This document shows, piece after piece, positions 1-64,000 of a stretch of 64,000 nucleotides of DNA. The position numbers and the translations under genes are program-made. Below the pieces are notes generated by a model. It did not search any database. It worked only from the letters and a program-made list of their open reading frames with translations, and was not told the DNA's origin. The stretch lies in the NCBI RefSeq assembly GCF_016717175.1, contig NZ_JADKFZ010000004.1; one strand, 5' to 3'. Numbering within the stretch: the stretch's first letter is position 1; each line of letters begins with the position of its first letter. The stretch comes from Nannocystis sp. (GTDB lineage: Bacteria; Myxococcota_A; Polyangia; Nannocystales; Nannocystaceae).

Positions 1-1
1 C

Positions 2-661
2 GGTCAGGTGACGCAGGCGCGGGCGCACTTGCAGGCGGCGGCGGGCTTCCTCAACGCCAGGCCGGGGCCGGACGGGCTCGAGGCGCCGCTGGCGGTGGGG
101 CCGGGCGAGCTGGCGGCGGCGCGGCGGGTGCTGAGCCTGCTGCTCGGCGACCTCGGGGCCGAGGCGGCGCTGCTGACCCGGCCGCCGGACAGCCACGAGC
201 CGACGCGATCGCGGCAGTGGTTCGAGCGGCGGGTGAGCGAGGTGCAGCGGATGCAGGTGGTGTACGAGGGGGTCAACCCGGGGGCGGGGCGCGACGTGGC
301 GCTGGCGAGGACGGCGGCGGAGACCAGCGCGAGCGACCGCTTCGCGGCGGTGATCGAGGCCCGCAAGGCGCAGGTGTTCGAGGCGGACATCGGCCTGCTC
401 GAGGAGGTGTCGCGGGCGATCGCGGAGCAGAGCGCGGCGGGCTCGGACGGGGCCGCGCTGGCGGCGACGATGCAGCGCCTGGCCGACTTGCGGCGCGGCG
501 AGGTGTTCGACGCGTATCACCGCTGCATCGAGCTGGTGGCGCTGTGGGGCGACGACCCGGACGGGCGGGCCGAGAGCTGCCGCGCGGGGCTCGGGCGGCT
601 GGTGCAGCGGCACGAGGCGCGGCTCGAGTATGTGCCGGACCTGCGCGGGCGGGTGCGCTGA
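2..661 (+). CDS. hypothetical protein, 5' end truncated by window start
   Basis: Open frame from the window edge with high GC3 and non-artefact composition (…LEEVSRAIAEQS…DAYHRCIELVALWGDD…). No recognisable domain. Confidence 0.4.
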   Translation, partial: GQVTQARAHLQAAAGFLNARPGPDGLEAPLAVGPGELAAARRVLSLLLGDLGAEAALLTRPPDSHEPTRSRQWFERRVSEVQRMQVVYEGVNPGAGRDVALARTAAETSASDRFAAVIEARKAQVFEADIGLLEEVSRAIAEQSAAGSDGAALAATMQRLADLRRGEVFDAYHRCIELVALWGDDPDGRAESCRAGLGRLVQRHEARLEYVPDLRGRVR

Positions 662-710
662 GAGGTTGGGCAATACGGCGACGACGATCGGGTCAGGGCA
701 ATACGTCGAC

Positions 711-781
<71 letters not shown>

Positions 782-895
782 GCGCCGATATCGTAGCGGT
801 CGCCGACGGCCATGCTGACGATCGTGAGGTCGCCGGGCAGGGGGAGGACGAGCCGGCGCGACACGGGGGGCGAGGATATCGCGGATTGGGGGGCG

Positions 896-1513
896 TCAGT
901 CGGTCACCCGGCAGTAGCAGTACACGAACTCCTGGGCGCTGCCCCATGGCGTCACGTGGCGCTCCGTGGCGCTCCCAACCTTCACGAAGGCGGGGCCAAA
1001 CTCGGCGTGCAGCGTGTCGTCGCTGTAGCGAACAACGTCGAGGCCGCTGCACTTCTCCGGGCCCTCGGGCCCGAACGTGGCGACGATGACGTGGCCGCCG
1101 GGCAGGACCGATCGCCGGACCTGCGCGACATAGCGCGCGCGCTGCTCGGGGTCCGTGAGGAAGTGGAAGACGGCGCGGTCGTGCCAGACGGCGTAGGTCG
1201 CGTCGGGCAGGTCGGCGCGGGTCACGTCGGCGACGCGCCAGTCGACCCTCGCGGCCCGGTCCCCGAGGCGCTCGCGGGCGACGTCGATGGCGTGCTGCGA
1301 CAGGTCGAGCACGGTGACGCGGCGATGGCCGCGGTCGAGGAGATCGTCGACCAGAGTCGACGCGCCGCCGCCGACGTCGATGATGGCGTCGTCGGGGCCG
1401 ACCCCCGTGGCCTCGATCAGGGCGAGCGAGCGAGCGAGGTGCGGGGCGTACCAGCTCACCCCGTCCGGCGCTTTCGTGGCGTAGACCTTCTCCCAGTGAT
1501 CGCGGCTGCTCAT
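896..1513 (-). CDS. class I SAM-dependent methyltransferase
   Basis: Has a VIDVGGGAS-type glycine-rich SAM motif and the acidic residue typical of motif II (DVVVADYL-like). Start taken at the Met of MSSRDHWEKVY (ATG 1513). The longer ORF N-terminus is an Arg/Ala-rich artefact. Confidence 0.75.
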   Translation of the reverse strand: MSSRDHWEKVYATKAPDGVSWYAPHLARSLALIEATGVGPDDAIIDVGGGASTLVDDLLDRGHRRVTVLDLSQHAIDVARERLGDRAARVDWRVADVTRADLPDATYAVWHDRAVFHFLTDPEQRARYVAQVRRSVLPGGHVIVATFGPEGPEKCSGLDVVRYSDDTLHAEFGPAFVKVGSATERHVTPWGSAQEFVYCYCRVTD

Positions 1514-1532
1514 GCTTGCTCCGTGCGAGCGC

Positions 1533-2456
1533 TCAGGCGCGGCGGCGGCGGGTGCGGAGGCCGAGCAGGCCGAGCATCGCCGCGAGCGGGGCGAGGCGGT
1601 TCGTGTTGTTGGTGCTGGCGCAGCCGCAGCCCTTGCTGTCGTCGCTCGCGCCGTCCGAGCTGCTCCCATCGCTGCCAGCGGCCGTGCCCTCATTGCCCCC
1701 GCCGGACGTCGGCTGCTCACCCGTGACGGAGGCGGCGCCCGAGCTGCTCTCGGCCTGCGAGCTCGTGCTGCCATCGCTGCTCGTCGACGTCTCGACCGCA
1801 CCGCCCTCCACCGATACCGCCGCGCAGTGGTGATAGAAGCAGCCGCCGGGGTTGTTGAGGCCGTGGGCGGACATGAACTGGATGACCTGCAGGGTGCAGT
1901 TCGTGCAGCTGATGCCGTCGGGCACGGTGACGTCGATCGACTGCGGTCCGCCGAAGGGCGCGTCGTGCAGGAAGACGCCGTCGGCGAGCACCGGGAAGAC
2001 CGGGGGATCCTGGATCAGCGTGGTGCCGCAGGCTTGCGCGCCCGCGGTGACCGGCGGCTCGGCGGGGATGTCGGCGAGGTCGCTGACGAGGGCGATGCGG
2101 TAGTGGCCGGGGTGAAAGATCGTCTCGTTGATCGTGACCGTGATGGTGTCGCCAGCCTGGTAGGCGGTGACCATGCCGGTGGCGACCTCGTTGCCGTCGG
2201 CGCCGCAGGGCGGGGCCTTCTGCGGGTCACCGAGCGGGCCCTGATCGTAGACGGCGGGCGGCGACTGCAGGACGAAGTGGGCCTGCGCGAGGGCCGGGGC
2301 GAGGCCTGCAGTGAGGGCGGCGATGGCGAGGATGCGACGAGACGAGCTTGGGGGGAGCACGCGGGCGACGATACACGAAGGGCCGCAGGCGGCGACAGGA
2401 ACACGCCGGCGCAGCGGCACCGGACCGTGCGGGTGGCGAATGTGTTGTGCCGTCAC
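1533..2456 (-). CDS. secreted polysaccharide-monooxygenase-like protein with a MYXO-CTERM sorting tail
   Basis: Signal peptide …LAPALAQA is followed by His as the first mature residue (HFVLQSPP…). That is the hallmark of an LPMO His-brace. C-terminus is …KGCGCASTNNTNRLAPLAAMLGLLGLRTRRRRA, i.e. a GCGC motif, then a TM helix, then an Arg tail (MYXO-CTERM). Resembles the SCE4755-type myxobacterial family as I recall it. The true start may be an internal GTG. Confidence 0.55.
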   Translation of the reverse strand: MTAQHIRHPHGPVPLRRRVPVAACGPSCIVARVLPPSSSRRILAIAALTAGLAPALAQAHFVLQSPPAVYDQGPLGDPQKAPPCGADGNEVATGMVTAYQAGDTITVTINETIFHPGHYRIALVSDLADIPAEPPVTAGAQACGTTLIQDPPVFPVLADGVFLHDAPFGGPQSIDVTVPDGISCTNCTLQVIQFMSAHGLNNPGGCFYHHCAAVSVEGGAVETSTSSDGSTSSQAESSSGAASVTGEQPTSGGGNEGTAAGSDGSSSDGASDDSKGCGCASTNNTNRLAPLAAMLGLLGLRTRRRRA

Positions 2457-2496
2457 TCTGCGAGCTCGAGCAGGCGCTGGTTGCTGCGTTGCGCTC

Positions 2497-3621
2497 TCAG
2501 TCCGCGAGCTCGAGCAGCAGCTGACGGCAGCGGAGGCGGCGGAGCTCGTCGGCCTCGGGGCGCTCGACGTACGCCGTGAGCAGCGCGCGGGCCTCGGCGT
2601 GGCGGGCCTTGTCGCCGGGGCCGGCGAGGGCGCTGCCGAGGTTGAACTGCAGCTCGGGCGGGAGGCGCTCGGGCGGGTCGCCGCGGTGCCAGTCGCGGGC
2701 GGCGGCGGCGTGGCGGTAGGCCTGCTCGGCGCCGTGGGGGTCGTGCAGGCGGGTGCGGGCGACGCCGAGGCCGAGGCCGGCGAGGTAGCGGTCGACGGCG
2801 GCGGGGGCCTCGAGGGCGGGGGCGTAGAGCTCGGCGGCCTTGCGGTCGTTGCCGGCGGCCAGCTCGGCGGCGGCCCAGCTGAGGCGCGGGGCGGGCTCGT
2901 CGGGGTCGAGGGTGAGGGCGAGGGCGAAGCGGCGGCGGGCCTCGCCGGGCTCGTGGGCGGCGAGCGAGACGCGGGCGCAGCTGGCGACGAACAGGGCGGC
3001 GCCGCGGGGGTCGCCGCCGTCGGCCGCGGGGTTGTCGTCGACGATGCGTTCGCGGCAGATCTGGGCGGCGAGGGCGAGGCGTTCGGGCTCGCGGTCGGCG
3101 AGGGCGAGGTCGTGGCGCAGGGCGACGGCGAGGGCGTAGGGGTCGTCGGGGGCGAGGGCGAGGGCGGCCTGGAATTCGCTGCGCGCGGCGTCGCGGTCGG
3201 CGGGCTCGGCCCGGGCCTCGAAGGCGGCGACGTGGAGGAGGGCGAGGCCGACGCGGGCGGCGGGGCCCTGCAGCAGCTCGCGGGCCTCGGGGACCAGACC
3301 CTCGGCGAGGGCCAGGGCGGCGAGCTCGTGGGCCCAGCGCGGGCGCGGGTCGCGTTGCAGCAGCTCGGCGTAGATCGCCAGGACGGCCCGCGCGCCGCCG
3401 CAGCGGCGCAGGACGGCGGCGCGGGCGAGGGCCTCGTCGGTGGTGGGCGGGATCGAGGTGTCGGCGCAGGGGTCGGGGGCGGGCGCGGGGACGACGGTGT
3501 CGGGGTGCGCGGGGCGGACCGCGGCGCCGGGGGCCTCGCGCTTGCAGGCGAGCAGGAGGCAGAGCGCGACTGTCCCGAGGGACAGGTTGCGAGCGGCTGG
3601 CTGGGCTGTCCGGAGGGACAT
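2497..3621 (-). CDS. TPR-repeat lipoprotein
   Basis: The 743-aa track ORF is an artefact upstream. The credible protein starts at one of three in-frame ATGs (3621, 3657, 3693), each giving MSLRxxQ…. The lipobox is VALCLLLAC. It is followed by Ala/Leu-rich TPR-like helical repeats to the stop at 2497. Confidence 0.55.
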   Translation of the reverse strand: MSLRTAQPAARNLSLGTVALCLLLACKREAPGAAVRPAHPDTVVPAPAPDPCADTSIPPTTDEALARAAVLRRCGGARAVLAIYAELLQRDPRPRWAHELAALALAEGLVPEARELLQGPAARVGLALLHVAAFEARAEPADRDAARSEFQAALALAPDDPYALAVALRHDLALADREPERLALAAQICRERIVDDNPAADGGDPRGAALFVASCARVSLAAHEPGEARRRFALALTLDPDEPAPRLSWAAAELAAGNDRKAAELYAPALEAPAAVDRYLAGLGLGVARTRLHDPHGAEQAYRHAAAARDWHRGDPPERLPPELQFNLGSALAGPGDKARHAEARALLTAYVERPEADELRRLRCRQLLLELAD

Positions 3622-3700
3622 GGTGGAAGAGACAGCTGCGGCTGGCCGGAGGGACATGGCGGAAAGGGCAGCTTGGGCTGGCCGGAGGGACATGGCGGGA
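3586..3700. repeat. 3 x 36-bp tandem repeat, each unit containing GGAGGGACATGG
   Basis: Units ggctggccggagggacatggcgg… are repeated three times immediately upstream of and overlapping the TPR gene start. They encode MSLRP-MSLRP-MSLRT when read on the minus strand. Confidence 0.8.
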
Positions 3701-3713
3701 GGGCCAGGTTGGT

Positions 3714-5282
3714 TCAGCGCTGGAGCGCGGCGAGCACGGTCGCGAGCATGGCGTGATCGTCGGTGGACTCGGCGACGTGGTCGACGCGGACGCCGAGGGC
3801 GGTGATCGCCGCGGCGGTGACGGGGCCGAGGGCGAGGACCTTCGCGCGGGTCAGCAGCTCGCGCGCGGCGGGCTCGCCGTGGGCCTCGGCGACGGTGGCG
3901 AGGAAGTGGCGGGCGGTCTTGCCGCTGGCGAAGCAGACGGCGTCGCAGCCCTCGCCGCCGTGCTCGGGCGGGAGCAGCGAGCGGGTCAGCATGGCCGGGA
4001 CGGGCGGGCGGACGACGCGGTAGCCGATGACGAGGTGGTAGCGGCCGCCGGCGGCGGTGATGGCCGCGGCGAGCAGGTCGCGGCCCTCGTCGGCGCGCAC
4101 GTGCAGCCAGCGGCGGGCGAGCATGTCGCGGGCGCGCAGCTCGTCGACCAGGCCCTCGGCGCGGGCCTGGTGGGGGACGATGTCGGGCTGGATGCCGCGC
4201 TCGATGCAGGCGGTGGCGGTGCCGGTGCCGATCGCGGCGACGCACTTGCCGTGGAGGATGCGGACGTCGACGCCGGTGCTGGCGAGGGCGTCGAACCAGG
4301 CGCGTACGCCGTTGGGGCTGGAGAGGATCACGCCGTCGACCTCGCCCAGGTCGCGGACGGCGCGGGTGAGGGCGTCGAGGTCGGCGGGCGGGGCGAGGTC
4401 GAGGCAGGGGAAGGCGACCGCGTCGGCGCCGTGGGCCGCGAGCATGTGCAGCAGCTCGCCGGCCTGCTGGGTGGCGCGGGTGACGACGACGCGGCGGCCG
4501 AACAGCGGGCGGCGCTCGAACCACTCGATCTGGGCCCGGAGGTCGACGACGCTGCCGACGATCATCACGGCGGGCGGGCGGATGCCCTCGGCGTCGACGC
4601 GGTCGGCGAGCTGAGCGAGCGGGGCGACGACGGTGCGCTGGATCCCCCGCGTGCCCCAGCGGATCAGCGCGGCGGGGGTGGCGGGGTCGCGGCCGGCGGC
4701 GATCAGGCGCTCGGCGTTGTCGCGGCAATTCTTGACCGACATCATCAGCACGAGGGTGCCGGTGCCGCGGGCGAGGTGCTCCCAGTCGACGCCGCGGCCG
4801 CCCTTCTCGTAGGCCTCGTAGCCGGAGGCGATGGTGACGCTCGGGCTGTGGTCGCGGTGGGTGACCGGGATGCCTGCGGCCTCGGCGGCGGCGATCGAGG
4901 CGCTGACGCCGGGGACGAACTCGTAGTCGATGCCGGCGGCGCGCAGGACCTGGGCCTCCTCGGCGCCGCGGCCGAAGACCATGGGGTCGCCGCCCTTGAG
5001 GCGGACGACGTGGAGGCCGGCGCCGGCCTTGGCGAGCAGGAGGCGGTGGATCTCGTCCTGGTCGACGACGGGCTGGCCGTGGGCCTCGCTGGCGAAGGGG
5101 CCGTGCGGGCTCTGGGTGCGCTGGTAGAGCTGCACGTCGCGGCGGCAGTGCACGAAGAGCGCGGGGTTGACGAGGTAGTCGGCGACCACCACGTCGGCGC
5201 GGGCGAGGCGGTCGCGCCCGGCGAGGGTCAACAGCTCGGGGTCCCAGGGACCCGCTCCGACGATCGACACGAGGCCGGGCAC
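3714..5282 (-). CDS. cobA-hemD: bifunctional uroporphyrinogen-III C-methyltransferase / uroporphyrinogen-III synthase (CobA-HemD fusion)
   Basis: N-terminal VSIVGAGPWDPELLTL…GGDPMVFGRG is the SUMT/CobA signature. The C-terminal half is HemD-like (…VVVTRATQQAGELL…). 522 aa. Confidence 0.85.
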   Translation of the reverse strand: MPGLVSIVGAGPWDPELLTLAGRDRLARADVVVADYLVNPALFVHCRRDVQLYQRTQSPHGPFASEAHGQPVVDQDEIHRLLLAKAGAGLHVVRLKGGDPMVFGRGAEEAQVLRAAGIDYEFVPGVSASIAAAEAAGIPVTHRDHSPSVTIASGYEAYEKGGRGVDWEHLARGTGTLVLMMSVKNCRDNAERLIAAGRDPATPAALIRWGTRGIQRTVVAPLAQLADRVDAEGIRPPAVMIVGSVVDLRAQIEWFERRPLFGRRVVVTRATQQAGELLHMLAAHGADAVAFPCLDLAPPADLDALTRAVRDLGEVDGVILSSPNGVRAWFDALASTGVDVRILHGKCVAAIGTGTATACIERGIQPDIVPHQARAEGLVDELRARDMLARRWLHVRADEGRDLLAAAITAAGGRYHLVIGYRVVRPPVPAMLTRSLLPPEHGGEGCDAVCFASGKTARHFLATVAEAHGEPAARELLTRAKVLALGPVTAAAITALGVRVDHVAESTDDHAMLATVLAALQR

Positions 5283-5356
5283 GTCGGCGAGTGTATTACA
5301 AAGCCGGGGCCGCGCGGCGGCCCGCTGGGGCTCCCGCGCGGGGCCTGGGCGGTGTT

Positions 5357-7152
5357 ATGGTCCGCGGCGTCATGCGCGGTGCGGGGTCGGTCGTGGTCGT
5401 GGTGGGGGCGGGGCACGCGGGGCTCGAGGCCGCGTTCGCGGCGGCCCGCGTCGGCGTGCAGGTGGTCGTGGTGACGGGGAGCCTCGAGACGATCGGGCAG
5501 ACGCCGTGTAACCCGAGCGTGGGCGGGGTGGCGAAGGGACACCTGGTCAAGGAGATCGAGGCGCTCGGGGGTTTCATGGGCCGGGCCGCCGACGCGTGTG
5601 CGATCCACGGGCGGATCTTGAACCGCAGCAAGGGGCCGGCGGTGCGGGCGACGCGGGTGCAGGTCGACAAGCGACGCTACGGGGAATTCGCGCGGGCGGC
5701 CCTGCTGGCGCAGCCGGCCCTGTTGGCGGGGCCGGGGATCACGGTGGTGGCGGGGCTGGTGGCGGGGGTGATCCTGGCCGAAGGGACAGGTCGTGTCGGC
5801 GGGGTGCGGCTGCAGGATGGCTCGCAGATCGCGGGCGACGCGGTGGTGCTGACGACCGGGACCTTCCTCGGCGGGGTGCTGCACACGGGGGCCGAGCGGA
5901 CGCCGGGCGGGCGGGTCGGCGAGGCGCCGGCGCTGGCGCTGGCCGAGCACCTGCGCGGGCTGGGCTTCGCGCTCAAGCGGCTGAAGACGGGGACGCCGGC
6001 GCGGCTCGACGGGCGCACGATCGATCGCGCGATCCGGCGATCGAGCTGCAGCCGCCCGAAGATCCGGCGCCGCGCTTCGTGGCGCCGGACGACGACCCGC
6101 CGCCGCTGCTGCGCCAGGTCGACTGTCACCTGACCCACACCTGCGCCGCGACCCACGATCTGGTGCGGGCCCACCTGCACGCGTCGGCGATGTACTCGGG
6201 GGCGATCACGGGCCGGGGGCCGCGCTACTGCCCGTCGATCGAGGACAAGGTGGTGCGCTTCGCGGAGCGCGAGCGGCATCAGGTGTTCCTCGAGCCGGAG
6301 GGGCTGGACACCGACAGCGTGTACCCGAACGGGGTGTCGACGAGCCTGCCGGCGGCGGTGCAGGAGGCGTTCCTGCGCACGATCGCGGGGCTGTCGCGGG
6401 TGGTGCTGCTGCGGCCGGGCTACGCGGTCGAGTACGACGCGGTCGACGCCCGGGCGCTGACCCACACGCTGGCGAGCAAGGACCTGCCGGGGCTGTACTT
6501 CGCGGGCCAGATCAACGGGACCTCGGGCTACGAGGAGGCGGCGGCGCAGGGGCTGATCGCGGGGGCCAACGCGGCGCTGTGGCTGCGCGAGCGGCCGGCG
6601 CTGCAGGTCGGGCGCGACCAGGGCTACATCGGCGTGCTGGTCGACGACCTGGTGACGCAGGGCTGCGACGAGCCGTACCGGATGTTCACGGCGCGGGCGG
6701 AGTACCGGCTGGTGCTGCGCGAGGACAACGCGGACGCGCGCCTGTGCGACCTGGCCTTCGGGGCAGGTCTGATCGGGGCGGCGCGGCACGAGCGGGCGCG
6801 GGCGCGGGCGGAGCAGGTGAACGCGATGGCGGCGGCGATCGAGCGGCGCCGCGACCCGGGGCCGGGGCCGGCGTGGCTGCGCGAGCGGGCCGAGGCCCAG
6901 GCCTGCTACGCGGGGTATCTCGTGCGGCAGCAGCGGGAGGTCGATCGCCTGCGCGGCGACGCGGCCGACCTGCCGCTCGACCCGAACACCGACTACGCGC
7001 GGCTGGCGGGGCTCACGAGCGAGGCGGCCGAGCGCCTGGCTCGCGTGCGGCCGACCAGCACCGGGCAGGTCGGCCGCATCCCGGGCATCACGCCGGCGGC
7101 GCTGATGTGCGTGTGGGCCCACGCGCGCGCGGCCCTGAGTAACCTGTCCTGA
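5357..7152 (+). CDS. mnmG: tRNA uridine-5-carboxymethylaminomethyl synthesis enzyme MnmG (GidA), interrupted by an apparent 1-nt frameshift near 6026-6042
   Basis: N-terminal VVVVGAGHAGLEAA…TGSLETIGQTPCNPSVGGVAKGHLVKEIEALGG (FAD-binding) in frame 1 up to …TGTPARLDGRTID. The frame 5596..7152 then carries …MYSGAITGRGPRYCPSIEDKVVRF… through the C-terminus. The junction lies in gatcgatcgcgcgatccggcgatc. Confidence 0.8.
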
Positions 7153-7182
7153 GGACCATGTCATCAACCGGAGCTGGAACCG

Positions 7183-8043
7183 ATGAGCCACCCCGCTGAC
7201 CTCGCCGCCGACACCGCCGTGGAGCCGCGCGGCGGGGGGCACTACGCGTGCACGCTGCCGCGGCACTGGGACTACCTGTTGCCGTCGGGCGGGGTCCTGG
7301 TGACGCTGGCGTTGCGGGCGATCGCGGCCGAGCTGGGGCTGCGGCCGGGGCTGTTGGGCGAGGACACCGGGGTGCGGCCGCTGTCGGCGACGGCGGTGTT
7401 CTGCTCGCCGGTGCCGGCGGGGCCGGTGGTGATCGCGGTGACGGTGCTGCGGCGCGGGGCGCTGGCCAGCCAGGTTCGGGCGCAGCTGTCGGCGTTCGGC
7501 GGCGAGCTCGGGCTCGAGCTGATCGCGACCTTCGGGCTCGAGCGGCCGGTGGTCGACGCGACGATGTGCGCGGCGCCGGTGGTGGCGGAGCCGCTGGAGC
7601 TGCCGGCGATCGACCCGGCCGACCAGACCTTCATCCCGGCCTTCATCCGCAACTTCGATCACCGGCGGGCGATCGGGTCGGCGTGGTGGCGGGCGGACGA
7701 GTGGGTGAAGGGCGACCGCAGCGGCTACTGGTACCGCTACCTGCGGCCGCAGCGGCTGCCCGACGGGCGCCTCGATCCGCTGGCCCTGCCGCCGCTGATC
7801 GACACCATGCCGCCGGCGATGTGCTCGCTGATCGGGCCGCCGGCGCGGGCCTTCACGGCGCCGAGCCTCGACCTGACGGTGCACTTCGTGCAGGACACGA
7901 CGAGCGAGTGGCTGTTGACCCACGCCCGCTGTCGTGCGGTGCGCGGCGGCTACGCGACGGCCGACATCGAGATCTGGGACGAGGCGCGGCGGTTGATCGC
8001 GTACGGGACGCAGGTGATGATCCTGCGCCGACGCGCTAGTTGA
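7183..8043 (+). CDS. thioesterase-family protein (double hot-dog, TesB-like)
   Basis: 286 aa with protein-like composition and high GC3. Loosely matches the PF13622-type thioesterase-like architecture. No sharp motif was verified. Confidence 0.45.
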   Translation: MSHPADLAADTAVEPRGGGHYACTLPRHWDYLLPSGGVLVTLALRAIAAELGLRPGLLGEDTGVRPLSATAVFCSPVPAGPVVIAVTVLRRGALASQVRAQLSAFGGELGLELIATFGLERPVVDATMCAAPVVAEPLELPAIDPADQTFIPAFIRNFDHRRAIGSAWWRADEWVKGDRSGYWYRYLRPQRLPDGRLDPLALPPLIDTMPPAMCSLIGPPARAFTAPSLDLTVHFVQDTTSEWLLTHARCRAVRGGYATADIEIWDEARRLIAYGTQVMILRRRAS

Positions 8044-8207
8044 GCCAGTCGCGGGCTGAGCTCCATGGCGCGTCGCGGGCGAGCTCGGCGACGCGGCGGG
8101 CGAGCTCGCGCCAGGCGCCGTTCACACCCCATGAGTTCGGCGGCCGCGTCGAGGAGCTCGCGGTTGCGGCGGTGGCTGGCGATCGCGGGCTGCTATGCTG
8201 CGACGCG

Positions 8208-9698
<1,491 letters not shown>

Positions 9699-9763
9699 TC
9701 GCGCGAGGGCCAAACGCGGGATGGCCAGCGCGAGGGCCAGACGCGGGATGGCCAGACGCGCGA

Positions 9764-9796
9764 GGGCCCGGTCCGACGCGCGTCGTGACCGGGCCC
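9764..9796. terminator. GC-rich near-perfect palindrome between convergent genes
   Basis: gggcccggtc…gaccgggccc, a 10-bp stem with a palindromic loop, between transglutaminase-like (+) and the lipoprotein (-). It is flanked by 26-bp direct repeats gcgagggccagacgcgggatggccag. Confidence 0.4.
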
Positions 9797-9827
9797 GGGG
9801 TTCCCATGAGGGGGTGGAGGGTGTGGT

Positions 9828-11585
9828 TCAGAGCTTCGGGTCGAACTTCACCTTGGTGACGGTGAGGCCGATGTAGTCGAGGGTGCCGAAGTCCTTGAGG
9901 TTGCTGTCGCCCACGCAGACCTTCCAGGCGCCGGCCGGCGCCTCGCCGAGGAAGTCGTTGAAGTCGACGCCCGGGCCCTTGAGGTGGGTCGGGTTGTACT
10001 CGCAGAGCGAGTCGTCCTTGCACACGATCTTGTCCGCGGCGATGGTGGTGCCCATCTTCGACCCGTTGGTGACGCCGCCGTTCTTGAAGGTGACGGGGAA
10101 GTCCTTGCTGAGGTCGGAGCTGTCGTTGCAGCAGCCGGTGCCGTCGTCCGGGAGGGCGCTGTTGCCGGGGCGCTGGAGGACGGTGAGGACGGTGCCTGCG
10201 GGGCTCTGCAGCTTGATCGTGACGTCGCCGATCCACGGGTGGTCGAGCCCGACGGTGAGCTGGACGTTACCGACGAAGGCGAGGTCGACGTTCTCGGCGA
10301 TGGCGATGTCGGTGCAGAGCATCGTGTCGAGGTTGCCGTTGTACTTGTCGTCGAGGAGGGCGAGGGCGAGGTCGGGGGCCTCGGCCAGCTCGTCCTCGCT
10401 GTTGCCCATGCACTTGTTCTTCTCGGCGGCGCCGACGACGATCTGGTCGCAGAGCGGCCCGAGGGCGTCGAGGATCGCGGTCTGGTCGCCGGCGGCGACG
10501 CCGGCGGTGCCCATCGCGGTGACCAGGTCGCCGACGAGGGCGCCGAAGTCGTCGATGGTGATCGTCGTCATGTCGGCGTCCATGAGCATCTCGTGCGAGC
10601 TGGTCATGTCGCGGCACTCGTTGCCGACGCCGACGCCCTCGTCGATGCCGGCGCCGGGGGAGTCGACCTCCTGGCCGTACTTGGTCGGGCCGTCGATGCC
10701 GCCGACCTGGCGGGTGAGGCAGGTGTTGAGGCGGGCGAAGTCGCTGGCGGCGAAGAAGGTGTTGATCGCGTCGTTGACCGCGACCACGCCGACGAAGGAG
10801 TCCGTGAGGTCCGGGGTGCCGATCAGGCCCTTGATCGCGGGCTTGCGGCCGACGCGCTGGTAGACGGTGGCGTCGCTGGTGAGGTCCTCGACGATGTCGC
10901 CCTTGAGGCTGCCGAGGGTGTCGAGGATCGCGGTCTTGTCGGCGTCCGTGAGCTCCGGGTGCATGCCCTGGTGGGCGTCGAGGGCGGTGACGAAGTCGGC
11001 CGCGAAGTCGTTGAAGTCCTGGTCGGAGATGCCGAGGCCGGCGTGGGCTTCGAGCATGCTCAGGCCGCCGTAGGTGACCCCGGGGCACTCGGCGACCTCG
11101 CCGAGCTGGTCGGTGACGAGGCCGATGAGGGCGCCGCCGTCGACGTCGTTGTTGAGGAAGTAGCCGTTGATCTTGTCGTCGAGGAGGACGCCGCCGACGA
11201 AGGCGGTGACGAGGTCCTTGATGCCGCCGTCACCCGCACCGCCGAGGCGCGTGCACAGGTTGTCCTGGGGGCCCTCGGTGGTGTCGGTGGTGGTATCGGT
11301 GGTCGGATCGCCGGAGGTGCTCGGGTCCGTCGACGGGCCGCTGGTGCTGTTGTCCGTGGTCGCCGTGTCCGTGGTCGGCGTGTCCGTGTCGGTCGTCGGC
11401 GGCGTCGTGTTGGTCGTGGTCGGGTTGCTGGGGTCGTCCGTCGTCGTGCCGGCCTCGGTCTCCGTGCCCTCCGTGGTGGTGAGGGAGGGGTTGGCCGGAC
11501 AGGCCGACAGGACCGGCGCGAGGCCGGCGAACAGAAGGCCGAGGCCGAGCTTCGACGAAAGGGGGTTCAGAGTTTTCTTGTGCAT
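9828..11585 (-). CDS. lipoprotein with two truncated-haemoglobin (group 1 trHb)-like domains and a C-terminal proprotein-convertase P-domain
   Basis: Lipobox LAPVLSAC. Thr/Pro-rich linker. Domain 1 ends …SMLEAHAGLGISDQDFNDFAADFV…LGSLKGDIV, matching the trHb F-helix/proximal-His region. Domain 2 has the same layout but appears to lack the His. C-terminus has HPWIGDVTIKLQSPAGTVLTVL (P-domain-like). Confidence 0.5.
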   Translation of the reverse strand: MHKKTLNPLSSKLGLGLLFAGLAPVLSACPANPSLTTTEGTETEAGTTTDDPSNPTTTNTTPPTTDTDTPTTDTATTDNSTSGPSTDPSTSGDPTTDTTTDTTEGPQDNLCTRLGGAGDGGIKDLVTAFVGGVLLDDKINGYFLNNDVDGGALIGLVTDQLGEVAECPGVTYGGLSMLEAHAGLGISDQDFNDFAADFVTALDAHQGMHPELTDADKTAILDTLGSLKGDIVEDLTSDATVYQRVGRKPAIKGLIGTPDLTDSFVGVVAVNDAINTFFAASDFARLNTCLTRQVGGIDGPTKYGQEVDSPGAGIDEGVGVGNECRDMTSSHEMLMDADMTTITIDDFGALVGDLVTAMGTAGVAAGDQTAILDALGPLCDQIVVGAAEKNKCMGNSEDELAEAPDLALALLDDKYNGNLDTMLCTDIAIAENVDLAFVGNVQLTVGLDHPWIGDVTIKLQSPAGTVLTVLQRPGNSALPDDGTGCCNDSSDLSKDFPVTFKNGGVTNGSKMGTTIAADKIVCKDDSLCEYNPTHLKGPGVDFNDFLGEAPAGAWKVCVGDSNLKDFGTLDYIGLTVTKVKFDPKL

Positions 11586-11751
11586 ACAGCCAAAATCCTT
11601 GCCAGGGGCGAAAGGCGGCGATGATACAGAGTCGCGCCTGCGAGCGCGAGGGGGCCGTCGACCCCAAAACGCGGGGGATGGCGCCGCGATCGATCACACG
11701 ACTGGACCGGGGGCGCTGGGTTGCCGTTCGGCCCGTGCGGCCGCGCAGCGA

Positions 11752-12606
11752 TCACACGTGGCGGGCCGGCGCGGCGAACAGGTGCAGCATCGGCTCGACG
11801 AACAGGGGCGAGGGCAGCACGATGCTGGCCAGCGTCCACGCGTGGGCGGCGACCGCAGGCCAACGGGCGACGCGCAGCGGCAGCTCGAGCGTCAGCAGGG
11901 CGCCCTGGATCACGAAGTAGAGGCCCATCGAGGCGGCCATCGCGGGGCCGAGGGCGACGCCGATGAACCACGCGTGGATCGTCGCGCTGGCGAGGAAGCT
12001 GAGCAGGAGGCCGCGACCAGGGCGGCGGCGGCGGGCCCAGGGCAGGAAGAAGTGCTCGCGCAGCCAGCGGTTGACGACCAGGTTCCAGCGCTCGCCCCAG
12101 AACTCGCGCAGCGAGCTCGCGGCGATCGGGGTGCGCTGGATCGGCGGGCCGTGGGCGCCGAGCAGCGCCAGCACGCCGCGGAACAGGGCCTCGCCGGTCT
12201 CGCCGAGGGCGTACATCGCGAGCATGCCGCAGCCCCAGCGCAGCGGGCCGGGGTCGTGGAGCAGGGCGGTGCACAGGGCCAGGAGCCCGAGCGGGACCCA
12301 CAGCGCGACGCGGAGGAAGGCGCTGAGATCGACGCGGGCGGGGCCCCACTGAAGGCGGCGGGTGTCGATCAGGGCGACGACGAAGACCATGCGCGCGAGC
12401 GGGGTCATCGGCCGGCGGGCGACGGCGAGGTCGTAGCAGCGGGCGACGCCCCAGAGGGCCAGCAAGGCGACCACGGCGCGCAGCAGCGGGTCGCCCGGGA
12501 GGACCAGGCTCCACGGCAAGAGCAGGGCCGCGAGGCCGAGGCCGAGGCCGCGTCGCCACGGGGCACCAGCGGTGACGAGGGCGGCGAGCAGGAGGAGTGC
12601 GAGCAC
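11752..12606 (-). CDS. MBOAT-family membrane O-acyltransferase-like protein
   Basis: Polytopic membrane protein with FWGERWNLVVNRWLREHFFLP and a conserved His in ASATIHAWF, reminiscent of the MBOAT/AlgI/DltB core. Confidence 0.45.
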   Translation of the reverse strand: MLALLLLAALVTAGAPWRRGLGLGLAALLLPWSLVLPGDPLLRAVVALLALWGVARCYDLAVARRPMTPLARMVFVVALIDTRRLQWGPARVDLSAFLRVALWVPLGLLALCTALLHDPGPLRWGCGMLAMYALGETGEALFRGVLALLGAHGPPIQRTPIAASSLREFWGERWNLVVNRWLREHFFLPWARRRRPGRGLLLSFLASATIHAWFIGVALGPAMAASMGLYFVIQGALLTLELPLRVARWPAVAAHAWTLASIVLPSPLFVEPMLHLFAAPARHV

Positions 12607-12618
12607 GAGGCCGGGGCT

Positions 12619-14034
12619 CTAAGGGCAGTAGCGGGAGGACGGGTTGACGGAGTCGCAGGTGTTGAGGACCGCGTTCTTGCCCTTGGCCACGGAGGCGGTC
12701 TCGATGTGGATGTGCGGGCCGGAGGAGCAGCCGGAGTTGCCGCTGTGGGCGATGAGCTGGCCCTGATCGAGGTGGGTGCCGTTGCCGACGCCGGGCGCGA
12801 GGTCGTTGATGTGGAGGTAGTAGATGAAGAGGTCGTTGGCGCCGTTGTCGGGGTCGCCGCAGTCGGCCTTGAGCTTCACGAAGTTGAAGGCGTTCCAGCA
12901 GGCCTGGGTGCAGCCGTTGTTGTAACAGTTGGGGAATCCCAGGGCGGAGCTGACGACGGTGCCGGCCATGCCGGCGTAGATCGGTGTGCCGACGGCGGTG
13001 CCGTAGTCGATGCCGTAGTGGCTGCCGCCGCCGCCGCAGGCGCTGTAATTTTGGGTGACGACGCCGGGCGGGGTGTCGAGGCAGCAGTCGCCGCCGTTCT
13101 GGACCTGCTTGCACTCGTCGGCGACGCCGGGCGGGTTCTGCTGGCAGCCCTCGGCGCAGGTCTCGCTGCTCTCGGTGGCCTTGCCGACGCACTGGTAGAG
13201 GACGTTGGGGTCGCCGCCGGGGAGGCCGCCGCCGCAGTAGGGGCCGTCGCCCGAGGCGGCGCCCTGGCAGGGATCGCCCTCGGGGTTGCACGCGTCGGCG
13301 ATGCCGGGGGGGTTGACCTTGCAGCCGCTCTTGCAGGTCTGCTTGTCGGCGGTGCCGCCGTTTTGACAGTTGTAGAGCGCGCCGGGATCGCCGCCCATCA
13401 GGGTGCCACCACAGTACTTGCCGTTGCCGCTCTGGGCCGAGGCGCAGGGGTCCTGGGCGATCTGCTTGCAGGCGTTGTTCTCACAGCCGGCCGGGCAGGG
13501 GGTGGCGCTGACGGTGTTGCCGCCGATGCACTGGTAGACGCTGTTGTGATCGGCGAGGCCGCCGAGCGCGGCGCCGCAGTACTCGCCGTCGCCGGCGCCC
13601 ATGCACGGGTCGCCGGGCTGCCCGGTGTCGTTGGTGTCGTTGGTCGTGCCGTTGTCCGTGGCGGTGCCGGGCTGGGTCGGGTCGCCCGTGCTGTCCGGCG
13701 AGGTGGTGGGATCCTGGGTGGTCGCGTCGGGGCAGAGGGTGAGCTCGGCGCAGGGCGGGCTGGTGTTCGCGGTGTCGCCGGTGGTCGGCGGGCCGGTGGT
13801 GCTGCCGACGTCGCTGTCGCCGCTGCTGGCGGTCGCGCCGGAGCTGCCGGTGGATTGACTGGCCCCGGTGATCCCGGTCGGGTTGCTGGACGAGAAGCCG
13901 TTGTTGCCAGCGTCGCCGCAGGCGGCGAGCAGCAGCGTCAGGCCGAGGTGTCGGGTCCAGACCGAGGTGGTTGTCGAGGTCGGGGGCGGCGTGCGGGCTG
14001 GCCTGCGCGGCACGAGGGCGGTGAGGGCCGACAT
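12619..14034 (-). CDS. M23-family (LytM-type) metallopeptidase lipoprotein with three Cys-rich repeats
   Basis: Lipobox LTLLLAAC. Three repeats of G.YCGG.L.GGDP..LY.C..G……C..GC..N. C-terminal HYGIDYG…GPHIHIE, i.e. the HxxxD…HxH M23 motifs. Confidence 0.75.
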   Translation of the reverse strand: MSALTALVPRRPARTPPPTSTTTSVWTRHLGLTLLLAACGDAGNNGFSSSNPTGITGASQSTGSSGATASSGDSDVGSTTGPPTTGDTANTSPPCAELTLCPDATTQDPTTSPDSTGDPTQPGTATDNGTTNDTNDTGQPGDPCMGAGDGEYCGAALGGLADHNSVYQCIGGNTVSATPCPAGCENNACKQIAQDPCASAQSGNGKYCGGTLMGGDPGALYNCQNGGTADKQTCKSGCKVNPPGIADACNPEGDPCQGAASGDGPYCGGGLPGGDPNVLYQCVGKATESSETCAEGCQQNPPGVADECKQVQNGGDCCLDTPPGVVTQNYSACGGGGSHYGIDYGTAVGTPIYAGMAGTVVSSALGFPNCYNNGCTQACWNAFNFVKLKADCGDPDNGANDLFIYYLHINDLAPGVGNGTHLDQGQLIAHSGNSGCSSGPHIHIETASVAKGKNAVLNTCDSVNPSSRYCP

Positions 14035-14140
14035 GCTCGCAGGCTAACGCGATCGCCGCGTCCCCGGCAATGTCACGGCCGGTCAAACGCGCCCGCCAGC
14101 GACACGTGCAGGCCGGCGCACGGCTCGGGTATGGTAGCGG

Positions 14141-15480
14141 GCATGCGATCCTTATCCTCGGTGCAGTGGGCGGCGGCGTGGCTGGCGGTGGCGACCGCCT
14201 GCGGGTCTGGCACGGACGACACGGAGGTGAGCTTCGGTCCCGGGGTCGGCACGATGGAGGGCACGACGCAGGCGGTGATGTCGACCTCGACGAGCCCGAC
14301 GACGCCGACGACCACCGAGACGCCGACGGGGAGCAGCGACGCGAGCGCGACGGGCAGCAGCGGCGAGGTTGGCAGCACCACATCGGGGACGACGGCCGGC
14401 AGCACGGGCGCGGTGGACAGCAGCACGACGGACATCACCGGCGATATGACGACGGGGGAGGTCTGCGAGGCGCCGGGGATCTTGCTGGTGTGCGACGACC
14501 AGGACGACGACCCCTTCCACGCGCTCGGGCTCGGCTGCGAGGGGGCGCTGGAGAACACGATCCCGATCCAAAAGATGCAGTTCAAGTCGAACAAGTACGG
14601 GTTCAAGGTGGCCCGCGGCTTCGGTGAGGCGGAGGACCCGGACATGCCGGGCAAGCTGCTGTTTCGTCCGCGCGAGGGCGAGAAGTTCCTCGTGATCAGC
14701 ACCGGGCGGATCGCCGACCTGCAGCCGGACGGGGTGCTGATCGAGACCAAGCCGCAGTTCGACAACGACAACAACTTCAACCCGGACGATCCGAACGCCT
14801 TGCCGGCGCCGATGAGCCCGGTGGTCGGCAGCAACTCGGGCAAGGGCGGCACGCCGTCCCAGGACTGCGACGGCGTCCACGACTGCTCGGACAGCATCGA
14901 CCCCAACTGGAAGCTCGGCAACGAGGACCCCAACGACCTGCTGTGGGCCAGCCTCGAGGTGGCGGTGCCGGCGGGCACCCACGGCTTCGGCTTCGATGTG
15001 GCCTACTTCTCGTCGGAGTACCCGGAGTTCGTCGGCGAGAAGTTCAACGACATGTTCATCGGCTGGGCGACCAGCGAGGTGTACACGGGGAACGTCACCT
15101 TCATCAACAAGCAGCCGTTCACTGTGACGGCGCTGGCGCCCGAGATGGAGTCGGCGGGCTTCATCGGCGACGCGCCGGAGCTGGCGGGGACCGGCTTCGA
15201 GGGCCACGGCTCGACCGGCTGGGCGACGATCAACGCCCAGGCGAGCCCGGGCGAGACCCTGGTGTTCGCGTTCGCGATCATGGACATGGGCGACAGCAGC
15301 AAGGCGACGCTGGCGCTGCTCGACAACTGGCGCTGGAGCTGCGTCGGCTGCGTGCCGATGGAACAGGACCCCAGCTGCGGCAAGCCGCAGCACCCGAAGT
15401 GCTGCGGTCTGTGCGTCGAGAAGCCCGATGACCCGAAGTGCGGCACGATGGGCCACCCGCCGTGCTGCGAGGGTAAGTGA
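14141..15480 (+). CDS. hypothetical secreted lipoprotein with a Cys-rich C-terminus
   Basis: MVAGMRSLSSVQWAAAWLAVATAC lipobox, then a Thr/Ser-rich linker, then a globular region. Ends …CCGLCVEKPDDPKCGTMGHPPCCEGK. The track's 1437-aa ORF upstream of 14141 is an artefact. Confidence 0.5.
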
Positions 15481-15585
15481 GGGCGCGAGCTCGTCCGCGG
15501 GCCTGAGGTCTCCCCCTCCGCGCAGACAGACCGCTAACGCCGCGGCGCGAGATGCGATACCGTCGCGCCAGGAGTGGTTTGGACT

Positions 15586-17022
15586 ATGCGCAAGATCGTG
15601 ATCGCGAATGTCGCCCTTTCTGTGGTCCTCGGTGGTGCGGTCGGCTGTTCGTCGGCGGACGTCGGCCTCACCGAGACCGTCACCATCACGGCCTCCGGGG
15701 ACACCGGCCAGCAGGGCACCACCAGTGGTGACCCGGGGACCGGCGCCGCGGCGACGACGGACGGCCCGACGACCGCGCCGCCGACCACGAGCGTGTCCGG
15801 GACCGGCGAGACGACCGACATCCTCACGGGGGGGATCAGCGCGACCGACAGCGCGACCGACACCGCGAGCACGACCGGGAATGACCCGAACCAGACGAGC
15901 AGTGGCGGGGAGACCGGCGGTAGCACGGGGGTGCAGGTCGCCGATGGCGACGGCGACAAGATCCCGGACGACCAGGACAACTGCGTCGAGGTAGCGAACG
16001 AGGATCAGCTGGACACTGACGGCGACGGTGTCGGCGACGCCTGCGACGACGACGACGACGACGACACGATCCCCGACCCGGACGACAACTGCCCGCTGGT
16101 GCCGAACGACAAGCAAGAGGACCTCGACAAGGACAAAATCGGCGACTTCTGCGACGACGACAAGGACGGGGACGGGATCCTCAACGGCGTCGACAACTGC
16201 CCGATCACCCCCAACGCCGACCAGAAGGACCTCGACAAGGATCTCATCGGCGATGTCTGCGACGACGACAAGGACGGCGACGCCATCCCCAACGACGCCG
16301 ACGTGTTCCCCGACGACGGCGGTCAGCCTGGCATCGTCATCCCCAAGAAGATCTACGCCCACTCGTCGAGCGCGCTGTCGACGGTCGACGTGGTCGACTA
16401 CAGCGTGGTCGCCATCGGGCCGTTCCAGTGGCCGCTCGGCAACGATTCGATGACCGACATCGCCATCGACCGCTACGGCGTGCTGTACGGCGTCAGCTTC
16501 GGCCGCGCGTACGTGTGCAACCCGACCACCGCCAAGTGCTTCGACCTCGGCACGCTCAACAACAGCTACAACGGCCTGACCTGGATCCCGGCGGGGATCA
16601 TCGATCCCGACAACGACTCGCTGATCGGCATCGGCAACGACGGCAGCTGGAACCACCTGACCTTCGTGAACAAGGTCGTGACGGCCAAGAAGCTCGGCAG
16701 CTACGGGCCGGGCTACACCTCGGCGGGCGACGCCTTCTCGATCGAGAACGTCGGCACCTACGCGGCGGTCAACAAGAACGGCGCCGCGGGCACGGTGATC
16801 GTGACGGTCGACGCGCTGACCGGGAAGGCGACGGGCGAGCTGGCGGTCACCAACGGCTACTTCGGGATCTACGGGCTCGCCGGCTGGGAGGGGCTGATCC
16901 TCGCGTTCGACTCGTCGGGCACCGTGATCAAGATCGACCCGATGACGAAGGTGGTCACCAACCTCGGCAAGAAGGCCCAGAGCTGGTGGGGCGCCGGGGT
17001 CGGCACGATCCTGCCGCAGTAA
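15586..17022 (+). CDS. lipoprotein with thrombospondin type-3 (calcium-binding) repeats
   Basis: ATG 15586 is preceded by GGAG. Lipobox GGAVGC. At least 4 repeats of DxDxDGxxDxxDNCPxxPNxDQxDxDxD (TSP3). C-terminal beta-rich domain. Confidence 0.7.
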   Translation: MRKIVIANVALSVVLGGAVGCSSADVGLTETVTITASGDTGQQGTTSGDPGTGAAATTDGPTTAPPTTSVSGTGETTDILTGGISATDSATDTASTTGNDPNQTSSGGETGGSTGVQVADGDGDKIPDDQDNCVEVANEDQLDTDGDGVGDACDDDDDDDTIPDPDDNCPLVPNDKQEDLDKDKIGDFCDDDKDGDGILNGVDNCPITPNADQKDLDKDLIGDVCDDDKDGDAIPNDADVFPDDGGQPGIVIPKKIYAHSSSALSTVDVVDYSVVAIGPFQWPLGNDSMTDIAIDRYGVLYGVSFGRAYVCNPTTAKCFDLGTLNNSYNGLTWIPAGIIDPDNDSLIGIGNDGSWNHLTFVNKVVTAKKLGSYGPGYTSAGDAFSIENVGTYAAVNKNGAAGTVIVTVDALTGKATGELAVTNGYFGIYGLAGWEGLILAFDSSGTVIKIDPMTKVVTNLGKKAQSWWGAGVGTILPQ

Positions 17023-17103
17023 TCGCGGGCGGCTCAGCTGGCGCTGCGGCGACGCAGGCCAGGCCGCGGCATCGGTTGCCCGCTGACCTCGACAGCAGCC
17101 GGC

Positions 17104-17343
17104 TCAGCTGGCACCTCGGCGACGCAGCGCCAGGCCGCCGATCACGGCGAGGGCGAGGGCCCAGCCGCCGCCGAGTTGATCGCCGCGGCAGCCGCAGGCG
17201 TGGTACTCGGGCGGCATCGTCTCGGTGCCGGTGCTGGCGTCGGTGGCGGCGCCGGTGCTTGCGTCGGTCGTGGGCGGGCCAGCGTCGGCACGCGCGAGCG
17301 CTGGGAGCAGACAGAGCGCGGCGAACAGCAGGCGGGTGAGCAT
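17104..17343 (-). CDS. small secreted MYXO-CTERM protein
   Basis: 79 aa with a signal peptide (MLTRLLFAALCLLPALARA). C-terminus is …YHACGCRGDQLGGGWALALAVIGGLALRRRGAS, i.e. a Cys motif, then a TM helix, then RRR. Confidence 0.5.
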   Translation of the reverse strand: MLTRLLFAALCLLPALARADAGPPTTDASTGAATDASTGTETMPPEYHACGCRGDQLGGGWALALAVIGGLALRRRGAS

Positions 17344-17444
17344 CGCGCGAGGATACGAGGGCGTACCGGGGGGTGTCCACGTGGTAGCCGGCTGGCCCGG
17401 GCTCGCGCGCTCTACATCCTCGCGTGGCTCGCGGGCGGCTCGGG

Positions 17445-18263
17445 CTAGCCGGCGGCGGTGGGCGGTGGCGCTGGTGGTTGGCCGGGGATCTTGCTCAGGC
17501 GCGGTGAGCCGGCGGGGATCTCGGGTGCGTCGACGAGGTGCTCGAGGATCTCGCGGATGCCCTCGTCGCTGCAGGCGCCGGTCTGCCAGGTGAACTGGCG
17601 AACCACCGACCAGCCGGGGAGGAAGGCCCAGTGGAGGTCGTCCTGCTCGCTCCAGTAGGCGCCGGCGAGGCCGGGGATCGGCACGGAGCGGAAGTTTGGG
17701 TCGCTGGCGAGCCGGCGGGTGAAGAGGTCGTGCGCCTCGGCGGCCTCACGCGCGTCGGCGCCGCGGACGAGCGAGAGGCGAAACCAGGTCGGGGGGGCGC
17801 CCGAGGCCTCGGCGTCGGGCAGGAAGTAGTAGCCGCAGGTCGCGTGGAACGACTCGCCGAGGTAGAGCTTGAGGCCGCAGGCCCGCTTCACGACCTCGAC
17901 GTCGAGGCCGAGCTGGCGCGTGCAACACTCGGGCTCGGACAGCTCCGGCGCGAACAGGCGACAGTTGCCGTTGCTCTCGTCGGGCCGACCGGTGCCGGGG
18001 CTCGGGGGTTCCTTGGGCGGGTTCGGCACGCCGTTCTCGGCGACGTAATAGTCAGCGGTGTCGGCGACGATGCGCTTGTCGTTGGGGTTCGGCGGGGCGT
18101 CGTCGCGACGTGACTCCGGGGCGGGCTCGCTGGCCTGCGGACAGGCGGCGAGGCCCCCCACAAGGCCAGCCAGGAGGCCAATTCGGAGGCTGTCTGGGAG
18201 GCCAATGCGGAGGCTGTCTGGGAGGCCAATTCGGAGGCCACGAGCGAGGGTCCGGCGAGGCAT
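17445..18263 (-). CDS. hypothetical lipoprotein
   Basis: Lipobox GGLAAC. The N-region contains the 3x repeat LRIGLPDS, encoded by 24-bp DNA repeats. Cys-rich mature domain. Confidence 0.5.
   Translation of the reverse strand: MPRRTLARGLRIGLPDSLRIGLPDSLRIGLLAGLVGGLAACPQASEPAPESRRDDAPPNPNDKRIVADTADYYVAENGVPNPPKEPPSPGTGRPDESNGNCRLFAPELSEPECCTRQLGLDVEVVKRACGLKLYLGESFHATCGYYFLPDAEASGAPPTWFRLSLVRGADAREAAEAHDLFTRRLASDPNFRSVPIPGLAGAYWSEQDDLHWAFLPGWSVVRQFTWQTGACSDEGIREILEHLVDAPEIPAGSPRLSKIPGQPPAPPPTAAG
18173..18245. repeat. 3 x 24-bp tandem repeat inside the signal-peptide coding region
   Basis: ggaggccaat(t/g)cggaggctgtctg occurs three times. Confidence 0.8.
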
Positions 18264-18275
18264 GACGGGCCACTC

Positions 18276-19505
18276 TTAGCGCGGTCGGCGACGCCGCGCC
18301 AGCCAGGCGAGGGGCAACAGGACGGCCAGGCCGCGCCCCTGGGACGGGAGGTCCGACGGCGTTCTGGCGACCCGGCAGCCGCCCGCGTTGGTGTCGTCGG
18401 CGGCGGTGTCGGTCTCGGAGTCGCCGGCGCCGCTGTCCGTGTCGGGATCTTCGCTGCCCTCGGGGAGGATCGTGAAGTGCACGGCGGCCTGACCGGCGTT
18501 GCCTCCGTCGTCGACGACGCGGACCTTGAGCTCGTACTCACCGGCGGGCGGGTTCTGCAGCGCGAGCGCCAGCTTGTAGCCCTCACCCTCGTAGAGGGTC
18601 TTGCCGGCGCTGGTGATGGTGATGTCGTAGTACTGCGGCGCGAGGTCGTCGCTCATCTCGCCGAGCAGCGGGATCGTGACCGGCAGGACGTGGGTCGAGT
18701 GGTCGGGTGGGCTCGTGATCGTGAGCGTCGGCGGCGAGGTGTCGGGCACCGCGGGGCCGAACAGGTAGAGCAGCTCGCGGTAGCTGTTCTGGTAGCCGGC
18801 CTCGCAGAATTTCTCGTGCACGAGGTTGCACTGGCCGCCGACCTCGACGAGGTCGGTGTTGGCGACGATCTTGTTGCACTGGTCCTGGAACGACGGGGTG
18901 GCCTGGGCGACGAAGGGGTGGAGGTTGTCGAAGGGGGCGTTGACGTGCTCGAGGCCCCAGGTGTGTGCGGCCTCCTGCAGGATGATCGTCGAGCCGATGT
19001 TCGAGCCCTGGAAGGCGCCCGCGAAGCAGGTGTCGTTGTCCCACAGGTTGCCGCAGTCGATGTAGGGGGCGACGCCGGCGAAGGTCTGGGTGCCGAGGTC
19101 GCCGTAGAGGACCATCGTGTAGCCCTGCTCGGCGGGCGGGCGGGTGATGACGGTGCGGACGCCGAAGTCGGCGAGGTCCTTGCGCACGGCCTGGACGATC
19201 GAGACGCGGCGGTGCTCGGTGCCGACGAAGGGACCGACGTAGCCGTGGAAGAGGTCGGCGAGGCTGCTGCAGTCGTGGCGCGAGTCGTTGCCGCAGCCGC
19301 GGCGCAGGACGGCGCCGTCGAAGTTGACGTAGAGGAGGTGCGGGCGGCCTGCGGACTGCGGGAGCTGGTCGGGGCCGGCGAGCGGGAGCGGTGCGGTGGC
19401 GAGGTGGCGGCCCGGGACCTCGGCGAGCTCGGCCGGGACGCGAACGCCGGCGCGGGCGGTCGCGGGGACGGTGAGCGCGAGGAGGGCGAGCAGCGCAGGG
19501 CGCAT
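18276..19505 (-). CDS. secreted MYXO-CTERM protein with a metzincin-like QExxHxxGxxH motif (paralog A)
   Basis: Start ATG 19505 (MRPALLALLALTVPATARA). Has ILQEAAHTWGLEH. C-terminus is GGCRVA…LAVLLPLAWLARRRRPR (MYXO-CTERM). The track's 683-aa ORF N-terminus is an artefact. Confidence 0.6.
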   Translation of the reverse strand: MRPALLALLALTVPATARAGVRVPAELAEVPGRHLATAPLPLAGPDQLPQSAGRPHLLYVNFDGAVLRRGCGNDSRHDCSSLADLFHGYVGPFVGTEHRRVSIVQAVRKDLADFGVRTVITRPPAEQGYTMVLYGDLGTQTFAGVAPYIDCGNLWDNDTCFAGAFQGSNIGSTIILQEAAHTWGLEHVNAPFDNLHPFVAQATPSFQDQCNKIVANTDLVEVGGQCNLVHEKFCEAGYQNSYRELLYLFGPAVPDTSPPTLTITSPPDHSTHVLPVTIPLLGEMSDDLAPQYYDITITSAGKTLYEGEGYKLALALQNPPAGEYELKVRVVDDGGNAGQAAVHFTILPEGSEDPDTDSGAGDSETDTAADDTNAGGCRVARTPSDLPSQGRGLAVLLPLAWLARRRRPR

Positions 19506-19516
19506 GGCAGGCCAGG

Positions 19517-20965
19517 CTACCGCCCTTCGCGGCGCGGCGCACCCGGCAGCGTGCGTGTCATGCTCGCGACCGACGGCGCCGCAGGCCGAAGGTCCACGGC
19601 TGACCTTCGCCCGCCGCGAGTTCGGCGGCGACGCAGGCCGAGGGCGAGGGGCAGGAGGAGGGCGAGCGCGGACGGGCTGGCGTGGCGGCAGCTGCAGCCG
19701 TCGTCGCCGCTCTCCACCATCGGGTCGCCGCCGACTTCGCTGTCGACGGGGGTGGTGGTGACCGGCGGAGCTCCGGTGTCGTCGCTGGCGCTGGTGGTGG
19801 TGGGGACGCTGGTGTCGTCGCCGCCGTCGCTCGAGCTGGTGTCGGCGGGGCCGGTGTCGTCGCCGGCGGTGGTGGGTGCGGGCGGGCCGACGACGGTGAA
19901 GGCGACCTGGGTCTGGCTCTGGTTGCCGTCCTCGTCCTCGGCCGTGACGGTGACCTTGTAGGCGCCCGCGGCGAGGCCCTTGAGCGGGAACTTGAGGTCG
20001 CTCGGGCTCGGGTAGTGGGCAGGGTCGAGGTTGAAGGCGCTCGGGCCCTCGCCGACGATGCCGAGGGCGAGCAGCTGCGGAGATTGTTCGTCGGCGGCCT
20101 GGATCCGGAGGTTGAAGGGGCCCTCGAGCTCGGCGTCCGCGGCGGGCTCGACGATCTGCACGGTGGGTGGGGTGAGATCGGGGACGGAGGGGCCGAAGGT
20201 CTGGAGCAGCTCGCGGTAGCTGTTCTGCAGGTTGCCGGAGTTGCAGAACTGCAGGTGCTGCTGCTTGCACTGACCGGTGTCGGGCACGACCTGGTTGACC
20301 TGGTTGAGCTGGACGATCTGGAAGCACTCGTCCTGGTAGGTCGGGTCGGCGACGCCTGCGGTGGTCGGGTAGAGGAGGTCGCCCGTGGAGTCGACGTGCT
20401 CGAGGCCCCAGGTGTGGGCGACCTCCTGCAGGATCGCCTTGGCGATGCTCCCGGCGCTCGGGCTGTAGTCGAGGGTGAAGCTGACCTCGCCGCCGTCGGC
20501 GTTGAAGCAGTCGATGCTGGGGGCGACGCCCGCGAAGCCACCGTCCGGCGCGGGGTCCCAGTCGCCGACCATCTCCATGTCGTAGTCGACGTTGTCGCCG
20601 GGGCGGATGTCCGTGACGCGGATGTTGAAGTCGCTGAAGTCCTTGCGGATGTACTGGACGACCGCGGCGCGCATGGCGGCGTCGCCGGAGAAGGGCAGCA
20701 CGGTGCCGTGGAAGATGACCGAGCAGTTGTTCTTGGGGTCGTTGTTACCCCAACCGCAGCCGTTCATCTTGCCGCCGTCGTAGTTGACGTAGAGAAGGCC
20801 GGGCTGGGCTGCGAGAGGGGGCGGAGCGTCCGCGTTCAGGACCTGGGGGCGGTACCACGGCGCGGAGGTGGGGATCGCGGTGGTGAGCTCATCTGGCGCA
20901 CCGAGGGCTGGGTTCGCTGCCAGACAGGTGAGGAGGAACGGCAGGACTGTGAGGCGCGGCAGCAT
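19517..20965 (-). CDS. secreted MYXO-CTERM protein with QExxHxxGxxH motif (paralog B)
   Basis: About 40% identical in layout to paralog A: LLYVNYDGG, ILQEVAHTWGLEH, SYRELL, C-terminal GCSCRH…LLLPLALGLRRRR. The start Met is MLPRLTVLPFLL. Its coordinate is taken from the track frame and may be off by 1-2 nt. Confidence 0.6.
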   Translation of the reverse strand: MLPRLTVLPFLLTCLAANPALGAPDELTTAIPTSAPWYRPQVLNADAPPPLAAQPGLLYVNYDGGKMNGCGWGNNDPKNNCSVIFHGTVLPFSGDAAMRAAVVQYIRKDFSDFNIRVTDIRPGDNVDYDMEMVGDWDPAPDGGFAGVAPSIDCFNADGGEVSFTLDYSPSAGSIAKAILQEVAHTWGLEHVDSTGDLLYPTTAGVADPTYQDECFQIVQLNQVNQVVPDTGQCKQQHLQFCNSGNLQNSYRELLQTFGPSVPDLTPPTVQIVEPAADAELEGPFNLRIQAADEQSPQLLALGIVGEGPSAFNLDPAHYPSPSDLKFPLKGLAAGAYKVTVTAEDEDGNQSQTQVAFTVVGPPAPTTAGDDTGPADTSSSDGGDDTSVPTTTSASDDTGAPPVTTTPVDSEVGGDPMVESGDDGCSCRHASPSALALLLPLALGLRRRRTRGGRRSAVDLRPAAPSVASMTRTLPGAPRREGR

Positions 20966-21034
20966 CGGGAGGCACCGTATCACGGCTGGTCGCCGGTTTC
21001 GCAACGTGCGCGATGTGACCTGGCCCGCGCCCGA

Positions 21035-21865
21035 TCAGGCGGGGTCGACGAGACGGCGGGTGAACTCGGGGAGGGCAAAGGCGGCGCGGGCGATCGCAGG
21101 GTTGAAGTAGTTGCAGCGCAGGGCCTGGGCGCGGCGCTCGTCGAGGGTCGCGGGGCTGCGATCGTCGCTGGCGAGGGCGAAGGTCCAGCAACCACCGGGA
21201 TAGGTGGGGATGTTGCCGATGTAGCCGTGGACCTCGCGGAACACGCCGCGCAGCTCGTTGAAGACGGCGCGGACGGTGGCAGCCGCGTAGAAGGGCGACT
21301 CGGTCTGGGCGCTGATCACCCCGCCAGGACGCAGGGCCTGGCGCAGGTCGGCGAAGAAGCTGCCCGCGAACAGGCCCGCGGCGAGACCGATCGGCTCCGA
21401 GGAGTCGACCAGGGCGGCGTCGAAGGTGCCGGCGTGGCTGCGGACGTAGTCGACGGCGTCGCTGAAGACGAGCTCGACCCGCGGGTCGTCGAGGTGGCCG
21501 GCGACCGAGGGGATCCATCGCTGGCAGACGCGGGTGACTCGCTCGTCGATCTCGCAGAGGACCACGCGCTCGACCCCGGGGTGCTTGAGGACCTCGCGCA
21601 CAGTGCCACCGTCGCCGCCGCCGACCACGAGCACCTGGCGCGGAGCCGCGTGCACGCACAGCGGGATGTGGGTGATGAGGTCGTGGTACACGAACTCGTC
21701 GAGCTCGGTGAGCATGACCATGTCGTCGAGCAGGAGCAGACGACCGTGGCCGACGGTGTCGTAGACCTTGATGTCCTGGAAGGCGCTCTGCTCGTGGTGC
21801 CGCAGCTCGGTGATGTGGATGCCGATCGCGGAGATGTCGTGGTAGGGCTCGTAGAACCAGGGCAT
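21035..21865 (-). CDS. speE: polyamine aminopropyltransferase (spermidine synthase)
   Basis: VLVVGGGDGGTVREVLKHP…CEIDERV… are canonical SpeE motifs. 276 aa. Confidence 0.9.
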   Translation of the reverse strand: MPWFYEPYHDISAIGIHITELRHHEQSAFQDIKVYDTVGHGRLLLLDDMVMLTELDEFVYHDLITHIPLCVHAAPRQVLVVGGGDGGTVREVLKHPGVERVVLCEIDERVTRVCQRWIPSVAGHLDDPRVELVFSDAVDYVRSHAGTFDAALVDSSEPIGLAAGLFAGSFFADLRQALRPGGVISAQTESPFYAAATVRAVFNELRGVFREVHGYIGNIPTYPGGCWTFALASDDRSPATLDERRAQALRCNYFNPAIARAAFALPEFTRRLVDPA

Positions 21866-21989
21866 GGGCGTTAACGGGGCCGGGCAGGCGGCGGGGTCTT
21901 ACCCTGCCCCTGCCCGGGACTCAAGCGCGGCCGGCCGGAGGCCGGATCGACCGCCTCGGTCGACCCAGGCCCCGGACGGGGCCGTGAGG

Positions 21990-24340
21990 CTAATGCAGCC
22001 AGCGGCCGCGGCGATCGTTGGCCTCGCTGTCGTCCTCGCTGGTGGGCTCCTCGACCTCGGCAGCGGCGGCGGCCTGGGCCCGGTCACGCTCGCGGAGGAG
22101 GGCGGTCAGGATGAGGCCGAAGCCGGAGCCCCACACGAGGATCATCAGGGCGACCCAGTAGGGGGAGGCATTCATGCCGTAGAGGAAGGGCAGGCCGGGG
22201 CTGTGGGTGATGGCGACGTGGTCGACCTCGAGGCGGTAGACCAGGACGGCGAAGGCGATCTGGACCACCAGGAGGGCGCCGGTGGCCATGCTGATGCCGA
22301 GCTTGCCGTCGCGGCGACGCGAGCTGAGGAGCAGGCCGGCGACGGCCGTCTCGGCGACCAGGATGACCTGGGCCAGCGTGGCCCACATGACCTCGGACTG
22401 CTCACCGTTGAGGCCCGAGCTGGCCATGACGTTGGTGTAGGCCATGCCGACGACCAGCATGGTCAGGGCCAGTACGCCCTGGAAGCGGAGGAAGGCGCTG
22501 CGGGCCTCGATGTGGCTTGGTACGGCGTGAGCGCGGGCCGGGCGGCGCAGGCTGGCGACCAGCAGCCAGCCGAGCAACGGCAGGAGGAAGGCGCTGGCGA
22601 GGAAGGTGACGAGGTTCAGGCTGTCGAAGCTCTGGGTGTTGATGCGGGCCGAGAGGTCGACCATGGCGAGGGCGGAGCAGCCGATGCTGGCGATCGCGAG
22701 GGCGATGCCCTCGGCCGGACGGAACAACGGGGCCCAGGCCTGCTCGACGCGCCGGCGCCAGCTCATCAGGCAGATGCCGGCGATCATCAGCTGGGTGAGG
22801 AGCGCGTAGCCCAGCATGGTCGGGCCGAGCTCGGGGTCGGAGGCGATGGCGAGGTTCTCGCTGCCGGGCAGGCCGGACAGGCCGACGACGGCGCCGAGCG
22901 AGGCGGGCAGCGGCCCGAGCAGGAGGCCAGCGCTGGCCATGTTGGCGCCGACCAGAGTGCCGCCGACGATGCCGGTGCCGGCGATGCCGAGCGCCATGAG
23001 GGCGCCGACCAGGAGGGCGTTGACGCGGTGGCCGAGGGCGTCACCGATGCCGATCGCGGTGAGGTGGGTGGCCGCCGCGAGCACGCTGATGAGGGCGAGC
23101 GGCATGAGCAGCGCGGTCGGTCCGGCGGTGAGGCCGAGGATGACGGTGCTGATGAGCAGGAGGATGCCGCCGCCGAGCATGGCGAAGACGTTGGGCCCGA
23201 GGGTCATGGCCAGGGCCAGGTCGCCAGCGGAGAGGCCGGTCATGCGCAGGACCGGCAGGGTGCCGGCCTCACGCTCGCGGGCGGTGTGCGTGGCGGTGAT
23301 GACCGGGCCGACGAGCAGGAGCATCAACGAGGCGAAGCCGAGGAGGACCGAGCCGAGCAGCTGCCAGCGCTGGCTGTCGTCGACCGGGGAACGGTAGCGG
23401 ACGCTGGGCTTCTGGATGCTGGTGAATTCGGCGATCGGGTCGACCAGGCCGTTCTGCCAGATCTTGTCGTCCTTGCGGAAGACGGCCTCTGCGAGGGTCT
23501 TGGCGTTTGTTTGGGCGAGGCCGGCGAGGCTCTGCGAGACCGTGGGCAGGCCGCCGGAGCTGAGCACCCAGCTGGCCAACTCGCCACCGGCGCCATAAGG
23601 ATCGCCGTTGAAGAGGTCGGCCCAGAGGGCCTGCCGGTCGGTGCCGCTGGTGTCGATGGCGAAGCCGGCGTCGCGGCGGGCGAGGCGGTCGAGGCGATCG
23701 GCGTGGCCAAGGAGCTGACGGCGCTGGGCCTCGATCTCGCGGAGCAGGACGATGTTGGCGCCGTCGATCTTGCCGTCGTGCACCTCGAAGGTGGAGGCGG
23801 CGACTTGCAGCGCCGAGCTGCGCTGGAGGTCCTCGTCGCGGGTGGTCAGCGGGCGGAGGTCGATGGTGGTGAGGAGGAGGTCCGAGAGGTCCTTACGGCC
23901 GCCCAGGAGGTCGCCCTCGAGGTCGACGGTCTGGGTCTTGAGGATCGACTCGGCGGCGCTGAGGTTGGCGAGGCCCTGGTCGACGCGGGCGCGGAGCTCG
24001 TGGAGGATCGCCACGCGGACGCGCTGCTGGGCCTGGAACTCGCGGTCGACGTTGGTTTGATCGCGGTCGTCGTACGAGCAGATTGGCTGTCCAGGGCCAT
24101 CGCAGACCGCGAAGCGGTGCTCCATGCCGAGGGCTACGCGCACGTCCTGGGCGGCGGGGCTGTCCATCCGCGTCAGGGCGGAGGTGCCGAGCCAGGTCAG
24201 CCCGCTGAGCAGGGTGGCGGCGACCACAGCCGAGAGGACGCGAGGTTTGAGGTCACGGCGCAGAAACGGCCGCAGACGCTGGAGGAGGGGGCGCGGCCCG
24301 TGTGCGGCGCGCGAAGGAGTAGTTTGATGATCGTCGTGCA
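21990..24340 (-). CDS. large polytopic membrane protein with an N-terminal periplasmic coiled-coil domain (YhgE/Pip- or ABC-2-permease-like)
   Basis: One TM helix, then a ~350-aa hydrophilic coiled-coil region, then at least 10 hydrophobic helices. Start proposed at GTG 24340, preceded by AAGGCGGG. The upstream part of the track ORF is an artefact. Confidence 0.45.
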
Positions 24341-24393
24341 CGATGGACCCGCCTTGCTCAACTGGTCGACCAGACAACCGGAAGCACTTGAGT

Positions 24394-24405
24394 GTTCCAT
24401 GGAAC
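24394..24405. promoter_or_regulatory. 12-bp perfect palindrome GTTCCATGGAAC in a divergent promoter region
   Basis: Lies in a lower-GC stretch between the membrane protein (-) and the phosphohexomutase (+). Confidence 0.3.
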
Positions 24406-24471
24406 GACGCGCGCGAGGAGATGATTTCACCGCGCAGCAAGTTCTGTGCAGTTTGAGGTAGGATTTCGCCC

Positions 24472-26289
24472 GTGACCGACGCATCACACAGCCACCTCGA
24501 CTCCCTCAACCTGGGGCTGCCCGCCGACACCGAGCGGGCGGTCCGCCGGTGGATCGATGATCCTCATTATGCGAGCGAGCGACCGGCGCTCGATGCCCTG
24601 CTCGCGGAGGTCGCGGGGGGCTCGGACGCGGCTCGGGCCGAGCTCCTGGATGCGTTCTCGCAGGTGCTCCCGATCGGGACCGGGGGCCGGCGCGGTCGGG
24701 TCGGGCCAGGGCCCAATCGGATGAACTCGGTGGTGGTGCGCGAGACGGCCCAGGGGGTGGTCGACGCGTTGCGTGCGGCCGGGGACACACCCCAGGTGGC
24801 GATCGTCTACGACACGCGGATGCACTCGCGGCAGTTCGCCTATGCGGTTGCCGAGGAGTGTGCGGCCGGCGGGCTGACGGTGATCCTCCTGGATGCGCCG
24901 CGACCGACGCCCGAGCTGTCGTTCCTCGTGCGACGCATGGGATGTGGCGCGGGCGTCGTGGTGAGCGCCAGTCACAACCCGCCGGAGGACAACGGGATCA
25001 AGATCTACGGACCGGACGGGGCGCAAGTCCTCGGGGCGCGCGACACGGCGCTGATGCGGGCGATCCTCGCGGCGGGGGATGGGACATCGGGGCGGGTCGG
25101 CGTGGCGCGGGGGCTCATCCATGTGATCGCGCCAGAACAGGTGCTGAGTGAGGCGGACCGGCCGTACCACGACTATGTGCTGGCGCAGGGCGTGGTCCCG
25201 GGGTCGCTCGAGGCGCGGGGCTTCTCGCTGGTGTTCACGCCGCTGCATGGGGTCGGGCACACCAGCGCGGGCGAGGTGCTCAAGGCCCGTGGTCTGACCG
25301 TGCACCTGGTCGCGGTCCAGTGTGATCCGGACGGCGGACGGTTCTCGACCGTGGCGTCGGCCAACCCGGAGCTGCCGGTGTCGATGGCGATGGGGGTGGC
25401 GCTGGCGGAGTCGGTGGGGGCGCAGCTGGTGCTGGCCACTGATCCGGACGCGGACCGGCTCGGGGCGACCGTTCGTGGCCGGGATGGCGGGATGGTGGCC
25501 ATCGACGGCAATCGCCTCGGGGTGCTGATGCTCGACCATGTGCTCGACAACATGGCCGGGCGGCTGCCGCCGAACGGTTGGGTGCTGACGACGCTGGTGA
25601 CCACGCCCCTGCTCGCGGCGATGGCACGGGCACACGGGGTCGAGGTGGTCGACGATCTCCTGGTGGGGTTCAAGCATCACGCCGGGATGATGGCTGAACG
25701 TCCAGAGAAGACTCTGATTTTTGGCTGCGAAGAGAGTCACGGCTATGTCCGGGGGGACGACATCCGCGACAAGGATGGGGCGATCGCAGCGTTGTTGCTG
25801 GCGGAGTGCGCTGCGGTGGCCCATGCCGAGGGACGCACGCTGTTCGATAACCTCGAGAGGATCTGGTGCCGTTACGGGTATCACCTCGAAAAGACAGCTA
25901 ATTTGGTGGCGCCTGGCCTCGCTGGTCGGCGCGCCATTTCGCATGTGATGGAGACCTGGCGAGCGGCGCCTCCGGCAGGCTTCGCCGGGCTGGCGGTCGT
26001 TCGGGTCGATGACCGCTCGCAGCCACGGAGCACCGGTTCGGTCACCCGCGACCTGCCCGGCGACGTGCTCAGCTTTGAGCTCGAGGGGGACGGTCGTGGC
26101 TGTCGGGTGGTGCTGCGGCCGAGTGGGACGGAGCCCAAGTTGAAGGTCTATGCGCTGGCCCGCAGCGCCGCCAACTTGCCGCTGGACCAGCTCGCGGCGG
26201 TGAGGTTGGACATCGACGGGCTGATTGAACGGGTGCTGCGCGAGGCAGAGGCGGCCGCGCGAGCGATCATGCAGCCGCTGTTGGCCTGA
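24472..26289 (+). CDS. alpha-D-phosphohexomutase family protein (phosphoglucomutase/phosphomannomutase)
   Basis: Catalytic Ser loop SASHNPPEDNGIK, metal loop DPDADR, sugar loop GCEESHG, phosphate loop RPSGTEPKLK. Confidence 0.85.
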   Translation: MTDASHSHLDSLNLGLPADTERAVRRWIDDPHYASERPALDALLAEVAGGSDAARAELLDAFSQVLPIGTGGRRGRVGPGPNRMNSVVVRETAQGVVDALRAAGDTPQVAIVYDTRMHSRQFAYAVAEECAAGGLTVILLDAPRPTPELSFLVRRMGCGAGVVVSASHNPPEDNGIKIYGPDGAQVLGARDTALMRAILAAGDGTSGRVGVARGLIHVIAPEQVLSEADRPYHDYVLAQGVVPGSLEARGFSLVFTPLHGVGHTSAGEVLKARGLTVHLVAVQCDPDGGRFSTVASANPELPVSMAMGVALAESVGAQLVLATDPDADRLGATVRGRDGGMVAIDGNRLGVLMLDHVLDNMAGRLPPNGWVLTTLVTTPLLAAMARAHGVEVVDDLLVGFKHHAGMMAERPEKTLIFGCEESHGYVRGDDIRDKDGAIAALLLAECAAVAHAEGRTLFDNLERIWCRYGYHLEKTANLVAPGLAGRRAISHVMETWRAAPPAGFAGLAVVRVDDRSQPRSTGSVTRDLPGDVLSFELEGDGRGCRVVLRPSGTEPKLKVYALARSAANLPLDQLAAVRLDIDGLIERVLREAEAAARAIMQPLLA

Positions 26290-26302
26290 GCTAGGGGGAG
26301 AT

Positions 26303-27613
26303 GTGAGGCGGTGGATCGCAGGGCTCTCGCTGGTGCTGGCGGCGCTGCTTCTGTGGTTGTGGTGGAGTGATGTGCCGGTGGGCAAGGCCGGTTCCGGCAA
26401 GCGCACCGGCCGGCGGTCGGCCGTGGCCGGCGGGTCGGCGAGCGGGTCGATGGGGATCGGGAGCCGTGGTGAGGCGGATCGCAGCGGCGTTGGCCAGGTG
26501 CGGGGGCGGATCGTCGACAGCGACGGGATGCCGGTGACCGACGGGCGGGTGATCCTTCATTGTCTGCCGAGGGGGGGGTCGCACAGCTTCCCGATCGACG
26601 CCGGGGTGGTCGAGGTCGGCGAGGAGGGGCAGTTCGTCGGGCCCGGTTGCCGGGGCCTGGTCTGCGCTGAATTCCGCCATACGCACCTGTTGCCGCGCGA
26701 GCCGTGGGTGTTCGAGCCGAATCAGAGCGAGCAGATGGTGACGGCGCGGCCGCTGGAGCGGATCGTCGGGACTGTGGTCGACGTGGAGGGACAGCCGGTG
26801 GCCGGGGCCCGCCTGATGGTCCGGCGCGGGAGCGACGACGACCCGACCGCGCTGCCGCCGTTTACGACCAGCACCACGACGAGCGACGCGGAGGGGGGCT
26901 TTGGCTTCGCCCGCGTCGAGCGGCCGCCCTGTGATCCCTGTGGTGAGGCCAGCGGGCGCTGTGAAGTCGGCGATGCGGCGGAGGTGCCGGCCTACAACGC
27001 GCTGGTGCTCGTGGCTCGCGCCCCCGGGTTTCGTAGCGTCGAGCGAGCCGTCGAGCTCGGGCAGGAGGACTGGCAGGTGACCCTGTTGCCGCCGTTGCCG
27101 GCGCTGCGGGGTACGGTACGGGATGCGGAGGGTCGGGCGTACCCGCGGGCGCGCGTGCTGGCGCGCTCGCATGTGCGCGGATACGAGGTGCACCAGGCGG
27201 TGGTGAAGGACGGGAGCTTCGCGCTGGCCGAGCTGGGGGAGGGGGGCTACGACCTGCGGGTGCTCCAGGACGGGGTCACTCTGGCGACGGCGAACGAGGT
27301 GGACGCGGGGACCGAGGTGACGCTGGTCGGCGATCGTCCGGCAGAGGGACCGACCCTGGTAATTGAGGTTGTGAGGCGCGACGGCGGGGATGGGGTGGCC
27401 GGGGCGCTGGTCGATGGTGGGCCGTTTGCGGGCGCCCGCACGGACGCAGACGGACGGGTGCAGGCGGAGGATGTGGCGCCGGGTCGCTATGCGCTGGTCA
27501 TCCGGGCTCCTGGCTCGGGGACGCAGCGGCGCGAGATCGAGGTAGCGGCGGGAGCCGGCGAGGCGGGCGGAGCGATCGTCCACCGAGTCGACATCGTGTA
27601 CGACGCGCCCTAG
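26303..27613 (+). CDS. membrane-anchored protein with four carboxypeptidase-regulatory-like (CarboxypepD_reg / Cna-B-like) domains
   Basis: GTG 26303 follows GGGGGAG. N-terminal TM helix LSLVLAALLLWLWW. Repeats of G.V.D..G.PV…RV (GRIVDSDGMPVTDGRVIL, GTVVDVEGQPVAGARLMV, GTVRDAEGRAYPRARVLA, …). Confidence 0.5.
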   Translation: MRRWIAGLSLVLAALLLWLWWSDVPVGKAGSGKRTGRRSAVAGGSASGSMGIGSRGEADRSGVGQVRGRIVDSDGMPVTDGRVILHCLPRGGSHSFPIDAGVVEVGEEGQFVGPGCRGLVCAEFRHTHLLPREPWVFEPNQSEQMVTARPLERIVGTVVDVEGQPVAGARLMVRRGSDDDPTALPPFTTSTTTSDAEGGFGFARVERPPCDPCGEASGRCEVGDAAEVPAYNALVLVARAPGFRSVERAVELGQEDWQVTLLPPLPALRGTVRDAEGRAYPRARVLARSHVRGYEVHQAVVKDGSFALAELGEGGYDLRVLQDGVTLATANEVDAGTEVTLVGDRPAEGPTLVIEVVRRDGGDGVAGALVDGGPFAGARTDADGRVQAEDVAPGRYALVIRAPGSGTQRREIEVAAGAGEAGGAIVHRVDIVYDAP

Positions 27614-27749
27614 GCGTGCGCGACGAGGACGATCGTCCGGGTCGACATCGTGTACGACGCGCCCTAGGCGTGCGCGACGAGGACGATCGTCCGGGTCGAC
27701 ATCGTGTACAACGCGCCCTAGGCGTGCGCGACGAGGCAGCGACCCATCA
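27573..27749. repeat. 3.3 x 54-bp tandem duplication of the gene junction
   Basis: The unit gtcgacatcgtgtacgacgcgccctaggcgtgcgcgacgaggacgatcgtccgg carries the upstream gene's last codons (VDIVYDAP-TAG) and a GTG that is in frame with the kinase. Copies start at 27588, 27642 and 27696, with a partial copy before them. Confidence 0.9.
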
Positions 27750-30700
27750 TGACGAGTTCCCGCGGGGCTTCGGGAAGTTCGTACTGCTCCGCGAGATGGC
27801 CCGCGGGGGGATGGGCGCGCTGTACCTCGCGGCGGCTGGCGAGCATGGCGGGCTCGAGAAGCTGTGCGTGGTCAAGACCTTGCTCGCCGACGCCGATGCT
27901 GATGAGGACGGCGCGCTCGGTCGCCGCTTCTTCGATGAGGCTCGTGTGGTCGTGCGCCTGAATCACGCCAACCTCGTACAGGTGTTCGATGTCGGGGCCG
28001 TGGAGGGTCAGCTCTACCTGGCGATGGAGCTGGTGGACGGGAAGGACCTGCGGGCGGTGTGGAACCGCTGCGCACAGCTGCAGCGGCGGATCCCGGTCGA
28101 CATCGCGGTGTTCGTGGTCCGCGAGCTGCTCCGCGGGCTGGCGTATGTGCACGACGCGATGGGGCTCGGCTTGGTCCATCGTGACATCTCACCGCCGAAC
28201 ATCCTCGTCGGCTACCGCGGCGAGGTGAAGCTGACGGACTTCGGTCTGGCGAAGAGCGTGCTGCGCTCGGAGATCACGAGCCCGGGGCGGGTGCTCGGCC
28301 GCTTCAACTACCTCTCGCCGGAGCAGGCCCGGGGTCAGGCGGTCGACCGGCGCACCGACATTTATGCGGCGGGGATCGTGCTCTGGGAATTACTCACGGG
28401 GCGGCAGTTGTTCTCCGCGAGCGTGGCGAGCCACGGCGCGACGCTCGCGGCCGCCCGTGACCCGTTCGTGCGGGCGCCCTCAGAGCTGGTCCCTGAGATA
28501 CCGGATGGCCTCGACTCGATCGTGTTGCGGGCCCTCGGGACCGAGCGAGAGCAGCGCTATCAGACGGCGGACCGCTTCCGTGCGAGCCTTTCGGAGATCC
28601 TCGCGCGAAATTATCCGAGCTGTGATACGGACCGGATTGGCGGGTTTATGCGCGACATCTTCGCGCGAGACCACAAATTTGAGACTCACGACTACGCGAG
28701 CTACGTTCGCGAAGATTTCTCCAGGGTCCGGGAGCAAGGTCGGGGGCAGGATGCCGTCAGCCTTTCGGACTCCATGGACATCCCACGCCGGGGCCGACGG
28801 GCAGCAAGCGAGAGCAGGATGGCGGATATCGAGGAAATGGGCCTTCTCAGCGGCCACACAGCGAAGCCCACGGCGTCGACCCGGGAGGAGGCAGAACAGC
28901 GCTGGGGTACCGTCGTCGCCGGTCGTTACCGGGTCGAGGACCTGCAGGTCTTCGACGGCATGGGCGCGCTGTATCGGGCCCGCGACACCGAGCGTGGGGT
29001 TCCGTGTGCGCTGCGCGTGCTGCCGGAGATCTATGCCCGCGAACCGGAGGTGATGGCCCGCTTCATGGCCGACGCCCAGGCGGCGCAGGAGCTCAAGCAC
29101 CCGAACATCGCGCAGGTGTTCGACATCGGCAAGCTCGACGACGGGGCCGTGTACGCGGTGACCGAGCTGCTCGATGGCCAGAGCCTGGCGACGATCATCC
29201 AGGAGGAAGGTCGCATCTCGCCAGGGCGGGCCGTCCACGTGGCCAGCCAGGTGTGCCGCGCGCTGGGCACGGCGCACGAGTCGGGGATCATCCACCGCGA
29301 CTTCAAGCCCAGCAACATCGTGCTGGTGGCGCAGGAGGGCGACCTCGACTTCGTGAAGGTCGTCGACTTCGGCATCTGCTCGCACGTCGACAGCGAGCCG
29401 TCGACGACCACCTCACAGCAGGAGTTGATCATCGGCTCGCCCGATTACATGGCCCCCGAGCAGGCCGCTGGCGCCGAGGCCAACCCGGCGTGTGACATCT
29501 ACGCGCTCGGGGCGGTGCTGTTCGAGACGCTGAGCGGGCGTCTGCCGTACAAGGGGCGCAACGCGATCGACGTGCTGATCCAGAAGGGTGCACGCGACGC
29601 GCCCCGGGTCACGGATGTGGCGCCGGACGTGCCCGAGGGGCTCGCCGACGTGATCGCGGCCTGCCTGTCGCGGCGACCCGAGGAGCGGCCGTCGTCGATG
29701 CGGGTGCTCGAGGTTGAGCTGCTGCGGGCGCTCGACAGCAAGGCGCCGCGACCGGTGAAGAGCGCCGTCGCGGCGGCGCTGGCTGGCGCCGGGGTGCCCC
29801 GTTTGGACACGTCGGAGCGATCGGCGAACCTGCCGTTACCGCCTCCGCCGGAGAGCGCGTCGAGCTCGTCGATGCGGGCGCCGGTCAGCAACGAGGCGTC
29901 GGCCTCGGGGCCACGCACGGGCCCGGCGAGCGGCCCCAGCGGGCTGACGCCGGTGACGGCGATGCGAGAGGAGCGTCGGGAGCCATCGTCAGTGCAGCGG
30001 CCGCCTGAGCCGCTGGTCGAGCGACCGACCCAGCAGGACGTCGTCGAGCCGGTGCAGCAGAGCTCGAACGGTTGGTTGTGGCTGGTGGCCGGCGGCACGC
30101 TGATCATCGCGGCGGTGCTGCTGTACCCGCAGCTGTTCGGCGGCGGTCCGGTGCCGCCAAAGCCCGACGCCAAGGGTGGCGAGGTCGTGGTGAAGACCAG
30201 CGCCGATGTGGCCGAGCCCGATGTGCCCGACACGGTCGAGCCGGAGCCGCCGGTCCCACCACCGGCACCGACGCACGACCCGATGGTGATCGTGACCCGC
30301 GCCGAGCTCGCGCTGGGGGAGGGCCGGCTGACTGCGCCGGCGGGTAACAACCTCTCGGAGTACCTGCAGCAGCTGGCCACACTCGACGCGGGCAACGAGG
30401 CGATCGCTCGCCTTCGCGGCAAGGCGGTCGAGGGCCTGCTGGCGAAGGGCAGCAAGGAGCTGGCCGACAAGCACGCGCACGAGGCCGCGGCCTTCCTGCG
30501 CGAGCTGTTCGTGCTGGCCCCGGACAACAAGGACGCGATCGCACCGTTCACGGAGGCCGTGCTCACCGAGAGCAGGATCTTGCGCCACATGAAGGCGTGG
30601 GACGAGATCCTGCCGCTGATCGAGGAGGTCACGAAGGTTAACCCCAAGAGCTTCGACGCGCAGATGCTCCGCGGGCAGACGCTCGCGGGCCTCGGTCGCT

Positions 30701-30807
30701 GGACCGACGCCGTCGAGGCCTACAAGGCCGCGACCGCGCTGCGCAAGAAGGACAAGCCCGCCAAGGCGGCGCTCGCCGAGGCGAAGAAGAAGGCGGCGGG
30801 AAAGTAG
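27724..30807 (+). CDS. Ser/Thr protein kinase with two tandem kinase domains, a TM helix and a C-terminal TPR-like domain
   Basis: Domain 1 has FGKFVLLREMARGGMGALY, HRDISPPNIL, DFGLAK and SPEQ. Domain 2 has GMGALYRARD, HRDFKPSNIV, DFGI and APEQ. Then NGWLWLVAGGTLIIAAVLLY (TM). Start is likely GTG 27724 in the third repeat copy, but GTG 27616 or 27670 are also possible. Confidence 0.8.
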   Translation: MRDEAATHHDEFPRGFGKFVLLREMARGGMGALYLAAAGEHGGLEKLCVVKTLLADADADEDGALGRRFFDEARVVVRLNHANLVQVFDVGAVEGQLYLAMELVDGKDLRAVWNRCAQLQRRIPVDIAVFVVRELLRGLAYVHDAMGLGLVHRDISPPNILVGYRGEVKLTDFGLAKSVLRSEITSPGRVLGRFNYLSPEQARGQAVDRRTDIYAAGIVLWELLTGRQLFSASVASHGATLAAARDPFVRAPSELVPEIPDGLDSIVLRALGTEREQRYQTADRFRASLSEILARNYPSCDTDRIGGFMRDIFARDHKFETHDYASYVREDFSRVREQGRGQDAVSLSDSMDIPRRGRRAASESRMADIEEMGLLSGHTAKPTASTREEAEQRWGTVVAGRYRVEDLQVFDGMGALYRARDTERGVPCALRVLPEIYAREPEVMARFMADAQAAQELKHPNIAQVFDIGKLDDGAVYAVTELLDGQSLATIIQEEGRISPGRAVHVASQVCRALGTAHESGIIHRDFKPSNIVLVAQEGDLDFVKVVDFGICSHVDSEPSTTTSQQELIIGSPDYMAPEQAAGAEANPACDIYALGAVLFETLSGRLPYKGRNAIDVLIQKGARDAPRVTDVAPDVPEGLADVIAACLSRRPEERPSSMRVLEVELLRALDSKAPRPVKSAVAAALAGAGVPRLDTSERSANLPLPPPPESASSSSMRAPVSNEASASGPRTGPASGPSGLTPVTAMREERREPSSVQRPPEPLVERPTQQDVVEPVQQSSNGWLWLVAGGTLIIAAVLLYPQLFGGGPVPPKPDAKGGEVVVKTSADVAEPDVPDTVEPEPPVPPPAPTHDPMVIVTRAELALGEGRLTAPAGNNLSEYLQQLATLDAGNEAIARLRGKAVEGLLAKGSKELADKHAHEAAAFLRELFVLAPDNKDAIAPFTEAVLTESRILRHMKAWDEILPLIEEVTKVNPKSFDAQMLRGQTLAGLGRWTDAVEAYKAATALRKKDKPAKAALAEAKKKAAGK

Positions 30808-30945
30808 CCTGCAGCGCCGCGCGACGAGATGCTCGTCGCGGCGGCGTGGCTGCGCCGGAGCGAGCTCGGGTTGAGCTGGCTGAGCTGCGCTGGCTCAGCG
30901 GGCTCTTGCTGGCTGAGCTGGCTCGGGCTGTCCCGAGGGACAGGT

Positions 30946-31161
30946 CTACTCGTCGCGCTCCATCTTCTTGCGGAGGCTGAGCGGGCGCATGTCGGTCCAG
31001 ACCTCCTTGATGTAGTCGAGGCACTCGGCCTTCGGGCCCTGCTTGCCGGCCTCCTTCCAGCCGAGCGGCAGCTCGCGCTCGGAGGGCCAGATCGAGTACT
31101 GCTCCTCGTGGTTCACGACGACCTTGTAGATCGTGTCGTCTTCGCGGTCTTCGCTGGACAT
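30946..31161 (-). CDS. MbtH-like protein
   Basis: [53 protein letters not shown] matches the MbtH signature (N.E.Q.S.WP…GW…CL.Y…WTD.RP.SLR). It lies 17 bp after the antiporter operon's last gene. Confidence 0.8.
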
Positions 31162-31177
31162 GCTGCGCTCCGATCGT

Positions 31178-32971
31178 TCAGGGCACGAAGCCGAGGACGA
31201 GGTAGACGAAGAGGATGCCGGTGATGGTGATCATCGCGCCGCCGAGGCCCCACTCGCGAAACCATGACTCCTCGGCGGGCGGGGAGTAGACGAGGCGCTT
31301 GAGGTCGTCGGGGAGGCTGCCGATGAAGCCGTCGCGGACCTCACCGAAGGCGCGCATCAGCGGGGCGAGCAGGTGCTTCCAGGTCGCGGGCGCGAGGGTG
31401 CGATAGAACCAGTCGCTGTCGAGGGTGATCGTCAGCGTGCGCTTGAGGACCGGGAGCAGCACGAAGAAGGCGAGGCCGGAGAACAGCAGGAGCTGCAGCT
31501 GGCTGATCACGTGGGCGCCGGTGTAGGGCACGTAGAGCTCGACGTCGGCCGGGGCCGGGAAGGGGAGGATCGCGTAGAGCGGCTGGTACACGCCGGGGAC
31601 GCCGAGCGCGACGCAGAGGGCGGCGAAGAAGATCATCGCGGCGCGCATGTTCCACGGCGGGTCGGGCGGGCGCAGGCCGGAGTCCTTCTGGAAGAAGACG
31701 AACCACGGGAACTTGATGCCGGCGTGCAGGAACACGCCGGCCGAGGCGGCGGTGAGCACGAACCAGGCCAGCGCGAGGTGCTGGTCGGCCGCGGCCTGGT
31801 TGATCATCGACTTGGTGACGAAGCCGGAGGTCAGCGGGAAGGACGAGATGGCGAGGGCGCCGACGATGCCGCAGACCATGGTGATCGGCATCGAGTGGTA
31901 GAGGCCGCCGAGGTCGGTGCACTTGCGCTTGCCGGTCATGTACAGCACGCTGCCGGCCGACATCAGGAGGAGCGCCTTGTAGATGATGTGGGCGAAGGCG
32001 TGGGCGGCGGCGCCGTTCAGGGCCATGGCGGTGCCGATGCCGATGCCGCAGACCATGAAGCCGACCTGGTTGACGATCGAGTAGGCGAGGATCCGCCGCA
32101 TGTCGTTTTCCAGGATCGCGTAGACGATGCCGTAGACGGCCATAGCGAGGCCGACGTAGATGAGCAGCTCGGTGCCGGCGAACAGCAGCATCAAGACGTA
32201 GACGGCGGTCTTGGTGGTGAAGGCGGACAGGAAGACGGTGCCGCTCTCGGAGGCCTCGGGGTAGGCGTCGGCCAGCCAGGCGCCGAGCGGCGGGGCGGCG
32301 GCGTTGACGAGGACGCCGAGCAGGATGAGCCAGGCGGCGACGTCACCTGGCCCACAGGACAGGGCGTCAAAGCCGGCGGGGCCGAAGGCGAAGTGGGAGA
32401 GGGCGAGCGGGTCGGGTACGCCCTGAGACTGGAGGGCGAAGACGTGGGCGAGGATGCCGGCCATCAGGACGACGCCGCCGACGAGGTGGACCAGGGCGTA
32501 GCGCATGCCGGCGCGGGCGGAGCCCTCGGTGCCGGCGCTCCAGACGACGGCGGTGGAGCCGACGGCCATCAGCTCCCAGAACATGAAGAGGGTGAGGATG
32601 TCGCCGGCGAAGGTGACGCAGATGGCGCTGCCGGCGTAGACGAAGGCGGCGGGCAGCTCGACGCGCCAGCGCTTGCCGCGTTCGCTGGCGAGGCCGGTGA
32701 TCGGGTGGGCGAAGAGGGCCCCGCCGAAGGCCATCAGCGCGAAGATGGTGGCGAAGACGCGGGTCGCGGGCTGCCAGGAGAGGACCGTCAGCTGCTGGTC
32801 CATGAAGGGCAGGGTGACGCTGAGGTCGCCCGGGAGGGCCCAGATGTAGCCGAGGGTGAGCAGCGGCAGCAGCAGGGCGACGGCCGGCGCGGCGCGGCGA
32901 AGCAGCGGGAGCAGCAGGCCGCCGAGGATGAGGATGACGCCCGGGGGCGGGAGGCCGACGGATTCAGTCAT
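31178..32971 (-). CDS. NuoL/MrpA-like proton-conducting membrane subunit (597 aa)
   Basis: Has 14 or more TM helices of the complex-I antiporter-like family. Start ATG 32971 overlaps the preceding stop (TCAGTCAT). Confidence 0.8.
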
Positions 32972-33197
32972 CGTAGTAGGTGTCCCTTCGCTTGAGCAGG
33001 AGGCCGACGACGAACTTGGAGACGAGGACCATGCCGGCGCACACGGCGAAGCCGTACCAGGCGTGGAACGCGAAGCCGCCGTCGACGCCGAAGTGCGGGT
33101 GGTGCTCGACGGCCGCGTCGGCGGCGACGAGCACGGCGAGCACCACGAGCGACACGACCCACAGCATGCGGATGGTGGCAGGATCTTCGAGCTTCAC
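32964..33197 (-). CDS. small two-TM membrane protein embedded in the antiporter operon
   Basis: A GTG 33197 start gives VKLEDPATIRMLWVVSLVVLAVLV…[17 protein letters not shown] (77 aa). GTGA overlaps the upstream stop, and its TGA is 2 nt before the next ATG. Confidence 0.4.
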   Translation of the reverse strand: MKLEDPATIRMLWVVSLVVLAVLVAADAAVEHHPHFGVDGGFAFHAWYGFAVCAGMVLVSKFVVGLLLKRRDTYYDD

Positions 33198-34777
33198 GGC
33201 AGCAGGCCTTTCCGGAGCTGAGTGGCGAGGTCGATGGCGAGGTCGGAGTAGAAGAAGAAGGCGATGGTCGCGGCGGCGGTGCAGCACAGCGCGAGGACCA
33301 TCGGCCAGGGCGCCTCGCCGTGCTCACCGTGGTGGCCGTGGGCGTGGCTGTGGTCGTCCTCGTCGCCGAACAGGCCGTCGGTCGAGCTGGCGTGGCGGCC
33401 CGGGTTGGCGGCGCGGGGCGAGGGGCGGAAGAAGGCGCGGTAGATGATCGGGAGGAAGTAGCCGGCGTTGAGCAGGGTGCTGAGGATGATGACGCCGACG
33501 ACGAAGGCGTACTCGGTCTCCCAGGCGGCGGTCAGCAGGTACCACTTGCTGATGAAGCCGGCGGTCGGCGGGAGGCCGATCATCGACAGGGCGCCGATCG
33601 TGAAGGCGCCCATGGTGAAGGGCATGCGCCGGCCGATGCCGTCGAGCTGGCTGACCTCGGTCTTGTGGGCGGCGGTGTAGATCGAGCCGGCGGCGAAGAA
33701 CAGGGTGATCTTGCCGAAGGCGTGGGCGGCGATGTGGAGGGCGGCCGCCATGATCGAGATCGGCGACAGCAGGGCCGCGGCGATGATGACGTAGGACAGC
33801 TGGCTGACCGTCGAGTAGGCGAGGCGGCGCTTGAGGTTGTCCTGGAACAGGGCGATGAAGGAGGCGATCAGGATGGTCGCGCCGGCGACGTAGATGAGCC
33901 AGCTGCCCTGGTGGTACTTGATGAGCGTGAGCGGGCCGAAGGTGTAGACGATCACCTTGACGACGGTGAAGACGCCGGCCTTGACGACGGCGACTGCGTG
34001 GAGCAGGGCGCTGACCGGCGTCGGCGCGACCATGGCGGCGGGCAGCCAGCGGTGCATCGGCATCAGCGCGGCCTTGCCGATGCCGTACATGTAGAGGAGG
34101 AACAGGGTGCCGAGGACGGGCGCCGAGAGCTCGCCGGAGGCCAGGGCCTTGGTGAACACGCCGCCTGGCTTGAAGGACAGGTCGTGGGTGTAGGCGTAGG
34201 TGGCGATGATGCCGGCGAGGAGGAAGCAGACGGAGGTGACGACGAGGATGCCGAGGTAGGTCCGGGCCGAGCGCAGCGCCTCCGCGGTGCCCTTGTGGGC
34301 GACCAGCGGGTAGGTCGTGAGGGTCAGCATCTCGTAGAAGACGAACAGGGTGAACAGGTTGCCGGCGAAGGCGAGGCCCATCACGCTGCTGATGGCGAGG
34401 GCGAAGCAGACGTAGAAGCGGGTCTGGTGCTTCTCCTGGTTGCCGCGCATGTAGCCGATCGAGTAGAGCGAGTTGAGGATCCACAGGGCGCTGGCGATGA
34501 GCGCGAAGATCATGCCGAGGGGCTCGACCTTGAGCTCGAGGAAGACGTTGGGGACGACCTCGATGAGGCGCAGCGGCGGGGCCTTGGCGTAGCCGGCCCA
34601 GAAGTCGGGGGCGAGCACGCGGGGGACGATGCCGATGACCGTGTAGAACAGGGCCGCGGCGGTGCCGAGGGTGATGCCCTCGCGGAGGTTGGCAAAGCGG
34701 CCGGCGAGGGCGATGAGGAGGGCGCCGATCAGGGGGATGTAGATGGCCAGCAGCGGCGGGGAGAGGTCGAAGGTCAC
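33194..34777 (-). CDS. MrpD/NuoM-like antiporter subunit (527 aa)
   Basis: GTG 34777 is preceded by GGAGGTG and overlaps the upstream stop (GTGA). Typical NuoM/MrpD helices (…LHAVAVVKAGVFTV…). The track ORF N-terminus is an artefact. Confidence 0.8.
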   Translation of the reverse strand: MTFDLSPPLLAIYIPLIGALLIALAGRFANLREGITLGTAAALFYTVIGIVPRVLAPDFWAGYAKAPPLRLIEVVPNVFLELKVEPLGMIFALIASALWILNSLYSIGYMRGNQEKHQTRFYVCFALAISSVMGLAFAGNLFTLFVFYEMLTLTTYPLVAHKGTAEALRSARTYLGILVVTSVCFLLAGIIATYAYTHDLSFKPGGVFTKALASGELSAPVLGTLFLLYMYGIGKAALMPMHRWLPAAMVAPTPVSALLHAVAVVKAGVFTVVKVIVYTFGPLTLIKYHQGSWLIYVAGATILIASFIALFQDNLKRRLAYSTVSQLSYVIIAAALLSPISIMAAALHIAAHAFGKITLFFAAGSIYTAAHKTEVSQLDGIGRRMPFTMGAFTIGALSMIGLPPTAGFISKWYLLTAAWETEYAFVVGVIILSTLLNAGYFLPIIYRAFFRPSPRAANPGRHASSTDGLFGDEDDHSHAHGHHGEHGEAPWPMVLALCCTAAATIAFFFYSDLAIDLATQLRKGLLP

Positions 34778-36285
34778 GGGGCACCTCCGAGCAGCGAGCG
34801 GGCGGCGGTCAGGGCGATGTGGCCGGTGAAGGTGGCGTTGATGCCGAAGTAGATGCTGGCGCCGATCAGGGTCCACATCGGGATGAGCATCATCAGCGGG
34901 GCCTCCTCGACCGGCGGGGTGCCGGGGTCGGGCTCCTGGAAGTAGGCGGCCTCGACGACGCGCCAGGTGTAGACGACGGCGAGCAGCGAGCCGATGAGGA
35001 CGACGGCGGCGAGCGGCCAGCCGCCGGGGCGCTCGAGGCAGCCCTGGACGAGGTACCACTTGCTGATGAAGCCGGCGGTGAGCGGGAAGCCGATCAGGCC
35101 GAGGCCGCCGACGGTGAAGGCGGCGAGGGTCAGCGGCATCTGTTTGCCGAGGCCGCGCACGCTGCGGATGTCGCAGCGGCCGGTGCGGTAGACGATGGCG
35201 CCGAGGGCCATAAACATGCCGCCCTTCATGACGGCGTGGTTGAAGATGTGGGCGACGGAGCCGGCGATGCCGTGGAGGTTGGCGAGGGCGAAGCCGAGGA
35301 CGATGTAGCCGAGCTGGCCGACGCTCGAGTAGGCCAGCATGCGCTTGAGGTTGGTCTGGCGGATCGCGGTGACGCCGGTGACGAGGATGCCGGCCGAGGC
35401 GCACAGCAGCAGGACCAGGCCGCTCGGCATCATGCCGAAGCTGAAGCCGACGCCGAAGATGGTGAAGAGGAAGCGGAAGGCCATGTACACGCCGACCTTG
35501 GTGGCGGTGGCGGCGAGCAGCGCGGACACGGCCGAGGGGGCGTAGGTGTAGGCCCGCGGCAGCCACATGTGCAGCGGGAACATGGCCATCTTCATGCCGA
35601 GGCCGGCGAGCAGGAAGGCGAAGGCGACCAGGACGGTGCGGCTCTCGAGGATGCCCGGCACGCTCATGAGGCGGTCGTGCATGTCCTGCATGTTGAGCGT
35701 GCCGGTGATCATCATCAGGTAGCCGATGCCCAGCAGGATGAAGCTGGCGCCGACGCTGCCGAGGATGAGGTACCGGAGGCTGGCCGTGAGGGCGCCGCGG
35801 TGCATGTCCTTGCCCATGGCGATCAGGGCGTAGACGGTGAGCGACGAGATCTCGAGGAGGACGTAGACGTTGAAGGCGTCGCCGGTGACGGTGATGCCGA
35901 GCAGGCCGGTGATGGCGAGGACCCAGACGGCGTAGAAGAAGTTGACGCGGTCGGCCGGTATCTCCTTCTCCACGCTGAGCTTGGCGTAGATGGTGGTGAT
36001 GAAGCCGACGCCGCCGACGATGAGGAGGATGAAGGCGTTGAGGGCGTCGACGCGGTACTCGATGCCCCACTGGCGCGGCCAGTTGCCGAGCTCGTAGCTG
36101 ACCATGCCGGTCTTGCTGGCGAGCACCTGCATCATCAGGCGGATGGTGAAGTAGAAGACGGTGCCGGTGAGGAAGGTGGCCCAGGCCCAGGGCTTCCAGC
36201 CGCGGCCGGTGGCGATGGTCAGGATGCCGCCGATCAGCGGGACGGTGACGATGAGGACGGGGAGGTGGGCTTGCACGTCAACCAT
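34774..36285 (-). CDS. MrpD/NuoN-like antiporter subunit (503 aa)
   Basis: Complex-I antiporter-like membrane protein. Overlaps mrpC by 8 nt. Confidence 0.8.
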   Translation of the reverse strand: MVDVQAHLPVLIVTVPLIGGILTIATGRGWKPWAWATFLTGTVFYFTIRLMMQVLASKTGMVSYELGNWPRQWGIEYRVDALNAFILLIVGGVGFITTIYAKLSVEKEIPADRVNFFYAVWVLAITGLLGITVTGDAFNVYVLLEISSLTVYALIAMGKDMHRGALTASLRYLILGSVGASFILLGIGYLMMITGTLNMQDMHDRLMSVPGILESRTVLVAFAFLLAGLGMKMAMFPLHMWLPRAYTYAPSAVSALLAATATKVGVYMAFRFLFTIFGVGFSFGMMPSGLVLLLCASAGILVTGVTAIRQTNLKRMLAYSSVGQLGYIVLGFALANLHGIAGSVAHIFNHAVMKGGMFMALGAIVYRTGRCDIRSVRGLGKQMPLTLAAFTVGGLGLIGFPLTAGFISKWYLVQGCLERPGGWPLAAVVLIGSLLAVVYTWRVVEAAYFQEPDPGTPPVEEAPLMMLIPMWTLIGASIYFGINATFTGHIALTAARSLLGGAP

Positions 36286-36757
36286 GGTGGTGGCCCCCGT
36301 GAGCGTGTTCGAGGCCGTGGCCCTCGGCGGCGGCCTCGTCGACGGCGTCGGCGGCGGCGCCGGCGTGGAACTCGGCGAGGCGGTCGGCGATGTCCATCGC
36401 CTCGATCTCGTCGGCCTCGATGGTGCCGTAGCGGCGCTTGATGTTGATGATGAGGGCGAGGGCGACGGCCAGCACCGACACCGAGACGACGATGGCCGTC
36501 AGGATGAGGACGTGCGGGAGCGGGTTGTCGTAGGGGCCCTGGAACTTCTGGGCGCCGTCCTGCACGGTGGTCCACACCGGGGCGGTGCCGCCGTCGATGA
36601 CGGCCATCGAGATGTAGTAGAGGAAGATGCCGGTCTGGAACAGGCCGAGGGCGATGGCCTGCTTGATGAGGTTCGGCTTGGCGATGACGCCGTAGAGCCC
36701 GATCATCATCAAGATGACGTAGATCCAGTAGTTGTAGATGCCGAGGACGCCGGTCAT
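36278..36757 (-). CDS. mrpC: MrpC/NuoK-like antiporter subunit
   Basis: MTGVLGIYNYWIYVILMMIGLYGV… has the NuoK-like three-helix fold. A His-rich tail follows. ATGA overlap with mnhB. Confidence 0.8.
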   Translation of the reverse strand: MTGVLGIYNYWIYVILMMIGLYGVIAKPNLIKQAIALGLFQTGIFLYYISMAVIDGGTAPVWTTVQDGAQKFQGPYDNPLPHVLILTAIVVSVSVLAVALALIINIKRRYGTIEADEIEAMDIADRLAEFHAGAAADAVDEAAAEGHGLEHAHGGHHHG

Positions 36758-37692
36758 CGTGACTCTTCCTCCGCGAGCTGGTTGAAGATGTTGAGCATGA
36801 CCATGCTGACGGTGATGCCGACGCCGTACTCGACGAGGGTCATGCCGAGCGCCTCGCCCTCGCCGGGGCTGACGGTGTCGAGCATCGAGTAGTCGAGGAA
36901 CTTGCCGCCGAGCAGGAGGCAGGCGGCGCCGGTGCCGGAGTAGACGAGGACGCCGAGGCCGGTGAGCATGTCGATGACGGGCGGCGGGAGCACGCGGTAG
37001 AGGGCGGGGCGGCCGAAGATCAGGGCGTAGAGGATGAAGGCGCAGGCGATGACGACGCCGCCCTGGAAGCCGCCGCCGGGGCCGAGCTCGCCGTGGGTGA
37101 TGACGTAGAGGCCGAACAGGAGGATGAAGGGGATCGACATCTTGCTGACGACGCGGAGGATCGTCTGGTCGAGCAGCGGGGCGGACTTCTGGGCCTGACC
37201 CTCGCGCCGCGGGCGACGCAGCAGCATGATCAGCGAGACGCCGGCGGTGAAGATGACGGTCGTCTCGAACATCGTGTCGTAGCCGCGGTAGGCCGCGAGC
37301 AGCGAGGTCACCGAGTTCGGGACGTGGCCGTTGAAGTCGTCGGGCGGGTGGAGGTGGTGGCCGGCCTCGGCGTGCTGAGGATGGCTTCCGAGGACCTCGG
37401 GGACGATGACGCCGTGCTGGGCGAGGACCGAGGTCTCGCGCCAGGCGGTGTCCTTGGGGTCGTCGGGGACGCTGGTGACGGCGCCGTTGAAGCTGCGGTA
37501 GGCGCGGGCATCGAAGCCCTCGGGGGGGGCCTGCTTGCCCTTGGTGCCGTTCACGAAGCCGACGGTCTGGGCCATCATCTCGGGGACGCGGAAGTGGTGG
37601 ATCGGGGCCTTCGGGTCGCCGAAGCGCGGCATGTCGAAGGTGCCGTAGATGAGGGCGGCGCCGGTGAGGGCGGTGACGATCAGCGGCCTTCC
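36754..37692 (-). CDS. mrpB: MnhB/MrpB-like antiporter subunit (the upstream portion continues in another frame)
   Basis: …GHHLHPPDD…SIPFILLFGLYVITHGELGPGGGFQGGVVIA… is the MnhB core. A protein-like sequence (LIVTALTGAALIYGTFD) extends upstream of the track's Met at 37632. Confidence 0.7.
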   Translation of the reverse strand, partial: GRPLIVTALTGAALIYGTFDMPRFGDPKAPIHHFRVPEMMAQTVGFVNGTKGKQAPPEGFDARAYRSFNGAVTSVPDDPKDTAWRETSVLAQHGVIVPEVLGSHPQHAEAGHHLHPPDDFNGHVPNSVTSLLAAYRGYDTMFETTVIFTAGVSLIMLLRRPRREGQAQKSAPLLDQTILRVVSKMSIPFILLFGLYVITHGELGPGGGFQGGVVIACAFILYALIFGRPALYRVLPPPVIDMLTGLGVLVYSGTGAACLLLGGKFLDYSMLDTVSPGEGEALGMTLVEYGVGITVSMVMLNIFNQLAEEESR

Positions 37693-37960
37693 AGTGGACG
37701 CGGACCTTGAGCGGCTTCTCCTCGCGGGCGGTGTGGACGAGGGTGCCGATCAGGAGGATCGTGGAGATGCCGCCGCCGACGGCCGCCTCGGTGAAGGCGA
37801 CGTCCATCGAGTGCATGTTGACCCACACGAGGGCCATCAGCAGCGAGTAGACGGAGGTCAACATCGCCGAGGTGTAGAGGTTGCGGACCTCGATGATGGC
37901 GATCGCGGTGACGGTGACGAGGAGGAGGAGGACGGTGTCGATGAGGACGACGCTGGTCAC
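37686..37960 (-). CDS. DUF4040/MbhD-like N-terminal domain, apparently joined to mnhB by a frameshift
   Basis: MTSVVLIDTVLLLLVTVTAIAIIEVRNLYTSAMLTS…GGISTILLIGTLVHTA. There is no in-frame stop; the frame degenerates into Arg/Pro artefact after about 37690. Confidence 0.5.
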
Positions 37961-38277
37961 GGCTCACCTCCCGGGTCGCTCCGGGTCCAGGGGCGCAGGT
38001 CGTGGAGGTGCGCGGCCTTGGTGATCGCGTGGGTGGCGGTCGGGGCGGCGATCATGAGGATCATGCCGACCGAGACGACCTTGATGCAGGTCAGGACGTC
38101 CGGGGTGACGAAGGCCAGGCCGATGAGGATCAGGAACTGACCGAGCGAGTCGGTTTTGCCGGAGGTGTGCAGCCGGGTGTAGAAGTCCGGCATGCGGAGG
38201 AGGCCCAGCGAGCCGGTCAGCGAGACCACGCAGCCGAGCGCGAGGAGGACGGTGGTGACGATCTCGTTCCAGTGCAT
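37957..38277 (-). CDS. mrpG: MrpG/MnhG antiporter subunit
   Basis: 106 aa with three TM helices. Has the MnhG-like TRLHTSGKTDSLG motif. Confidence 0.8.
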   Translation of the reverse strand: MHWNEIVTTVLLALGCVVSLTGSLGLLRMPDFYTRLHTSGKTDSLGQFLILIGLAFVTPDVLTCIKVVSVGMILMIAAPTATHAITKAAHLHDLRPWTRSDPGGEP

Positions 38278-38280
38278 GGG

Positions 38281-38544
38281 CTAGTCCAGGCGGCCCTTTT
38301 CGGCGAATTTGAGGATCGCGACCGTGGTGATGAAGGTGATCAACGCGTAGATGATCGCCATGTCGATGAACTCGGGTCGGCCGCTGATGTAGCCGAGCAG
38401 GGTGACGAACACGATCGTCTTGGTGCCGATCGCGTTGGTGGCGAGGATGACGTCGTAGACGGTGGGACCGACGACGGCGCGGATCAGGATGATGAGGAGG
38501 CCGATCAGCAGGGCGATGGCCGTGAAGAGGTAGACCCACTGCAC
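38281..38544 (-). CDS. mrpF: MrpF/MnhF antiporter subunit
   Basis: GTG 38544 start (VQWVYLFTAIALLIGLLI…). The track ORF's first 19 aa are an artefact. Confidence 0.7.
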   Translation of the reverse strand: MQWVYLFTAIALLIGLLIILIRAVVGPTVYDVILATNAIGTKTIVFVTLLGYISGRPEFIDMAIIYALITFITTVAILKFAEKGRLD

Positions 38545-38548
38545 GCGG

Positions 38549-39028
38549 TTAGTCCTCCAGCGTCTTGACGTGACGCTCCATGTCACCCTCTTTGAGGCCA
38601 CTCTCGGCGTCGGGCGTGAGGCAGTGGATGAGCATGCGGCGCTCCTCCACGATCACGGTCACGGTGCCGGGGGTGAGGGTGATCGAATTGGCGTAGGTGG
38701 TGGTGACGAAGGGGTGGCGGGTGCTGTAGTCGATCCAGGCCATGCGCGGGTCGATCGGCAGCGACGGCGACCAGATCCGCTTGAACACGTCCCAGTTGGA
38801 GAGGATCACCTGCCAGGTCAGGTAGGGCAGGTAGAGGAGGGCGCGCGGGAAGAAGCGCGCGGGCACGCCCTCGTCGTCGAGCACGCCCATGCGGCGGCTG
38901 ATCCACACGATGAAGGTGATGCAAAGCACGCCTGCGACGATCAGGAAGTTGTTGTGAAACTGCCCTGAGAGCAGCGCCCAAAACACGCCCAGAAGCAGGA
39001 ACAAGGACAAGGCGGGCATCATCGGCAA
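38549..39028 (-). CDS. mrpE: MrpE/MnhE antiporter subunit
   Basis: 159 aa with two N-terminal TM helices plus a C-terminal domain, as in MnhE. Confidence 0.75.
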   Translation of the reverse strand: MPMMPALSLFLLLGVFWALLSGQFHNNFLIVAGVLCITFIVWISRRMGVLDDEGVPARFFPRALLYLPYLTWQVILSNWDVFKRIWSPSLPIDPRMAWIDYSTRHPFVTTTYANSITLTPGTVTVIVEERRMLIHCLTPDAESGLKEGDMERHVKTLED

Positions 39029-39159
39029 GATGACGCTATCCGTTTGCGCCAGACGTGCCTATGGGAAAGATCGCGCTCGGCGGGTCGGTCGGGGCGCTTG
39101 ATCGGCGGGCCGCGGACCTGGTTCGGCACCCGGGGCATTGGTGGCATCATCCCCGGCCC

Positions 39160-41739
39160 ATGAGTCCCGACATGCACGGATCGCTGCTGCACCTCGGCTG
39201 GCCGCTGCTGTGCGTGCGCCTCGCGGAGGGCCTGCGCTCGCCGATGGCGCTGGCCCGGCTCGAGGCGGAGCTCGAGGGCGCGAACGGGGGGCTGCTGTCC
39301 GCGGCTGAGTATGCGGGCAGTGTGGCGGGCCGCAGCGCCGACGCGGACGCTGTTTCGCTGCGGCTGCGGGAGCAGGACGGGCTCGCGGCGATGCTCGCGG
39401 TGCAGGCGACGAACGGGGGATCCCCGGGGCTCGGCGAGGCGTTGGCGCAGACGAGCGATCTCCTCGAGGTCGCGCCGAGGGCGACGCGTGGGCTGATGCT
39501 CGAGGCGAGCGAGCTGTACGCGGTACTGCAGCAGCTGCGGGCGGCGGCGGTGTGCGTGGACCTCCACGCGGCGGCGCGCGAGGAGCGGGGCTACGCGAGT
39601 GAGCCGGGGGTCGCGGCGATCGGGCTGCGGGTCGCGGCGCTGCGGGTGCATCGCGAGTTGATGGCGACGCTCGGGCGATCGCTGGGGCCCGAGGGGCCGG
39701 ACGGGGCGCCGGCGGTGGTCGACGGGGCCAGCCCGACGCTGGCGCGTGCGCGCGGGCGGGTGCGGGAGCTGCGGGTGCAGATCGCCAAGGTGGCGCAGCG
39801 GCTGATGAAGCAGCCGGGCATCGCGGAGGCGCTGCAGGACAGCTTCTACACCGAACGCGAGGGGCGGCTGGTGCTGCCGGTGCGGGCCGACGCGTTCTCG
39901 CGGCGCGGCGCGGTGGCGGGGATCATTCATGACTCGAGCGCGTCGGGGCAGACCTTGTATGTCGAACCGGCGGCGCTGATGGAGGAGAACAACGCGCTGC
40001 GCGAGGCCCAGCTGGCGGCGGCGGCCGAGGAGCGCAAGGTGCTGGAGCAGCTGAGCCGGCTGGTGCACGCGGCGGCGGGGTCGTTGCGGGACAATCAGGA
40101 GCAGCTGATCGCGATCGACGCGGTGCAGGCGCGGCTGCGGCTGGCGGAGCGCTACGCCGGGGTGGCGCCGCGGGTGGGCGAGGATGTCCCGGAGGACAGG
40201 CGAGGGGTGTTCTGGTTGCCGCAGGCGCGGCACCCCCTGATGTTGCTTGCGGGCGTGGAGGTGGTGGCCAACGAGCTGCTGCTCACGGTGGGGGCGGCGC
40301 TGGTGATCAGCGGGCCGAACGCGGGCGGGAAGACGGTGGCGCTGAAGACGTTGGGGATCTGTTGTCTGATGGCGCAGGCGGGCCTGCGGCTGCCGACGAA
40401 GGGGGCGGCCTGCGTGCCGCTGGTGCGGCGGATCGTGACGGATGTCGGGGATGACCAGTCGATCGCGGCGAACCTGAGCACCTTCTCGGCGCACATGCGG
40501 CACGTGTGCGAGGCGCTGGACTCGGCGGCGAGCGACGGGGCGGGGACGCTGGTGCTGCTCGACGAGGTGGCGGTCGGGACGGAGCCGGAGCAGGGGGCGG
40601 CGCTGGCGGAGTCGATCCTGCTCGACCTGACGCAGCACGGGGCGACGGTGGTGACGACGACGCACTACGAGCGGCTGAAGCTGCTGGCAGTTGCGCACCC
40701 GGGGCGCTTCGTGAACGCGTCGGTGGGCTTCGACCTGGCGGCGATGCGGCCGACCTTTCGCCTGCTGCTCGGGGTGCCGGGGCCGTCGAGCGCGCTGACG
40801 GTGGCGCGCCGGCTGGGGCTGCCGGAGCGGGTGCTGGTGCACGCGGCGTCGCTGCTGGACGACGAGCGCCTGCAGGTGGACGCGCTGCTGCAACAGGTGG
40901 TGAGCGAGCGCGACGCGTTGATCACGGCGCGGGCAGACGTGGAGAAGGAGCGCAGGTCGCTGGCGGATCGCGGGCGCGAGGTGGCGCGCAGGGAGGCGGC
41001 GCTGCTCGAGCAGAGCAAGAGCCGCAAGCAGAAGGCGTACGAGCAGGCCGCGGGCGAGCTGCGGGCGCTGCACGGGGAATTGACGGAGCAGCGCAAGGCG
41101 CTGCGCAAGGCGCAGAAGGGCGGCGAGCTGCCCGCGGTGGCGGCGACGGCGGAGCAGTTGACGGCGCGGGTGAGCGAGGCGCGGGCCCAGCTGGCGGAGC
41201 AGCGGGAGCCGGTGGCGCCGGTGCCGGGGCGACCGCCGACGCAGCTGCAACCCGGCGACCGGGTGCGGCTGGCGACGCTGGGCAGCGAGGGCGAGGTGGT
41301 GTCGGTGAAGGGGGAGAAGGTGGTGGTGCAGCTCGGGACGGTGCGCACGACGGTGGCGCTGGCCGACCTGCGGGCGACGAAGGAGCCAGCGCGGGTGAAG
41401 GTGAAGTCGCAGGCGGCGGCGCCGATGAAGCAGTGGGACAGCTCGGAGGCGGCGAAGCACTTCGGGGCGGAGGCGCTGGCGGTGGTGCCGGGGATCGACA
41501 ACAGCGTGGATGTCCGTGGAGAGCGGGCCGAGGACGCGCTGCGGATGATGGAGCTGATGCTCGACGAGGCGATGCGTCGCGATCGTGAGGTGGTGGTGAT
41601 CATCCACGGGCACGGATCGGGGGCGCTGAAGAAGGCGGTGCGCGAGCAGCTCGCGGCGCTGGCCTTCGTCCGCAAGTCGCGGCCAGGGCTGCCGGTGGAG
41701 GGCGGCGAGGGGGTGACGGTGGCGTGGCTCGGGCTGTGA
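39160..41739 (+). CDS. mutS2: endonuclease MutS2
   Basis: Walker A is ISGPNAGGKTVALKT. Has the MutS domain V. C-terminal Smr domain is …VVVIIHGHGSGALKKAVRE…. The N-terminus of the track ORF is not protein-like; the first plausible ATG is 39160 or 39172. Confidence 0.85.
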   Translation: MSPDMHGSLLHLGWPLLCVRLAEGLRSPMALARLEAELEGANGGLLSAAEYAGSVAGRSADADAVSLRLREQDGLAAMLAVQATNGGSPGLGEALAQTSDLLEVAPRATRGLMLEASELYAVLQQLRAAAVCVDLHAAAREERGYASEPGVAAIGLRVAALRVHRELMATLGRSLGPEGPDGAPAVVDGASPTLARARGRVRELRVQIAKVAQRLMKQPGIAEALQDSFYTEREGRLVLPVRADAFSRRGAVAGIIHDSSASGQTLYVEPAALMEENNALREAQLAAAAEERKVLEQLSRLVHAAAGSLRDNQEQLIAIDAVQARLRLAERYAGVAPRVGEDVPEDRRGVFWLPQARHPLMLLAGVEVVANELLLTVGAALVISGPNAGGKTVALKTLGICCLMAQAGLRLPTKGAACVPLVRRIVTDVGDDQSIAANLSTFSAHMRHVCEALDSAASDGAGTLVLLDEVAVGTEPEQGAALAESILLDLTQHGATVVTTTHYERLKLLAVAHPGRFVNASVGFDLAAMRPTFRLLLGVPGPSSALTVARRLGLPERVLVHAASLLDDERLQVDALLQQVVSERDALITARADVEKERRSLADRGREVARREAALLEQSKSRKQKAYEQAAGELRALHGELTEQRKALRKAQKGGELPAVAATAEQLTARVSEARAQLAEQREPVAPVPGRPPTQLQPGDRVRLATLGSEGEVVSVKGEKVVVQLGTVRTTVALADLRATKEPARVKVKSQAAAPMKQWDSSEAAKHFGAEALAVVPGIDNSVDVRGERAEDALRMMELMLDEAMRRDREVVVIIHGHGSGALKKAVREQLAALAFVRKSRPGLPVEGGEGVTVAWLGL

Positions 41740-41778
41740 CGGGGTGACGGTGGCGCGCGGGCGGAGGTAGGATGGGAC

Positions 41779-44457
41779 ATGTCCCGAGGTTCAGGATGGG
41801 CGGCGCTGGTGGTGCTGACGCTGGCGAGCCCGGTGGTGGCTGCTCCGCCGCTGCTGCCAGGGGACGCGACCGGGGAGGGTCGCTCGCTGCTGCGGGACGT
41901 CGATCGCACGCGCACCAACGTGGCCGGGGAGGCGGACGCGGCGGCGGTGGTGGCCAATCCCGCGAACATGGGCTTCTTGAAGGCGATCGGCGGGGTGATC
42001 GAGGGGTCGTGGACGCGGGCGACAGCGCAGCGGCGCGGCAGCGGGGTCGGGGCCTTCGTGGCGCTGCCGCTGTCGCTCAAGCTGTTCGGGCGCAGCGTGG
42101 CGGAGAGTTTCTTGGCGCTCGGGATCGGGTACCAGCACCTGCGGCCGACCAGCGTGTGGTTCCCGCAGGGGCAGGTCGCGGCCTACGAGCTCGGCGGGCG
42201 GACTGCGGCGGATCTGCCGTATCACAAGGTGTCGCTGTCGGCGGCGCTGCCGTTGATGCGCTGGGCGCCGGGGCTGGCGCTCGGGCTGTCGTACAGTCGC
42301 TTGTGGTCGGCGCGTAACCTGGCGGCGGACGACCTGAACCAGGTCGATCTGGCGATCGGGTATCGGCCGCATCGGGTGGTCGCGGTGGGGCTGGTGGCGC
42401 GGGCGATCAACATGCCGCGGGCGCACGGGGACGCGACGATCGTGCCGTCGCTGCCGGCGGTGGTCCAGCCCTTCGAGCTCGACCCGGAGCTGGCGCTGCG
42501 ACCGATCCGCGGGACGCGGGCGCTCGAGCTGGCGGTGGGGGCGAGGATCGTGCCAGTGCAGCCGGTGCTGGACCCGCGTTACGCGTTGCCGGTGCTCTCG
42601 CCGCGGGTGCGCGTGGAGGCGGGCGGGCGCGGGGTCCGGGTGTTCGCGGAGGGCGAGCGCTACGCGAGCGCGACGGCGTCGGGGTCCGCCGCGGGGCTGC
42701 GCTTCATGACGGGGGTGGAGTTCGACCTGGCGAATGTCGGGCTGGCGGTGGCGCCTTCGTTCGGCAGCGGTGGCGGCGGCGCGGCGGGGGTGCAGGGCTT
42801 CGCGGGCAAGCTGCGGGTGTCGGCGGAGCGCTATGCGAGCCTGGCCGATCGGACAGGTGAGGCGCTGCGGGTGGACGTCGGCGCGTACGCGGGGGACCGC
42901 GGGATGTTCCGCCTGGTCGAGCTCATCGATCGCCTGGGCGAGCAGCACGGGGCGCTGCTGCTGCTCGAGGTCGAGACGCTGCGCCTGGGCTACGCGCAGA
43001 TCGAGGAGGTGCGCGAGGCGCTGCTGCGGCTGCGGGCGCGCGGCGGGCGGGTCGCGGTGTATCTGCGCGGCGGGGGGATCCGCGAGTACTTCCTGGCGAG
43101 CGCGGCGGAGCGGATCTTCAGCCACCCGAACTCGCGGCTGTCGATCGTCGGGCTGCGGGTGGAGGTGTTCTTCTTCGCCGATCTGCTGGCGAAGCTGGGG
43201 GCGCGGGCGGAGTTCGTGCGGGTGGCGGAGTACAAGTCGCGGCCGGAGCAGTTCGAGCTGCGCAGCAGCAGCGAGCCGTCGGCGACGCAGCGGCAGCTGC
43301 TGGTGACGGACACGTGGAATCACCTCGTACGCCTGATCGGGCGCGGACGCGGGAAGACGGAGAAGCAGGTGGCGGACTGGGTCGACGCGGCGCCGCACGC
43401 CCCGGAGGGGGCGCTCGGGGTGGGGCTGGTCGACGAGCTGGCGTACGTCGACGAGCTCGAGGCGAGGCTCGGGAGCTGGCTCGGGCGGCGGGTGAAGCTG
43501 AAGGCGCCGGGCAAGCGACCGGCGCACGCGGAGGCGTACGGGCCGGGGCCGCAGGTGGCGGTGCTGCACATCGAGGGGACGATGAGCGACGGGGTGAGCC
43601 TCGAGATCCCGATCGTCGGCAGCAAGCTGGCGGGGAGCGAGACGCTGGTGAAGCAGATCGACGCGCTGCGGGAGGATCGCCGGGTGAAGGCGGTGGTCGT
43701 GCGCATCGACAGCCCGGGCGGGTCAGTGGCGGCGGCCGACGCGATGACGCGGGCGCTCGAGCGGACCGCGAAGGTGAAGCCGGTCGTGATCTCGATGGGC
43801 AACGTGGCGGCGTCGGGCGGCTACTACGTGGCGACGGCGGGGCAGTACATCTTCAGCGACGCGCTGACGCGGACGGGGAGCATCGGGATCTTTCGGCCGA
43901 AGGTCGACCTGTCGGGCACGCTGAAGCTGTTCGGCGTCGGTGTCGATGAGATCAGCGTGGGGGCGAAGGCGGGGCTGTACTCGTGGTGGAAGCCGTACAC
44001 GCCGGAGGAGCGCGCGGCGGCCCAGAGCGGCATCGAGGTGCAGTACCAGATCTTCGTGCAGCGGGTCGCGCGGGCGCGGGCGATGGCGCCGGCGGAGGTC
44101 GACCGTGTGGCGCGCGGGCGGATCTGGAGCGGGGTGCGGGCGCAGGAGATCGGCCTCGTCGACGCGTACGGCGGCCTGCGCGAGGCGGTTTTGCACGCGC
44201 GGGCGCTGGCCAAGCTGGGGCCGACGGACGGCGAGCTGCGGCACTATCCGCGGCCGCCGAATCTGGTGGAGCAGATCGACGCGCTGTTCGGGCTGCGCCT
44301 GCCGTCGCCCCTGGGGCTGCGTGGCGGGTCCGTGGCTGGGGCGGAGCTCGTCGACGGCGCGCTGCTCTGGGTGCTGCGGCGTTTACCCGCGACCGTGTGG
44401 TGGATGTCGGGACCGGAGCCGCTGGCGATGGCGGAGGAGGTCGTCACCCTGGAGTAA
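41779..44457 (+). CDS. sppA: signal peptide peptidase SppA (S49, two-domain 67K type) with a ~350-aa N-terminal extension (paralog 1)
   Basis: Has RIDSPGGSVAAADAM and GNVAASGGYYVA (S49 Ser/Lys dyad regions). Signal peptide. The N-terminal domain is homologous to that of the second paralog. Confidence 0.8.
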   Translation: MSRGSGWAALVVLTLASPVVAAPPLLPGDATGEGRSLLRDVDRTRTNVAGEADAAAVVANPANMGFLKAIGGVIEGSWTRATAQRRGSGVGAFVALPLSLKLFGRSVAESFLALGIGYQHLRPTSVWFPQGQVAAYELGGRTAADLPYHKVSLSAALPLMRWAPGLALGLSYSRLWSARNLAADDLNQVDLAIGYRPHRVVAVGLVARAINMPRAHGDATIVPSLPAVVQPFELDPELALRPIRGTRALELAVGARIVPVQPVLDPRYALPVLSPRVRVEAGGRGVRVFAEGERYASATASGSAAGLRFMTGVEFDLANVGLAVAPSFGSGGGGAAGVQGFAGKLRVSAERYASLADRTGEALRVDVGAYAGDRGMFRLVELIDRLGEQHGALLLLEVETLRLGYAQIEEVREALLRLRARGGRVAVYLRGGGIREYFLASAAERIFSHPNSRLSIVGLRVEVFFFADLLAKLGARAEFVRVAEYKSRPEQFELRSSSEPSATQRQLLVTDTWNHLVRLIGRGRGKTEKQVADWVDAAPHAPEGALGVGLVDELAYVDELEARLGSWLGRRVKLKAPGKRPAHAEAYGPGPQVAVLHIEGTMSDGVSLEIPIVGSKLAGSETLVKQIDALREDRRVKAVVVRIDSPGGSVAAADAMTRALERTAKVKPVVISMGNVAASGGYYVATAGQYIFSDALTRTGSIGIFRPKVDLSGTLKLFGVGVDEISVGAKAGLYSWWKPYTPEERAAAQSGIEVQYQIFVQRVARARAMAPAEVDRVARGRIWSGVRAQEIGLVDAYGGLREAVLHARALAKLGPTDGELRHYPRPPNLVEQIDALFGLRLPSPLGLRGGSVAGAELVDGALLWVLRRLPATVWWMSGPEPLAMAEEVVTLE

Positions 44458-44508
44458 GCGACCCCCGCGCCTCGTTTTTCGGTACCCTCCAGCCACGCGG
44501 AGGTTTTC

Positions 44509-45243
44509 ATGGCGCTCACGCCCGAACAGGAGTGGACCTTGGTGGGATGCGGGCTCGTGGCCCATGCCGATGAGATCCTCGATATCGGCGAGTGGGACGA
44601 GGTGCTCCGCTACGTCGGGTCGACCCTGAGCGAGGCGGACCAGCAGGTGTGGATGGAGATTCTCTCCGACCAGGATCAGCTGGAGCAGCGCTTCGGCGAG
44701 CTCAGGCCGCTGCCGGAGGGGAGCGGCGAGGAGTTGCTGCGGCGCTGCTGGCAGATGGCGCTGGCGGACGGGGTCGGGACGGACATCGAGGCGAGCGTGC
44801 ACGACCGCATCGCCCGGCGAGTCGGCGTGGACCTCGATGTGGTGGCGCGCTGGCGTGAGACCTGGACCCGGCAGGCGCACGCGCGCGCGGAGCTCACCGT
44901 GAGCCTGGCGGCGATGTTCGTGAACCTCGACGGGCACCTCGATTTTCACGAGGCGATTCACTTCGACAACCTGCTCGAGCGGCTGCCGATCCCGGTCGGG
45001 CGGCGGGTCGAGCTGTCGGAGCTGCTGCACTCGCCGCCGACCTTCGAGGCGCTGGTCGAGCGGCTGATGACGCTCGACACGGCCGAGCGGGTGCGCGCGC
45101 TGCACTCGCTGGTGCCGCTGCTGCGCGCGAGCCGTCGCGGCGGGCGTGAGCGCGAGCTGTTCTTCTCGCTGTCGCGCAAGGTGCTGGGGAGCCAGCCCGG
45201 GGAGGTCGAGCGGCTGCTCGACCCCGACGCGGGCAACCAGTGA
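44509..45243 (+). CDS. TerB-family (tellurite-resistance TerB-like) protein with two TerB-like repeats
   Basis: LRRCWQMALADGVGTDIEASVHDRIARRVG matches the TerB signature. A second degenerate copy is in the C-terminal half. Confidence 0.5.
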   Translation: MALTPEQEWTLVGCGLVAHADEILDIGEWDEVLRYVGSTLSEADQQVWMEILSDQDQLEQRFGELRPLPEGSGEELLRRCWQMALADGVGTDIEASVHDRIARRVGVDLDVVARWRETWTRQAHARAELTVSLAAMFVNLDGHLDFHEAIHFDNLLERLPIPVGRRVELSELLHSPPTFEALVERLMTLDTAERVRALHSLVPLLRASRRGGRERELFFSLSRKVLGSQPGEVERLLDPDAGNQ

Positions 45244-45253
45244 TGTCGGCGAC

Positions 45254-45308
45254 GGCCGGTGAGGCCGGTGAGGCCGGCGAGGCCGGCGAGGCCGGTGAGG
45301 CCGGTGAT
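45254..45308. repeat. 6 x 9-bp tandem repeat (GGTGAGGCC / GGCGAGGCC)
   Basis: Intergenic, between convergent genes. Confidence 0.8.
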
Positions 45309-46600
45309 CAGGGACAGTCGGTGTCGACGTCGCGCTTGAAGGAGCGGCCGGTGGCGAACACCATGAGGCGCTGGTAGGCGGCGTAGGGGCCGTAGGCGTA
45401 GAGGTTGCCGCCGTTGATGAGGGTGGCGCCTGCTGGCTGCGGGCAGCCGTTGAGGCAGGTCCAGTTGCCGTTCTCGAAGATGGTGGGCCCGCCGATCGGG
45501 GGGTCGGCGGCCCAGAAGACCTGGTCGTGGACGACGATGCCAGTGCTCTCGGGGTTGATGCCGGGCTCGATGTCGAGGGTGCTGATGAAGCGGTCGCGGA
45601 CGATGACCTTGGCGAACTGCTCGCCCATCGGGACGGCGGTCAGCTCGGCCTCGCCGCTCCACTTGCCGGCGATGTAGATGCCCTGGCTCTGCTCCTGCAG
45701 CTGGGCGCGGCCGGTGTACAGATCGGTGGTGAGGTGGTCGGGGCCGGCGAGGCCGAGGTTGGGGCCGAGCAGGGCGTAGGTCATGCGCAGGCGGAAGGGC
45801 GCGGGGAACTCCTCGCCGAGCACGCCGAGGGTGTCCCACGGGAGCTGGCGCTCCCAGGTGTCGACGTGCATGACGAGCTGGCCGGGCTCGACCCAGAGGA
45901 AGCCCGTGGCGAGGGTGTCGACGCTGCAGTCGGCGGAGGTCTCGCGCCAGGTGAAATTGCCGTTGTCGTCGATGGTGAGGATCGAGTCGCCGGTGGTGTT
46001 GTCGGGGGCCCACTGGAGGCTCCAGGTGCCGATGAGGTCGACCTCCTGTACGCCGAAGATCTCGTCGCCAAAGGCGCCTGCCGGGGGGAAGGCGTCGACG
46101 TCGCCGGTGGTGCCGGTGCCGGTGTCGGTGCCGGTGTCGGTGTCGGTGCCCGTGCCCGTGTCCGTGCCCGTGCCGGTGTCGGTGCCCGTGCCGGTGCCGG
46201 TGCCGGTGCCGGTGTCGGTGTCGGTGCCCGTGGTGCTGGTGCTCAGCGTGGTGTCGGTGTCGATCGACGTGCTGCTGCTCGTGCTGGTGGTCGTGTCGGT
46301 GTAGCCGGTGGTCGGGTAGTAGCCCTCGTCGTAGCCGGTGTCATAGCCGGTGTCGGGGAAGGGGCCCTCGTCGGTGTAGCCGGTGGTCGGGTAGTAGCCC
46401 TCGTCCGTGTAGCAGTCGTAGTCGCTGCAATAGGGGCCCTCTTCGCTGTAGGGGCCGGTGTCGCTGTAGGTGTCCGTGCCGCAGAACTCGGCGCAGCCGT
46501 CGTCGTCGGCGATCTCGCCGTCGATGCAGCCGCTGGTGGTGAAGCTGAGGCCGACGAAGCCGGCGGCGATGCTGCGGGCGCGAGTGATGCGATAAGCCAT
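45308..46600 (-). CDS. hypothetical lipoprotein with Tyr/Gly/Asp-rich and (DT/GT)n low-complexity regions
   Basis: ATG 46600 is preceded by GGAGG. Signal peptide with Cys (FTTSGC). TDTGTGTGTGTGTDTGTGT… run. C-terminal beta-rich domain. The track ORF upstream of 46600 is an artefact. Confidence 0.5.
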   Translation of the reverse strand: MAYRITRARSIAAGFVGLSFTTSGCIDGEIADDDGCAEFCGTDTYSDTGPYSEEGPYCSDYDCYTDEGYYPTTGYTDEGPFPDTGYDTGYDEGYYPTTGYTDTTTSTSSSTSIDTDTTLSTSTTGTDTDTGTGTGTGTGTDTGTGTDTGTGTDTDTGTDTGTGTTGDVDAFPPAGAFGDEIFGVQEVDLIGTWSLQWAPDNTTGDSILTIDDNGNFTWRETSADCSVDTLATGFLWVEPGQLVMHVDTWERQLPWDTLGVLGEEFPAPFRLRMTYALLGPNLGLAGPDHLTTDLYTGRAQLQEQSQGIYIAGKWSGEAELTAVPMGEQFAKVIVRDRFISTLDIEPGINPESTGIVVHDQVFWAADPPIGGPTIFENGNWTCLNGCPQPAGATLINGGNLYAYGPYAAYQRLMVFATGRSFKRDVDTDCP

Positions 46601-46667
46601 GACGAGACCTCCAGACCAACACGGCGATACGCCGTCGGTCGATGATGTTCGCGGGCGGGCGGCCGCG

Positions 46668-49600
46668 TCAAGGTCCGGCGTCGCGCGCGGGGGTTGCGGT
46701 CTGCGGGGCCGCGTAGGGGAAGATGTCCGAAGCGCGCAGCTCGACCAGCTCGGCCTGCAGCAGCTGGCGCAGCGCGGCGAGGTCGATGCGCCGACGATCG
46801 GCGAGCACGCTGACGATCGCGGGGGCGGTGAAGTGGTGCTGCAAAGCTTGCAGCTGCGGTGCGGCGAGCGACTGCAGGGTTGCGAGCTCCCAGGCACGCG
46901 GGTCGCCGGTCTCGCCGCGCTCGGCCCATACTTGGACCCAGTCGGGCACGCGTCGCGGGGGGATGCGGGTGGCGACCATCTCGCGGGTGAGGGCGACGCG
47001 GGCCGCGGCGATGCGATCGTCGCCGGGATCGGGGGCACGCAGGATCTCGAGCAGGAGCGTGAGGGCCTCGCGGCTCTTGTCGGCCTGGGTGCCGAGGCGG
47101 CCGAGCAGGGCGGCGCCGTCGATGTCGCGGGCGCCGGCGATGAGCAGGCCGGAGGCGCTGTAGGCGAGGCCGCGGGCCTCGCGGATCTGCTGGAACACGA
47201 GGCCGCTCATGTCGCCGCCCAAGATCTGGTTGAGCAGGCGCGCCGCGGGGCGATCGCTGCGGGGCAGCGGCGGGCTGGCCAGGGCGACCTCGATCTGGGC
47301 CTGGGCCATGTCGCGGTGGAGGAAGAAAATTGTCGGGGCGGCGAGTGATCGCAGGGCCCGTGGCGGGCGCGGGGGGACGGGCTTGCCGGCGCTCGCGGGC
47401 AGGGCGGTCACCAACGCGTCGGCGATGCGGGGGCCGAAGTAGAGGTGATGACGCGAGCTGTCCGCGAGGACAGCCAGCTCGCGGGCGAGCTCGGGGCCGC
47501 GGGCCTGGCGGAGCTGGCGGTCGCCCGGGCGGGTGAGGATGTCGCTGGCGGGGCCGCGGCGGGCGTACTCGGCGAGGGCCTCGGCGAGGGCCTCGGGGTC
47601 GTCCTGCTCGTCGCGGCGGAGGCTGAGGGTGTTGGCGAGGAGGTCGCGGACGGTGTCGTCGTCGAAGCCGGGGCGGCGCAGCCAGGTGTCGAGGAGGGCG
47701 AGGCTCTGCTCGAGGTGCTCGTCGACGCCGGTGACGAAGATGCGGGTCTGGTCGGCGCCGCAGTCGGTGTCGATGGTGGTGCCGAGCTGGAACAGGCGGC
47801 GCTGGAGCGCCTCGGCGTCGAGGTCACCGGCGCCGGAGAGGGCGAGGAGGTCGAGGGCGTGGCCGAGGAGCGGGCGCTGGCGGGTGCCGAGCTCGAAGCG
47901 GAGGGTGAGGGAAAACAGGTCGCTGCGGCGGTTCTGGGCGGCGATCAGGGGGCCGGCGGGGGTGCTGCGGCGGGTGTAGTCGCGGCCTTCTTGCAGCCAC
48001 ACGGGGTCGGGGTCGGGGGCGGCCTCGGCGAGCAGCTCGGCGGCGAAGCGGCTGATGCGGGCGGGGTCGATCGGCACCGGCGTGATCACCGGCTTGGGCA
48101 TCTTCGGCGGGTCGTGGCGGCCGCGCTTGCGCACGATCGCTACGTGGTCGGCGCCGAGGTAGGTGGCGGCGACGCGGAGGATGTCGCCGTGGGTGACGCG
48201 GGCCATGGCGGCGACGAAGCGGACGTGCTCGGGCCAGCTGCGGCGCTCGAGGTAGGCGTCGGCGATCCAGCTGACGCGGCCGTTGTTGGACTCGCGGGCC
48301 ATCTGCTCGCGGATCTGCTCGTGGAGGACGATCGCGTCGATGTCGGCCTGGGTGAAGGCGCCGGCCTTGAGGTCGGTGATGACGGATCGCAGGAGGCGCT
48401 CGACCTCGGCGTGGCTCTGGTCGTCGCGGGCGACGCCGGTGAGCGCGAAGTAGCCGCCGTCGACCAGCTGCTCGCCGTGGCCGTCGGCGTCGGGCAGCTC
48501 ACCCGAGAGCAGGAGGCGGACGTTGAGCAGGCCGCTGACGTCGTTGTCGACGAGCTCGGCGAGCACGGCGAGCGCGGGCTCGTCGGGGTGGCCGGCGGGG
48601 ACGGTGCGCCAGGCGAGGGTGACCGACTGCTCGCCCTCGGCGGTGATGATGCGCTCGATGCGACCGACGGGGCCGTCGAGGGCGCCGGGCGGGGGTGGTG
48701 GGAGCTGTCCCGGAGACCATGTCGCAAAGGCCAGCTCGAGGGCGGCGAGGGTGGCGACGGGGTCGAGGTCGCCGGCGAGGATCAGGGCGGCGTTGTTGGG
48801 GAGGTACCAGCGCCGGTGGTAGGCGACCATCTCGGCGAGGGCGGGGTTACGTAGGTGCTCGGCGTCGCCGAGGATCGTCTGGGTGCCATAGGGGTGGCGC
48901 GGGAACAGGGCCAGGCGCAGGGCCTCGTCCATGCGGTCCTCGGGGGTGTCGAGGCTGATGTTCTTCTCCTCGTAGACGGCCTCGAGCTCGGGGAGGAACA
49001 GGCGGAAGGTGGGCGCGGCGAGGCGCTCGGCCTCGACGCGGGCCCACGCGGCGAGGCGCGCGGCCGGGAGGTCGGCCATGTAGACGGTGGTGTCGTCGGT
49101 CGTGAAGGCGTTGACGTCGAGGATGCCGAGGCCGGCGTAGAGGCGGTCGAGCTCGTTGGGGATCGCGGTGACGGCCGCGGACTGCGTGGCGGCGTCGATG
49201 TCGGCGAGGATCGCGGCGCGCTCGCCGGGCGTGGAGCGCGGGAGCCGATCGTAGAGGGCGGCGGTGCGGGCGAGGTGCGGGGCCTCGGCGTCGGCGTCGA
49301 GGGTGCCGAGCCTGGCGGTGCCCTTGAACATCATGTGCTCGAGGTAGTGGGCGAGGCCGGTCGAGTGGGCGGGGTCGTGGCGGCTGCCGGCTCGAATCGC
49401 GATCCAGGCGGAGATCCGGGGCTGCTCGCGGTCGACGCTGAGGTAGACGGTGAGGCCGTTGGACAGGCGGTGGATCGTGACGGCGAGAGGGTCGTCGGGG
49501 AGCGGGGTGGGGAGGGGGGCGGGGGCGTCGGGGGCGTAGGCGATCGCGGTGGGGGCCGCCGGTGTGGGGGGCGACGCGGGGACGGGCGAGGGAGTGGTGG

Positions 49601-49682
49601 CGGTGCTTTCGGTCATGTCGCTGGGACGAGGGGCGCAGGCCAGGAGGGCCGCGAGGCAGAGCAGGAGGCGGGTGCGGCTCAC
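46668..49682 (-). CDS. M16-family (pitrilysin/insulinase-like) zinc peptidase lipoprotein, tandem M16 units
   Basis: GTG 49682 start overlaps the upstream stop (GTGA). Lipobox ALLACA. Inverted zinc motif HSTGLAHYLEHMMFKG. 1004 aa. Confidence 0.85.
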   Translation of the reverse strand: MSRTRLLLCLAALLACAPRPSDMTESTATTPSPVPASPPTPAAPTAIAYAPDAPAPLPTPLPDDPLAVTIHRLSNGLTVYLSVDREQPRISAWIAIRAGSRHDPAHSTGLAHYLEHMMFKGTARLGTLDADAEAPHLARTAALYDRLPRSTPGERAAILADIDAATQSAAVTAIPNELDRLYAGLGILDVNAFTTDDTTVYMADLPAARLAAWARVEAERLAAPTFRLFLPELEAVYEEKNISLDTPEDRMDEALRLALFPRHPYGTQTILGDAEHLRNPALAEMVAYHRRWYLPNNAALILAGDLDPVATLAALELAFATWSPGQLPPPPPGALDGPVGRIERIITAEGEQSVTLAWRTVPAGHPDEPALAVLAELVDNDVSGLLNVRLLLSGELPDADGHGEQLVDGGYFALTGVARDDQSHAEVERLLRSVITDLKAGAFTQADIDAIVLHEQIREQMARESNNGRVSWIADAYLERRSWPEHVRFVAAMARVTHGDILRVAATYLGADHVAIVRKRGRHDPPKMPKPVITPVPIDPARISRFAAELLAEAAPDPDPVWLQEGRDYTRRSTPAGPLIAAQNRRSDLFSLTLRFELGTRQRPLLGHALDLLALSGAGDLDAEALQRRLFQLGTTIDTDCGADQTRIFVTGVDEHLEQSLALLDTWLRRPGFDDDTVRDLLANTLSLRRDEQDDPEALAEALAEYARRGPASDILTRPGDRQLRQARGPELARELAVLADSSRHHLYFGPRIADALVTALPASAGKPVPPRPPRALRSLAAPTIFFLHRDMAQAQIEVALASPPLPRSDRPAARLLNQILGGDMSGLVFQQIREARGLAYSASGLLIAGARDIDGAALLGRLGTQADKSREALTLLLEILRAPDPGDDRIAAARVALTREMVATRIPPRRVPDWVQVWAERGETGDPRAWELATLQSLAAPQLQALQHHFTAPAIVSVLADRRRIDLAALRQLLQAELVELRASDIFPYAAPQTATPARDAGP

Positions 49683-50446
49683 GCCGGCGGGGTTCCTGGG
49701 TCGGGGAGGTATTCGTAGGTGCGCTCGATTGCGCGGAGGAGGGCGTCGCAGGCGAGGAGCGTGTTGACGGCGGCTGCGAGCGACGTGTTTGCGGCGATGA
49801 CGTCAGCGGTCGGATAGCCCTCGAGCAACGCGTCGTTGTGACGCTTGCCGAGGCAGAGCTGATCGGACGGGTGGGCCACGTCGTCGAGCAGCGAGCGGTC
49901 GGCGCGCCAGGCTGCGAGCAGCTCGGGGCACCGACAGTCTGCAGTATGTCGGCATAGCTGCAGAGCCCGGTCGGTGTTCTGGTAGAGCCATGCCTCGAGT
50001 TCCCAGTAGGGGACAAGCGTGAAATAGCGGGTCATGAGGCGATCGATCTCCGCGTCAGGTAGCTTCTCGCCTTGGAGGCGCAGGCGAACGTGAGTGAGGA
50101 TGTCGCGCTCGACGGCGGCTGCGTTCTCGCTCGGCTTTCGCTTGCGATCCGACCAGCGCCGGTCCGCGTCGACGTGGTGAAAGACGAACCGGTCGGGGAG
50201 CACTAGCTGGGTGGCGATGTAGCCGTAGAGCAGGCGCAGGTAGCGGTGGCGAGGGTTCTTGAATTGGTTTGCAGTCAAGACCTCGCGGGCCTGATCGTTG
50301 CCGGGCTCGAAACGAATGCGGTGGTTGTCGCAGCAGGGATCGAGGTGGCGGAACATCTTCTTGACGAGGAGCTCAATCGTCTCGAGAGCTCGCGGGCTTC
50401 CATCTTCGGTCAGCACTAGCACTGAGAACGCAGGCTCGCTCACCAC
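49679..50446 (-). CDS. TOPRIM-like / RloB-like partner protein of the adjacent ATPase (putative nuclease of a two-gene defence-type module)
   Basis: 255 aa. VLVLTEDGS (Glu) and FHHVDADRRW (DxD) resemble a TOPRIM-like catalytic layout. Overlaps the ATPase gene by 7 nt. GC is about 60% versus about 72% in the flanks. Confidence 0.5.
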   Translation of the reverse strand: MVSEPAFSVLVLTEDGSPRALETIELLVKKMFRHLDPCCDNHRIRFEPGNDQAREVLTANQFKNPRHRYLRLLYGYIATQLVLPDRFVFHHVDADRRWSDRKRKPSENAAAVERDILTHVRLRLQGEKLPDAEIDRLMTRYFTLVPYWELEAWLYQNTDRALQLCRHTADCRCPELLAAWRADRSLLDDVAHPSDQLCLGKRHNDALLEGYPTADVIAANTSLAAAVNTLLACDALLRAIERTYEYLPDPGTPPA

Positions 50447-51729
50447 AGACCTCGCGTCATGAGAATATCGCCGGGGCTCTCGATGCCGGCCTGGTAGCTC
50501 TCGAAGAAGTTGCGGGCGTCGCGTTCGGACATGTTCTGCCAGACGAGCTGCTCGGCGCCGTCGACGAGCTCGGACTTGCAGGTGATGAAGCAGGACTGGA
50601 CCTGCTCGATGGAACGGAACTCGACGTACTCGAAGAGGAGGGGGTTTTGGCTGGTGAGGAAGGCTTGGCGGTCGCCGATCGCTTCCATGCAGGCGGCTAT
50701 CCAGCGGTGATGGAGGCCGTTCACGAGCTCGTCGGCGATGACGTACGCGGGTGTGGCCGCGAGATAGTAGAAGAATGCGAGGAGGCGCTTTTGTCCGTAG
50801 CTCAGCAGATCATGGGTGATGGTGCGTCCATCGTTGCGCGTGAAGGTGAAGGCCGAGCCCCGGATATCGAACTTGCGAAGCTTGCCGTTCGGCGGATTTT
50901 CGATCTGGGCGATCAGTGGCCGCCAGGCAGCTTCGCGGACACCCATCGCCGCGGCGACCGCTACCAGGAAATTTAGGGCGGACCGGTCTTCGTTGCCCTC
51001 GGGTCCCGCTGTCACCCGGAGCTCGCCCGCAGGGCTGTCGTGTGCATGCGTTACGAGGGCGCCAAGCCGAAGAGGGGTGAAGTTGAGGCTTCGGGGCGAT
51101 GCCTCGCGATCGCCGAATTGTGTGATTCGCAAGAACGCCGTATTCGGAGTTCCTGATGTCTGCGACACCGGGGGGCGTCCGGTCATGGCGAGGAATGCGT
51201 CGAGCGATTCATCGAAGCGAAATACCGAGTCCAGGAACAGTAATTCGGTGGCCTCGCCGGCCCACAGGGGCAGTGGGTCGAGTTGCTCGAGGTTCTCGGA
51301 GAGGTAGTCACGGTGAAACGGTGAGAGCGGCGGCAGTGTCGTAGAGACGCCGTCGATCGTGACATTGGTACTCGTATGCGTACCGGTGAGCGTTACTGCT
51401 TCAGGAGGTGCGTGCTGCGACAAGCTGGCCTCGTAGCTGGCCTCATAGCCGCTGCGTCGCTCGTCTGGCTTCTCGATGAACGTGTTCCTGACGTGGATCG
51501 TTGCGGAGTGTTTCTCGTTGGCGAGCGTGTACTCCAGGTCGAATGCCTCGTTCTCAAGGGATGCGAGGCTACGGGAAGCTACACAGGCGATCAGCCCGAG
51601 CAGCGTCGTCTTGCCCGACCCGTTCTGCCCGAGCACCAGATTAATCCCGTCGTCGAAGCGCAGCTCCGTGCCGGGGCGGACGTTCCTGTACTGGTGGATC
51701 TTGAGGTGTTTGAGCTTCACGCCGGGCAT
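50440..51729 (-). CDS. ABC-type / AAA_21-family ATPase (OLD/AriA-like)
   Basis: Walker A LVLGQNGSGKTTLLG. ABC-signature-like LSYGQKRLLAFFYYLA. Walker B VIADELVNGLH. D-/H-loop TSQNP. An N-terminal KLKHLKIHQYRNV beta-strand as in RecF/OLD ATPases. Low-GC island. Confidence 0.75.
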   Translation of the reverse strand: MPGVKLKHLKIHQYRNVRPGTELRFDDGINLVLGQNGSGKTTLLGLIACVASRSLASLENEAFDLEYTLANEKHSATIHVRNTFIEKPDERRSGYEASYEASLSQHAPPEAVTLTGTHTSTNVTIDGVSTTLPPLSPFHRDYLSENLEQLDPLPLWAGEATELLFLDSVFRFDESLDAFLAMTGRPPVSQTSGTPNTAFLRITQFGDREASPRSLNFTPLRLGALVTHAHDSPAGELRVTAGPEGNEDRSALNFLVAVAAAMGVREAAWRPLIAQIENPPNGKLRKFDIRGSAFTFTRNDGRTITHDLLSYGQKRLLAFFYYLAATPAYVIADELVNGLHHRWIAACMEAIGDRQAFLTSQNPLLFEYVEFRSIEQVQSCFITCKSELVDGAEQLVWQNMSERDARNFFESYQAGIESPGDILMTRGLW

Positions 51730-51732
51730 GGG

Positions 51733-54371
51733 CTACTCCACCTCGACGAGGCCGGGGAGCAGGGCGAGGGCCTCGTCTTGCGGGAGGAACAGGAGCGCGA
51801 GCGGCAGGCGGGCGAGGGCGGCGGAGAGGGCGAGGGGGAGCTGTTGTTTGGCGTCGCGGCGCGACTGGAGGCGGGTGCGCAGGCCATCGTCGCCGGGCTG
51901 GGGGATGACTTGCTCGAGCAGGATGTCGACGAGGCGGCGCTGGCGGGGGAAGACGCGGAGGTCGAGCTCGATGCGGGCGGGGACGCCGGCCTTGCTGCGG
52001 ACGGCGGCGACGGCCTCGCGCAGGCCGCCGAATTCGTCGACCAGCTTGAGGTCCTTGGCGTCGGTGCCGGAGTAGACGTGGCCGCGGCCGAGCTCGTCGA
52101 CGCGCTCGATCGTCAGCTTGCGGCCCTCGGCGACGCGGCGGCGAAACAGGTCGTACACGCGGCGGATGGAGGCGTCCATGCGGGCGCGCTGGTCCTCGCT
52201 GAAGGGCTTGTAGAGGCTGGCGATGTCGGCGTTCTTGCCGCGGCTGAAGGTGCTGGTGGAGATGCCGAGCTTGGCGAGCAGGCCGGAGAGGTCGAAGTGC
52301 AGGCTGACGACGCCGATCGATCCGGTGATCGTGGTGGGCTGGGCGAAGATCTGGCGCGCGCCCATGGCGACGTAGTAGCCGCCGCTGGCGGCGACGTCGC
52401 CCATGGACACTACGATCGGAGGGCTCTTGCGCGGGGTCTTCTCGTGAGCCTCCTGTGTGCGCGAGACCTCGCGCCAGATCAGATCGGAGGCGAGGGCGGA
52501 GCCGCCGGGGCTGTTGACGCGCAGGACGATGCCCTTGCACATGGGGTCGGCGCGGAGGTTGCGGAGCTGCTGGACGAGGGTGTCGGCGCCGGCGAACTGG
52601 ATGTTGAGGAAGGGGATCGTTCGACTCTCGCCGTCGATGATGGTGCCCTCGACGAGCACGACGGCGGTGTAGGGGGCGTTGGCCCAGGTCGGGAGCTCGG
52701 GGTCGGTCTCGCCGAAGCTGGCGAACTTGACGCGGGCGCCGACGGCGGTGGAGATCGATTCGATGACCTCGTCGCGGTGGACGACCTTGTCGACCAGCTT
52801 GTGCGCGAGCGCCTGCTCGGGGCCGTGCGGGGCCTCGTCGATGAGGCCGCGGACCTGGTTCTGGGCGAGGCCGCGGGCCTGGGCGATGTCCTTGAGGATC
52901 TGGGCGTAGGTGTCGTCGAGGATCGCCTCGCGCTGCTGACGGTCGGGCTCGGAGGGGCCGCTGCGAGTGAAGCGCTCGTGGGCGCTCTTGTACTCGTTGA
53001 TGTAGAGGCCCTCGACGTTGACGCCGAGCTTCTCGAGGGCGCCCTTGAAGTAGAGGGTGGTGGCGGAGAGGCCGAAGGTGGCGAGCTCGCCGGCGGGGTG
53101 GATGTAGACCTGCTCGGCGACGCTGGCGAGGTAGTAGTCCTTGAGGTCGCCGCCCTCGAGGTAGGCGAAGACGTGGCCGCCGGCGTTGCGGACGCGGATG
53201 AGCGCGGCGCGGAGCTCCTGCAGGCTGGCCCAGCCGAGCTTGGCGGCGCGGGCGTCGACCAGGAGGATCGATCGCGGGCCGGCTTGCTCGGCGCGCGCGA
53301 GGCGTTCGAGCAGGCGGATGAGGGCGCGCTCGCCTTTCACTGCGGAGAGGTCGATGCGTTCGGCGTCGACCAGGCGCGGCCAGAAGACGCGGCCCTGGCG
53401 GGCGCTGCTGAAGCGGGCGGCGAGGCCGAAGCCGTCGACGCCGCCGGACAGGCCGGCGTGCATGCCGGCGCGGACGGTCATGAGGTCCCACGAGACGGCG
53501 AGGGCGACCGAGCCGCGCACGGCCTTGGCGTCGGCGACGACGGCGTAGGTGTTGCGGTCGAGGATGTGGGCCCGGACCTGCTCGACCTCGCCGGCGAGCT
53601 CGATGCCCTGGTAGCGGAAGGCGACGCGGCCGCGCGGGAGGACGCCGAGGTACTCGCCGAACTGCGGGGTGACGATGTCCGGGTTGCCGCGCCAGCGCGT
53701 GCGCACGCCGCCGGCGAGCTCGAGCATGCGGGTGCCGAGCGGGCGCAGGGCGAGCTCGCCGGTGACGGCGAACTCCTGCGGGAGGCTGCCCTCGGGTTGG
53801 AGGTCGGCGGGGCCGAGGCGGGCGACGGCGCCGACGGAGGCGTAGTTGCGGATGCGGACGAGGAGGCCGAGGTCGAGGTCGGGGCGGCGCAGGCTCTGGC
53901 CGCGGTCGAGCATCCAGTGCAGGCCGAGGCCGAGGGCGGCGACCTTGCCGTCGCCGGCGCTGAGGCCCCACGAGACCTTGGTGAAGTCGGGGTTCTGGGC
54001 GGCGCGGCTGTCGGTGTAGTTGCCGCCGAAGCTGGGGAGCACGCGCTGGACGCCGAGGCCGGTGGCGAAGCCGAGGCCGAGGTTGAGGCCGAGGAAGCCG
54101 CCGACGCCCGAGCCGCGTGTGAACGCGGAGGTCGATCGGTAGCCCATGATCACGGCGTCGAGGCCCTTCACGGCCGAGAGCAGGGCGGGGTTTAGCTCGA
54201 GGCTGCTGGCGTCGCCTTCGCCCGAGTAGTCGTGGATCGGGCGGTCGATGCCGTCGCTGGCGCCGCGGTCGACGGCGACCGGCTGCTGCGCGGCGGCGGG
54301 GGTGGTCAGCGTGGCGACGAGGGCGACGACGACGAGCGGGCCCCGTGGACCTGGCTTTGGGGACAGGGTGC

Positions 54372-54375
<4 letters not shown>
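51733..54375 (-). CDS. sppA: signal peptide peptidase SppA (S49, two-domain) with N-terminal extension (paralog 2)
   Basis: Has RVNSPGGSALASDLI and GDVAASGGYYVAMGA. Signal peptide LVVVALVATLTTPAAAQQ from ATG 54375. Stop is 3 nt before the ATPase ATG. Confidence 0.8.
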
Positions 54376-54823
<448 letters not shown>

Positions 54824-54938
54824 TCGGCCGCGACTGTACCGCAAGTCGGGCGATCCGCGGGGGCCGGTGCGGCGGCGCAGCAGGGCAAGTCGGGCGATCC
54901 GCGGAGGCCGACGCGGCGCAGCATGGCAAGTCGGGCGA

Positions 54939-57347
54939 TCAGCGGAGGCCGGCGCGGCGGCGCAGCAGGGCCTCGCCGCCGAGGCCGATCAGCGCGAGCA
55001 GGAGGGCCCAGGGGCCGTCCCACAGCGGCACGCTGCGGCGGCTGTCGATGCGCAGGCCGGGGCCCTCGTCGCCGAGCTCGGCGAGTGGCAAGGAGCTCGG
55101 CAGGGCGTCGCCGTCGCGGGCGCGGAGGAAGCGGCCGCCGGTGGCCTCGGCGAGGGCCTGGAGGCGCTGTTCGCCGGGGTCGGCGTCGACGCGGGCGAGC
55201 TCGTGGCCGGGCTCGTCGACCAGGAAGACGCGGCGGGCGCGGGCCGGCGGCGGGCCGTCGACCTGTCCCGAAGGACCTGTCCTCCAGGCCATGGCCTCGT
55301 AGGCGCCGACGGGGAGGCGGCCGGGCAAGGTGTCGCTGGCACGGCCGAGGGCGTCGGTGGTCCATGTCCCTTCGGACAGGAGGAAGGTGGGCGGGGTGGA
55401 GGTGGTGGTGCTCGCGGGAGGAGGCTCGACGGCGCCGAGCGGGCGGACCTCCCAGGCGAGCGGGACGGCGGGCTCGGGGGCGTAGCTGGGGGTGAGGGCG
55501 GTGGCTCGCAGGGTGACTGGTTGGCCGCGGAGGTAGCTCGGGCGGTCGGTCTCGAGGCTGAGGCGCTCGGCGGCCGCGTCGCGCAGCAGCCAGCGGACGG
55601 CGCCGAGCCACAGGAGGTCGTAGGGGCGGGCGCCGTCGACGAGCGGGAGGTCGGCGGCGAAGCCGAGGCGCCAGGTGGCGCCGGTGGCGAGGACCAGGCT
55701 GCGGCCCTTGCCGGGCTCGGCGATCGCGAGCAGGGGGGCGCCGCCCTGGGCGGTGAGCAGCACGGCGCTGGCGATGCTGGCGGCGTGGGGCGCGAGCTGG
55801 ACGGGGTTGTAGCTGTCGAAGGCGGGGAGGGTCGACCAGTCGGGCGGGAGGGCGGCGAGCCAGGCGGTGATCGGGTGGCGTCGGCCGGCGTCGCTGAGGG
55901 CGGGGCGGTAGCTGTCGGTGAGGGTGCCGGTGGGGCGACGCGTGTCGACGGGGAGGGTCGTGGCGAGCACGCCGGGGTAGTCGCCGGTGGCGAGGCCCAT
56001 GTCGCCGCCGATGACGACGAGGGCGCCGCCCTCCTGCACGTAGCTGGCGATGTCGCCGAGGTAGACGCCGACCTGATGGTTGATCGCGTCGAAGTTGTGG
56101 AGGATGACGAGGTCGAAGGAGCCGAGCTGCTCCTTGAAGAGCTCGTCGGTGGGGAAGGCGATCAGGCTGAGCTCGGCGGAGGGGTCGTCGCGGTCGGCGT
56201 CCTCGACGCTGCGCAGGATGTAGTAGCTGAGCAGCTCGACGTTGGGGTCGCGGCCGAGCAGGGTCCGGAGGGCGCGCACGTCCCAGTCGGGGCGGCCGGC
56301 GACGTGGAGGACGCGGACCTTGTCGCGCAGGACCTTGACGACGAAGGCGCGGCGGTTGTTGGCGAGGGTGGCCTCGCCGGGCAGCGGGCGCACGGCGATC
56401 TCGTGGACGAACTGGCCGACGCGGTCGGGGGCGACCTCGAAGCGCACGGGGACCGGGACGCCGTCGGCGGCGAGGGTGACGCGGGTGCTAGCGACGAGGG
56501 CGCCGTCGCGGCGCAGGTCGACGTCGACGGGCGTGTCGGCGAGGCCGTGGGCGATGAGCTCTGCGCTGAACTCGGTGACGTTCTCGACGAAGGCGAACTC
56601 GCCGGCGTGGAGCTCGGCGACGGCGACGTCGCGGATCGCGGGGGCGCCGGCGCTGACGGTGGTGATCGGGACGCCGAGGGCGCGGGCGGCCAGGAGCAGC
56701 GGGTCCTGGCCGGGCTGTCCGGAAGTACCTGTCCCTTCGAACAGGCCGTCGGAGAGCACGAGGACGGCGGCGAGCGGGCGGGGGTCGTCGGTGGCGAGGC
56801 CGGGCTCGCCGGCGTCCGGGGCCTGGGCGAGCTCGGCGAGGGCGCGGGCGAGGTCGGAGGCGGGGCCGTCGACGGGGACCTTGAGCTCGTCGGCGTCGGT
56901 CTCGGCGATCGGGCGGCTGCGATCGGCGAAGCTGCGCAGGCCGGGGGACAGGCCCTGCTCGCGCCAGGCGGCGCGGGCCGGGGCGCCGGCGGACCAGAAG
57001 CTGCGCAGGCGATCGATGCGCGGGGTGGTCTTGGCGCCGGGGCGCTCGGCGTCGGCGAGGGCCATGCTGGCGCTGGCGTCGACGAGCACGGCGACGCGCG
57101 GACCGACCGGACGCACGGTCTCCCGGGCGAGGGTGAGCTCGAGGCCGACGGTGAGCAGGGCCAGCAGGCCGAGCATGCGCAGGGTGAACAGGCCGAGGCG
57201 GGTGCGGCGGGGCAGCGCGGGCCGGCCGGGGCCGGCGCCGCGGAGCGCGAGCGCGGCCTCGACGACGGCAATGGCGAGGCACACGACCAGGAGGGTCAGG
57301 GCCAGCGGGTCCGGCACGTGGCCCGCGACGAGGCGCCAGCGCTCCAT
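54939..57347 (-). CDS. BatA/BatB-like membrane protein with vWA and class-I glutamine-amidotransferase-like domains
   Basis: Two N-terminal TM helices. vWA MIDAS motif VLVDASASM. GATase1-like ILHNFDAI…GGALVVIGGD. C-terminal TM helix. 802 aa. Confidence 0.6.
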   Translation of the reverse strand: MERWRLVAGHVPDPLALTLLVVCLAIAVVEAALALRGAGPGRPALPRRTRLGLFTLRMLGLLALLTVGLELTLARETVRPVGPRVAVLVDASASMALADAERPGAKTTPRIDRLRSFWSAGAPARAAWREQGLSPGLRSFADRSRPIAETDADELKVPVDGPASDLARALAELAQAPDAGEPGLATDDPRPLAAVLVLSDGLFEGTGTSGQPGQDPLLLAARALGVPITTVSAGAPAIRDVAVAELHAGEFAFVENVTEFSAELIAHGLADTPVDVDLRRDGALVASTRVTLAADGVPVPVRFEVAPDRVGQFVHEIAVRPLPGEATLANNRRAFVVKVLRDKVRVLHVAGRPDWDVRALRTLLGRDPNVELLSYYILRSVEDADRDDPSAELSLIAFPTDELFKEQLGSFDLVILHNFDAINHQVGVYLGDIASYVQEGGALVVIGGDMGLATGDYPGVLATTLPVDTRRPTGTLTDSYRPALSDAGRRHPITAWLAALPPDWSTLPAFDSYNPVQLAPHAASIASAVLLTAQGGAPLLAIAEPGKGRSLVLATGATWRLGFAADLPLVDGARPYDLLWLGAVRWLLRDAAAERLSLETDRPSYLRGQPVTLRATALTPSYAPEPAVPLAWEVRPLGAVEPPPASTTTSTPPTFLLSEGTWTTDALGRASDTLPGRLPVGAYEAMAWRTGPSGQVDGPPPARARRVFLVDEPGHELARVDADPGEQRLQALAEATGGRFLRARDGDALPSSLPLAELGDEGPGLRIDSRRSVPLWDGPWALLLALIGLGGEALLRRRAGLR

Positions 57348-57367
57348 GCTAGCGGCGCAGCTCCGGG

Positions 57368-57520
57368 GTGGGGCGGGGTTGGACCTGGCTCTCGAGGCAG
57401 GTTCGGCTGGCCTCTGGGACAGGGCGCGTGGGACAGGTGGGGCGGGGCAGGACCTGGCTCTCGAGGCAGGTTCGGCTGGCCTCTGGGACAGGGCGTGTGG
57501 GACAGGTGGGGCGGGGCATG
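57368..57520. repeat. 2.2 x 62-bp tandem repeat immediately upstream of the BatA-like gene
   Basis: ggggcgggg(t/c)(t/a)ggacctggctctcgaggcaggttcggctggcctctgggacagggcg(c/t)gtgggacaggt occurs twice, followed by ggggcggggcatgg. Confidence 0.85.
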
Positions 57521-57521
57521 G

Positions 57522-58358
57522 TCAGCGCCAGCGGCGGGTGCGGAGGAGGGTCTCGACGTGGGCGCGGTCGGCCTTGTAGTCGGTGCAGGTGGCGTAGAGC
57601 AGGATGTTGACGGCGAAGCGGGTGGCCCACTCGCGCTGCTGCGGGCCGCCGGGGGTGCAGGGGAAGCTGTGGAGGCCGTCGGGGCCGCGGGCGAGGGCGC
57701 CGCCGAGGTCGTTGCGGACCAGCAGGACCTTGAGGCGGCCCTCCTCCTGGACGCCGAGGGCGTGGTTGAAGGCGCGGGTGCGGCCGACTGGTTCGTCGAG
57801 GACGTAGAAGGAGCGGTAGAGGACGTGGTCGCGGGCGACGGGGGTGAGGGGCGAGCCGGGGAGGATGCGGGCGAGCAGGGCCTGCACGTCGCGCTCGAAG
57901 CCCGGGTCGGCGCCGCCGTCGGCGGCGTCGAAGACGATCATGCCGCCTTGGTCGATGAAGCGGCCGAGCTGGGCCTCGCCGGCGTCGCCCTGCGGGGGGA
58001 GCTGCTGCTCGCCGGCGACGTAGAGGAACGGGGTGGCGAACAGCGCGGGCGAGCCGGCGGCGACGGTGCTGGGCTCGCGCAGGGGCTCGAGGCGGGTGCG
58101 CAGGCGCAGCTCGCCGGACAGCTCGCGCATGGCCCCGGGGCGCGGGTTCCAGCGGCCGGCGTACTGCAGCTGCGGGAGGTCGACGCGGAGTAGGGTCGCG
58201 GGCTCGCGCCAGTCGCTGCCCTGGGTGAAGGCGGCGAAGGGGTCGTCGTCGTCGACTTGCGGAGGCGCGGCGGCGCGGGCCGTGGCGCCGCCGGGACCAG
58301 GGAGTGCGCCGCCGAGAGCCCCGAGTGCGCCGCCGAGCCAGTGCCTGCGGGTGAACAT
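57522..58358 (-). CDS. DUF4159-domain protein with a Tat-type signal peptide
   Basis: MFTRRHWLGGALGALGGALPGPGGATA (RR motif). PFLYVAGEQQ…GGMIVFDAADGG…HVLYRSFYVLDEP matches DUF4159. Confidence 0.6.
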   Translation of the reverse strand: MFTRRHWLGGALGALGGALPGPGGATARAAAPPQVDDDDPFAAFTQGSDWREPATLLRVDLPQLQYAGRWNPRPGAMRELSGELRLRTRLEPLREPSTVAAGSPALFATPFLYVAGEQQLPPQGDAGEAQLGRFIDQGGMIVFDAADGGADPGFERDVQALLARILPGSPLTPVARDHVLYRSFYVLDEPVGRTRAFNHALGVQEEGRLKVLLVRNDLGGALARGPDGLHSFPCTPGGPQQREWATRFAVNILLYATCTDYKADRAHVETLLRTRRWR

Positions 58359-58452
58359 CGCGGCGGCAGGATAACGCAGTCGCGGGGCGGCGCGGGACAG
58401 CGCCAGGGGCGCGGATGCATCGGCTTGTGGGGGATCGCGGGCTGTCGCTATC

Positions 58453-58944
58453 GTGATCGGCGTGGTGGTGGGGTTGGGCAGGTGGCTCGTGGGGGCGGCG
58501 TGGGCTGTGGCGCTGGCGATCGGCGTGGTCGGGCCCTTGCTGGTGCGGGCGGCGTGGGAGGGCCGGGCCGAGCTGGTGGCGGCGGACGAGGCGGCGGCGG
58601 CGGGGCGCGTCGACCTCGAGATCGTGCACCTCGGTCGGGCGGCGCGCTGGCGGGTGCCGATCGCGGGGCACGACGAGGCGGCGATCGCGAGGTTGCTGGC
58701 GATCGGGGCCGCGACGGAGGGCAGCGAGGCGGGCTCGCAGACGGCGCTGGCGGCCTACCGCGAGGCCCGGGCGGCGCTGCTGGTGACGCGCGTGGGGGCG
58801 GTCGGCGACCGCGAGGCGCTCGGGCTGGCGAACCGGCGGATCGCGGCGTTGATGGCCGCGCAGGAGATGGCGTTCGGGACGGACCTGTCGGGGCGCGGGG
58901 CGGCGGAGGCGTATCACCTGGCGCTGCTCGAGCGGGCCGGGTGA
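58453..58944 (+). CDS. hypothetical membrane-anchored protein
   Basis: 163 aa with an N-terminal TM helix. GC3 is about 95% and the sequence reads as real coding. No recognisable domain. Confidence 0.4.
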   Translation: MIGVVVGLGRWLVGAAWAVALAIGVVGPLLVRAAWEGRAELVAADEAAAAGRVDLEIVHLGRAARWRVPIAGHDEAAIARLLAIGAATEGSEAGSQTALAAYREARAALLVTRVGAVGDREALGLANRRIAALMAAQEMAFGTDLSGRGAAEAYHLALLERAG

Positions 58945-59255
58945 TGCGGTACGGGCTTGAGGACAGGTGCTTCGGGACAGGTTACGGGGCTGTCCTGGAG
59001 GACAGGTGCTTCGGGACAGATTGCGAGGCTGGCCTGGAGGACAGGTGCTTCGGGACAGAGGCCCGCGCCCTCGGCCACGATTGTGACACCAGGGCAACTT
59101 CGGCCGCGCGCCGCCCCTGACGGTGGTGTCGCTGGTGGCAGGATCGCTGCTGGTGCTGGTGGCAGATGCGCCGTGGTACTGTCACTTTCGCCGCTGCTGT
59201 CGCCCGGGTCGGCCGGGCAGGCGAGGAGCACGAGGACGAGGCGACGCGCGAGCAT
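58914..59255 (-). CDS. candidate small lipoprotein with 3 x 12-aa repeats (CPEAPVLQxSxx)
   Basis: MLARRLVLVLLAC is a clean lipoprotein signal. The repeats are encoded by the 36-bp tandem DNA repeats at 58957-59059. No obvious SD. Confidence 0.35.
   Translation of the reverse strand: MLARRLVLVLLACPADPGDSSGESDSTTAHLPPAPAAILPPATPPSGAARGRSCPGVTIVAEGAGLCPEAPVLQASLAICPEAPVLQDSPVTCPEAPVLKPVPHHPARSSSAR
58957..59059. repeat. 3 x 36-bp tandem repeat (GGAGGACAGGTGCTTCGGGACAG core)
   Basis: Read directly from the sequence. Confidence 0.85.
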
Positions 59256-59354
59256 GGGGGCTGCGTATCAGGATCGCTGCGGGAGGCCGCGGGCTCGCGG
59301 GCCCGCGGCGCGCTGGTTGGCGAAGGCGCGCCGGAGGCGACCGGATCGACGGCT

Positions 59355-59978
59355 TCACGGCGCGGTGAAGATCGCGGCCCAGTAGTAGCCGTGGACCGGC
59401 GCGAGCGCGTCCTTCGCGGTGAAGTCGCCGGCGAAGGCGCCGATGCCGATCTCCTCGAGCTCGCGGGCGCGGAGCTTCCAGCAGCTGCCGGGGTTGTCGG
59501 CCCAGCTCGCGGCGATGTCGGCGGCGGCGGCCAGGTCGCTGCGCTCGGGCTCGCCGTCGTCGAGGACGGTGAAGCCGTCGTTCTCGCCGTAGGTGCTGGC
59601 GGGGTGCTCGACGGCGTCGAGGCGGGTGCCGGTGCTGACGCCGTCGGGGTCGACCTGGCCGACGAACTGGCGGGTCTGCATGTCCTGGCTGTGGAGGCGG
59701 GCGGCGCAGCGCAGGGCCGGGGCGAAGCGGAGCGGCGCGGCGGGCAGGTAGGCCAGGTCGCCGCAGCGGCCGCCCTGGGCGCGCAGGGCGTTGATCTCGG
59801 CGAGGAGGGCGAGCTCGGCGGGGGCGGCCTCCCAGGTCGCCACGGGATCGCAGCGCTCGCTGCTGGGGACCGCGGGCGGCTCGTCGGCGGGCATGTCCGT
59901 CGGCGGGTCGCAGGCCGGGAGCAGCAGGAGGAGCGCGAGGCAGGGGCGCAGCACCGGGTGAGGGTACCAGGACCCCAC
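59355..59978 (-). CDS. CAP-domain (SCP/PR-1-like) lipoprotein
   Basis: Lipobox LLLLPAC. EINALRAQGGRCGDLAY…HSQDM…SCWKLRARELEEIGIGAF are CAP/YkwD-like motifs. Confidence 0.7.
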   Translation of the reverse strand: MGSWYPHPVLRPCLALLLLLPACDPPTDMPADEPPAVPSSERCDPVATWEAAPAELALLAEINALRAQGGRCGDLAYLPAAPLRFAPALRCAARLHSQDMQTRQFVGQVDPDGVSTGTRLDAVEHPASTYGENDGFTVLDDGEPERSDLAAAADIAASWADNPGSCWKLRARELEEIGIGAFAGDFTAKDALAPVHGYYWAAIFTAP

Positions 59979-59989
59979 GTTCCTGGGGC

Positions 59990-60130
59990 GCGTCGATCAC
60001 ACGCGAGGCGCTGGCTCGACACGTGGCGAGCCAGGACCTCGGGGTCGCGTCGATCACACGCGCGAGGCAGGGGCGCAGTACGAGGTGAGGCAGGACCTGG
60101 GGCGTCGATCACACGCGCGAGGCAGGACCC
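59990..60130. promoter_or_regulatory. three ~55-bp imperfect tandem repeats, each containing GTCGATCACACGCG
   Basis: Copies at about 59993, 60049 and 60105 in the region upstream of the CAP-domain gene. The same core occurs twice at 11691-11758. Confidence 0.5.
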
Positions 60131-60140
60131 CGCGCGGGGC

Positions 60141-60179
60141 TTAAAAACATGTCGGGCCTGGGGGGGTCCCAGGCCCGAC
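60141..60179 (-). terminator. rho-independent terminator (12-bp GC stem + T-run on minus strand)
   Basis: Read directly from the sequence. Plus-strand ttaaaaacat precedes the hairpin, i.e. it is a U-run after the hairpin on the minus strand. Confidence 0.6.
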
Positions 60180-60370
60180 GGGGCAGCGGCAGTGTCTCAG
60201 GAGGCGTAAGGGTTAGGTCAAGGTAAGCGAGTGAGAAGCCAAGGTGTAAGCGGAGTAAGCCAAGTCGGGAGCGCGGGCAAATAAGCCAAGGAAAGTTGTG
60301 GAGGCGGGGTTCGTCGCATCCACGTCGACCGAGGTTGCACGCTGTGGTCCACGGGGCATAGCTTCGAGAT
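60141..60370 (-). ncRNA. candidate small non-coding RNA ending in an intrinsic terminator
   Basis: A lower-GC, non-coding stretch (poor codon usage in all frames) with repeated GTAAGC/AAGCCAAGG motifs. A perfect 12-bp-stem hairpin gtcgggcctggg-ggggt-cccaggcccgac (60151-60179) is followed on the minus strand by UGUUUUUAAG. Confidence 0.3.
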
Positions 60371-60482
60371 CATGAGGGATTTTCGCGGGTGCTCGGGACC
60401 GCGAGGGGGCGGCCGGACATCGCTGCCAGGGAGCATCGGGCGGCGGTCTGACGTCGCTGTCAGGGCCGCGATCGGCGAAGCT

Positions 60483-61061
60483 GTGGTGGTGGCTGGCGAC
60501 CTGGTCCGCATCAGCAAGTTCCTCAGCAAGCACTTGCGCCACGACCCGGCGGGGCTGGGGCTGACGCTCGAGGCGGGGGGCTGGGTGCCGGTCGACGGGC
60601 TGCTGGCGGCGTGTGCCCGGCGGGGTGTGGTGATCTCGCGCGAGCTGCTGGCGGAGGTCGTGGCTGGCAGCGACAAGCAGCGCTTCGCCTTCGATGCGGA
60701 GGGGCGGCGGATCCGGGCCAACCAGGGGCACAGCGTCGCGGTCGACCTGCAGCTGCGCCCGCAGACGCCGCCGGCGCGGCTGTTTCATGGCACGACGGCG
60801 GCGAGCCTGCCGGCGATCGAGCGCGAGGGGCTGCGCAAGATGCAGCGGCATCACGTGCACCTGTCGGCGGACGAGGCGACGGCGCGGCGGGTCGGCGGAC
60901 GGCGCGGGCGGGCTGTGCTGCTGGTGATCGACGCGGCGGCGATGCACGCGGCGGGGAGCTTGTTTTATTGCAGCGACAACGGCGTGTGGCTGGTCGAGGC
61001 GGTGGCGCCGGCGTATCTGCGCGTGCACGCGGCGACGGGCGCGGCTACTCGCCCTCGATGA
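60483..61061 (+). CDS. kptA: RNA 2'-phosphotransferase KptA/Tpt1
   Basis: LVRISKFLSKHLRHDP…GGWVPVDGLL…SDKQRFAF…RIRANQGHS…LFHGT…HVHLSADEATARRVG matches E. coli KptA over its full length. GTG 60483 is proposed as the start. The ATG 60372 extension has low GC3 (AGG GAT TTT…). Confidence 0.75.
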   Translation: MVVAGDLVRISKFLSKHLRHDPAGLGLTLEAGGWVPVDGLLAACARRGVVISRELLAEVVAGSDKQRFAFDAEGRRIRANQGHSVAVDLQLRPQTPPARLFHGTTAASLPAIEREGLRKMQRHHVHLSADEATARRVGGRRGRAVLLVIDAAAMHAAGSLFYCSDNGVWLVEAVAPAYLRVHAATGAATRPR

Positions 61062-61533
61062 TCACCGGGCTGGCGAAGCGGGACTTCAGCGGGGTGCCGT
61101 CGGGATAGTAGAAGTAGAACTCGACGCGGCGGTTGAGCTTGCGGCCGTCCTCGTTCTCGTTGCTGGCGGTGGGCTCGGCCTGGCCGCGCGACCCGATGTG
61201 CACGCGGGTGTGGTCGACCTTGCCGGCGGCCTTGTTGAGCAGGGCCTGGCGGAACTCGTGGGCGCGCTGGAGGCCGAGCTGCATGTTGCCGTTGGCGTTG
61301 CCGGTGGAGTCGGTGCGGCCGATGAGGAGGACGTGCAGCTCGGGGTTGCGCTCGAGCTCGGCGGCCGCCTGGGCGACGGCTGGACGGTCGGCGAAGTCCA
61401 GCTTCTTCGAGCCGGACTCGTAGTAGACGGCGGCGAGCTCGGGGGGCGGCGGCTGGCTGCCGGTGCCGCCGGCCTTGTTTTGGCCGGCGCAGGCGGCGAG
61501 GAGCAGGAGGGCGAGGGCGGTGCGGCGGACCAT
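61045..61533 (-). CDS. OmpA-family (peptidoglycan-associated) lipoprotein
   Basis: Lipobox LLLAAC. OmpA-like domain VLLIGRTDSTGNANGNMQLGLQRA…NRRVEF. Confidence 0.75.
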   Translation of the reverse strand: MVRRTALALLLLAACAGQNKAGGTGSQPPPPELAAVYYESGSKKLDFADRPAVAQAAAELERNPELHVLLIGRTDSTGNANGNMQLGLQRAHEFRQALLNKAAGKVDHTRVHIGSRGQAEPTASNENEDGRKLNRRVEFYFYYPDGTPLKSRFASPVIIEGE

Positions 61534-61610
61534 GGCCGCACTCTATACCGGGGACCGCGGGGCGTGAACCGAGGGCGTGCGGGCTGCCAGTCCGCGGACT
61601 TGTGGGCGGG

Positions 61611-62642
61611 CTACCAGTCGATGATGGCGGAGCCCCAGGTGAAGCCGGAGCCGAACGCGGCCATGGCGACCTTCATGCCGGGGCGCAGGCGGCCGTCGCG
61701 GACGCACTCGGCGAGCAGGATCGGGATCGTGGCGGCGGTGGTGTTGCCGTAGCGCTGGATGTTGTGGGGGATCTTCTCGTCCGGCACGTGCAGCTGGTGG
61801 GCGATGAACTGGTTGATCCGCATGTTCGCCTGATGGAACAGGAACAGGTCGATGTCCTCGATGCCGATGTTGTTGTTGCCGCAGGCGCGCATGAGGGCGC
61901 CGAGCATGGTGCCGACGGCGTGCTTGAACACCAGCTTGCCGTCCATGCTGGCCCACAGCATCTCGGGGGCGACGGTGCCGGAGCGGTCGGGGTTCTTGGG
62001 GATGAAGGGGCGCTTGCGGATGTCCCAGATCTTCTGGCAGAGGACCTCGGCGAAGCGGCCGTCGGCGCCGAGGTAGACGCCCCGCACGCCGCGGTCGGCG
62101 TCGGTGGCGGAGACGATGACGGCGCCGGCGCCGTCGCCGAACAGGGAGGAGACGGTGCGGCCGTCGGTGGAGAGGTCGAGGGCGGCGGAGTGGGTCTCGG
62201 CGCCGCACACGAGCACGTGCTTGGCCATGCCGGCGCGCACGTGGGCGACGGCGGTGGACAGGGCGTAGAGGAAGCCCGAGCACTGGTTGCGGACGTCGAG
62301 GGCCGGGACGAACTTGGCGTTGTCGCCGTCGCACAGGCCGAGCTTCTGTTGCAGGAAGACGCCGCTGCCGGGGAAGGCGTGCTCGGGGGAGAGCGTGGCG
62401 ACGATGATGAGGTCGAGGTCGTGGGGCTGGAGCGTGGCGGCGGCGAGGGCGTCGCGGGCGGCGAGGGCGGCCATGTCGGAGGTGCCGACGCCCTCGTCGG
62501 CGAAGCGCCGGGCCTCGATGCCGGTGCGCTGGACGATCCACTCGCTCGTGGTGTCGACGCCGTAGTTGCGGATGAGGTCGTCGTTGGTGACGACCCGCGG
62601 GGGGACGTAGAAGCCGGTCCCCGAGATGTAGGCTTGAACCAC
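61611..62642 (-). CDS. fabH: 3-oxoacyl-ACP synthase III
   Basis: ISGTGFYVP start. Active-site region NQCSGFLYAL (Cys). The His/Asn regions FHQANMRI and GNTTAATIP match. C-terminal FGSGFTWGSAIIDW. Confidence 0.9.
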   Translation of the reverse strand: MVQAYISGTGFYVPPRVVTNDDLIRNYGVDTTSEWIVQRTGIEARRFADEGVGTSDMAALAARDALAAATLQPHDLDLIIVATLSPEHAFPGSGVFLQQKLGLCDGDNAKFVPALDVRNQCSGFLYALSTAVAHVRAGMAKHVLVCGAETHSAALDLSTDGRTVSSLFGDGAGAVIVSATDADRGVRGVYLGADGRFAEVLCQKIWDIRKRPFIPKNPDRSGTVAPEMLWASMDGKLVFKHAVGTMLGALMRACGNNNIGIEDIDLFLFHQANMRINQFIAHQLHVPDEKIPHNIQRYGNTTAATIPILLAECVRDGRLRPGMKVAMAAFGSGFTWGSAIIDW

Positions 62643-62763
62643 GGCGTTGCTCCGGCGAAAAGTGCGGCGGAGTCTAACACGCGGGCGCGGGCGCCACAGC
62701 GGTCCGTGGGTCGGCCGGGCGTGAGACCTCGATGCCCGCGAGCGTCACGAGCTCGCCGACGCG

Positions 62764-64000
62764 TCAGTGGGTCCGCGGGGGTCCGCCGAGCGTGAGGCCA
62801 GGGGCCTTGGGGCCTGGCGGGTCGAACTTGTGAGGGTCGACGATCTTGGTGCCGAACAGCTTGATCTTGAGGGCGTCGCAATTGCTGCAGGCGGCCTTGG
62901 TCAGGAAGTCCTCGAGGACCTGCTTGCGGTGGGGCAGGAAGATCTGGTCGAGCTGCTCGGAGAGCGGGAAGCGGAGGCCGAACTCGCCGTCTTCGGTGAA
63001 CTCCTCGGTGGTCTGGACGAAGCCGAGGGTGGGGGCCCACTGCAGGCCGCCGCCGAGGTCGCCGTTCTCCGGGGTGTTGGCGTGCTCGTGGCAGCCGGCG
63101 CAGGACAGCGTGAGGGTGCGGTTCAGGATCTGGTCGGTAGTGACGCCGGGCTTGGTGATCGCGGCCTGGATCGCGTCGCGGAAGGGGGTGCCGTCGCCGG
63201 ACTGCAGGCGGTAGATGTCGAACACACCCTCGGAGCTGCTCTGGCCGGCGTTGAAGGTGCCGACGTCGGTGAGGAAGAAGCGGTTGACGTCGGTGACCTC
63301 GAGGTTCGGGACCTGCTTGAGGAACCACTTCTTGAAGGCCTCGCCGCCCTTGCCGGGGGAGGGGTCGGCGAACAGCTGGGGGAAGGGGTTGCTCTTGACG
63401 AGGGTGGGCTTGATGCAGGGGCCGAAGCCGCATTCGTGGGAGAACACGAACTCGCGGAGCTGCCACAGGTTCGGGTCCGGCATGAAGCTGTTGGTGCGGA
63501 TCTGGCCGCCCTTCGGCCCGTAGTTGTCGGCGTGGACGACCGGGCCAGCGCCGGCGCCGTCGCCGAAGTAGAAGTCCTCGAGGGCCTTGGCGCGCAGGGC
63601 CTCGGAGTCGATGTCGCTGAGCTTGGCCCAGGCCTGGGCGATCGGGCGGCAGCCCTCGACGCCGCAGGCGGGGAAGGGGTTCGGGAGGCTGGCCTCGAAG
63701 ATGATGAGGTTGCGGTTCTGGGAGTCGAAGGTGCCGGAGCGCTTGGCGAAGACGATGCGATACTCGCCGCAGTTGCTGCCGTCGGTGCGGGCGAGGTCGA
63801 AGCGGTTAAACAGGCCGATCGGGATGTAGCTGTCGGGGTTGTTGTCCGGGTCGCTGAAGGGGTCCGTGAAGGCGAGCGCGCCCTCGGGGCGCGGGCACTG
63901 GATCGGGAAGGCGCCGAGCGAGTTCTTGCCCTTGATGACGGTGTCGTCGCAGTGGAGGGCCTCGGGGAAGGCGGCGGCGTCGGAGGTGTTCATATAGTCC
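62764..64000 (-). CDS. hypothetical protein with a single CxxCH haem-binding motif (PSD1/DUF1592-like), 5' end outside the window
   Basis: LSCAGCHEHANTPENG (CxxCH). High-GC3 coding. The frame is open to the window edge upstream of the Met at 63993. Confidence 0.4.
   Translation of the reverse strand, partial: DYMNTSDAAAFPEALHCDDTVIKGKNSLGAFPIQCPRPEGALAFTDPFSDPDNNPDSYIPIGLFNRFDLARTDGSNCGEYRIVFAKRSGTFDSQNRNLIIFEASLPNPFPACGVEGCRPIAQAWAKLSDIDSEALRAKALEDFYFGDGAGAGPVVHADNYGPKGGQIRTNSFMPDPNLWQLREFVFSHECGFGPCIKPTLVKSNPFPQLFADPSPGKGGEAFKKWFLKQVPNLEVTDVNRFFLTDVGTFNAGQSSSEGVFDIYRLQSGDGTPFRDAIQAAITKPGVTTDQILNRTLTLSCAGCHEHANTPENGDLGGGLQWAPTLGFVQTTEEFTEDGEFGLRFPLSEQLDQIFLPHRKQVLEDFLTKAACSNCDALKIKLFGTKIVDPHKFDPPGPKAPGLTLGGPPRTH

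Follow-up and report, generated by a model that had tools for sequence, protein, structure and literature searches.

The junction between a CarboxypepD_reg-like gene and a Ser/Thr protein kinase gene of Nannocystis carries a 54-bp stop/start unit in three tandem copies in the window (the whole stretch of 64,000 nucleotides that was analysed), whereas all 25 related loci covering the junction carry one. The array is best explained as a young, lineage-specific amplification of the junction that has probably moved the main kinase start to the first of three in-frame GTG codons (GTG-1) and is most likely neutral or slightly deleterious (probability of about 0.7 for this reading as a whole). A deleterious effect would lie in altered kinase dosage, and the array is unlikely to be an evolved regulator. 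No evidence for adaptive function or dispersal was found. The copy number rests on one MAG assembly.

Tandem Repeats Finder, run on the 64-kb window, reports a tandem array at 27583-27736 with a period of 54, 2.9 copies, 98% matches, no indels and a score of 294; among the repeats of the window with a period >20 bp it has the highest identity. A pattern scan of the window placed a 42-nt core (GTCGACATCGTGTACGACGCGCCCTAGGCGTGCGCGACGAGG) at 27587, 27641 and 27695 with 0, 0 and 1 mismatches, respectively, where 100 shuffles gave an expectation of 0 matches by chance. The two methods agree with each other and with the tandem triplication described in the earlier note. Matches to the unit are confined to 27587-27736, and none was found elsewhere in the window. 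In register, the copies occupy 27583-27636, 27637-27690 and 27691-27744 on the plus strand, the last of them departing from the unit after 27736 (46/54 nt). Homology of the unit reaches 5′ to ~27572 (GCGATCGTCC), which makes the range of 27573-27749 first given for the feature a reasonable one.

Every copy contains a TAG (27611-27613, 27665-27667 and 27719-27721) followed by 2 nt and a GTG in the kinase frame. The three GTGs lie at 27616, 27670 and 27724, as previously reported, and share a frame that is open from 27616 to 30807 and encodes 1063 aa; their local contexts are identical from −41 to +14. Copy 1 (27583-27636) contains the genuine 3′ terminus of the upstream gene together with its functional TAG and GTG-1 (27616-27618, plus strand), and carries the variants CCGAGTC...TACGAC. 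GTG-1 lies 2 nt past the functional stop, with the same spacing as at the ancestral junction. Copy 2 (27637-27690) is a mosaic: its 5′ part is that of copy 3 (CCGGGTC, with a 3-nt deletion) and its 3′ part that of copy 1 (TACGAC). Its start codon, GTG-2 (27670-27672, plus strand), is in frame and would give a product of 1045 aa. Copy 3 (27691-27736) keeps the ancestral TACAAC and continues into unique kinase sequence (GCAGCGACCC...). The upstream-gene part of the unit, earlier counted as the last eight codons and the TAG, consists of nine exact codons (RVDIVYDAP) and the TAG, or of 11 codons if a one-codon deletion is allowed, and the earlier count was thus roughly right.

At the novel joint between copies, a perfect 12-bp palindrome (GGACGATCGTCC) is formed at 27627-27638 and again at 27681-27692. 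A longer, imperfect palindrome of 24 nt surrounds it (27621-27644 and 27675-27698). The energy of its DNA hairpin is not better than that of shuffled sequences, and the 12-mer occurs natively in one single-copy relative (L023). A role as a binding site or in a hairpin-driven mechanism was rejected on these two grounds, and the palindrome is probably incidental.

The gene upstream of the array (26303-27613, plus strand; stop TAG at 27611-27613) encodes a secreted or membrane-anchored protein with CarboxypepD_reg-like domains (Pfam PF13620, E 3.8e-27). The NCBI model (MBK9754213.1) starts at 26333 and predicts 426 aa, but the orthologues (MRRWIAGLSL) and an SD-like GGGGGAG favour a start at 26303 (436 aa), where the SD duplex is −9.3 kcal/mol versus −3.2 kcal/mol at 26333; the NCBI start is probably 30 nt too far downstream. 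Two Nannocystis MAGs at NCBI encode identical upstream proteins, both with the derived ...YDAP end. The kinase gene (27724-30807, plus strand) is an exact match to NCBI MBK9754214.1, which has 1027 aa and starts at GTG-3. It encodes a Hanks-type kinase (PF00069, E 5.9e-77, in two stretches) whose sequence shows the G-loop, HRD and DFG motifs. Pfam and AlphaFold together give a layout of two Pkinase domains, a disordered linker, a predicted helical segment and C-terminal TPR-like helices, with AlphaFold confident over both kinase domains. The kinase of the second Nannocystis MAG, which encodes MBK7826592.1 and MBK7826593.1, differs by one residue. A phosphoglucomutase-family gene lies directly upstream of the CarboxypepD_reg gene, and the order of the three genes is conserved. 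No promoter-like or terminator-like sites were found among them.

An observation apart from the array concerns the β-3 lysine site of the second kinase domain (window ~29000-29030, residues ~465-470 of the 1063-aa form). Here and in all close Nannocystis orthologues the site reads CALRVL, with Arg, where the majority consensus of a 48-sequence alignment that includes more distant homologues is ALKVL, with Lys. Judged from these sequences, the second kinase domain of the Nannocystis clade may be a pseudokinase.

The state of the junction in relatives was established from 25 loci covering it, found by protein look-up and an exact-pattern scan of genome and metagenome collections. All 25 have a single copy, in which the upstream stop is followed after 1-2 nt by the kinase GTG, and nucleotide identity to the window is ~84-96% where measured. 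The closest lineage is represented by five samples (L025-L029; ~93-96% identity). These are followed by L016, L021 and L022, which share the same junction sequence (~91-92% for L016), by L005-L015 (~85-87% for the two loci measured) and by L017-L020 (~83-88%); the kinases of L023 and L024 are 73% and 70% identical. The spacing between stop and GTG is +2 nt throughout the relatives, as at GTG-1 in the window, except in L024, where it is +1, and the sequence ...GTCGACATCGTGTACAACGCGCC(C/G)TAGG(C/T)GTGC... is almost invariant across their junctions. An alignment of the window with the relatives shows a clean 108-bp gap in all of them, and the exact-pattern scans returned only orthologous single-copy junctions. 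Copy numbers seen are three in this MAG versus one in lineages at or below ~96% identity, with no copy-number polymorphism among the 25 related loci. A Logan contig, SRR11673999, matches the window at 99.5% over 2.2 kb of downstream sequence. The uniform single-copy state of the relatives indicates that the array is lineage-specific and recent, and on this alignment the two extra units are a derived insertion of one lineage. The 19 kinase orthologues (70%–100% identity) all start with M/V-[H/R]-D-E-A, corresponding to GTG-3. GTG-3 is thus both the NCBI start and the common start of the orthologues, which bears out the earlier statement that only the third copy leads straight into the kinase.

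Two minor points emerged from these loci. In L021 (ENA ERZ23795167 NODE_121983), a LysR-type region directly adjoins the 5′ end of the kinase gene, with the joint ~40 bp upstream of the junction, and the end of the kinase fragment, EIGRASCRERV, resembles a translated Illumina adapter; this contig is probably chimeric or adapter-contaminated. In L005-L014, genes for an HSDR_N-domain protein and an ABC-ATPase lie between the kinase and an MbtH-like gene (~7270-10040). They are absent from the window (30807-30946), L016 and L024, a small difference in synteny.

The variants within the array record its history. The relatives have TACAAC (Asn), together with GGGTCGAC or GCGTCGAC in most cases. The ancestral AAC is found only in copy 3, and the derived GAC is common to copies 1 and 2. 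Conversely, GGG and a 3-nt deletion (ACC) near the novel joint are common to copies 2 and 3, whereas copy 1 has ACC and GAG. The middle copy, with a 5′ part like copy 3 and a 3′ part like copy 1, is the expected product of unequal crossing-over or slippage in a two-copy array. Its mosaic nature implies at least two amplification steps with point mutations between them. In the sequence of events that we propose, a segment of ~56-58 bp across the junction would have been duplicated, with the joint losing 3 nt (ACC) and undergoing one small change. Copy 1 would then have gained the point changes AAC to GAC and GGG to GAG, and unequal crossover or slippage between the two copies would have generated the third, mosaic copy. 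The joint itself (GACGAGG-A-CGATCGTCC-GGGTC) is not reproduced by any simple join of ancestral sequence or duplication model. It requires the 3-nt loss and one more small change, for which several equally short paths exist, and its exact mutational path is ambiguous. An argument for selection on the reading frame, drawn from the junction indels, was dropped, as a 57-nt in-frame duplication with one substitution and a 3-nt deletion fits equally. The most likely description of the array is a private minisatellite of recent origin, at the stop/start junction of two co-oriented genes that abut closely.

The features of the junction suggest how the kinase is translated. The SD duplex is −2.4 kcal/mol at all three GTGs versus −7.7 and −9.3 kcal/mol at the two preceding genes. 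A 6-bp RNA hairpin, CGCGCC-CUA-GGCGUG, is predicted at 27604-27618 on the plus strand, in which the whole GUG and the G of the UAG are paired, the UAG being located in the loop and 3′ arm; the same hairpin is predicted at 27658-27672 and 27712-27726. The local segment folds at −11.6 kcal/mol in RNAfold, with a P(unpaired) of ~0-0.08 for the start codons, and the same stem is predicted in the single-copy relative L016. The hairpin at the start is a thermodynamic prediction without covariation support. Over the whole region, neither the three-copy sequence nor a single-copy relative folds better than shuffled sequences (z −0.77 and +0.46), for which reason a structured RNA element was rejected; Rfam gave only sub-threshold noise, outside the array. 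The combination of no SD match, a paired start and a stop 2 nt away is a layout typical of translational coupling, in which the terminating ribosome opens the start, and the ancestral junction was probably a translational-coupling site. It resembles described termination-reinitiation pairs in its +1/+2 nt spacing, the lack of an SD match and the predicted occlusion of the start (PMC12548453, PMC10666635). It differs from them in that here the coupling site has been copied, so that the coupled position is taken by a new in-frame start and the conserved one is left 110 nt away from the stop.

Reinitiation drops steeply with the distance between stop and start and is almost abolished past ~20 nt (PMC10666635). 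In a phage coat-lysis construct with two starts after the stop, initiation was observed only at the closest (PMC12548453). In the array, ribosomes translating the upstream gene would terminate only at TAG 27611-27613, which is 2 nt from GTG-1 and 110 nt from GTG-3; GTG-1 itself sits 108 nt upstream of the conserved start. As the sole termination site adjoins GTG-1, the published distance dependence suggests that most initiation probably occurs there. Ribosomes would then read through both extra units and produce a kinase of 1063 aa, extended by 36 residues; initiation at GTG-2 and GTG-3 would be minor. If translation is coupled, we infer GTG-1 to be the main kinase start. The suggestion of the earlier note that duplication of the junction modulates coupling is mechanistically reasonable in this respect, given that the junction is conserved, lacks an SD match and has a start predicted to be paired, but an evolved device finds no support.

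The added peptide consists of RDEDDRPGRHRV[R/Q]RALGV, read twice, as anticipated from the first two copies. Part of it repeats the first six or seven codons of the kinase, and the rest comes from the end of the upstream gene, translated in a different frame. Read as kinase codons, it has a GC3 of 0.49 versus 0.89, and its CAI of 0.32 (against a mean of 0.76) is below that of all 2556 reference 35-codon windows from five reference genes. Its codons include CTA, which does not occur once among 2731 reference codons. In the AlphaFold model of the long form, residues 1-46 have a pLDDT <50, with the exception of residue 8, and no secondary structure; the confident kinase fold begins at ~residue 50. 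The 36-residue extension is thus predicted to be disordered. Since homologues are annotated with N-terminal tails of anywhere between 1 and 60 residues, the kinase can probably tolerate the added length. No match to the extension peptide was returned by a search of 5.8 billion proteins. With relatives at one copy, poor codons and predicted disorder, N-terminal length variation as an evolved device, another possibility raised from the sequence, is not supported.

The principal alternative is that the kinase starts only at GTG-3 and that the extra units form an untranslated 110-nt spacer, which would uncouple the kinase from the upstream gene and lower or deregulate its synthesis. This is possible but rather unlikely. 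The NCBI annotation and the N-termini of the orthologues favour GTG-3, the identity of the contexts would allow de novo initiation to use any of the GTGs, and the extension is poor in preferred codons. Yet it is GTG-1 that has the full ancestral context, including adjacency to the terminating ribosome, whereas GTG-3 lacks an SD match, is paired in the predicted hairpin and lies at a distance from the stop at which reinitiation is nearly abolished. Moreover, initiation at GTG-1 or GTG-2 is in frame and meets no stop, so that an extended protein must result from it. A different objection is that the array arose in assembly or polishing of the MAG and that the true genome has one copy. The array is indeed present in only one accessible assembly, the assemblies of the relatives are all single-copy, and the same window has a 69-nt poly-G run that is typical of sequencing artefact. 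We nevertheless regard an artefact as improbable. The three copies differ, and the mosaic follows the polarity of the variants, with AAC in copy 3 only and the junction indels shared by copies 2 and 3; such a mosaic of the outer copies is not what a collapse or expansion error yields. In addition, the 915-kb contig suggests long reads, which would span the 162-bp array, and the derived state of copy 1 (YDAP) is also present in the second MAG.

Preference for a young amplification with its main start at GTG-1 also has to be weighed against proposals that give the array a function. It could be an evolved element, either a VNTR that tunes dosage or yields nested isoforms, or a protein-binding site made of palindromes 54 bp apart. 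The unit length is a multiple of three and the unit is open in the kinase frame, the joint creates two perfect palindromes on the same helical face, and MIRU arrays at operon junctions can have promoter activity (PMC4213456). Against this, the array occurs in one lineage only and no variants in copy number were found, one unit length in three would be in frame by chance, and codon usage is without adaptation. The hairpin of the palindrome is not unusually stable and the 12-mer has arisen by chance in L023, no promoter-like sites are present, and the extension is absent from the protein search. An evolved element is accordingly very unlikely. The least weight is given to a related proposal, that the array represents the birth of coding sequence by duplication of a junction, with copy number as a heritable dial on kinase dosage or isoform. 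Five-codon mini-ORFs in the frame of the upstream gene, which begin at GTG 27650 and 27704 and end at TAG-2 and TAG-3, might relay ribosomes to GTG-2 and GTG-3 in such a scheme, in the way proposed for the ORFs of MIRUs.

As in VNTR-type minisatellites, the array has a constant head-to-tail period, and its unit is single-copy at the same locus in relatives. Duplication of a stop/start junction had been considered unusual, but MIRU-VNTR arrays in mycobacterial operons provide a precedent. In the M. tuberculosis complex, tandem repeats fill the rnc-fpg1 junction over 279-358 bp, whereas in most other mycobacteria it measures 1-6 bp, with up to 20 bp in M. avium (PMC2734929), and the senX3-regX3 spacer is built of 77-bp and 53-bp units whose number varies by strain (PMC4213456). 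The ends of MIRU ORFs overlap the stop or start of their neighbours, and coupling to the flanking genes is kept (PMC12548453, PMC3184786). Like these loci, the present array is a lineage-specific expansion of ~50-80 bp tandem units between co-transcribed genes, and the TAG, 2 nt and GTG of each unit could keep coupling, a likeness in layout only. In contrast, the MIRUs form a dispersed family that is probably mobile, occupies 40-50 loci per genome and has target-site repeats, whereas the unit here is native junction sequence. The MIRU ORFs are separate relay ORFs; here the starts are in frame with the downstream gene and the units become part of the protein. Membership of the MIRU family was rejected, as the unit consists of native gene ends, is present once in all relatives, contains no foreign insert and is not dispersed in the window or in the genome and metagenome collections scanned. 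Neither is the array a phase-variable simple-sequence contingency locus, which has units of 1-9 nt and shifts frame; the unit of 54 nt equals 18 codons and stays in frame. The aaTRs of Borgs (PMC9879509) are likewise recent head-to-tail repeats with a unit divisible by three and a predicted disordered segment. They are, however, pervasive, perfect, A-rich and located within ORFs, while here there is a single GC-rich array that extends across the border of two genes, with the neighbouring gene translated in another frame over part of its length.

The event is therefore of an ordinary kind, a tandem duplication of VNTR type, in an unusual and instructive position, and no new kind of system is involved. 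Its value is that of a clean, datable case in which tandem duplication at a coupled gene boundary can shift the effective start while annotation by homology stays with the former one; the cell may in fact not make the 1027-aa kinase as annotated. The three identical contexts, one of them beside a stop, also provide a natural test of nearest-start choice by reinitiating ribosomes, and the array could serve as a strain marker for the source Nannocystis population.

Other repetitive sequences were observed in the window. A run of ~69 G (712-780), 97% pure, lies between ORFs; it looks like a sequencing or polishing artefact and not biology, and is a warning on local assembly quality. Further tandem repeats are located at 57367-57518 (69 bp, 2.2 copies, 96%), 58959-59059 (39 bp, 2.6 copies, 93%), 54841-54971 (44 bp, 3.0 copies, 86%–89%), 18173-18238 (24 bp, 2.8 copies, 95%) and 3602-3712 (36 bp, 3.1 copies, 82%). 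Several of their consensus units have GGGACAG and GGCTGGCC-like motifs in common, and these repeats may constitute a dispersed minisatellite family of the source genome. A repeat at 16031-16302 with a period of 108 bp (2.5 copies, 77%) encodes Asp-rich, DxDxDG-like units that, judged by eye from the consensus, resemble thrombospondin type-3 calcium-binding repeats.

Follow-up and report, generated by a model that had tools for sequence, protein, structure and literature searches.

A widely conserved group 3 Mrp-type antiporter operon of Nannocystis and its probable acquisition of an orphan MbtH-like gene

The minus-strand operon at positions 30946-39028 of the window (by which we mean the whole 64-kb stretch of DNA that was analysed) is, judged by its sequence, a group 3 Mrp (CPA3) cation/proton antiporter of a kind already described in the literature. 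Its genes run in the order mrpE-F-G, a fused MbhD/MbhE/MnhB gene (here termed A'B), mrpC, D1, D2, s77, and D3, and they are followed by a gene for an MbtH-like protein. We hold with good confidence the combined reading of a stand-alone group 3 Mrp, an inserted orphan MbtH that serves NRPSs encoded elsewhere, and a frameshift in A'B that reflects an error or a private mutation.

Gene order, class, and subunits

Pfam matches along the operon come in the order MNHE, MrpF_PhaF, PhaG_MnhG, MbhD, MnhB, Oxidored_q2, three times Proton_antipo_M, and MbtH, all on the minus strand, which bears out the order of Mrp domains (E-F-G, MbhD-like, mnhB, mrpC) given in a preliminary description of this DNA. The first gene, mrpE (38549..39022, minus strand), encodes 157 aa from the ATG at 39022 and matches MNHE with an E-value of 4.9e-30. 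Its mechanically derived open reading frame begins at a TTG at 39028; 157 aa is the length called in near-identical contigs. It is followed on the same strand by mrpF (38281..38544; GTG start, 87 aa as also in relatives; MrpF_PhaF, E 4.9e-14) and mrpG (37957..38277; 106 aa; PhaG_MnhG_YufB, E 3.7e-24, with TIGR01300 above its cutoff). Beyond A'B lies the NuoK-like mrpC (36278..36757, minus strand; 159 aa; Oxidored_q2, E 5.3e-21, with NF005624 above its cutoff), whose start overlaps the fused gene by ATGA. NCBIfam equivalog cutoffs are exceeded for G, A'B, C, and D3, where A'B was scored on the intact homologue from locus L098 (NF009161, NF009159, and NF009162). Scans of the whole 64-kb window for Rfam families and tRNAs gave no match.

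Junction distances were measured with gene-caller starts taken from the near-identical contigs. Overlaps of 4 nt join G to A'B, A'B to C, D1 to D2, and D2 to s77, and overlaps of 8 nt join C to D1 and s77 to D3; however, E and F are separated by a 4-nt gap and F and G by a 3-nt gap, so the claim that every junction overlaps does not hold. The gene content and order of the preliminary description otherwise stand; besides the junctions, its 17-bp spacer before MbtH and its single DUF4040-mnhB reading frame have to be corrected (below).

Domains for every Mrp subunit are present (MrpA-N-like, MrpA-C/MbhD-E, B, C, D, E, F, and G). The operon has no full-length mrpA, its gene order is irregular, and it contains at least one mrpD-like gene, the features by which group 3 is defined (PMC8415708, PMC5703873); group 3 operons are known to carry multiple mrpD genes without a full-length mrpA (PMC8415708). 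The EFG-first order, which had been called Mbh-type, agrees with the stand-alone mrpEFGBB'CD operon of P. furiosus (PMC8415708), and cyclic permutation relates it to the mrpCD1D2EFGAB order of the cyanobacterium Aphanothece, whose operon encodes a Na+/H+ antiporter (PMC5703873); both operons are already counted as group 3 Mrp (PMC8415708, PMC5703873). The operon shares with both the lack of a full-length mrpA, the association of the MrpA C-terminus with MrpB, the presence of more than one MrpD-like gene, and the absence of a redox module. It differs from them in that MbhD, MbhE, and MnhB are fused in one 401-aa protein, in the number of antiporter-like subunits (three, against one or two), in the MrpA/NuoL-type C-terminal helix and anchor borne by the last of these, and in the additional conserved 77-aa subunit. 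Two extra NuoM/NuoL-like genes downstream of mrpD have previously been noted in Nitrospira (PMC7784846); in the group 3 Mrp of Ca. Nitrospira alkalitolerans they were interpreted as additional mrpA/mrpD-like subunits, and by that published description they resemble D2 and D3 (PMC7784846). The seven subunit functions of the canonical group 1/2 Mrp complexes (PDB 6Z16, 7QRU, 7D3U) are all represented; the model of D3 superposes best on MrpA, and D1 matches MrpD. In contrast to the canonical complexes, MrpA is divided here, with D3 providing TM1-16 and the A'B fusion providing TM17-21 together with MrpB; there is an extra NuoL-core subunit (D2) as well as s77, and D3 appears to be without the TM7 Lys.

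The three NuoL/M/N-like paralogs of 503, 527, and 597 aa that had been described each match Proton_antipo_M, and we placed them by their best matches to solved structures. D1 (34774..36285, minus strand; 503 aa; E 6.4e-63) is of the MrpD/MbhH type, its best PDB sequence matches being MbsH, MbhH, and MrpD. D2 (33194..34777, minus strand; 527 aa; E 8.7e-55, with a weak Proton_antipo_N match in addition) has a NuoL/NdhF-type core without the long C-terminal extension, and its best PDB matches are NuoL and NdhF. D3 (31178..32971, minus strand; 597 aa) is MrpA-N/NuoL/MbsH'-like, scores 634.7 bits against NCBIfam NF009310 (cutoff 564), and has MbsH' (6u8y_X) as its top and MrpA as its second PDB sequence match. 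The AlphaFold model of D3 (pLDDT 86) ends in helices H485-509, H519-550, and H576-595, that is, TM15, a 32-residue lateral-type helix, and the final transmembrane helix (TM16). Its best fold matches over the whole length are MrpA (7qru_A, 6z16_A), NdhF, and NuoL, so the 597-aa protein is NuoL-like as had been proposed, and equally MrpA-like.

The conserved charged residues were located at positions that we presume from sequence motifs rather than from a structure-based alignment; on this assignment D1 and D2 both have the TM5 Glu, the TM7 Lys, the TM8 Lys/His (Lys in D1), and the TM12 Lys. Where the same motifs place the TM7 Lys, D3 carries Asn, as does each of the 12 orthologues sampled; the other three charged residues are kept in all of them. 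The TM7 Lys is treated as central to proton transfer, and D3, whose family is without it, may therefore not be a standard proton channel.

The 77-aa open reading frame that had been noticed between the 527-aa and 597-aa genes is present there and encodes s77 (32964..33197, minus strand), a conserved two-helix membrane protein. It adjoins D3 in 79 of 80 genome loci and belongs to a family of at least 2779 protein clusters, of which the named ones are nearly all "hypothetical"; none of the clusters listed carries a Pfam domain. Searches of s77 against Pfam and NCBIfam gave no match, and a profile of 61 sequences found chance matches alone in the PDB (E at least 0.38). AlphaFold models it as a helical hairpin with helices H6-29 and H40-68. 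We considered whether s77 could be TM15-16 of NuoL/MrpA in detached form and set this aside; hhalign of the s77 and D3 profiles gave a probability of 0.1%, which leaves the idea without support at the sequence level.

We suggest that the cation (probably Na+) translocation end of the complex is built from MrpE, F, and G and from the fused MbhD/MbhE/MnhB protein, which corresponds to MrpA TM17-21 plus MrpB. MrpC would connect it with three antiporter-like proton-channel subunits arranged in a row, predicted to consist of D1 (MrpD type), D2 (NuoL-core type), and D3 (MrpA-N/NuoL type, with its short lateral helix and C-terminal anchor), and the s77 hairpin is probably a further subunit. By analogy with the solved Mrp, MBH, and MBS structures, inward H+ flow through the D subunits would drive cation export at the other end. 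We infer both the ion specificity and the stoichiometry of this ten-gene subtype, in which a higher H+/cation ratio is to be expected from the third proton module. A tentative extension, which we find possible but do not favour, is that the ten-gene block constitutes a distinct, very widespread, and uncharacterised Mrp subclass marked by three proton modules, a dedicated s77, and a D3 without the TM7 Lys; if so, it would differ from the solved two-module Mrp complexes in coupling ratio, ion specificity, or assembly.

The reading frame of the fused gene

The A'B gene (36754..37960, minus strand) is the equivalent of the MrpA C-terminal domain plus MrpB, with a Pfam MbhD match in its 5' part and MnhB together with a weak MbhE match in its 3' part. 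In the window it is frameshifted: the MbhD part begins at 37960, and a single additional base at 37680 shifts the MnhB part (stop at 36754) into another frame. The gene described as DUF4040(MbhD-like)-mnhB thus does contain both domains, but in two frames rather than one. At the site (37680..37682, minus strand) the extra base stands next to a C>T substitution at 37682; the window reads GCCGCTGATCGTC where an alignment to seven contigs gives GCCGCCG-TCGTC in the relatives.

We conclude that the frameshift most probably arose in assembly or is a mutation private to this genome. The extra base is absent from 12 of 12 independent contigs found by blastn (97.9-98.9% identity), all of which have A'B intact as 401 aa, and the protein is 401-403 aa long across relatives. 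Were the frameshift real, the complex might be defective in this strain, and the operon could be a decaying or inactive pseudogene locus. The extra base and its adjacent substitution do stand in the assembled sequence, and among the contigs retrieved none of at least 99.5% identity spans the site to contradict them. A contig from run SRR11673999 does reach 99.5% identity with the window, over positions 29248-31440. We nevertheless consider decay unlikely, given that the nine other genes are intact with high GC3, that the independent contigs keep the 401-aa gene, that a search of assembly records for the truncated 292-aa MnhB product returned no entry, and that an indel paired with a SNP is, in our judgement, a frequent pattern of consensus error. 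On the preferred reading of an error or private mutation there is a practical warning for users of the assembly, which holds at least one probable indel error within coding sequence.

The MbtH-like gene

The gene that follows D3 (30946..31161, minus strand) encodes 71 aa and is a bona fide MbtH-like gene, as had been proposed. It matches Pfam PF03621 with 84.8 bits (cutoff 27; E 2.7e-24) over the full profile (positions 1-53 of 53), and its translation, aligned to the best solved-structure match PA2412 (E 1.4e-26), has the signatures PxGW and WTDMRP together with the three conserved Trp residues. The gene starts 16 nt past the D3 stop codon, a spacer previously given as 17 bp, and is preceded by a GGAG ribosome-binding site. 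MbtH genes usually lie within or next to NRPS clusters, although this is not a defining property. No NRPS domain (AMP-binding, Condensation, or PP-binding) was found in any plausible open reading frame of the 64-kb window, in line with the earlier statement that it holds no NRPS. The convergent gene downstream is indeed a Ser/Thr kinase with two kinase domains, two Pkinase stretches having been found. Between the convergent MbtH and kinase genes lies a structured spacer (30808..30945, minus strand; RNA fold -76.3 kcal/mol, z-score -5.3) with the hairpin CTGTCCC-TCG-GGACAG.

The preliminary description was right about annotation, gene order, and the identity of the MbtH gene; the significance that it attached to the adjacency is not upheld. 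Among loci whose sequence runs on for more than 400 nt past D3, MbtH follows the operon in 0 of 76 from genomes and in 1 of 68 from metagenomes, the single case being of the same lineage. It is found only in contigs whose D3 is at least 94% identical to that of the window and is absent after D3 at 92%, 87%, 82% (Nannocystis exedens), and 81% identity, even though most MbtH-less Nannocystis relatives in this range (81-92%) keep the MutS2/mrp/kinase synteny. Co-occurrence with the operon in other myxobacteria, which had been proposed as a check, thus fails in N. exedens, in other Nannocystis and Nannocystaceae MAGs, and in Enhygromyxa, and MbtH is likewise absent after the operon in every non-myxobacterial locus. 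Alignment with loci L195, L196, and L197 places the hairpin a few bases past the D3 stop codon in L196, which has no MbtH, and past the MbtH stop codon in the window and in L195.

These observations are best explained if an orphan MbtH gene entered the locus recently, in a single narrow lineage of Nannocystis, and a pairing so recent and so confined says nothing about function. In that clade the gene would have come to lie past the D3 stop codon and ahead of the terminal hairpin of the operon, and it is probably co-transcribed by read-through. Similarity among MbtH proteins does not reveal where this copy came from, since the closest MbtH relative inspected outside the lineage (P0011, 86% identity) has unrelated surroundings, in which no NRPS was seen within 10 kb. 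The protein appears from its sequence to be a canonical partner of NRPS adenylation domains and not part of the antiporter. It probably serves NRPSs encoded elsewhere, by analogy with MXAN_3118 of Myxococcus xanthus, which, according to a summary of Esquilin-Lebron 2018, is located outside all NRP gene clusters and has as interaction partners seven NRPSs whose genes lie at other places in the genome (PMC7593251). By that description, both are stand-alone MbtH-like genes of a myxobacterium outside any NRPS cluster (PMC7593251); unlike MXAN_3118, the gene in the window sits within the 3' end of an mrp transcription unit. With orphan MbtH genes already documented in myxobacteria, no new question about MbtH function is opened.

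A functional link to the antiporter, in which MbtH is an accessory or is deliberately co-regulated, with a new non-NRPS role or a coupling of NRPSs to Na+/pH stress, would explain several local features. MbtH lies on the same strand as D3 behind a 16-nt spacer with its GGAG site, no terminator-like element was found between the two genes, the terminal hairpin of the operon comes after MbtH, and MbtH stays beside D3 in L195, where the downstream genes differ from those of the window. A scan for consensus promoters and terminators around MbtH found no sites, such scans being weak at 70% GC. We regard the link as highly improbable all the same: 76 genome loci and 67 metagenome loci have no MbtH behind the operon, nor do members of Nannocystis itself whose D3 is 81-92% identical, the protein is fully canonical, with PA2412 as its best solved-structure match, and the available account of orphan MbtH proteins serving distant NRPSs in myxobacteria (PMC7593251) offers a precedent. 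The spacer, the good ribosome-binding site, and the retention of the gene in two different downstream contexts do indicate that it has been kept in the transcription unit, so that some regulatory coupling is possible alongside the preferred reading of a recent insertion; it is less likely that NRPS activation has become linked to Na+/pH stress in this clade because MbtH, the only such gene nearby, was captured on the mrp transcript.

Spread of the ten-gene block and comparison with respiratory enzymes

It is highly improbable that the block instead forms the membrane arm of a respiratory enzyme of the Mbh/Mbs/complex-I kind, with the genes for a soluble redox module lying in another part of the genome. 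The EFG-first order and the MbhD/MbhE domains do resemble Mbh and Mbs, D1 and D3 find their closest solved structures in MbsH and MbsH', and three antiporter-like subunits recall NuoL, NuoM, and NuoN, but Pfam searches of the open reading frames found no NuoB/C/D/H/I-like or hydrogenase gene in the 64-kb window, the joining parts (NuoH/MbhM-like and NuoB/D-like) were not found in or beside the block, no neighbour is conserved across 78 loci, and stand-alone group 3 Mrp operons of such an order are known (PMC8415708). Across those 78 loci no flanking family is common to more than 11, from which it follows that no redox module travels with the block.

The antiporter operon of the window is thus ordinary, widely conserved, and of a known type. 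The full E-F-G-A'-B-C-D1-D2-s77-D3 order was found at 60 of the 80 genome loci and spans at least five phyla, its hosts including Myxococcota, Alpha-, Beta-, and Gammaproteobacteria, Gemmatimonadota, Planctomycetota, and others. A three-module group 3 block of this breadth, with its unannotated s77 and an MrpA-like subunit that appears to be without the TM7 Lys, is a lead for annotation and structural biology rather than a surprise.

Gene content and class of the operon

We assign the minus-strand operon at 30946-39028 to the group 3 Mrp antiporters, a kind already defined in the literature. The finding as a whole is ordinary; the leads it leaves are a family of 77-residue proteins without annotation (s77), an asparagine substitution in the last large subunit, a three-module subtype and a probable indel error at 37680. 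Window GC is ~70%. Assignments are based on a Pfam scan and run, in order of transcription: mrpE (MNHE, E 4.9e-30), mrpF (MrpF_PhaF, 4.9e-14), mrpG (PhaG_MnhG_YufB, 3.7e-24), a fused gene (A'B, 36754-37960) with MbhD in its 5' part (5.4e-16) and MnhB (1.2e-28) plus a weak MbhE match in its 3' part, mrpC (Oxidored_q2, NuoK-like, 5.3e-21), the antiporter-like subunits D1, D2 and D3 (503, 527 and 597 residues; Proton_antipo_M), s77 (32964-33197) between D2 and D3, and finally MbtH (MbtH, 2.7e-24, profile 1-53 of 53). D3 exceeds an NCBIfam equivalog cutoff (NF009310, 634.7 bits against 564), as do the intact fusion protein those of NF009161, NF009159 and NF009162, mrpC that of NF005624 and mrpG that of TIGR01300. 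On one side the operon borders MutS2, transcribed divergently, and on the other a Ser/Thr kinase gene that is convergent and has two kinase domains. Both the order of the Mrp domains and the dual-domain kinase agree with the preliminary description.

That description also had every junction overlapping. With gene starts taken as called on near-identical contigs, this holds for G/A'B, A'B/C, D1/D2 and D2/s77 (4 nt each) and for C/D1 and s77/D3 (8 nt each), but E/F and F/G are separated by gaps of 4 and 3 nt. The D3-MbtH spacer measures 16 nt, not the 17 bp proposed, with GGAG six bases 5' of the MbtH ATG.

Using the 597-residue D3 as bait, we mapped 80 loci of species-representative genomes by tblastn. 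The full order E-F-G-MbhD-MnhB-C-D1-D2-s77-D3 is found in 60 of the 80, most of the remainder being truncated contigs, and s77 lies immediately 5' of D3 in 79. These loci belong to Myxococcota, Alpha-, Beta- and Gammaproteobacteria, Acidithiobacillales, Magnetococcales, Gemmatimonadota and Planctomycetota. Flanking gene families recur in at most 11 loci, and the block is therefore self-contained; it travels with neither a hydrogenase nor a Nuo-type redox module. In three loci from Legionellales (Gammaproteobacteria; L034, L062 and L067) C-D1-D2-s77-D3 was found and E, F, G and A'B were undetected upstream (E below 1e-4); L034 and L067 have extra D-like genes of weak similarity upstream of these five. 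This arrangement may be a variant architecture or merely reflect divergent subunits.

Group 3 Mrp operons have no full-length mrpA and sometimes several mrpD genes, and the stand-alone mrpEFGBB'CD of Pyrococcus furiosus has MbhD+MbhE as its MrpB and MbhF as its MrpB' (PMC8415708). The cyanobacterial mrpCD1D2EFGAB, a Na+/H+ antiporter (PMC5703873), is a cyclic permutation of the order seen here. Two additional NuoM/NuoL-like genes 3' of mrpD in Ca. Nitrospira alkalitolerans were interpreted as further mrpA/D-like subunits (PMC7784846).

The large subunits and the 77-residue protein

In sequence searches the best PDB matches of D1 are MbsH (3.6e-59), MbhH and MrpD, those of D2 are NuoL (3.3e-42) and NdhF, and those of D3 are MbsH' (6u8y_X, 1.8e-28) and then Dietzia MrpA. 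The AlphaFold model of D3 (pLDDT 86, pTM 0.87, 59 sequences) continues past a 14-helix core with a helix at 485-509, a 32-residue helix at 519-550 and a terminal helix at 576-595. Foldseek ranks MrpA (7qru_A, 6z16_A), NdhF, HycC and NuoL at the top, with full-length alignments, which supports the earlier naming of the 597-residue protein as NuoL-like. Relative to Mrp, D3 is the counterpart of MrpA TM1-16, the fusion protein that of MrpA TM17-21 plus MrpB, and D1 that of MrpD; D2 and s77 are extras.

In NuoL, MrpA and MrpD, TM7 supplies the Lys of a Glu-Lys pair. At the positions that we take, from sequence motifs, to be the key residues, an alignment of paralogues and orthologues shows the TM5 Glu and the TM7, TM8 and TM12 Lys all preserved in D1 and D2. 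The 12 sampled orthologues of D3, like D3 itself, all retain the TM5 Glu and the TM8 and TM12 Lys and have Asn at the TM7 position (LINAGAPP...WLPDAYPEAS). The WLPDAYPEAS motif is conserved in the D3 family (orthologues in L001-L077) where others have PxHxWLP. Because the positions were assigned from motifs, we treat the Asn as a lead to a possible functional difference rather than a proven one.

s77 is a real, conserved gene. The membrane protein foreseen in the preliminary description is modelled as a two-helix hairpin, with the consensus HWLxRPxTIRxLW - helix - HPHFGIDGxFGFxAWYGFxxC - helix - LKRPDTYYD. A profile search places at least 2779 protein clusters in the family; the named ones are nearly all 'hypothetical protein', and no Pfam domain occurs among the relatives listed. 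The window protein matches nothing in Pfam or NCBIfam, and no relative could be detected among PDB chains, those of Mrp, MBH, MBS and complex I included. It shows no similarity to the C-terminus of D3. From its gene position we suggest that s77 may be an assembly or interface subunit beside D2/D3; the family is large and bound to this operon type, and deserves a definition of its own.

Beside the observed parts list, homologies and conservation, we propose a mechanism by analogy with the solved structures of Mrp, MBH and MBS. The cation path would consist of E/F/G, B and the MbhD/E domain; C would bridge it to D1-D2-D3, which would conduct protons, and the C-terminal helix of D3 would clamp a neighbouring subunit. 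Proton entry driven by the PMF would expel Na+ (or K+), and the third proton module might let cations be exported when the PMF is low or external pH or salt is high.

The reading frame of the MbhD-MnhB gene

The single DUF4040-mnhB gene described earlier is in fact split between two frames in the window: the MbhD frame, from 37960, meets its first stop only at 36278, and the MnhB domain lies in a different frame, open only from 37749. The cause is a one-base insertion with an adjacent C>T change at 37680-37682 of the minus-strand gene (36754-37960), which reads GGCCGCTGATCGTC in the window against GGCCGCCG-TCGTC in all seven aligned metagenome contigs. None of 12 independent contigs compared by blastn (97.9-98.9% identical) carries the extra base at 37680, which is found in the window alone, and their intact protein has 401 residues; across these contigs and all Nannocystis relatives inspected it has 401-403. 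MbhD and MnhB share one frame in 61 of 61 genome loci having both, and the shortened 292-residue MnhB product has no record in any assembly. We read the frameshift as a probable assembly error. We keep the alternative that it may be a true private mutation of the source genome, because no contig of the same strain spans the site. Separately from the probable error at 37680, the region between MutS2 and mrpE has, at ~39122, another single base that contigs L098-L104 lack; contigs L186 and L187 have small indels at 39082-39097 instead. The base is non-coding if the MutS2 start matches the 855-residue calls in relatives, and may be another consensus error.

The MbtH gene and its surroundings

The MbtH protein is 100% identical to the NCBI entry 'MbtH family protein [Nannocystis sp.]'. 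It is canonical: it has all signature residues, WTDMRP among them, and best matches PA2412 of the pyoverdine cluster in the PDB (E 1.4e-26, residues 6-69). Together with the full-profile Pfam match, this upholds its description as a bona fide MbtH-like gene. Pfam scans of all plausible ORFs of the 64 kb gave no hit to AMP-binding, Condensation or PP-binding domains, in agreement with the absence of an NRPS stated in the preliminary description.

The D3-MbtH adjacency is not conserved. Among loci with >400 nt after D3, MbtH follows in 0 of 76 from genomes and 1 of 68 from metagenomes, that one being of the window's lineage. It is present in contigs from wastewater and other metagenomes with MbtH 97-100% identical and D3-kinase as in the window, and in L195 (6819-10303; D3 94%), where a 75-residue MbtH still adjoins D3 and an ABC-type ATPase and an HSDR_N-domain protein are inserted before the kinase. 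It is absent from L196 (D3 92%), L197/L198 (87%), Nannocystis exedens (82%), L106 (81%), and Nannocystaceae and Enhygromyxa genomes (57-72%), six of which (L001-L004, L027, L064) have MutS2 upstream of the operon; the co-occurrence in other myxobacteria raised in the preliminary description is accordingly lacking there. A hairpin, CTGTCC-TCGA-GGACAG, lies a few bases past the D3 stop in L196 and 3' of the MbtH stop in the window and L195. Given this placement and the narrow distribution of the adjacency, the simplest history is that one young clade recently gained, by insertion, ~240 nt comprising MbtH and its ribosome-binding site, 3' of the D3 stop and 5' of the terminal hairpin of the operon. 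The link to the operon is a phylogenetically shallow accident, and the D3-to-kinase gap is a hotspot of insertions. The 138-nt spacer up to the kinase folds strongly (z-score -5.3) and is a putative termination element.

Transcription of MbtH probably starts at the mrp promoter and reaches the gene by read-through, and the protein is predicted most likely to act in trans on adenylation domains of NRPSs encoded elsewhere. A related MbtH of 86% identity has unrelated surroundings, in which no NRPS occurs within 10 kb. Orphan MbtH-like proteins are an established feature of myxobacteria: PMC7593251, citing Esquilin-Lebron et al. 2018, describes MXAN_3118 as belonging to no NRP cluster and as interacting with seven NRPSs whose genes lie elsewhere.

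At the 5' end of the kinase ORF, 27616-27740 is a nearly exact tandem duplication (RDEDDRPGRHRV[R/Q]RALGV twice). The mechanical ORF gives 1063 residues against 1028-1040 in relatives, so the duplication is probably an upstream, non-coding direct repeat. Elsewhere, 41779-44457 and 51733-54768 encode paralogous large proteins (892 and 1011 residues) with two Peptidase_S49 (SppA-like) stretches each, ~7 kb apart on opposite strands with an M16 peptidase in between. At 50001-52000 local GC dips to 0.64 (0.69-0.77 elsewhere), with no convincing ORF, tRNA or Rfam match. Two long ORFs of high GC3, at 54939-57521 (860 residues) and 62764-63999 (>411 residues), match no Pfam family; the latter adjoins a FabH-like KAS III gene at the window edge.

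Follow-up and report, generated by a model that had tools for sequence, protein, structure and literature searches.

A two-gene locus between S49 and M16 peptidase genes

The window analysed here, a 64-kb stretch of DNA, comes from a Nannocystis sp. MAG and not from the Polyangiaceae, the family to which an earlier note on this DNA had referred its relatives. On the minus strand an ATPase gene and a gene for a partner protein sit between the genes of an S49 and an M16 peptidase, each stop codon abutting or overlapping the next start codon:

51733..54453, minus strand: S49 (SppA-like) peptidase, flanking host gene; Pfam Peptidase_S49, 2.7e-69
51727..51744, minus strand: upstream junction, read directly; GAGGTGGAG, S49 stop TAG (51733-51735), ccc, ATPase ATG (51727-51729)
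50440..51729, minus strand: ABC (AAA_21, Rad50/SMC/AriA-like) ATPase, 429 aa, ATG start
49679..50446, minus strand: partner protein, 255 aa from the first GTG; predicted TOPRIM plus helical domain, resembling the C-terminal region of OLD
49679..49682, minus strand: downstream junction GTGA, read directly; the stop codon of the partner overlaps the GTG that starts M16
46668..49682, minus strand: M16 (insulinase-type) peptidase, flanking host gene; Pfam Peptidase_M16 and M16_C

The coordinates and strand of the two central ORFs are those that the earlier note had given, and the seamless coupling it described can be read in the sequence, where the S49 stop lies 3 nt before the ATPase ATG with GAGGTGGAG immediately upstream of this junction, the ATPase TGA overlaps the start codon of the partner, and the GTGA overlap leads into an M16 N-terminus that reads MSRTRLLLCLAALLAC. 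A second GTG at 50443 offers an alternative start for the partner, giving the 254 aa of the product in the NCBI record; from this codon the overlap with the ATPase is a 4-nt GTGA, and the spacing to the Shine-Dalgarno sequence is better than for the first GTG. The true start of the S49 gene is likely the ATG at 54375. A scan of the coding strand, not tuned for myxobacteria, found no consensus promoter or terminator inside the operon, and the pair is probably co-transcribed and translationally coupled with the protease genes.

The ABC ATPase and its predicted TOPRIM partner

The first protein of the pair belongs to the AAA_21 family (Pfam PF13304, 3.9e-15, above cut-off), contains Walker A, signature, Walker B and H-loop, and shows an SMC/Rad50/AriA-like fold, in agreement with its earlier assignment as an ABC/AAA_21-type ATPase. 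The motifs listed at that time are all present, namely GQNGSGKTT, LSYGQ, ADELV and TSQNP in the ATPase and LTEDGS and HHVDADRR in the partner. The ATPase features are as follows:

51604..51630, minus strand: Walker A GQNGSGKTT, residues 34-42; G34, G39, K40 and T41 invariant in the ATPase family alignment (A2)
50830..51549, minus strand: hypervariable central insertion, residues 61-300; candidate trigger-sensing domain
50791..50805, minus strand: ABC signature LSYGQ, residues 309-313; L309, S310, G312 and Q313 invariant
50728..50742, minus strand: Walker B VIADE, residues 330-334, then conserved H340/H341; D333 invariant, E334 and H340/H341 at least 90% conserved

Judged by these residues, the protein is a catalytically intact Rad50/SMC/AriA-like ABC ATPase. 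Mean pairwise identity reaches 0.63 in its N-terminal part and 0.65 in its C-terminal part, as against 0.22 in residues 61-300, which are 14-26% identical between same-site alleles with flanks 65-86% identical. This central insertion is confidently modelled (pLDDT 76-97 by 10-residue block) as a compact, mixed alpha/beta structure of about 240 residues, the coiled coil being absent from the predicted structure.

The last point bears on whether the pair could instead be a housekeeping DNA-repair or chromosome-maintenance pair of myxobacteria (RecF, SbcCD or Rad50-Mre11-like), a reading that we regard as very improbable. The NCBIfam RecF and Rad50 models match over the N-terminal ~45 residues only, at 37.9 bits versus a cut-off of 172 and at 32.2 versus 700, respectively, and no coiled coil accompanies them. 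Furthermore, the loci are variable, with several copies in some genomes and an existing empty site, the middle domain is hypervariable and the alleles mosaic, and the pair diverges far more than its flanks and lies 15 points under its neighbours in GC3. We rejected a repair role as the main reading on the sub-threshold RecF/Rad50 scores, the missing coiled coil and the variable copy number and loci.

The partner as a single sequence has no match in Pfam, PADLOC, NCBIfam or PHROGs, the very searches that bear on the earlier statement that no named system could be assigned. All 57 members of the family alignment likewise gave nothing meaningful in Pfam, PADLOC and NCBIfam (best, DUF4276 at E 0.065 in 2 of the 57), nor did phmmer and the family profile against PDB sequences. 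Clustered at 50% identity, the family has no fewer than 536 representatives; lacking a model in Pfam, NCBIfam, PADLOC and PHROGs, the partner is left unnamed by these libraries and by current annotation pipelines. Its invariant residues and the structural model nevertheless point to a definite fold:

50402..50407, minus strand: invariant E14-D15 at the end of strand beta1 (model strand 7-13), candidate TOPRIM glutamate; invariant in 57 sequences
50162..50176, minus strand: invariant H91-x-D93-x-D95 after strand beta3 (model strand 86-91), candidate TOPRIM DxD; invariant in 57 sequences
49994..49996, minus strand: invariant E151 where the helical domain begins, following beta4 (strand 141-144, helix 151-154), candidate second-metal ligand; invariant in 57 sequences

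The predicted structure has the four-stranded alpha/beta core, the conserved Glu after beta1 and the DxD after beta3 that characterize TOPRIM domains, and the predicted fold of the partner resembles that of the OLD TOPRIM nuclease. The TOPRIM-like character first suspected from two short motifs is thereby strengthened, the model agreeing with the E/DxD/E set invariant in the 57 sequences. The two-metal active site of BpOLD consists of E400, E404, D455, D457, T506, E508 (helix alpha1H) and K562; from order and spacing, E14 of the partner would correspond to E400, D93/D95 to D455/D457 and E151 to E508, with D15 as a possible counterpart of E404 and R184 or R140 of K562. Next to this nuclease reading, a TOPRIM-like or Rossmann-like partner that does not cut nucleic acids, being rather a nucleotide or small-molecule phosphohydrolase or an ATPase-regulated metal-dependent binding protein, seems to us decidedly unlikely.

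Age, distribution and allelic variation of the insertion

Calculated in proper windows, GC content is 0.595-0.64 inside the pair and 0.70-0.76 outside, with 0.628 for the pair as a whole against 0.732 for the 4-kb flanks. The pair is the GC minimum among all 2051-bp windows of the 64 kb (0.08% of windows are equally low), and GC3 falls to 0.78/0.80 in its two genes versus 0.94/0.95 in the flanking genes. The low-GC island of about 2 kb reported before is therefore real by the calculation proposed for checking it. As for the horizontal acquisition that it suggested, the pair is a genuine insert in a protease operon, with the caveat that low GC is no sign of recent acquisition. A deficit of about 8 points occurs in all 52 family loci scored and tracks host GC, and the insert recurs in 10 or more syntenic contigs, the flanks of which are only 62-86% identical to those of the window. 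The insertion is old, and we discarded recent transfer as the source of the GC dip because the deficit is family-wide and the insert ancient. Adjacency of the S49 and M16 genes without the insert, sought as a synteny check, was found in a more distant contig (L083), which carries the Cpn10-like, S49 and M16 genes with S49 directly adjoining M16. An ancestor of a Nannocystaceae-like clade probably received the pair in this Cpn10-like/S49/M16 envelope-protease operon, where it has since diversified by allele replacement and recombination. A defence cassette would not usually stay so long, and so tightly coupled, in a single operon. If a conflict module can stay so long, translationally coupled, within a housekeeping operon, a GC dip is an unreliable clock for recent transfer.

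The co-orientation of the Cpn10-like, S49, ATPase, partner and M16 genes with stop/start overlaps, the synteny in at least 10 contigs and the outcome of the promoter/terminator scan would all suit a functional part of the protease operon, for instance a factor that uses ATP to regulate or assemble the S49 and M16 peptidases. However, the pair is present in many unrelated contexts without S49/M16 proteases, the operon of L083 runs without the pair, and the coupling to M16 is not conserved, 82-bp gaps separating the genes in two contigs (L001 and L011). In addition, pair and flanks evolve at different tempo, and the pair is unlikely to share a biochemical role with the proteases because the M16 N-terminus appears to be a lipoprotein-type export signal, whereas the ATPase and the partner have by eye no signal-like hydrophobic N-terminus. 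The unrelated contexts, the empty site and the unconserved M16 coupling led us to reject this role as the main reading, and we consider it extremely improbable.

The ATPase gene is immediately upstream of the partner gene in essentially all of about 70 loci, which come almost all from Myxococcota; eight genomes carry 2-3 copies, and contexts vary outside the Nannocystaceae-like clade. An all-vs-all BLAST of the ORFs within 3.5 kb of 75 loci revealed no conserved third gene, just generic paralogue families scattered over both sides and both strands, and no recognisable defence islands were seen in the pair neighbourhoods examined. Nothing in these collections links the family to a mobile element: in tblastn neither phages nor plasmids matched the partner and no plasmid matched the ATPase, and a pattern scan of IMG/VR was likewise empty.

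Comparison of alleles at the fixed site shows how strongly the pair varies. Two contigs with flanks 84-85% identical (L005/L008) are 41% identical in the ATPase and 52% in the partner, and in another two (L001/L011, flanks 85-87%) the ATPase is 76% and the partner 46% identical. Between the window and L157 (flanks 84-86%) the partner is 82% identical, and the ATPase is 77-80% identical at its two ends and 17% in its middle domain. The middle domain reassorts independently of the partner, and the evolution of the pair at this one site appears, from these identities, arms-race-like.

A selfish toxin-antitoxin or addiction module, with a TOPRIM toxin and the ATPase as antitoxin or chaperone, would owe its persistence to post-segregational or anti-deletion effects, or to conflict between strains, and not to phage sensing. 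It would have the same two-gene architecture and tight coupling, and it is consistent with the long stable residence inside the operon and the persisting GC3 deficit; moreover, PARIS itself acts as a type II toxin-antitoxin pair (PMC10802264). Against it, a hypervariable surface domain of the ATPase that reassorts apart from the partner suggests that it recognises an external ligand that changes and not a fixed toxin, and no member was found in plasmids or phages, the usual home of many addiction modules. We hold this explanation to be unlikely, bearing in mind that it and phage sensing are not mutually exclusive and can both be true.

Relationship to known systems and proposed mechanism

Systems joining an ABC ATPase with a TOPRIM domain (OLD, Gabija, PARIS) are a major theme of bacterial immunity; to our knowledge, trigger recognition by their ATPases is understood for just a few examples. 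The reading that we favour, with moderate confidence, is a self-contained two-gene conflict module in which an ABC-ATPase sensor is joined to a TOPRIM nuclease effector, of the kind of OLD, Gabija GajA, PARIS AriA/AriB, AbiL and MADS3-4. Indirect evidence for a defence role comes from the architecture, the accessory distribution, the hypervariable domain and the mosaic alleles; against it speak neighbourhoods that do not look like defence islands, the lack of the family in phage, plasmid and IMG/VR collections and the long, tightly coupled stay in one operon. The ATPase family, the predicted TOPRIM fold and the absence of a named-system match all support the architecture of the OLD/PARIS-like candidate defence module, maybe a new variant, that the earlier note had proposed, and the pair is, as judged from sequence and model, probably a new branch of anti-phage systems of the OLD/PARIS type.

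Among the closest known systems is OLD, in its Class 1 (P2 Old, TsOLD) and Class 2 (GajA, BpOLD) forms. Membership in OLD Class 1-3, a single polypeptide with Toprim_Old (PF20469), was rejected, the two proteins being separate ORFs in all of about 70 loci and Toprim_Old occurring in none of the 57 members; no ATPase-TOPRIM fusion appeared among the best 150 of the 536 partner representatives (lengths 146-315 aa). PARIS (AriA/AriB, 'Class 4 OLD') is recognised by an AriB with DUF4435 (PF14491) and by AriA, an ATPase of the AAA_15 type that carries a helical bundle as its insertion. The variable domain described here occupies the same place, between the two ATPase half-domains, as the coiled-coil insertion of AriA, which binds the trigger Ocr (PMC10802264). 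PARIS identity was discarded given DUF4435 in 0 of 57 partners, no PADLOC AriB match and an insertion of mixed alpha/beta structure, not a helical bundle. The match of the ATPase to the PADLOC AriA model PDLC02980 is probably generic, because it covers nearly the same residues (279-366) and profile positions (207-303 of 304) as Pfam AAA_21 (273-366 and 220-303).

The order of an ATPase followed by a small TOPRIM-type partner is shared with MADS Mad3/Mad4 and AbiL (AbiLi/AbiLii), in which an AAA_15/21 ATPase precedes a small TOPRIM-superfamily protein with DUF4276 or RloB (PMC11464382, PMC12065111). The second-best PADLOC match of our ATPase is mad3 (1.6e-13), with AbiLi matched weakly (1.5e-08). 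MADS was set aside on an NCBIfam MADS3 score of 31.7 bits versus a cut-off of 420, the marginal DUF4276 values mentioned above, no mad4 and no conserved methyltransferase or other third gene, and AbiL/RloB on that weak AbiLi match and a partner without RloB (PF13707) or AbiLii match. In Septu and retron PtuA-type systems the partner is an HNH nuclease, PtuB, not a TOPRIM protein, and the ATPase scores 24.9 bits with the NCBIfam PtuA model, whose cut-off is 500.

It is tempting to go one step further, with somewhat less than even confidence, and to picture a split OLD-like branch restricted to Myxococcota and not described before, whose effector would be a TOPRIM family without a model and in which a swappable hypervariable sensor would replace the coiled coil. 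The locus would then be a polymorphic 'immune locus' fixed in a housekeeping protease operon of the Nannocystaceae-like clade, with sensor and effector alleles reassorting by recombination, and a sister ATPase branch with an unrelated upstream protein of about 200 aa would suggest that the ATPase clade is wider and swaps partners.

By analogy with PARIS and P2 OLD, an ATPase dimer or oligomer could keep the nuclease inactive through its conserved head, and the variable middle domain could recognise a trigger derived from a phage or another mobile genetic element. An ATP-dependent rearrangement would free or activate the two-metal nuclease, which may then cut DNA or tRNA and halt infection, perhaps through death or arrest of the cell.

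Myxobacterial genomes are very large and their defence repertoires poorly charted, a gap that the partner family helps to fill. Finally, the same-site alleles keep the ATPase core and the nuclease and exchange the 240-residue middle domain, a natural experiment in which domain swaps could show what determines specificity.

The ATPase/partner pair in its protease operon

Our analysis shows the pair to consist of an ABC ATPase that is intact and carries a variable insertion, and a strictly linked small protein for which an OLD-like fold, TOPRIM plus helical, is predicted; together they behave as an accessory, multi-copy and mosaic module. All the motifs quoted for both proteins in the earlier note were found in the translated ORFs, and its placement of the pair between two protease genes agrees with Pfam, which names the flanking ORFs as S49 (SppA-type) and M16 peptidases.

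Genes of the pair and its neighbours in the window
46668-49682, minus strand: M16 peptidase, flanking ORF (Pfam)
49679-50446, minus strand: partner, ORF with GTG start, 255 aa
50440-51729, minus strand: ATPase, ORF with ATG start, 429 aa
51733-54453, minus strand: S49 (SppA-type) peptidase, flanking ORF (Pfam)
54372-54929, minus strand: Cpn10-like ORF, its stop overlapping an in-frame S49 ATG at 54375 (ATGA)

The junctions are likewise as had been claimed, both between S49 and ATPase (GAGGTGGAG, S49 stop TAG, ccc, ATPase ATG) and at the two overlaps, where the partner start shares letters with the ATPase TGA and GTGA combines the partner TGA with the M16 GTG. The NCBI record of the identical partner protein (P0001) has 254 aa and starts at the second GTG, which offers a GTGA overlap and better Shine-Dalgarno spacing. 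A Nannocystis sp. MAG is the origin of the identical proteins on record. Since the Cpn10-like stop overlaps the ATG at 54375, the S49 peptidase is probably of 880 and not 906 aa (relatives, 877-883 aa); with this start the Cpn10-like, S49, ATPase, partner and M16 genes form a single chain of overlapping or abutting genes, within which a consensus scan of the coding strand, weak evidence in itself, revealed no promoter or terminator. The ATPase C-terminus is near-invariant (...G-L-W-stop; window 50440-50446), and because the TGGTGA of the W-stop codons holds the partner GTG in the same letters, conservation of this last residue may reflect translational coupling, not protein function. The M16 N-terminus, MSRTRLLLCLAALLAC (window 49630-49682, minus strand), resembles a lipoprotein's signal peptide, lipobox cysteine included; by eye, no signal-like N-terminus was evident in the ATPase or the partner.

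The gene order of the window (DUF4159, an 802-aa protein, Cpn10-like, S49, ATPase, partner, M16, a 445-aa protein and then, on the opposite strand, a TerB-like gene and a second S49 gene) recurs with the pair, as far as each contig extends, in the related contigs L001, L005/6, L007/8, L011/12, L014, L076, L088, L156 and L157, and the opposite-strand arrangement is kept in the syntenic contigs. A more distant contig, L083 (65%, 61% and 52% identity to the window in Cpn10-like, S49 and M16, respectively), holds the empty site at 5900-6060, where S49 stops at 5969 and M16 starts directly afterwards, ~30-60 bp on; inspection by eye showed neither a remnant of the pair nor any repeat. This adjacency upholds the proposal that the pair was spliced into a protease operon. 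The insertion is old, since it is shared by genomes in which identity of the flanking proteins to those of the window is no more than 62-86%, and the coupling of the pair to M16 varies, with 82-bp gaps in L001 and L011. The second S49 protein is divergent (34% identical to the first), its gene and the TerB-like gene lying downstream of the operon and facing it (window 41779-45243, plus strand).

The ATPase and its predicted nuclease partner

The ATPase passes the Pfam AAA_21 model with 57 bits (cut-off 27), with sub-threshold Pfam matches to AAA_23, SMC_N, AAA_15 and AAA_13. The Walker A lysine, signature S/G/Q and Walker B aspartate do not vary among 49 homologues, at least 90% of which also retain the catalytic glutamate and the H-loop histidines; the enzyme therefore looks active. 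It lacks a coiled coil; its insertion spans residues ~61-300 and is of mixed alpha/beta type.

The partner sequence alone had no match in Pfam, PADLOC, NCBIfam, PHROGs or PDB sequences, nor did a 57-member family profile, or its members scanned one by one, match across the libraries searched, the best result being DUF4276 (E 0.065) in two of the 57. The family comprises 536 representatives at 50% identity, the best 150 of which are all short (146-315 aa). Three acidic sites of the predicted fold are invariant in the family.

Invariant sites of the partner
E14-D15: follows strand 1 immediately
H91-x-D93-x-D95: follows strand 3 immediately
E151: at the first helix beyond strand 4

The metal ligands of BpOLD, an OLD-family nuclease, are E400 (the TOPRIM glutamate), D455/D457 (DxD) and E508, in helix 1 of the helical domain (PMC6755086). 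Order and spacing agree, with intervals of 79 and 56 residues in the partner vs 55 and 51 in BpOLD, and we infer from this that E14, D93/D95 and E151 are the counterparts of these ligands. The TOPRIM-like character suspected from sequence is backed by a predicted fold with its invariant acidic set, but Foldseek against PDB gave no significant match, so that the assignment (OLD-like TOPRIM plus helical) is good, not beyond doubt.

The pair and its flanks diverge in uncoupled fashion.

Protein identities at the fixed site (flanks, S49 and M16)
L005 vs L008: flanks 84-85%, ATPase 41%, partner 52%
L001 vs L011: flanks 85-87%, ATPase 76%, partner 46%
L001 vs L076: flanks 73-74%, ATPase 61%, partner 69%
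Window vs L157: flanks 84-86%, ATPase 47%, partner 82%

For residues 1-60, 61-300 and 301-429, the ATPases of the window and L157 are 77%, 17% and 80% identical, and mean pairwise identity among the 49 homologues is 0.63, 0.22 and 0.65, respectively. Thus, the middle domain is hypervariable and reassorts independently of the partner, as would be expected for an arms-race recognition domain. It occupies the same position as the insertion with which AriA, of the PARIS system, binds its phage trigger Ocr (PMC10802264).

Distribution, known systems and a possible mode of action

The genome scan retrieved 62 loci, nearly all from Myxococcota (Nannocystis, Sorangium, Polyangium, Byssovorax, Archangium, Cystobacter, Hyalangium and Kofleriaceae), with 2-3 copies in 8 genomes. 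The partner is directly downstream of the ATPase in essentially every locus, no conserved third gene accompanies the pair across the loci compared and, outside one clade, the neighbourhoods are unrelated and largely housekeeping-looking. Searches for the partner in phage records, plasmids and IMG/VR contigs brought up no relative, and a plasmid search with the ATPase was likewise empty. A sister ATPase branch (L158 3405-5335; L159 3370-5329), ~40% identical to the window ATPase, has no TOPRIM-like gene downstream; directly upstream it carries a conserved protein of ~195-204 aa, with no Pfam match and, by hhalign (probability 0.9%), no relation to the partner family. This suggests that the ATPase clade swaps partners, as occurs in other AAA_15/21 defence ATPases (PMC11464382).

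The PADLOC and NCBIfam matches of the ATPase (AriA/AAA_21-type, mad3, PtuA, GajA, AbiLi, RecF and Rad50 models) were all generic or N-terminal and well short of the equivalog cut-offs. The values for individual ATPase groups were 15-15.7 for PtuA and retron ATPases, 15.7 for RecF and 12-13 for OLD and GajA ATPases. A housekeeping RecF/Rad50 identity was rejected as the main reading. At family level the pair does not qualify as OLD, PARIS, AbiL or MADS3-4, in keeping with the earlier statement that no named system could be assigned, and the pair differs from these systems in partner family, ATPase insertion and host range. Literature searches found no published description of it, which does not prove that none exists. 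Among OLD-type TOPRIMs there are both DNA nickases (GajA, BpOLD) and tRNases (AriB, P2 OLD). By analogy, the pair may work like a split OLD/PARIS/AbiL/MADS3-4 system. On the model of PARIS, P2 OLD and, more broadly, nuclease-NTPase systems (PMC11464382; PMC10802264; bioRxiv 10.64898/2026.07.10.737580; bioRxiv 10.1101/2025.07.10.664194), we propose that the conserved ATPase head would join ATPase and partner in a complex that keeps the nuclease inactive, that the variable domain would sense a phage or MGE product or aberrant nucleic acid, and that the nuclease, released or activated on ATP binding or hydrolysis, would then cut DNA or tRNA. The architecture is what specialists would expect, and a polymorphic operon-embedded locus with a swappable sensor domain provides a useful, testable system.

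The GC deficit of the pair

The low-GC island was recovered in 400-bp windows (0.595-0.64 inside vs 0.70-0.76 outside), the pair being the lowest-GC 2-kb stretch of the 64-kb window. Its GC3 is 0.78/0.80 vs 0.94/0.95 in its two neighbours, so amino-acid composition alone does not explain the dip. The pair falls below its 4-kb flanks in 52/52 loci tested (L001-L073), by a mean of -8.0 points and never with a positive difference, a level reached by only 0.5% of control 2-kb windows, and its GC follows that of the host (r 0.86, slope 0.89; 49 non-redundant loci). Given this constant deficit and the tracking of host GC, the dip is a standing property of the gene family in every host and no mark of recent arrival. 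The deficit may stem from low expression or codon selection, from repeated exchange, or from selection favouring AT-richer sequence. Two large ORFs elsewhere in the window, at 5677-8121 (minus strand, 814 aa) and 11164-15480 (plus strand, 1438 aa), have no Pfam match and a GC3 (~0.78) as low as that of the pair, and may be further foreign or fast-evolving genes.

Follow-up and report, generated by a model that had tools for sequence, protein, structure and literature searches.

A low-G+C stretch between the kptA gene and a CAP-domain gene of Nannocystis sp. very probably constitutes a previously undescribed small RNA (sRNA) gene of ~183 nt, encoded on the minus strand and belonging to Nannocystis-type myxobacteria. 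Judged from sequence comparisons, it is quite likely to be a real minus-strand, non-coding RNA gene with a sigma-54-type promoter and its own terminator and, given such a gene, there is a similarly good chance that its product acts in trans. We would classify it as a new family within a known kind of RNA, the sRNAs with a sigma-54-type promoter; no Rfam family and no paper were found for it.

The window, by which we mean the whole 64-kb stretch of DNA that was analysed, has an overall G+C content of ~75%. Within it, the element stands out by a G+C minimum of 0.54 at 60200-60299, flanked by values of 0.62-0.64 in the adjacent 100-nt intervals and 0.72-0.82 in the surroundings, and this dip bears out the distinctly lower G+C content noted in the first-pass annotation. 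The element sits between two divergently oriented genes, a CAP-domain gene on the minus strand (59355-59978; Pfam PF00188), whose product has a signal-peptide-and-Cys N-terminus, i.e. a lipoprotein-type signal sequence, and kptA on the plus strand (likely start at 60486; Pfam PF01885).

Conservation of the element in Nannocystis genomes and metagenomes

The nearest relatives recovered by a genome scan with KptA are Nannocystis genomes (L001, 83% identity; L056, 67%), both of which have the same arrangement of CAP gene, element, and kptA, in which the repeats and the hairpin can be recognised as the same. A search with the CAP protein yielded 27 likely orthologues, and look-ups on ten of these led to syntenic contigs (L081-L096) with the gene order fabH, ompA-like, kptA, element, CAP, CAP, and DUF4159. 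In addition, a pattern scan of metagenome DNA returned 88 loci, 14 of which were accepted by an nhmmer profile of the 12 sequences collected first, the rest being chance matches. Conservation in related genomes, proposed earlier as a check, was thus found in silico: counting Nannocystis genomes (L001, L056) and metagenomes together, the element is represented by 21 distinct homologues, each of them set in the same gene neighbourhood. These sequences share one order of modules, namely upstream site 1, upstream site 2, an A/T patch, TGG-N9-TGCA, a 5' hairpin, the boxes, and a terminator. The family profile matches the window solely at 60325..60142 (E 3.7e-46), with no second copy of the RNA profile in the window, and exact-protein look-ups with the FabH of the window and the Enhygromyxa CAP homologue P0033 returned no match.

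Rfam scans at the gathering score gave no match to the element in a search of the whole window and none in 13 homologous loci, and a search of 59900-60520 under a permissive threshold (E up to 10) returned just a spurious Prion_pknot match inside kptA. This lack of a family match, which answers a further check suggested with the first-pass annotation, is consistent with a previously undescribed RNA. Our search of the literature on Nannocystis sRNAs likewise found nothing.

Predicted transcript, hairpins and terminator

The predicted sRNA of ~183 nt occupies 60143..60325 on the minus strand, with a start predicted 12 nt past the GC of the -12 element and a 3' end predicted to fall in a U-run. 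At its 3' end, a hairpin at 60179..60151 (minus strand) combines 12 perfect pairs, 10 of them G-C, with a 5-nt loop, and the U-run (AUG-UUUUU-AA; 60143..60147, minus strand; tail AUGUUUUUAA) follows directly past it. A G+C-rich hairpin followed by a U-run is the make-up of an intrinsic terminator and is found here on the minus strand, whereas the plus strand lacks a T-run past the hairpin. The textbook terminator described in the first-pass annotation therefore stands in its perfect 12-bp stem but not in all its details, as the stem is not entirely G-C (10/12) and the tail starts with an A (AUGUUUUUAAG). In the predicted ensemble, the hairpin has an unpaired probability of 0.0, and the consensus stem derived from a 12-sequence alignment comprises 11 pairs, three of which show compensatory changes. 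A T-run lies within 2-6 nt of the hairpin in most of the sequences that extend past it, and is weak in L056.

The second helix is a 5' hairpin, GUGGAUGCG-N8-CGCCUCCAC (60298..60323, minus strand), which begins 2 nt past the predicted start (2-3 nt in the family). It folds in each homologue, with a sequence that differs between clades. In 12 aligned sequences, 84% of the cells are paired, compared with 22-53% when the partners are slid, and two pairs are compensatory. RNAalifold returned no consensus for the 5' region of 17 sequences; because MAFFT misaligns two clades in that set, the 12-sequence subset with a specified structure was used instead. The 5' hairpin and the terminator are the only consistent helices.

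A coding function was considered and rejected, since the RNA strand has a single AUG-started open reading frame (ORF; 34 codons), whose start codon is lost in the nearest relative, L081 (GAU -> GAC). This loss, together with length differences of 17 and 8 nt between close relatives, supports the earlier statement that the region holds no credible ORF. Mechanically called ORFs overlap the element.

A predicted sigma-54-type promoter with paired upstream sites

Upstream of the predicted start, the minus strand carries a pattern match to a sigma-54-type -24/-12 element, TGGACCACAGCGTGCA (TGG-N9-TGCA, GG-N10-GC; 60351..60336). In the window and 20 full-length homologues, the GG and the TGCA are invariant and the interior is variable; each locus holds exactly one match, and the pattern has no second match in the window. 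An invariant GG and TGCA around a variable interior is the pattern of a sigma-54 -24/-12 promoter, and we predict that the element is one. A separate match to TTGCAC-N18-TAGCTT, noticed by eye as a potential plus-strand promoter for a long kptA leader, overlaps the -12 element and is not conserved in L001 or L083.

Two inverted repeats lie further upstream, neither of which is assigned to a strand. Upstream site 1 (60448..60463) is the inverted repeat CTGAC-AGCGAC-GTCAG, a candidate binding site for a sigma-54 activator (enhancer-binding protein, bEBP). The 16-mer, with the pattern TGACA-N5-GTC, is present in 20/20 sequences that reach that far, 100-123 nt upstream of the -24 element, and its occurrence in the window is the sole exact match. 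Upstream site 2, CTGGCAGCGATGTCCG (60414..60429), is a second candidate activator site, which reads CGGAC-ACCGAC-GTCCG in relatives and lies 66-80 nt upstream of the -24 T. The two sites are 33-34 bp apart, or 44 bp in one clade, distances that correspond to whole helical turns, and no further copies of the upstream-site pattern occur elsewhere in the window. Between these sites and the promoter lies an A/T-rich spacer, CGAAAATCCCTCATGATCTCGAAG (60362..60385, minus strand), and an A/T-rich patch with an ATCTC/TTATCAA core is found at this position in all loci; the spacer is a possible bend or IHF-type site.

Sigma-54 promoters are recognised by the exact GG-N10-GC spacing, with the consensus TGGCAC-N5-TTGCW, and by activator sites ~80-150 bp away that are often paired and phased; such promoters need both RpoN and an activator that hydrolyses ATP. 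The predicted promoter has this spacing as well as paired, phased upstream sites, the latter as candidate bEBP sites, and from these features we infer dependence on sigma-54 and an activator. Six-frame translations of the 64-kb window contained no GAFTGA or Walker-A signature of an activator gene. The terminator, the predicted promoter, and the repeat body are conserved together, supporting the earlier proposal of a terminator-bounded, non-coding RNA on the minus strand.

Relation to kptA and to CsrA-titrating RNAs

The first-pass annotation took the region for a CsrA-titrating sRNA antisense to the kptA leader or, alternatively, for a regulatory leader of kptA. The view draws on the GGA motifs of the plus strand and on the adjacency of the element to kptA, and we now consider it extremely improbable in either form. 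The sRNA is predicted to start at ~60325, at a distance of ~160 nt from the likely start codon of kptA (60486), and would be transcribed divergently from that gene; the RNA would therefore point away from kptA and is not antisense to its leader. The same comparison speaks against a kptA leader, with the promoter and terminator of the element on the opposite strand. Moreover, five syntenic loci without kptA (L087, L130, L112, L138, and L176) retain the whole element and both upstream sites, with the stop codon of the ompA-like gene directly upstream of the element. An element that persists after kptA has been lost is not a kptA leader. An E. coli-type consensus scan found no plus-strand promoter for a long kptA leader.

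Titration of CsrA finds no support either, because the GGA motifs (caaGGAaag and caGGAgg) are on the plus, non-transcribed strand and read UCC in the minus-strand RNA. Across the homologues, the RNA strand contains 0-3 GGA compared with 3-9 on the antisense strand, and those few are located in the 5' hairpin or the terminator loop, leaving the single-stranded body of most members free of GGA. In agreement, CsrB, CsrC, RsmX, RsmY, and RsmZ of Rfam gave no match over 59900-60520 (E up to 10) and none in the 13 homologous loci at the gathering score.

Repeated boxes in a predicted, mostly unpaired RNA body

The sequence AAGCCAAGG occurs twice in the 64-kb window (60236 and 60283), both times in the element, compared with 0.16 copies expected in the whole window, and 0/100 shuffles reached this count. 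A third copy of the repeat, AAGCCAAGT, is found at 60257 (plus-strand reading), and GTAAGC is present in three copies in the element. When read on the minus strand, the RNA body of the window contains three YTGGCTT (0.11 expected; 0/1000 dinucleotide shuffles) and four GCTTA (0.29 expected; 0/1000 shuffles). The repeated motifs pointed out in the first-pass annotation are thus confirmed, with counts far above chance. Family-wide, there are 2.9 full boxes per RNA (~0.1 in shuffles) and 5.6 CUUA per RNA body (~1.3 in shuffles), although the 21 sequences are related, so these counts are not independent events.

Three full boxes can be distinguished in the RNA of the window, all on the minus strand. 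Box 1, UUGGCUUA, lies at 60289..60282 (60273..60296 with flanks), and its flanks, ACUUUCC and UUUGCCCGC, are conserved in most members. The consensus of this segment, ACUUUYC-UUGGCUUA-UUUGC, is likewise kept with its flanks in most members, the GGCUU core is present in 21/21 sequences, and the predicted unpaired probability of the box is ~0.6. Box 2, again UUGGCUUA, lies at 60263..60256 within a segment at 60247..60263 and is followed by CUCC and a half-box GCUUA; its context, GAC-YUGGCUUA-CUCCGCUUA, is kept in most sequences. Both boxes lie inside conserved single-stranded segments of ~20 nt in most of the family. Box 3, UUGGCUUC (60242..60235), is a third copy of YUGGCUUN and is present in 17/21 sequences. 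A half-box region (CGCUUAC ... CCUUAC) follows at 60207..60227 on the same strand, with CUUA at 60227..60224 and 60210..60207. Copy numbers of the half-boxes shift in 6-nt steps between close relatives (L001 vs L082), and each RNA of the family carries 2-3 full YUGGCUUA boxes and 2-6 half-boxes, every one of them within the unpaired, G-poor body. Conservation is reduced to the 8-nt core, at a shifted position, in the distant members L056, L086, L093, and L096, a seed-like behaviour; in L056, the three boxes are 9 and 12 nt apart, compared with 26 and 21 nt elsewhere. The body contains 34-44% C, 16-24% G, and 10-19% A, is enriched in the words CUUA, GCUU, and UGGCUU, and is mostly unpaired in the predicted ensemble, in which the terminator is fully paired.

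Direct repeats between divergently oriented genes, spaced by 21-26 bp or about two helical turns in many members, could also be read at the DNA level as transcription-factor sites for divergent kptA and CAP promoters, with the hairpin as an incidental palindrome. We regard such an array as very improbable. The strand asymmetry of the body (C ~40%, G ~18%) and its avoidance of pairing would have no rationale in duplex DNA, and the repeats are bracketed by the conserved -24/-12 element and by a hairpin and U-run with compensatory changes. Furthermore, the spacing of the boxes is not kept in distant members, and the loss of kptA leaves the element unaffected.

Relation to the downstream CAP operon

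The element is on the strand of the CAP gene and directly upstream of it in 21/21 loci, an arrangement that lends weight to another reading, in which the element would be the 5' leader or attenuator of the CAP-lipoprotein operon and not a free-standing sRNA gene. Sigma-54 transcripts would then ordinarily end at the hairpin, and a repeat-bound factor, like TRAP, PyrR, or HutP, would set read-through. Repeated short leader motifs are a hallmark of protein-mediated attenuation. In L001, L083, L183, and L160, the U-run and the CAP start are just ~35 nt apart and no -35 is evident, and in the subclade of the window the U-run is 13 nt from the CAP -10, again with no recognisable -35, making some functional coupling possible. 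On the whole, we nevertheless consider a leader function improbable. A -10-like TAYNNT is found 6-9 nt before the CAP start in 20/21 loci and a TTGC(C/G)N -35 in 12/21, promoter-like elements that indicate a separate, predicted leaderless CAP promoter. The distance between the terminator and the CAP start also varies from ~35 to ~195 nt, and in the window three 55-57-nt repeats are inserted there. With respect to structure, no conserved antiterminator helix appears in the RNAalifold consensus, and the body is too poor in G to rival a 12-bp stem with 10 G-C pairs. Finally, the linkage of the element and the CAP gene is not specific, since the whole fabH-ompA-(kptA)-element-CAP-CAP-DUF4159 region is syntenic.

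Possible mode of action

Taken as an independent sRNA gene, the element suggests the following mechanism. A putative sigma-54 activator (bEBP) would bind the two inverted repeats ~95 and ~130 nt upstream and switch on RNA polymerase-sigma-54 at the predicted -24/-12 promoter (60351..60336). Transcription would begin near 60325 and end at the hairpin and U-run (60179..60143), yielding an RNA of ~183 nt in which a protective hairpin at the 5' end is followed by a body that is poor in G and largely single-stranded and, lastly, by the terminator hairpin. The three YUGGCUUA boxes and several GCUUA half-boxes may then form the working surface of a regulator whose action in trans, like pairing as its mode of action, we infer. 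The strand, the order of the modules, their conservation, the enrichment of the repeats, and the independence of the element from kptA are shown by the in silico analysis itself.

We tentatively prefer Hfq-independent pairing, in which the 8-nt seeds and their CU-rich flanks (UUUCCUU and CUCC) would pair with UAAGCCAR or Shine-Dalgarno-like mRNA sites. A sigma-54-driven sRNA acting through seed pairing with purine-rich sites has, in our estimate, slightly less than an even chance of being correct, and it fits the conserved unpaired 8-nt core, the CU-rich flanks, and a phylum in which no Hfq has been detected. Within the 64-kb window, UAAGCCAR with up to one mismatch occurs at chance level outside the locus, and from 64 kb alone no target complementary to the conserved unpaired boxes is identifiable.

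The same boxes could also serve as a protein sponge, with the single-stranded YUGGCUUA/GCUUA motifs titrating a putative RNA-binding regulator in the manner of CrcZ/CrcY or CsrB/RsmZ, albeit through a different motif and a different protein. This is a possibility worth considering, even if we think it rather unlikely. Not only does each RNA present two or three boxes and two to six half-boxes in its unpaired body, but over larger distances it is the motif core that is conserved and not its position. The rapid change in half-box number and spacing is explained by multivalent protein binding no less well than by pairing, and the turnover of half-boxes in 6-nt units suggests that valency, and not an exact pairing register, is under selection. 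A precedent exists in CrcZ, a sponge RNA that is driven by an activator and carries repeated motifs (PMC5113210). Against a sponge, no candidate protein is encoded beside the element, whose neighbours are genes for an exported CAP lipoprotein, kptA, ompA-like, and fabH. In addition, a specific core of 8 nt exceeds what would be expected for one RNA-binding domain and has the typical length of a seed, and in most of the family position-specific conservation extends over ~20 nt around Box 1 and Box 2, as is seen more typically in pairing regions.

Comparison with known regulatory RNAs

Of the known RNAs, Pxr comes closest; in the literature that we searched, it is the only myxobacterial sRNA whose function has been studied. 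Pxr of Myxococcus xanthus and related species is a trans-acting sRNA with an apparent sigma-54 promoter and an upstream enhancer-binding site (PMC5568312). It is 108 nt long, forms three stem-loops, and is located between nla19 and an NADH dehydrogenase gene, and no Hfq homologue has been detected in myxobacteria (PMC5568312). Both RNAs are myxobacterial and combine a sigma-54-type promoter and upstream site with a terminal stem-loop, but the element is longer (~183 nt), mostly unstructured, and equipped with repeated YUGGCUUA boxes in a CAP-operon and kptA or ompA neighbourhood. Having no three-stem-loop fold, other neighbours, and no shared sequence, it is not a Pxr homologue.

Outside the myxobacteria, several RNA classes share part of this architecture. 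The Qrr1-4 RNAs (activated by LuxO) and GlmY (activated by GlrR/QseF) are transcribed from -24/-12 promoters with tandem activator sites ~100-140 nt upstream and end in intrinsic terminators. They are gamma-proteobacterial, linked to Hfq or RapZ, and act through a single seed or a decoy structure. The element resembles them in combining a short RNA gene, here predicted, with tandem upstream sites, a -24/-12 promoter, and a terminator, but it has no sequence or structure relationship to them (no Rfam match) and differs in its repeated boxes.

Among sponge RNAs, CsrB, RsmY, and RsmZ are likewise terminator-bounded and carry many copies of a short motif. That motif is GGA, which the transcribed strand of the element all but lacks. 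The CrcZ promoter is RpoN-dependent, and CrcZ ends in an intrinsic terminator. In Pseudomonas, CrcZ and CrcY are driven by CbrB (from PcrcZ and PcrcY) and sequester Hfq/Crc through several AAnAAnAA motifs (PMC5113210). Activator-driven transcription (here predicted), repeated unpaired motifs, and a terminator are common to these RNAs and the element. In contrast to their A-rich motif, the element has YUGGCUUA/GCUUA, no Hfq has been detected in myxobacteria, and the sequences are unlike each other; with 10-19% A in its body and other enriched words, the element does not belong to the CrcZ/CrcY type.

With regard to pairing, RsaE/RoxS, the S. aureus RNAIII, and the rhizobial 'cuckoo' sRNAs are Hfq-free and use copies of a pyrimidine-rich motif to pair with ribosome-binding sites. 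Their motifs (UCCC, CCUCCUCCC), displayed by hairpin loops, are simply anti-Shine-Dalgarno sequences. The element, too, presents a pyrimidine-rich motif unpaired and in two or three copies, but its core, UUGGCUUA, is not an anti-Shine-Dalgarno sequence and is located in an open strand.

ToxI-type RNAs consist of near-identical tandem repeats of 34-36 nt and are followed by an endoribonuclease toxin gene. The order of promoter, repeat RNA, intrinsic terminator, and protein gene on one strand is the same, whereas the repeats of the element are short and degenerate and its downstream gene encodes a CAP-domain protein. Tandem Repeats Finder (TRF) detected no tandem array over 60180-60330. A type III toxin-antitoxin system was rejected for lack of a tandem array, the downstream product being a CAP-domain protein with a lipoprotein-type signal.

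Implications for sRNA regulation in myxobacteria

If its activator, mode of action, and box partner prove to be usual, the element would be an ordinary lineage-specific sRNA. Conversely, it is conceivable, though on present reckoning doubtful, that it is a sigma-54-controlled sponge for a putative new global regulator that binds YUGGCUUA/GCUUA in a phylum without Hfq. In that case, it would represent a titration circuit similar to those of CsrB or CrcZ but built on a new motif and a new protein. As an sRNA gene with a predicted sigma-54 promoter, the locus would represent a second myxobacterial sRNA family, unrelated to Pxr and found in another, Nannocystis-type branch, and the control parts of the gene can all be read from its sequence. 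The locus therefore allows direct tests of which one, among the many sigma-54 activators of myxobacteria, has an RNA regulator under its control, whether the 8-nt box is a multi-copy seed or a recognition site for an RNA-binding protein, and how sRNAs work in a GC-rich phylum without Hfq.

Start and upstream region of the CAP gene

The CAP-domain (PF00188) lipoprotein gene, located on the minus strand downstream of the predicted sRNA, probably starts at GTG 59954 rather than at 59978. Read from this GTG, the start region (59952-59966) gives VLRPCLALLLLLPAC, which resembles a lipobox. TACCCT is found 6 nt upstream of this GTG, and the order TAYNNT-N6-9-start recurs before the CAP gene in 20 of the 21 distinct loci homologous to the sRNA element, suggesting that the CAP mRNA is leaderless.

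Between the sRNA terminator and the -10-like element of the CAP gene, the window contains three direct repeats of ~55-57 nt each (59933-60135; motif GCGTCGATCACACGCG(CG)AGGCAGG...). As the nearest relatives (L081 and L181) have a single stretch resembling this unit, compared to three in the window, the repeats look like a recent local expansion. Tandem repeats are also present in nearby intergenic regions at 57367-57518 (69 nt, 2.2 copies, 96% match) and 58959-59059 (39 nt, 2.6 copies, 93% match), and these, together with the repeat arm at 60087-60104, may represent a single family of intergenic repeats. By eye, GGCAGGACCTGG is common to the 69-nt unit and this arm.

Variability of the predicted sRNA in single loci

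The half-box region (GCUUA/CUUA) of the sRNA differs between the close relatives L001 (~3700-3740) and L082 by whole CUUANN hexamer units, while the first two YUGGCUUA copies in the RNA body (Boxes 1-2) are identical, in what looks like a slippage-type copy-number change inside the RNA. L160 (positions 1-420), a 1250-nt contig with low coverage, retains the RNA body with its terminator as well as the start of the CAP gene, but has unrelated coding-like DNA in place of the promoter and 5' hairpin; the contig represents a chimeric assembly or, alternatively, a rearranged allele.

Start and origin of kptA

For the divergent, plus-strand kptA (PF01885), the Pfam match begins at residue 45 of the ORF from ATG 60372, and homologues start near the position equivalent to GTG 60486. 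In several loci, the conserved motif GATCGGCGAAGCT (60464-60485 in the window) lies immediately upstream of the kptA start.

The encoded protein (60486-61058) shares 65-71% identity with Hymenobacter, cyanobacterial, and Armatimonadota proteins (L002-L080), to which it is as close as to the Nannocystis sp. RBIL2 protein (67%), and kptA is absent from five loci with otherwise conserved synteny. This patchy pattern suggests that kptA was horizontally transferred.
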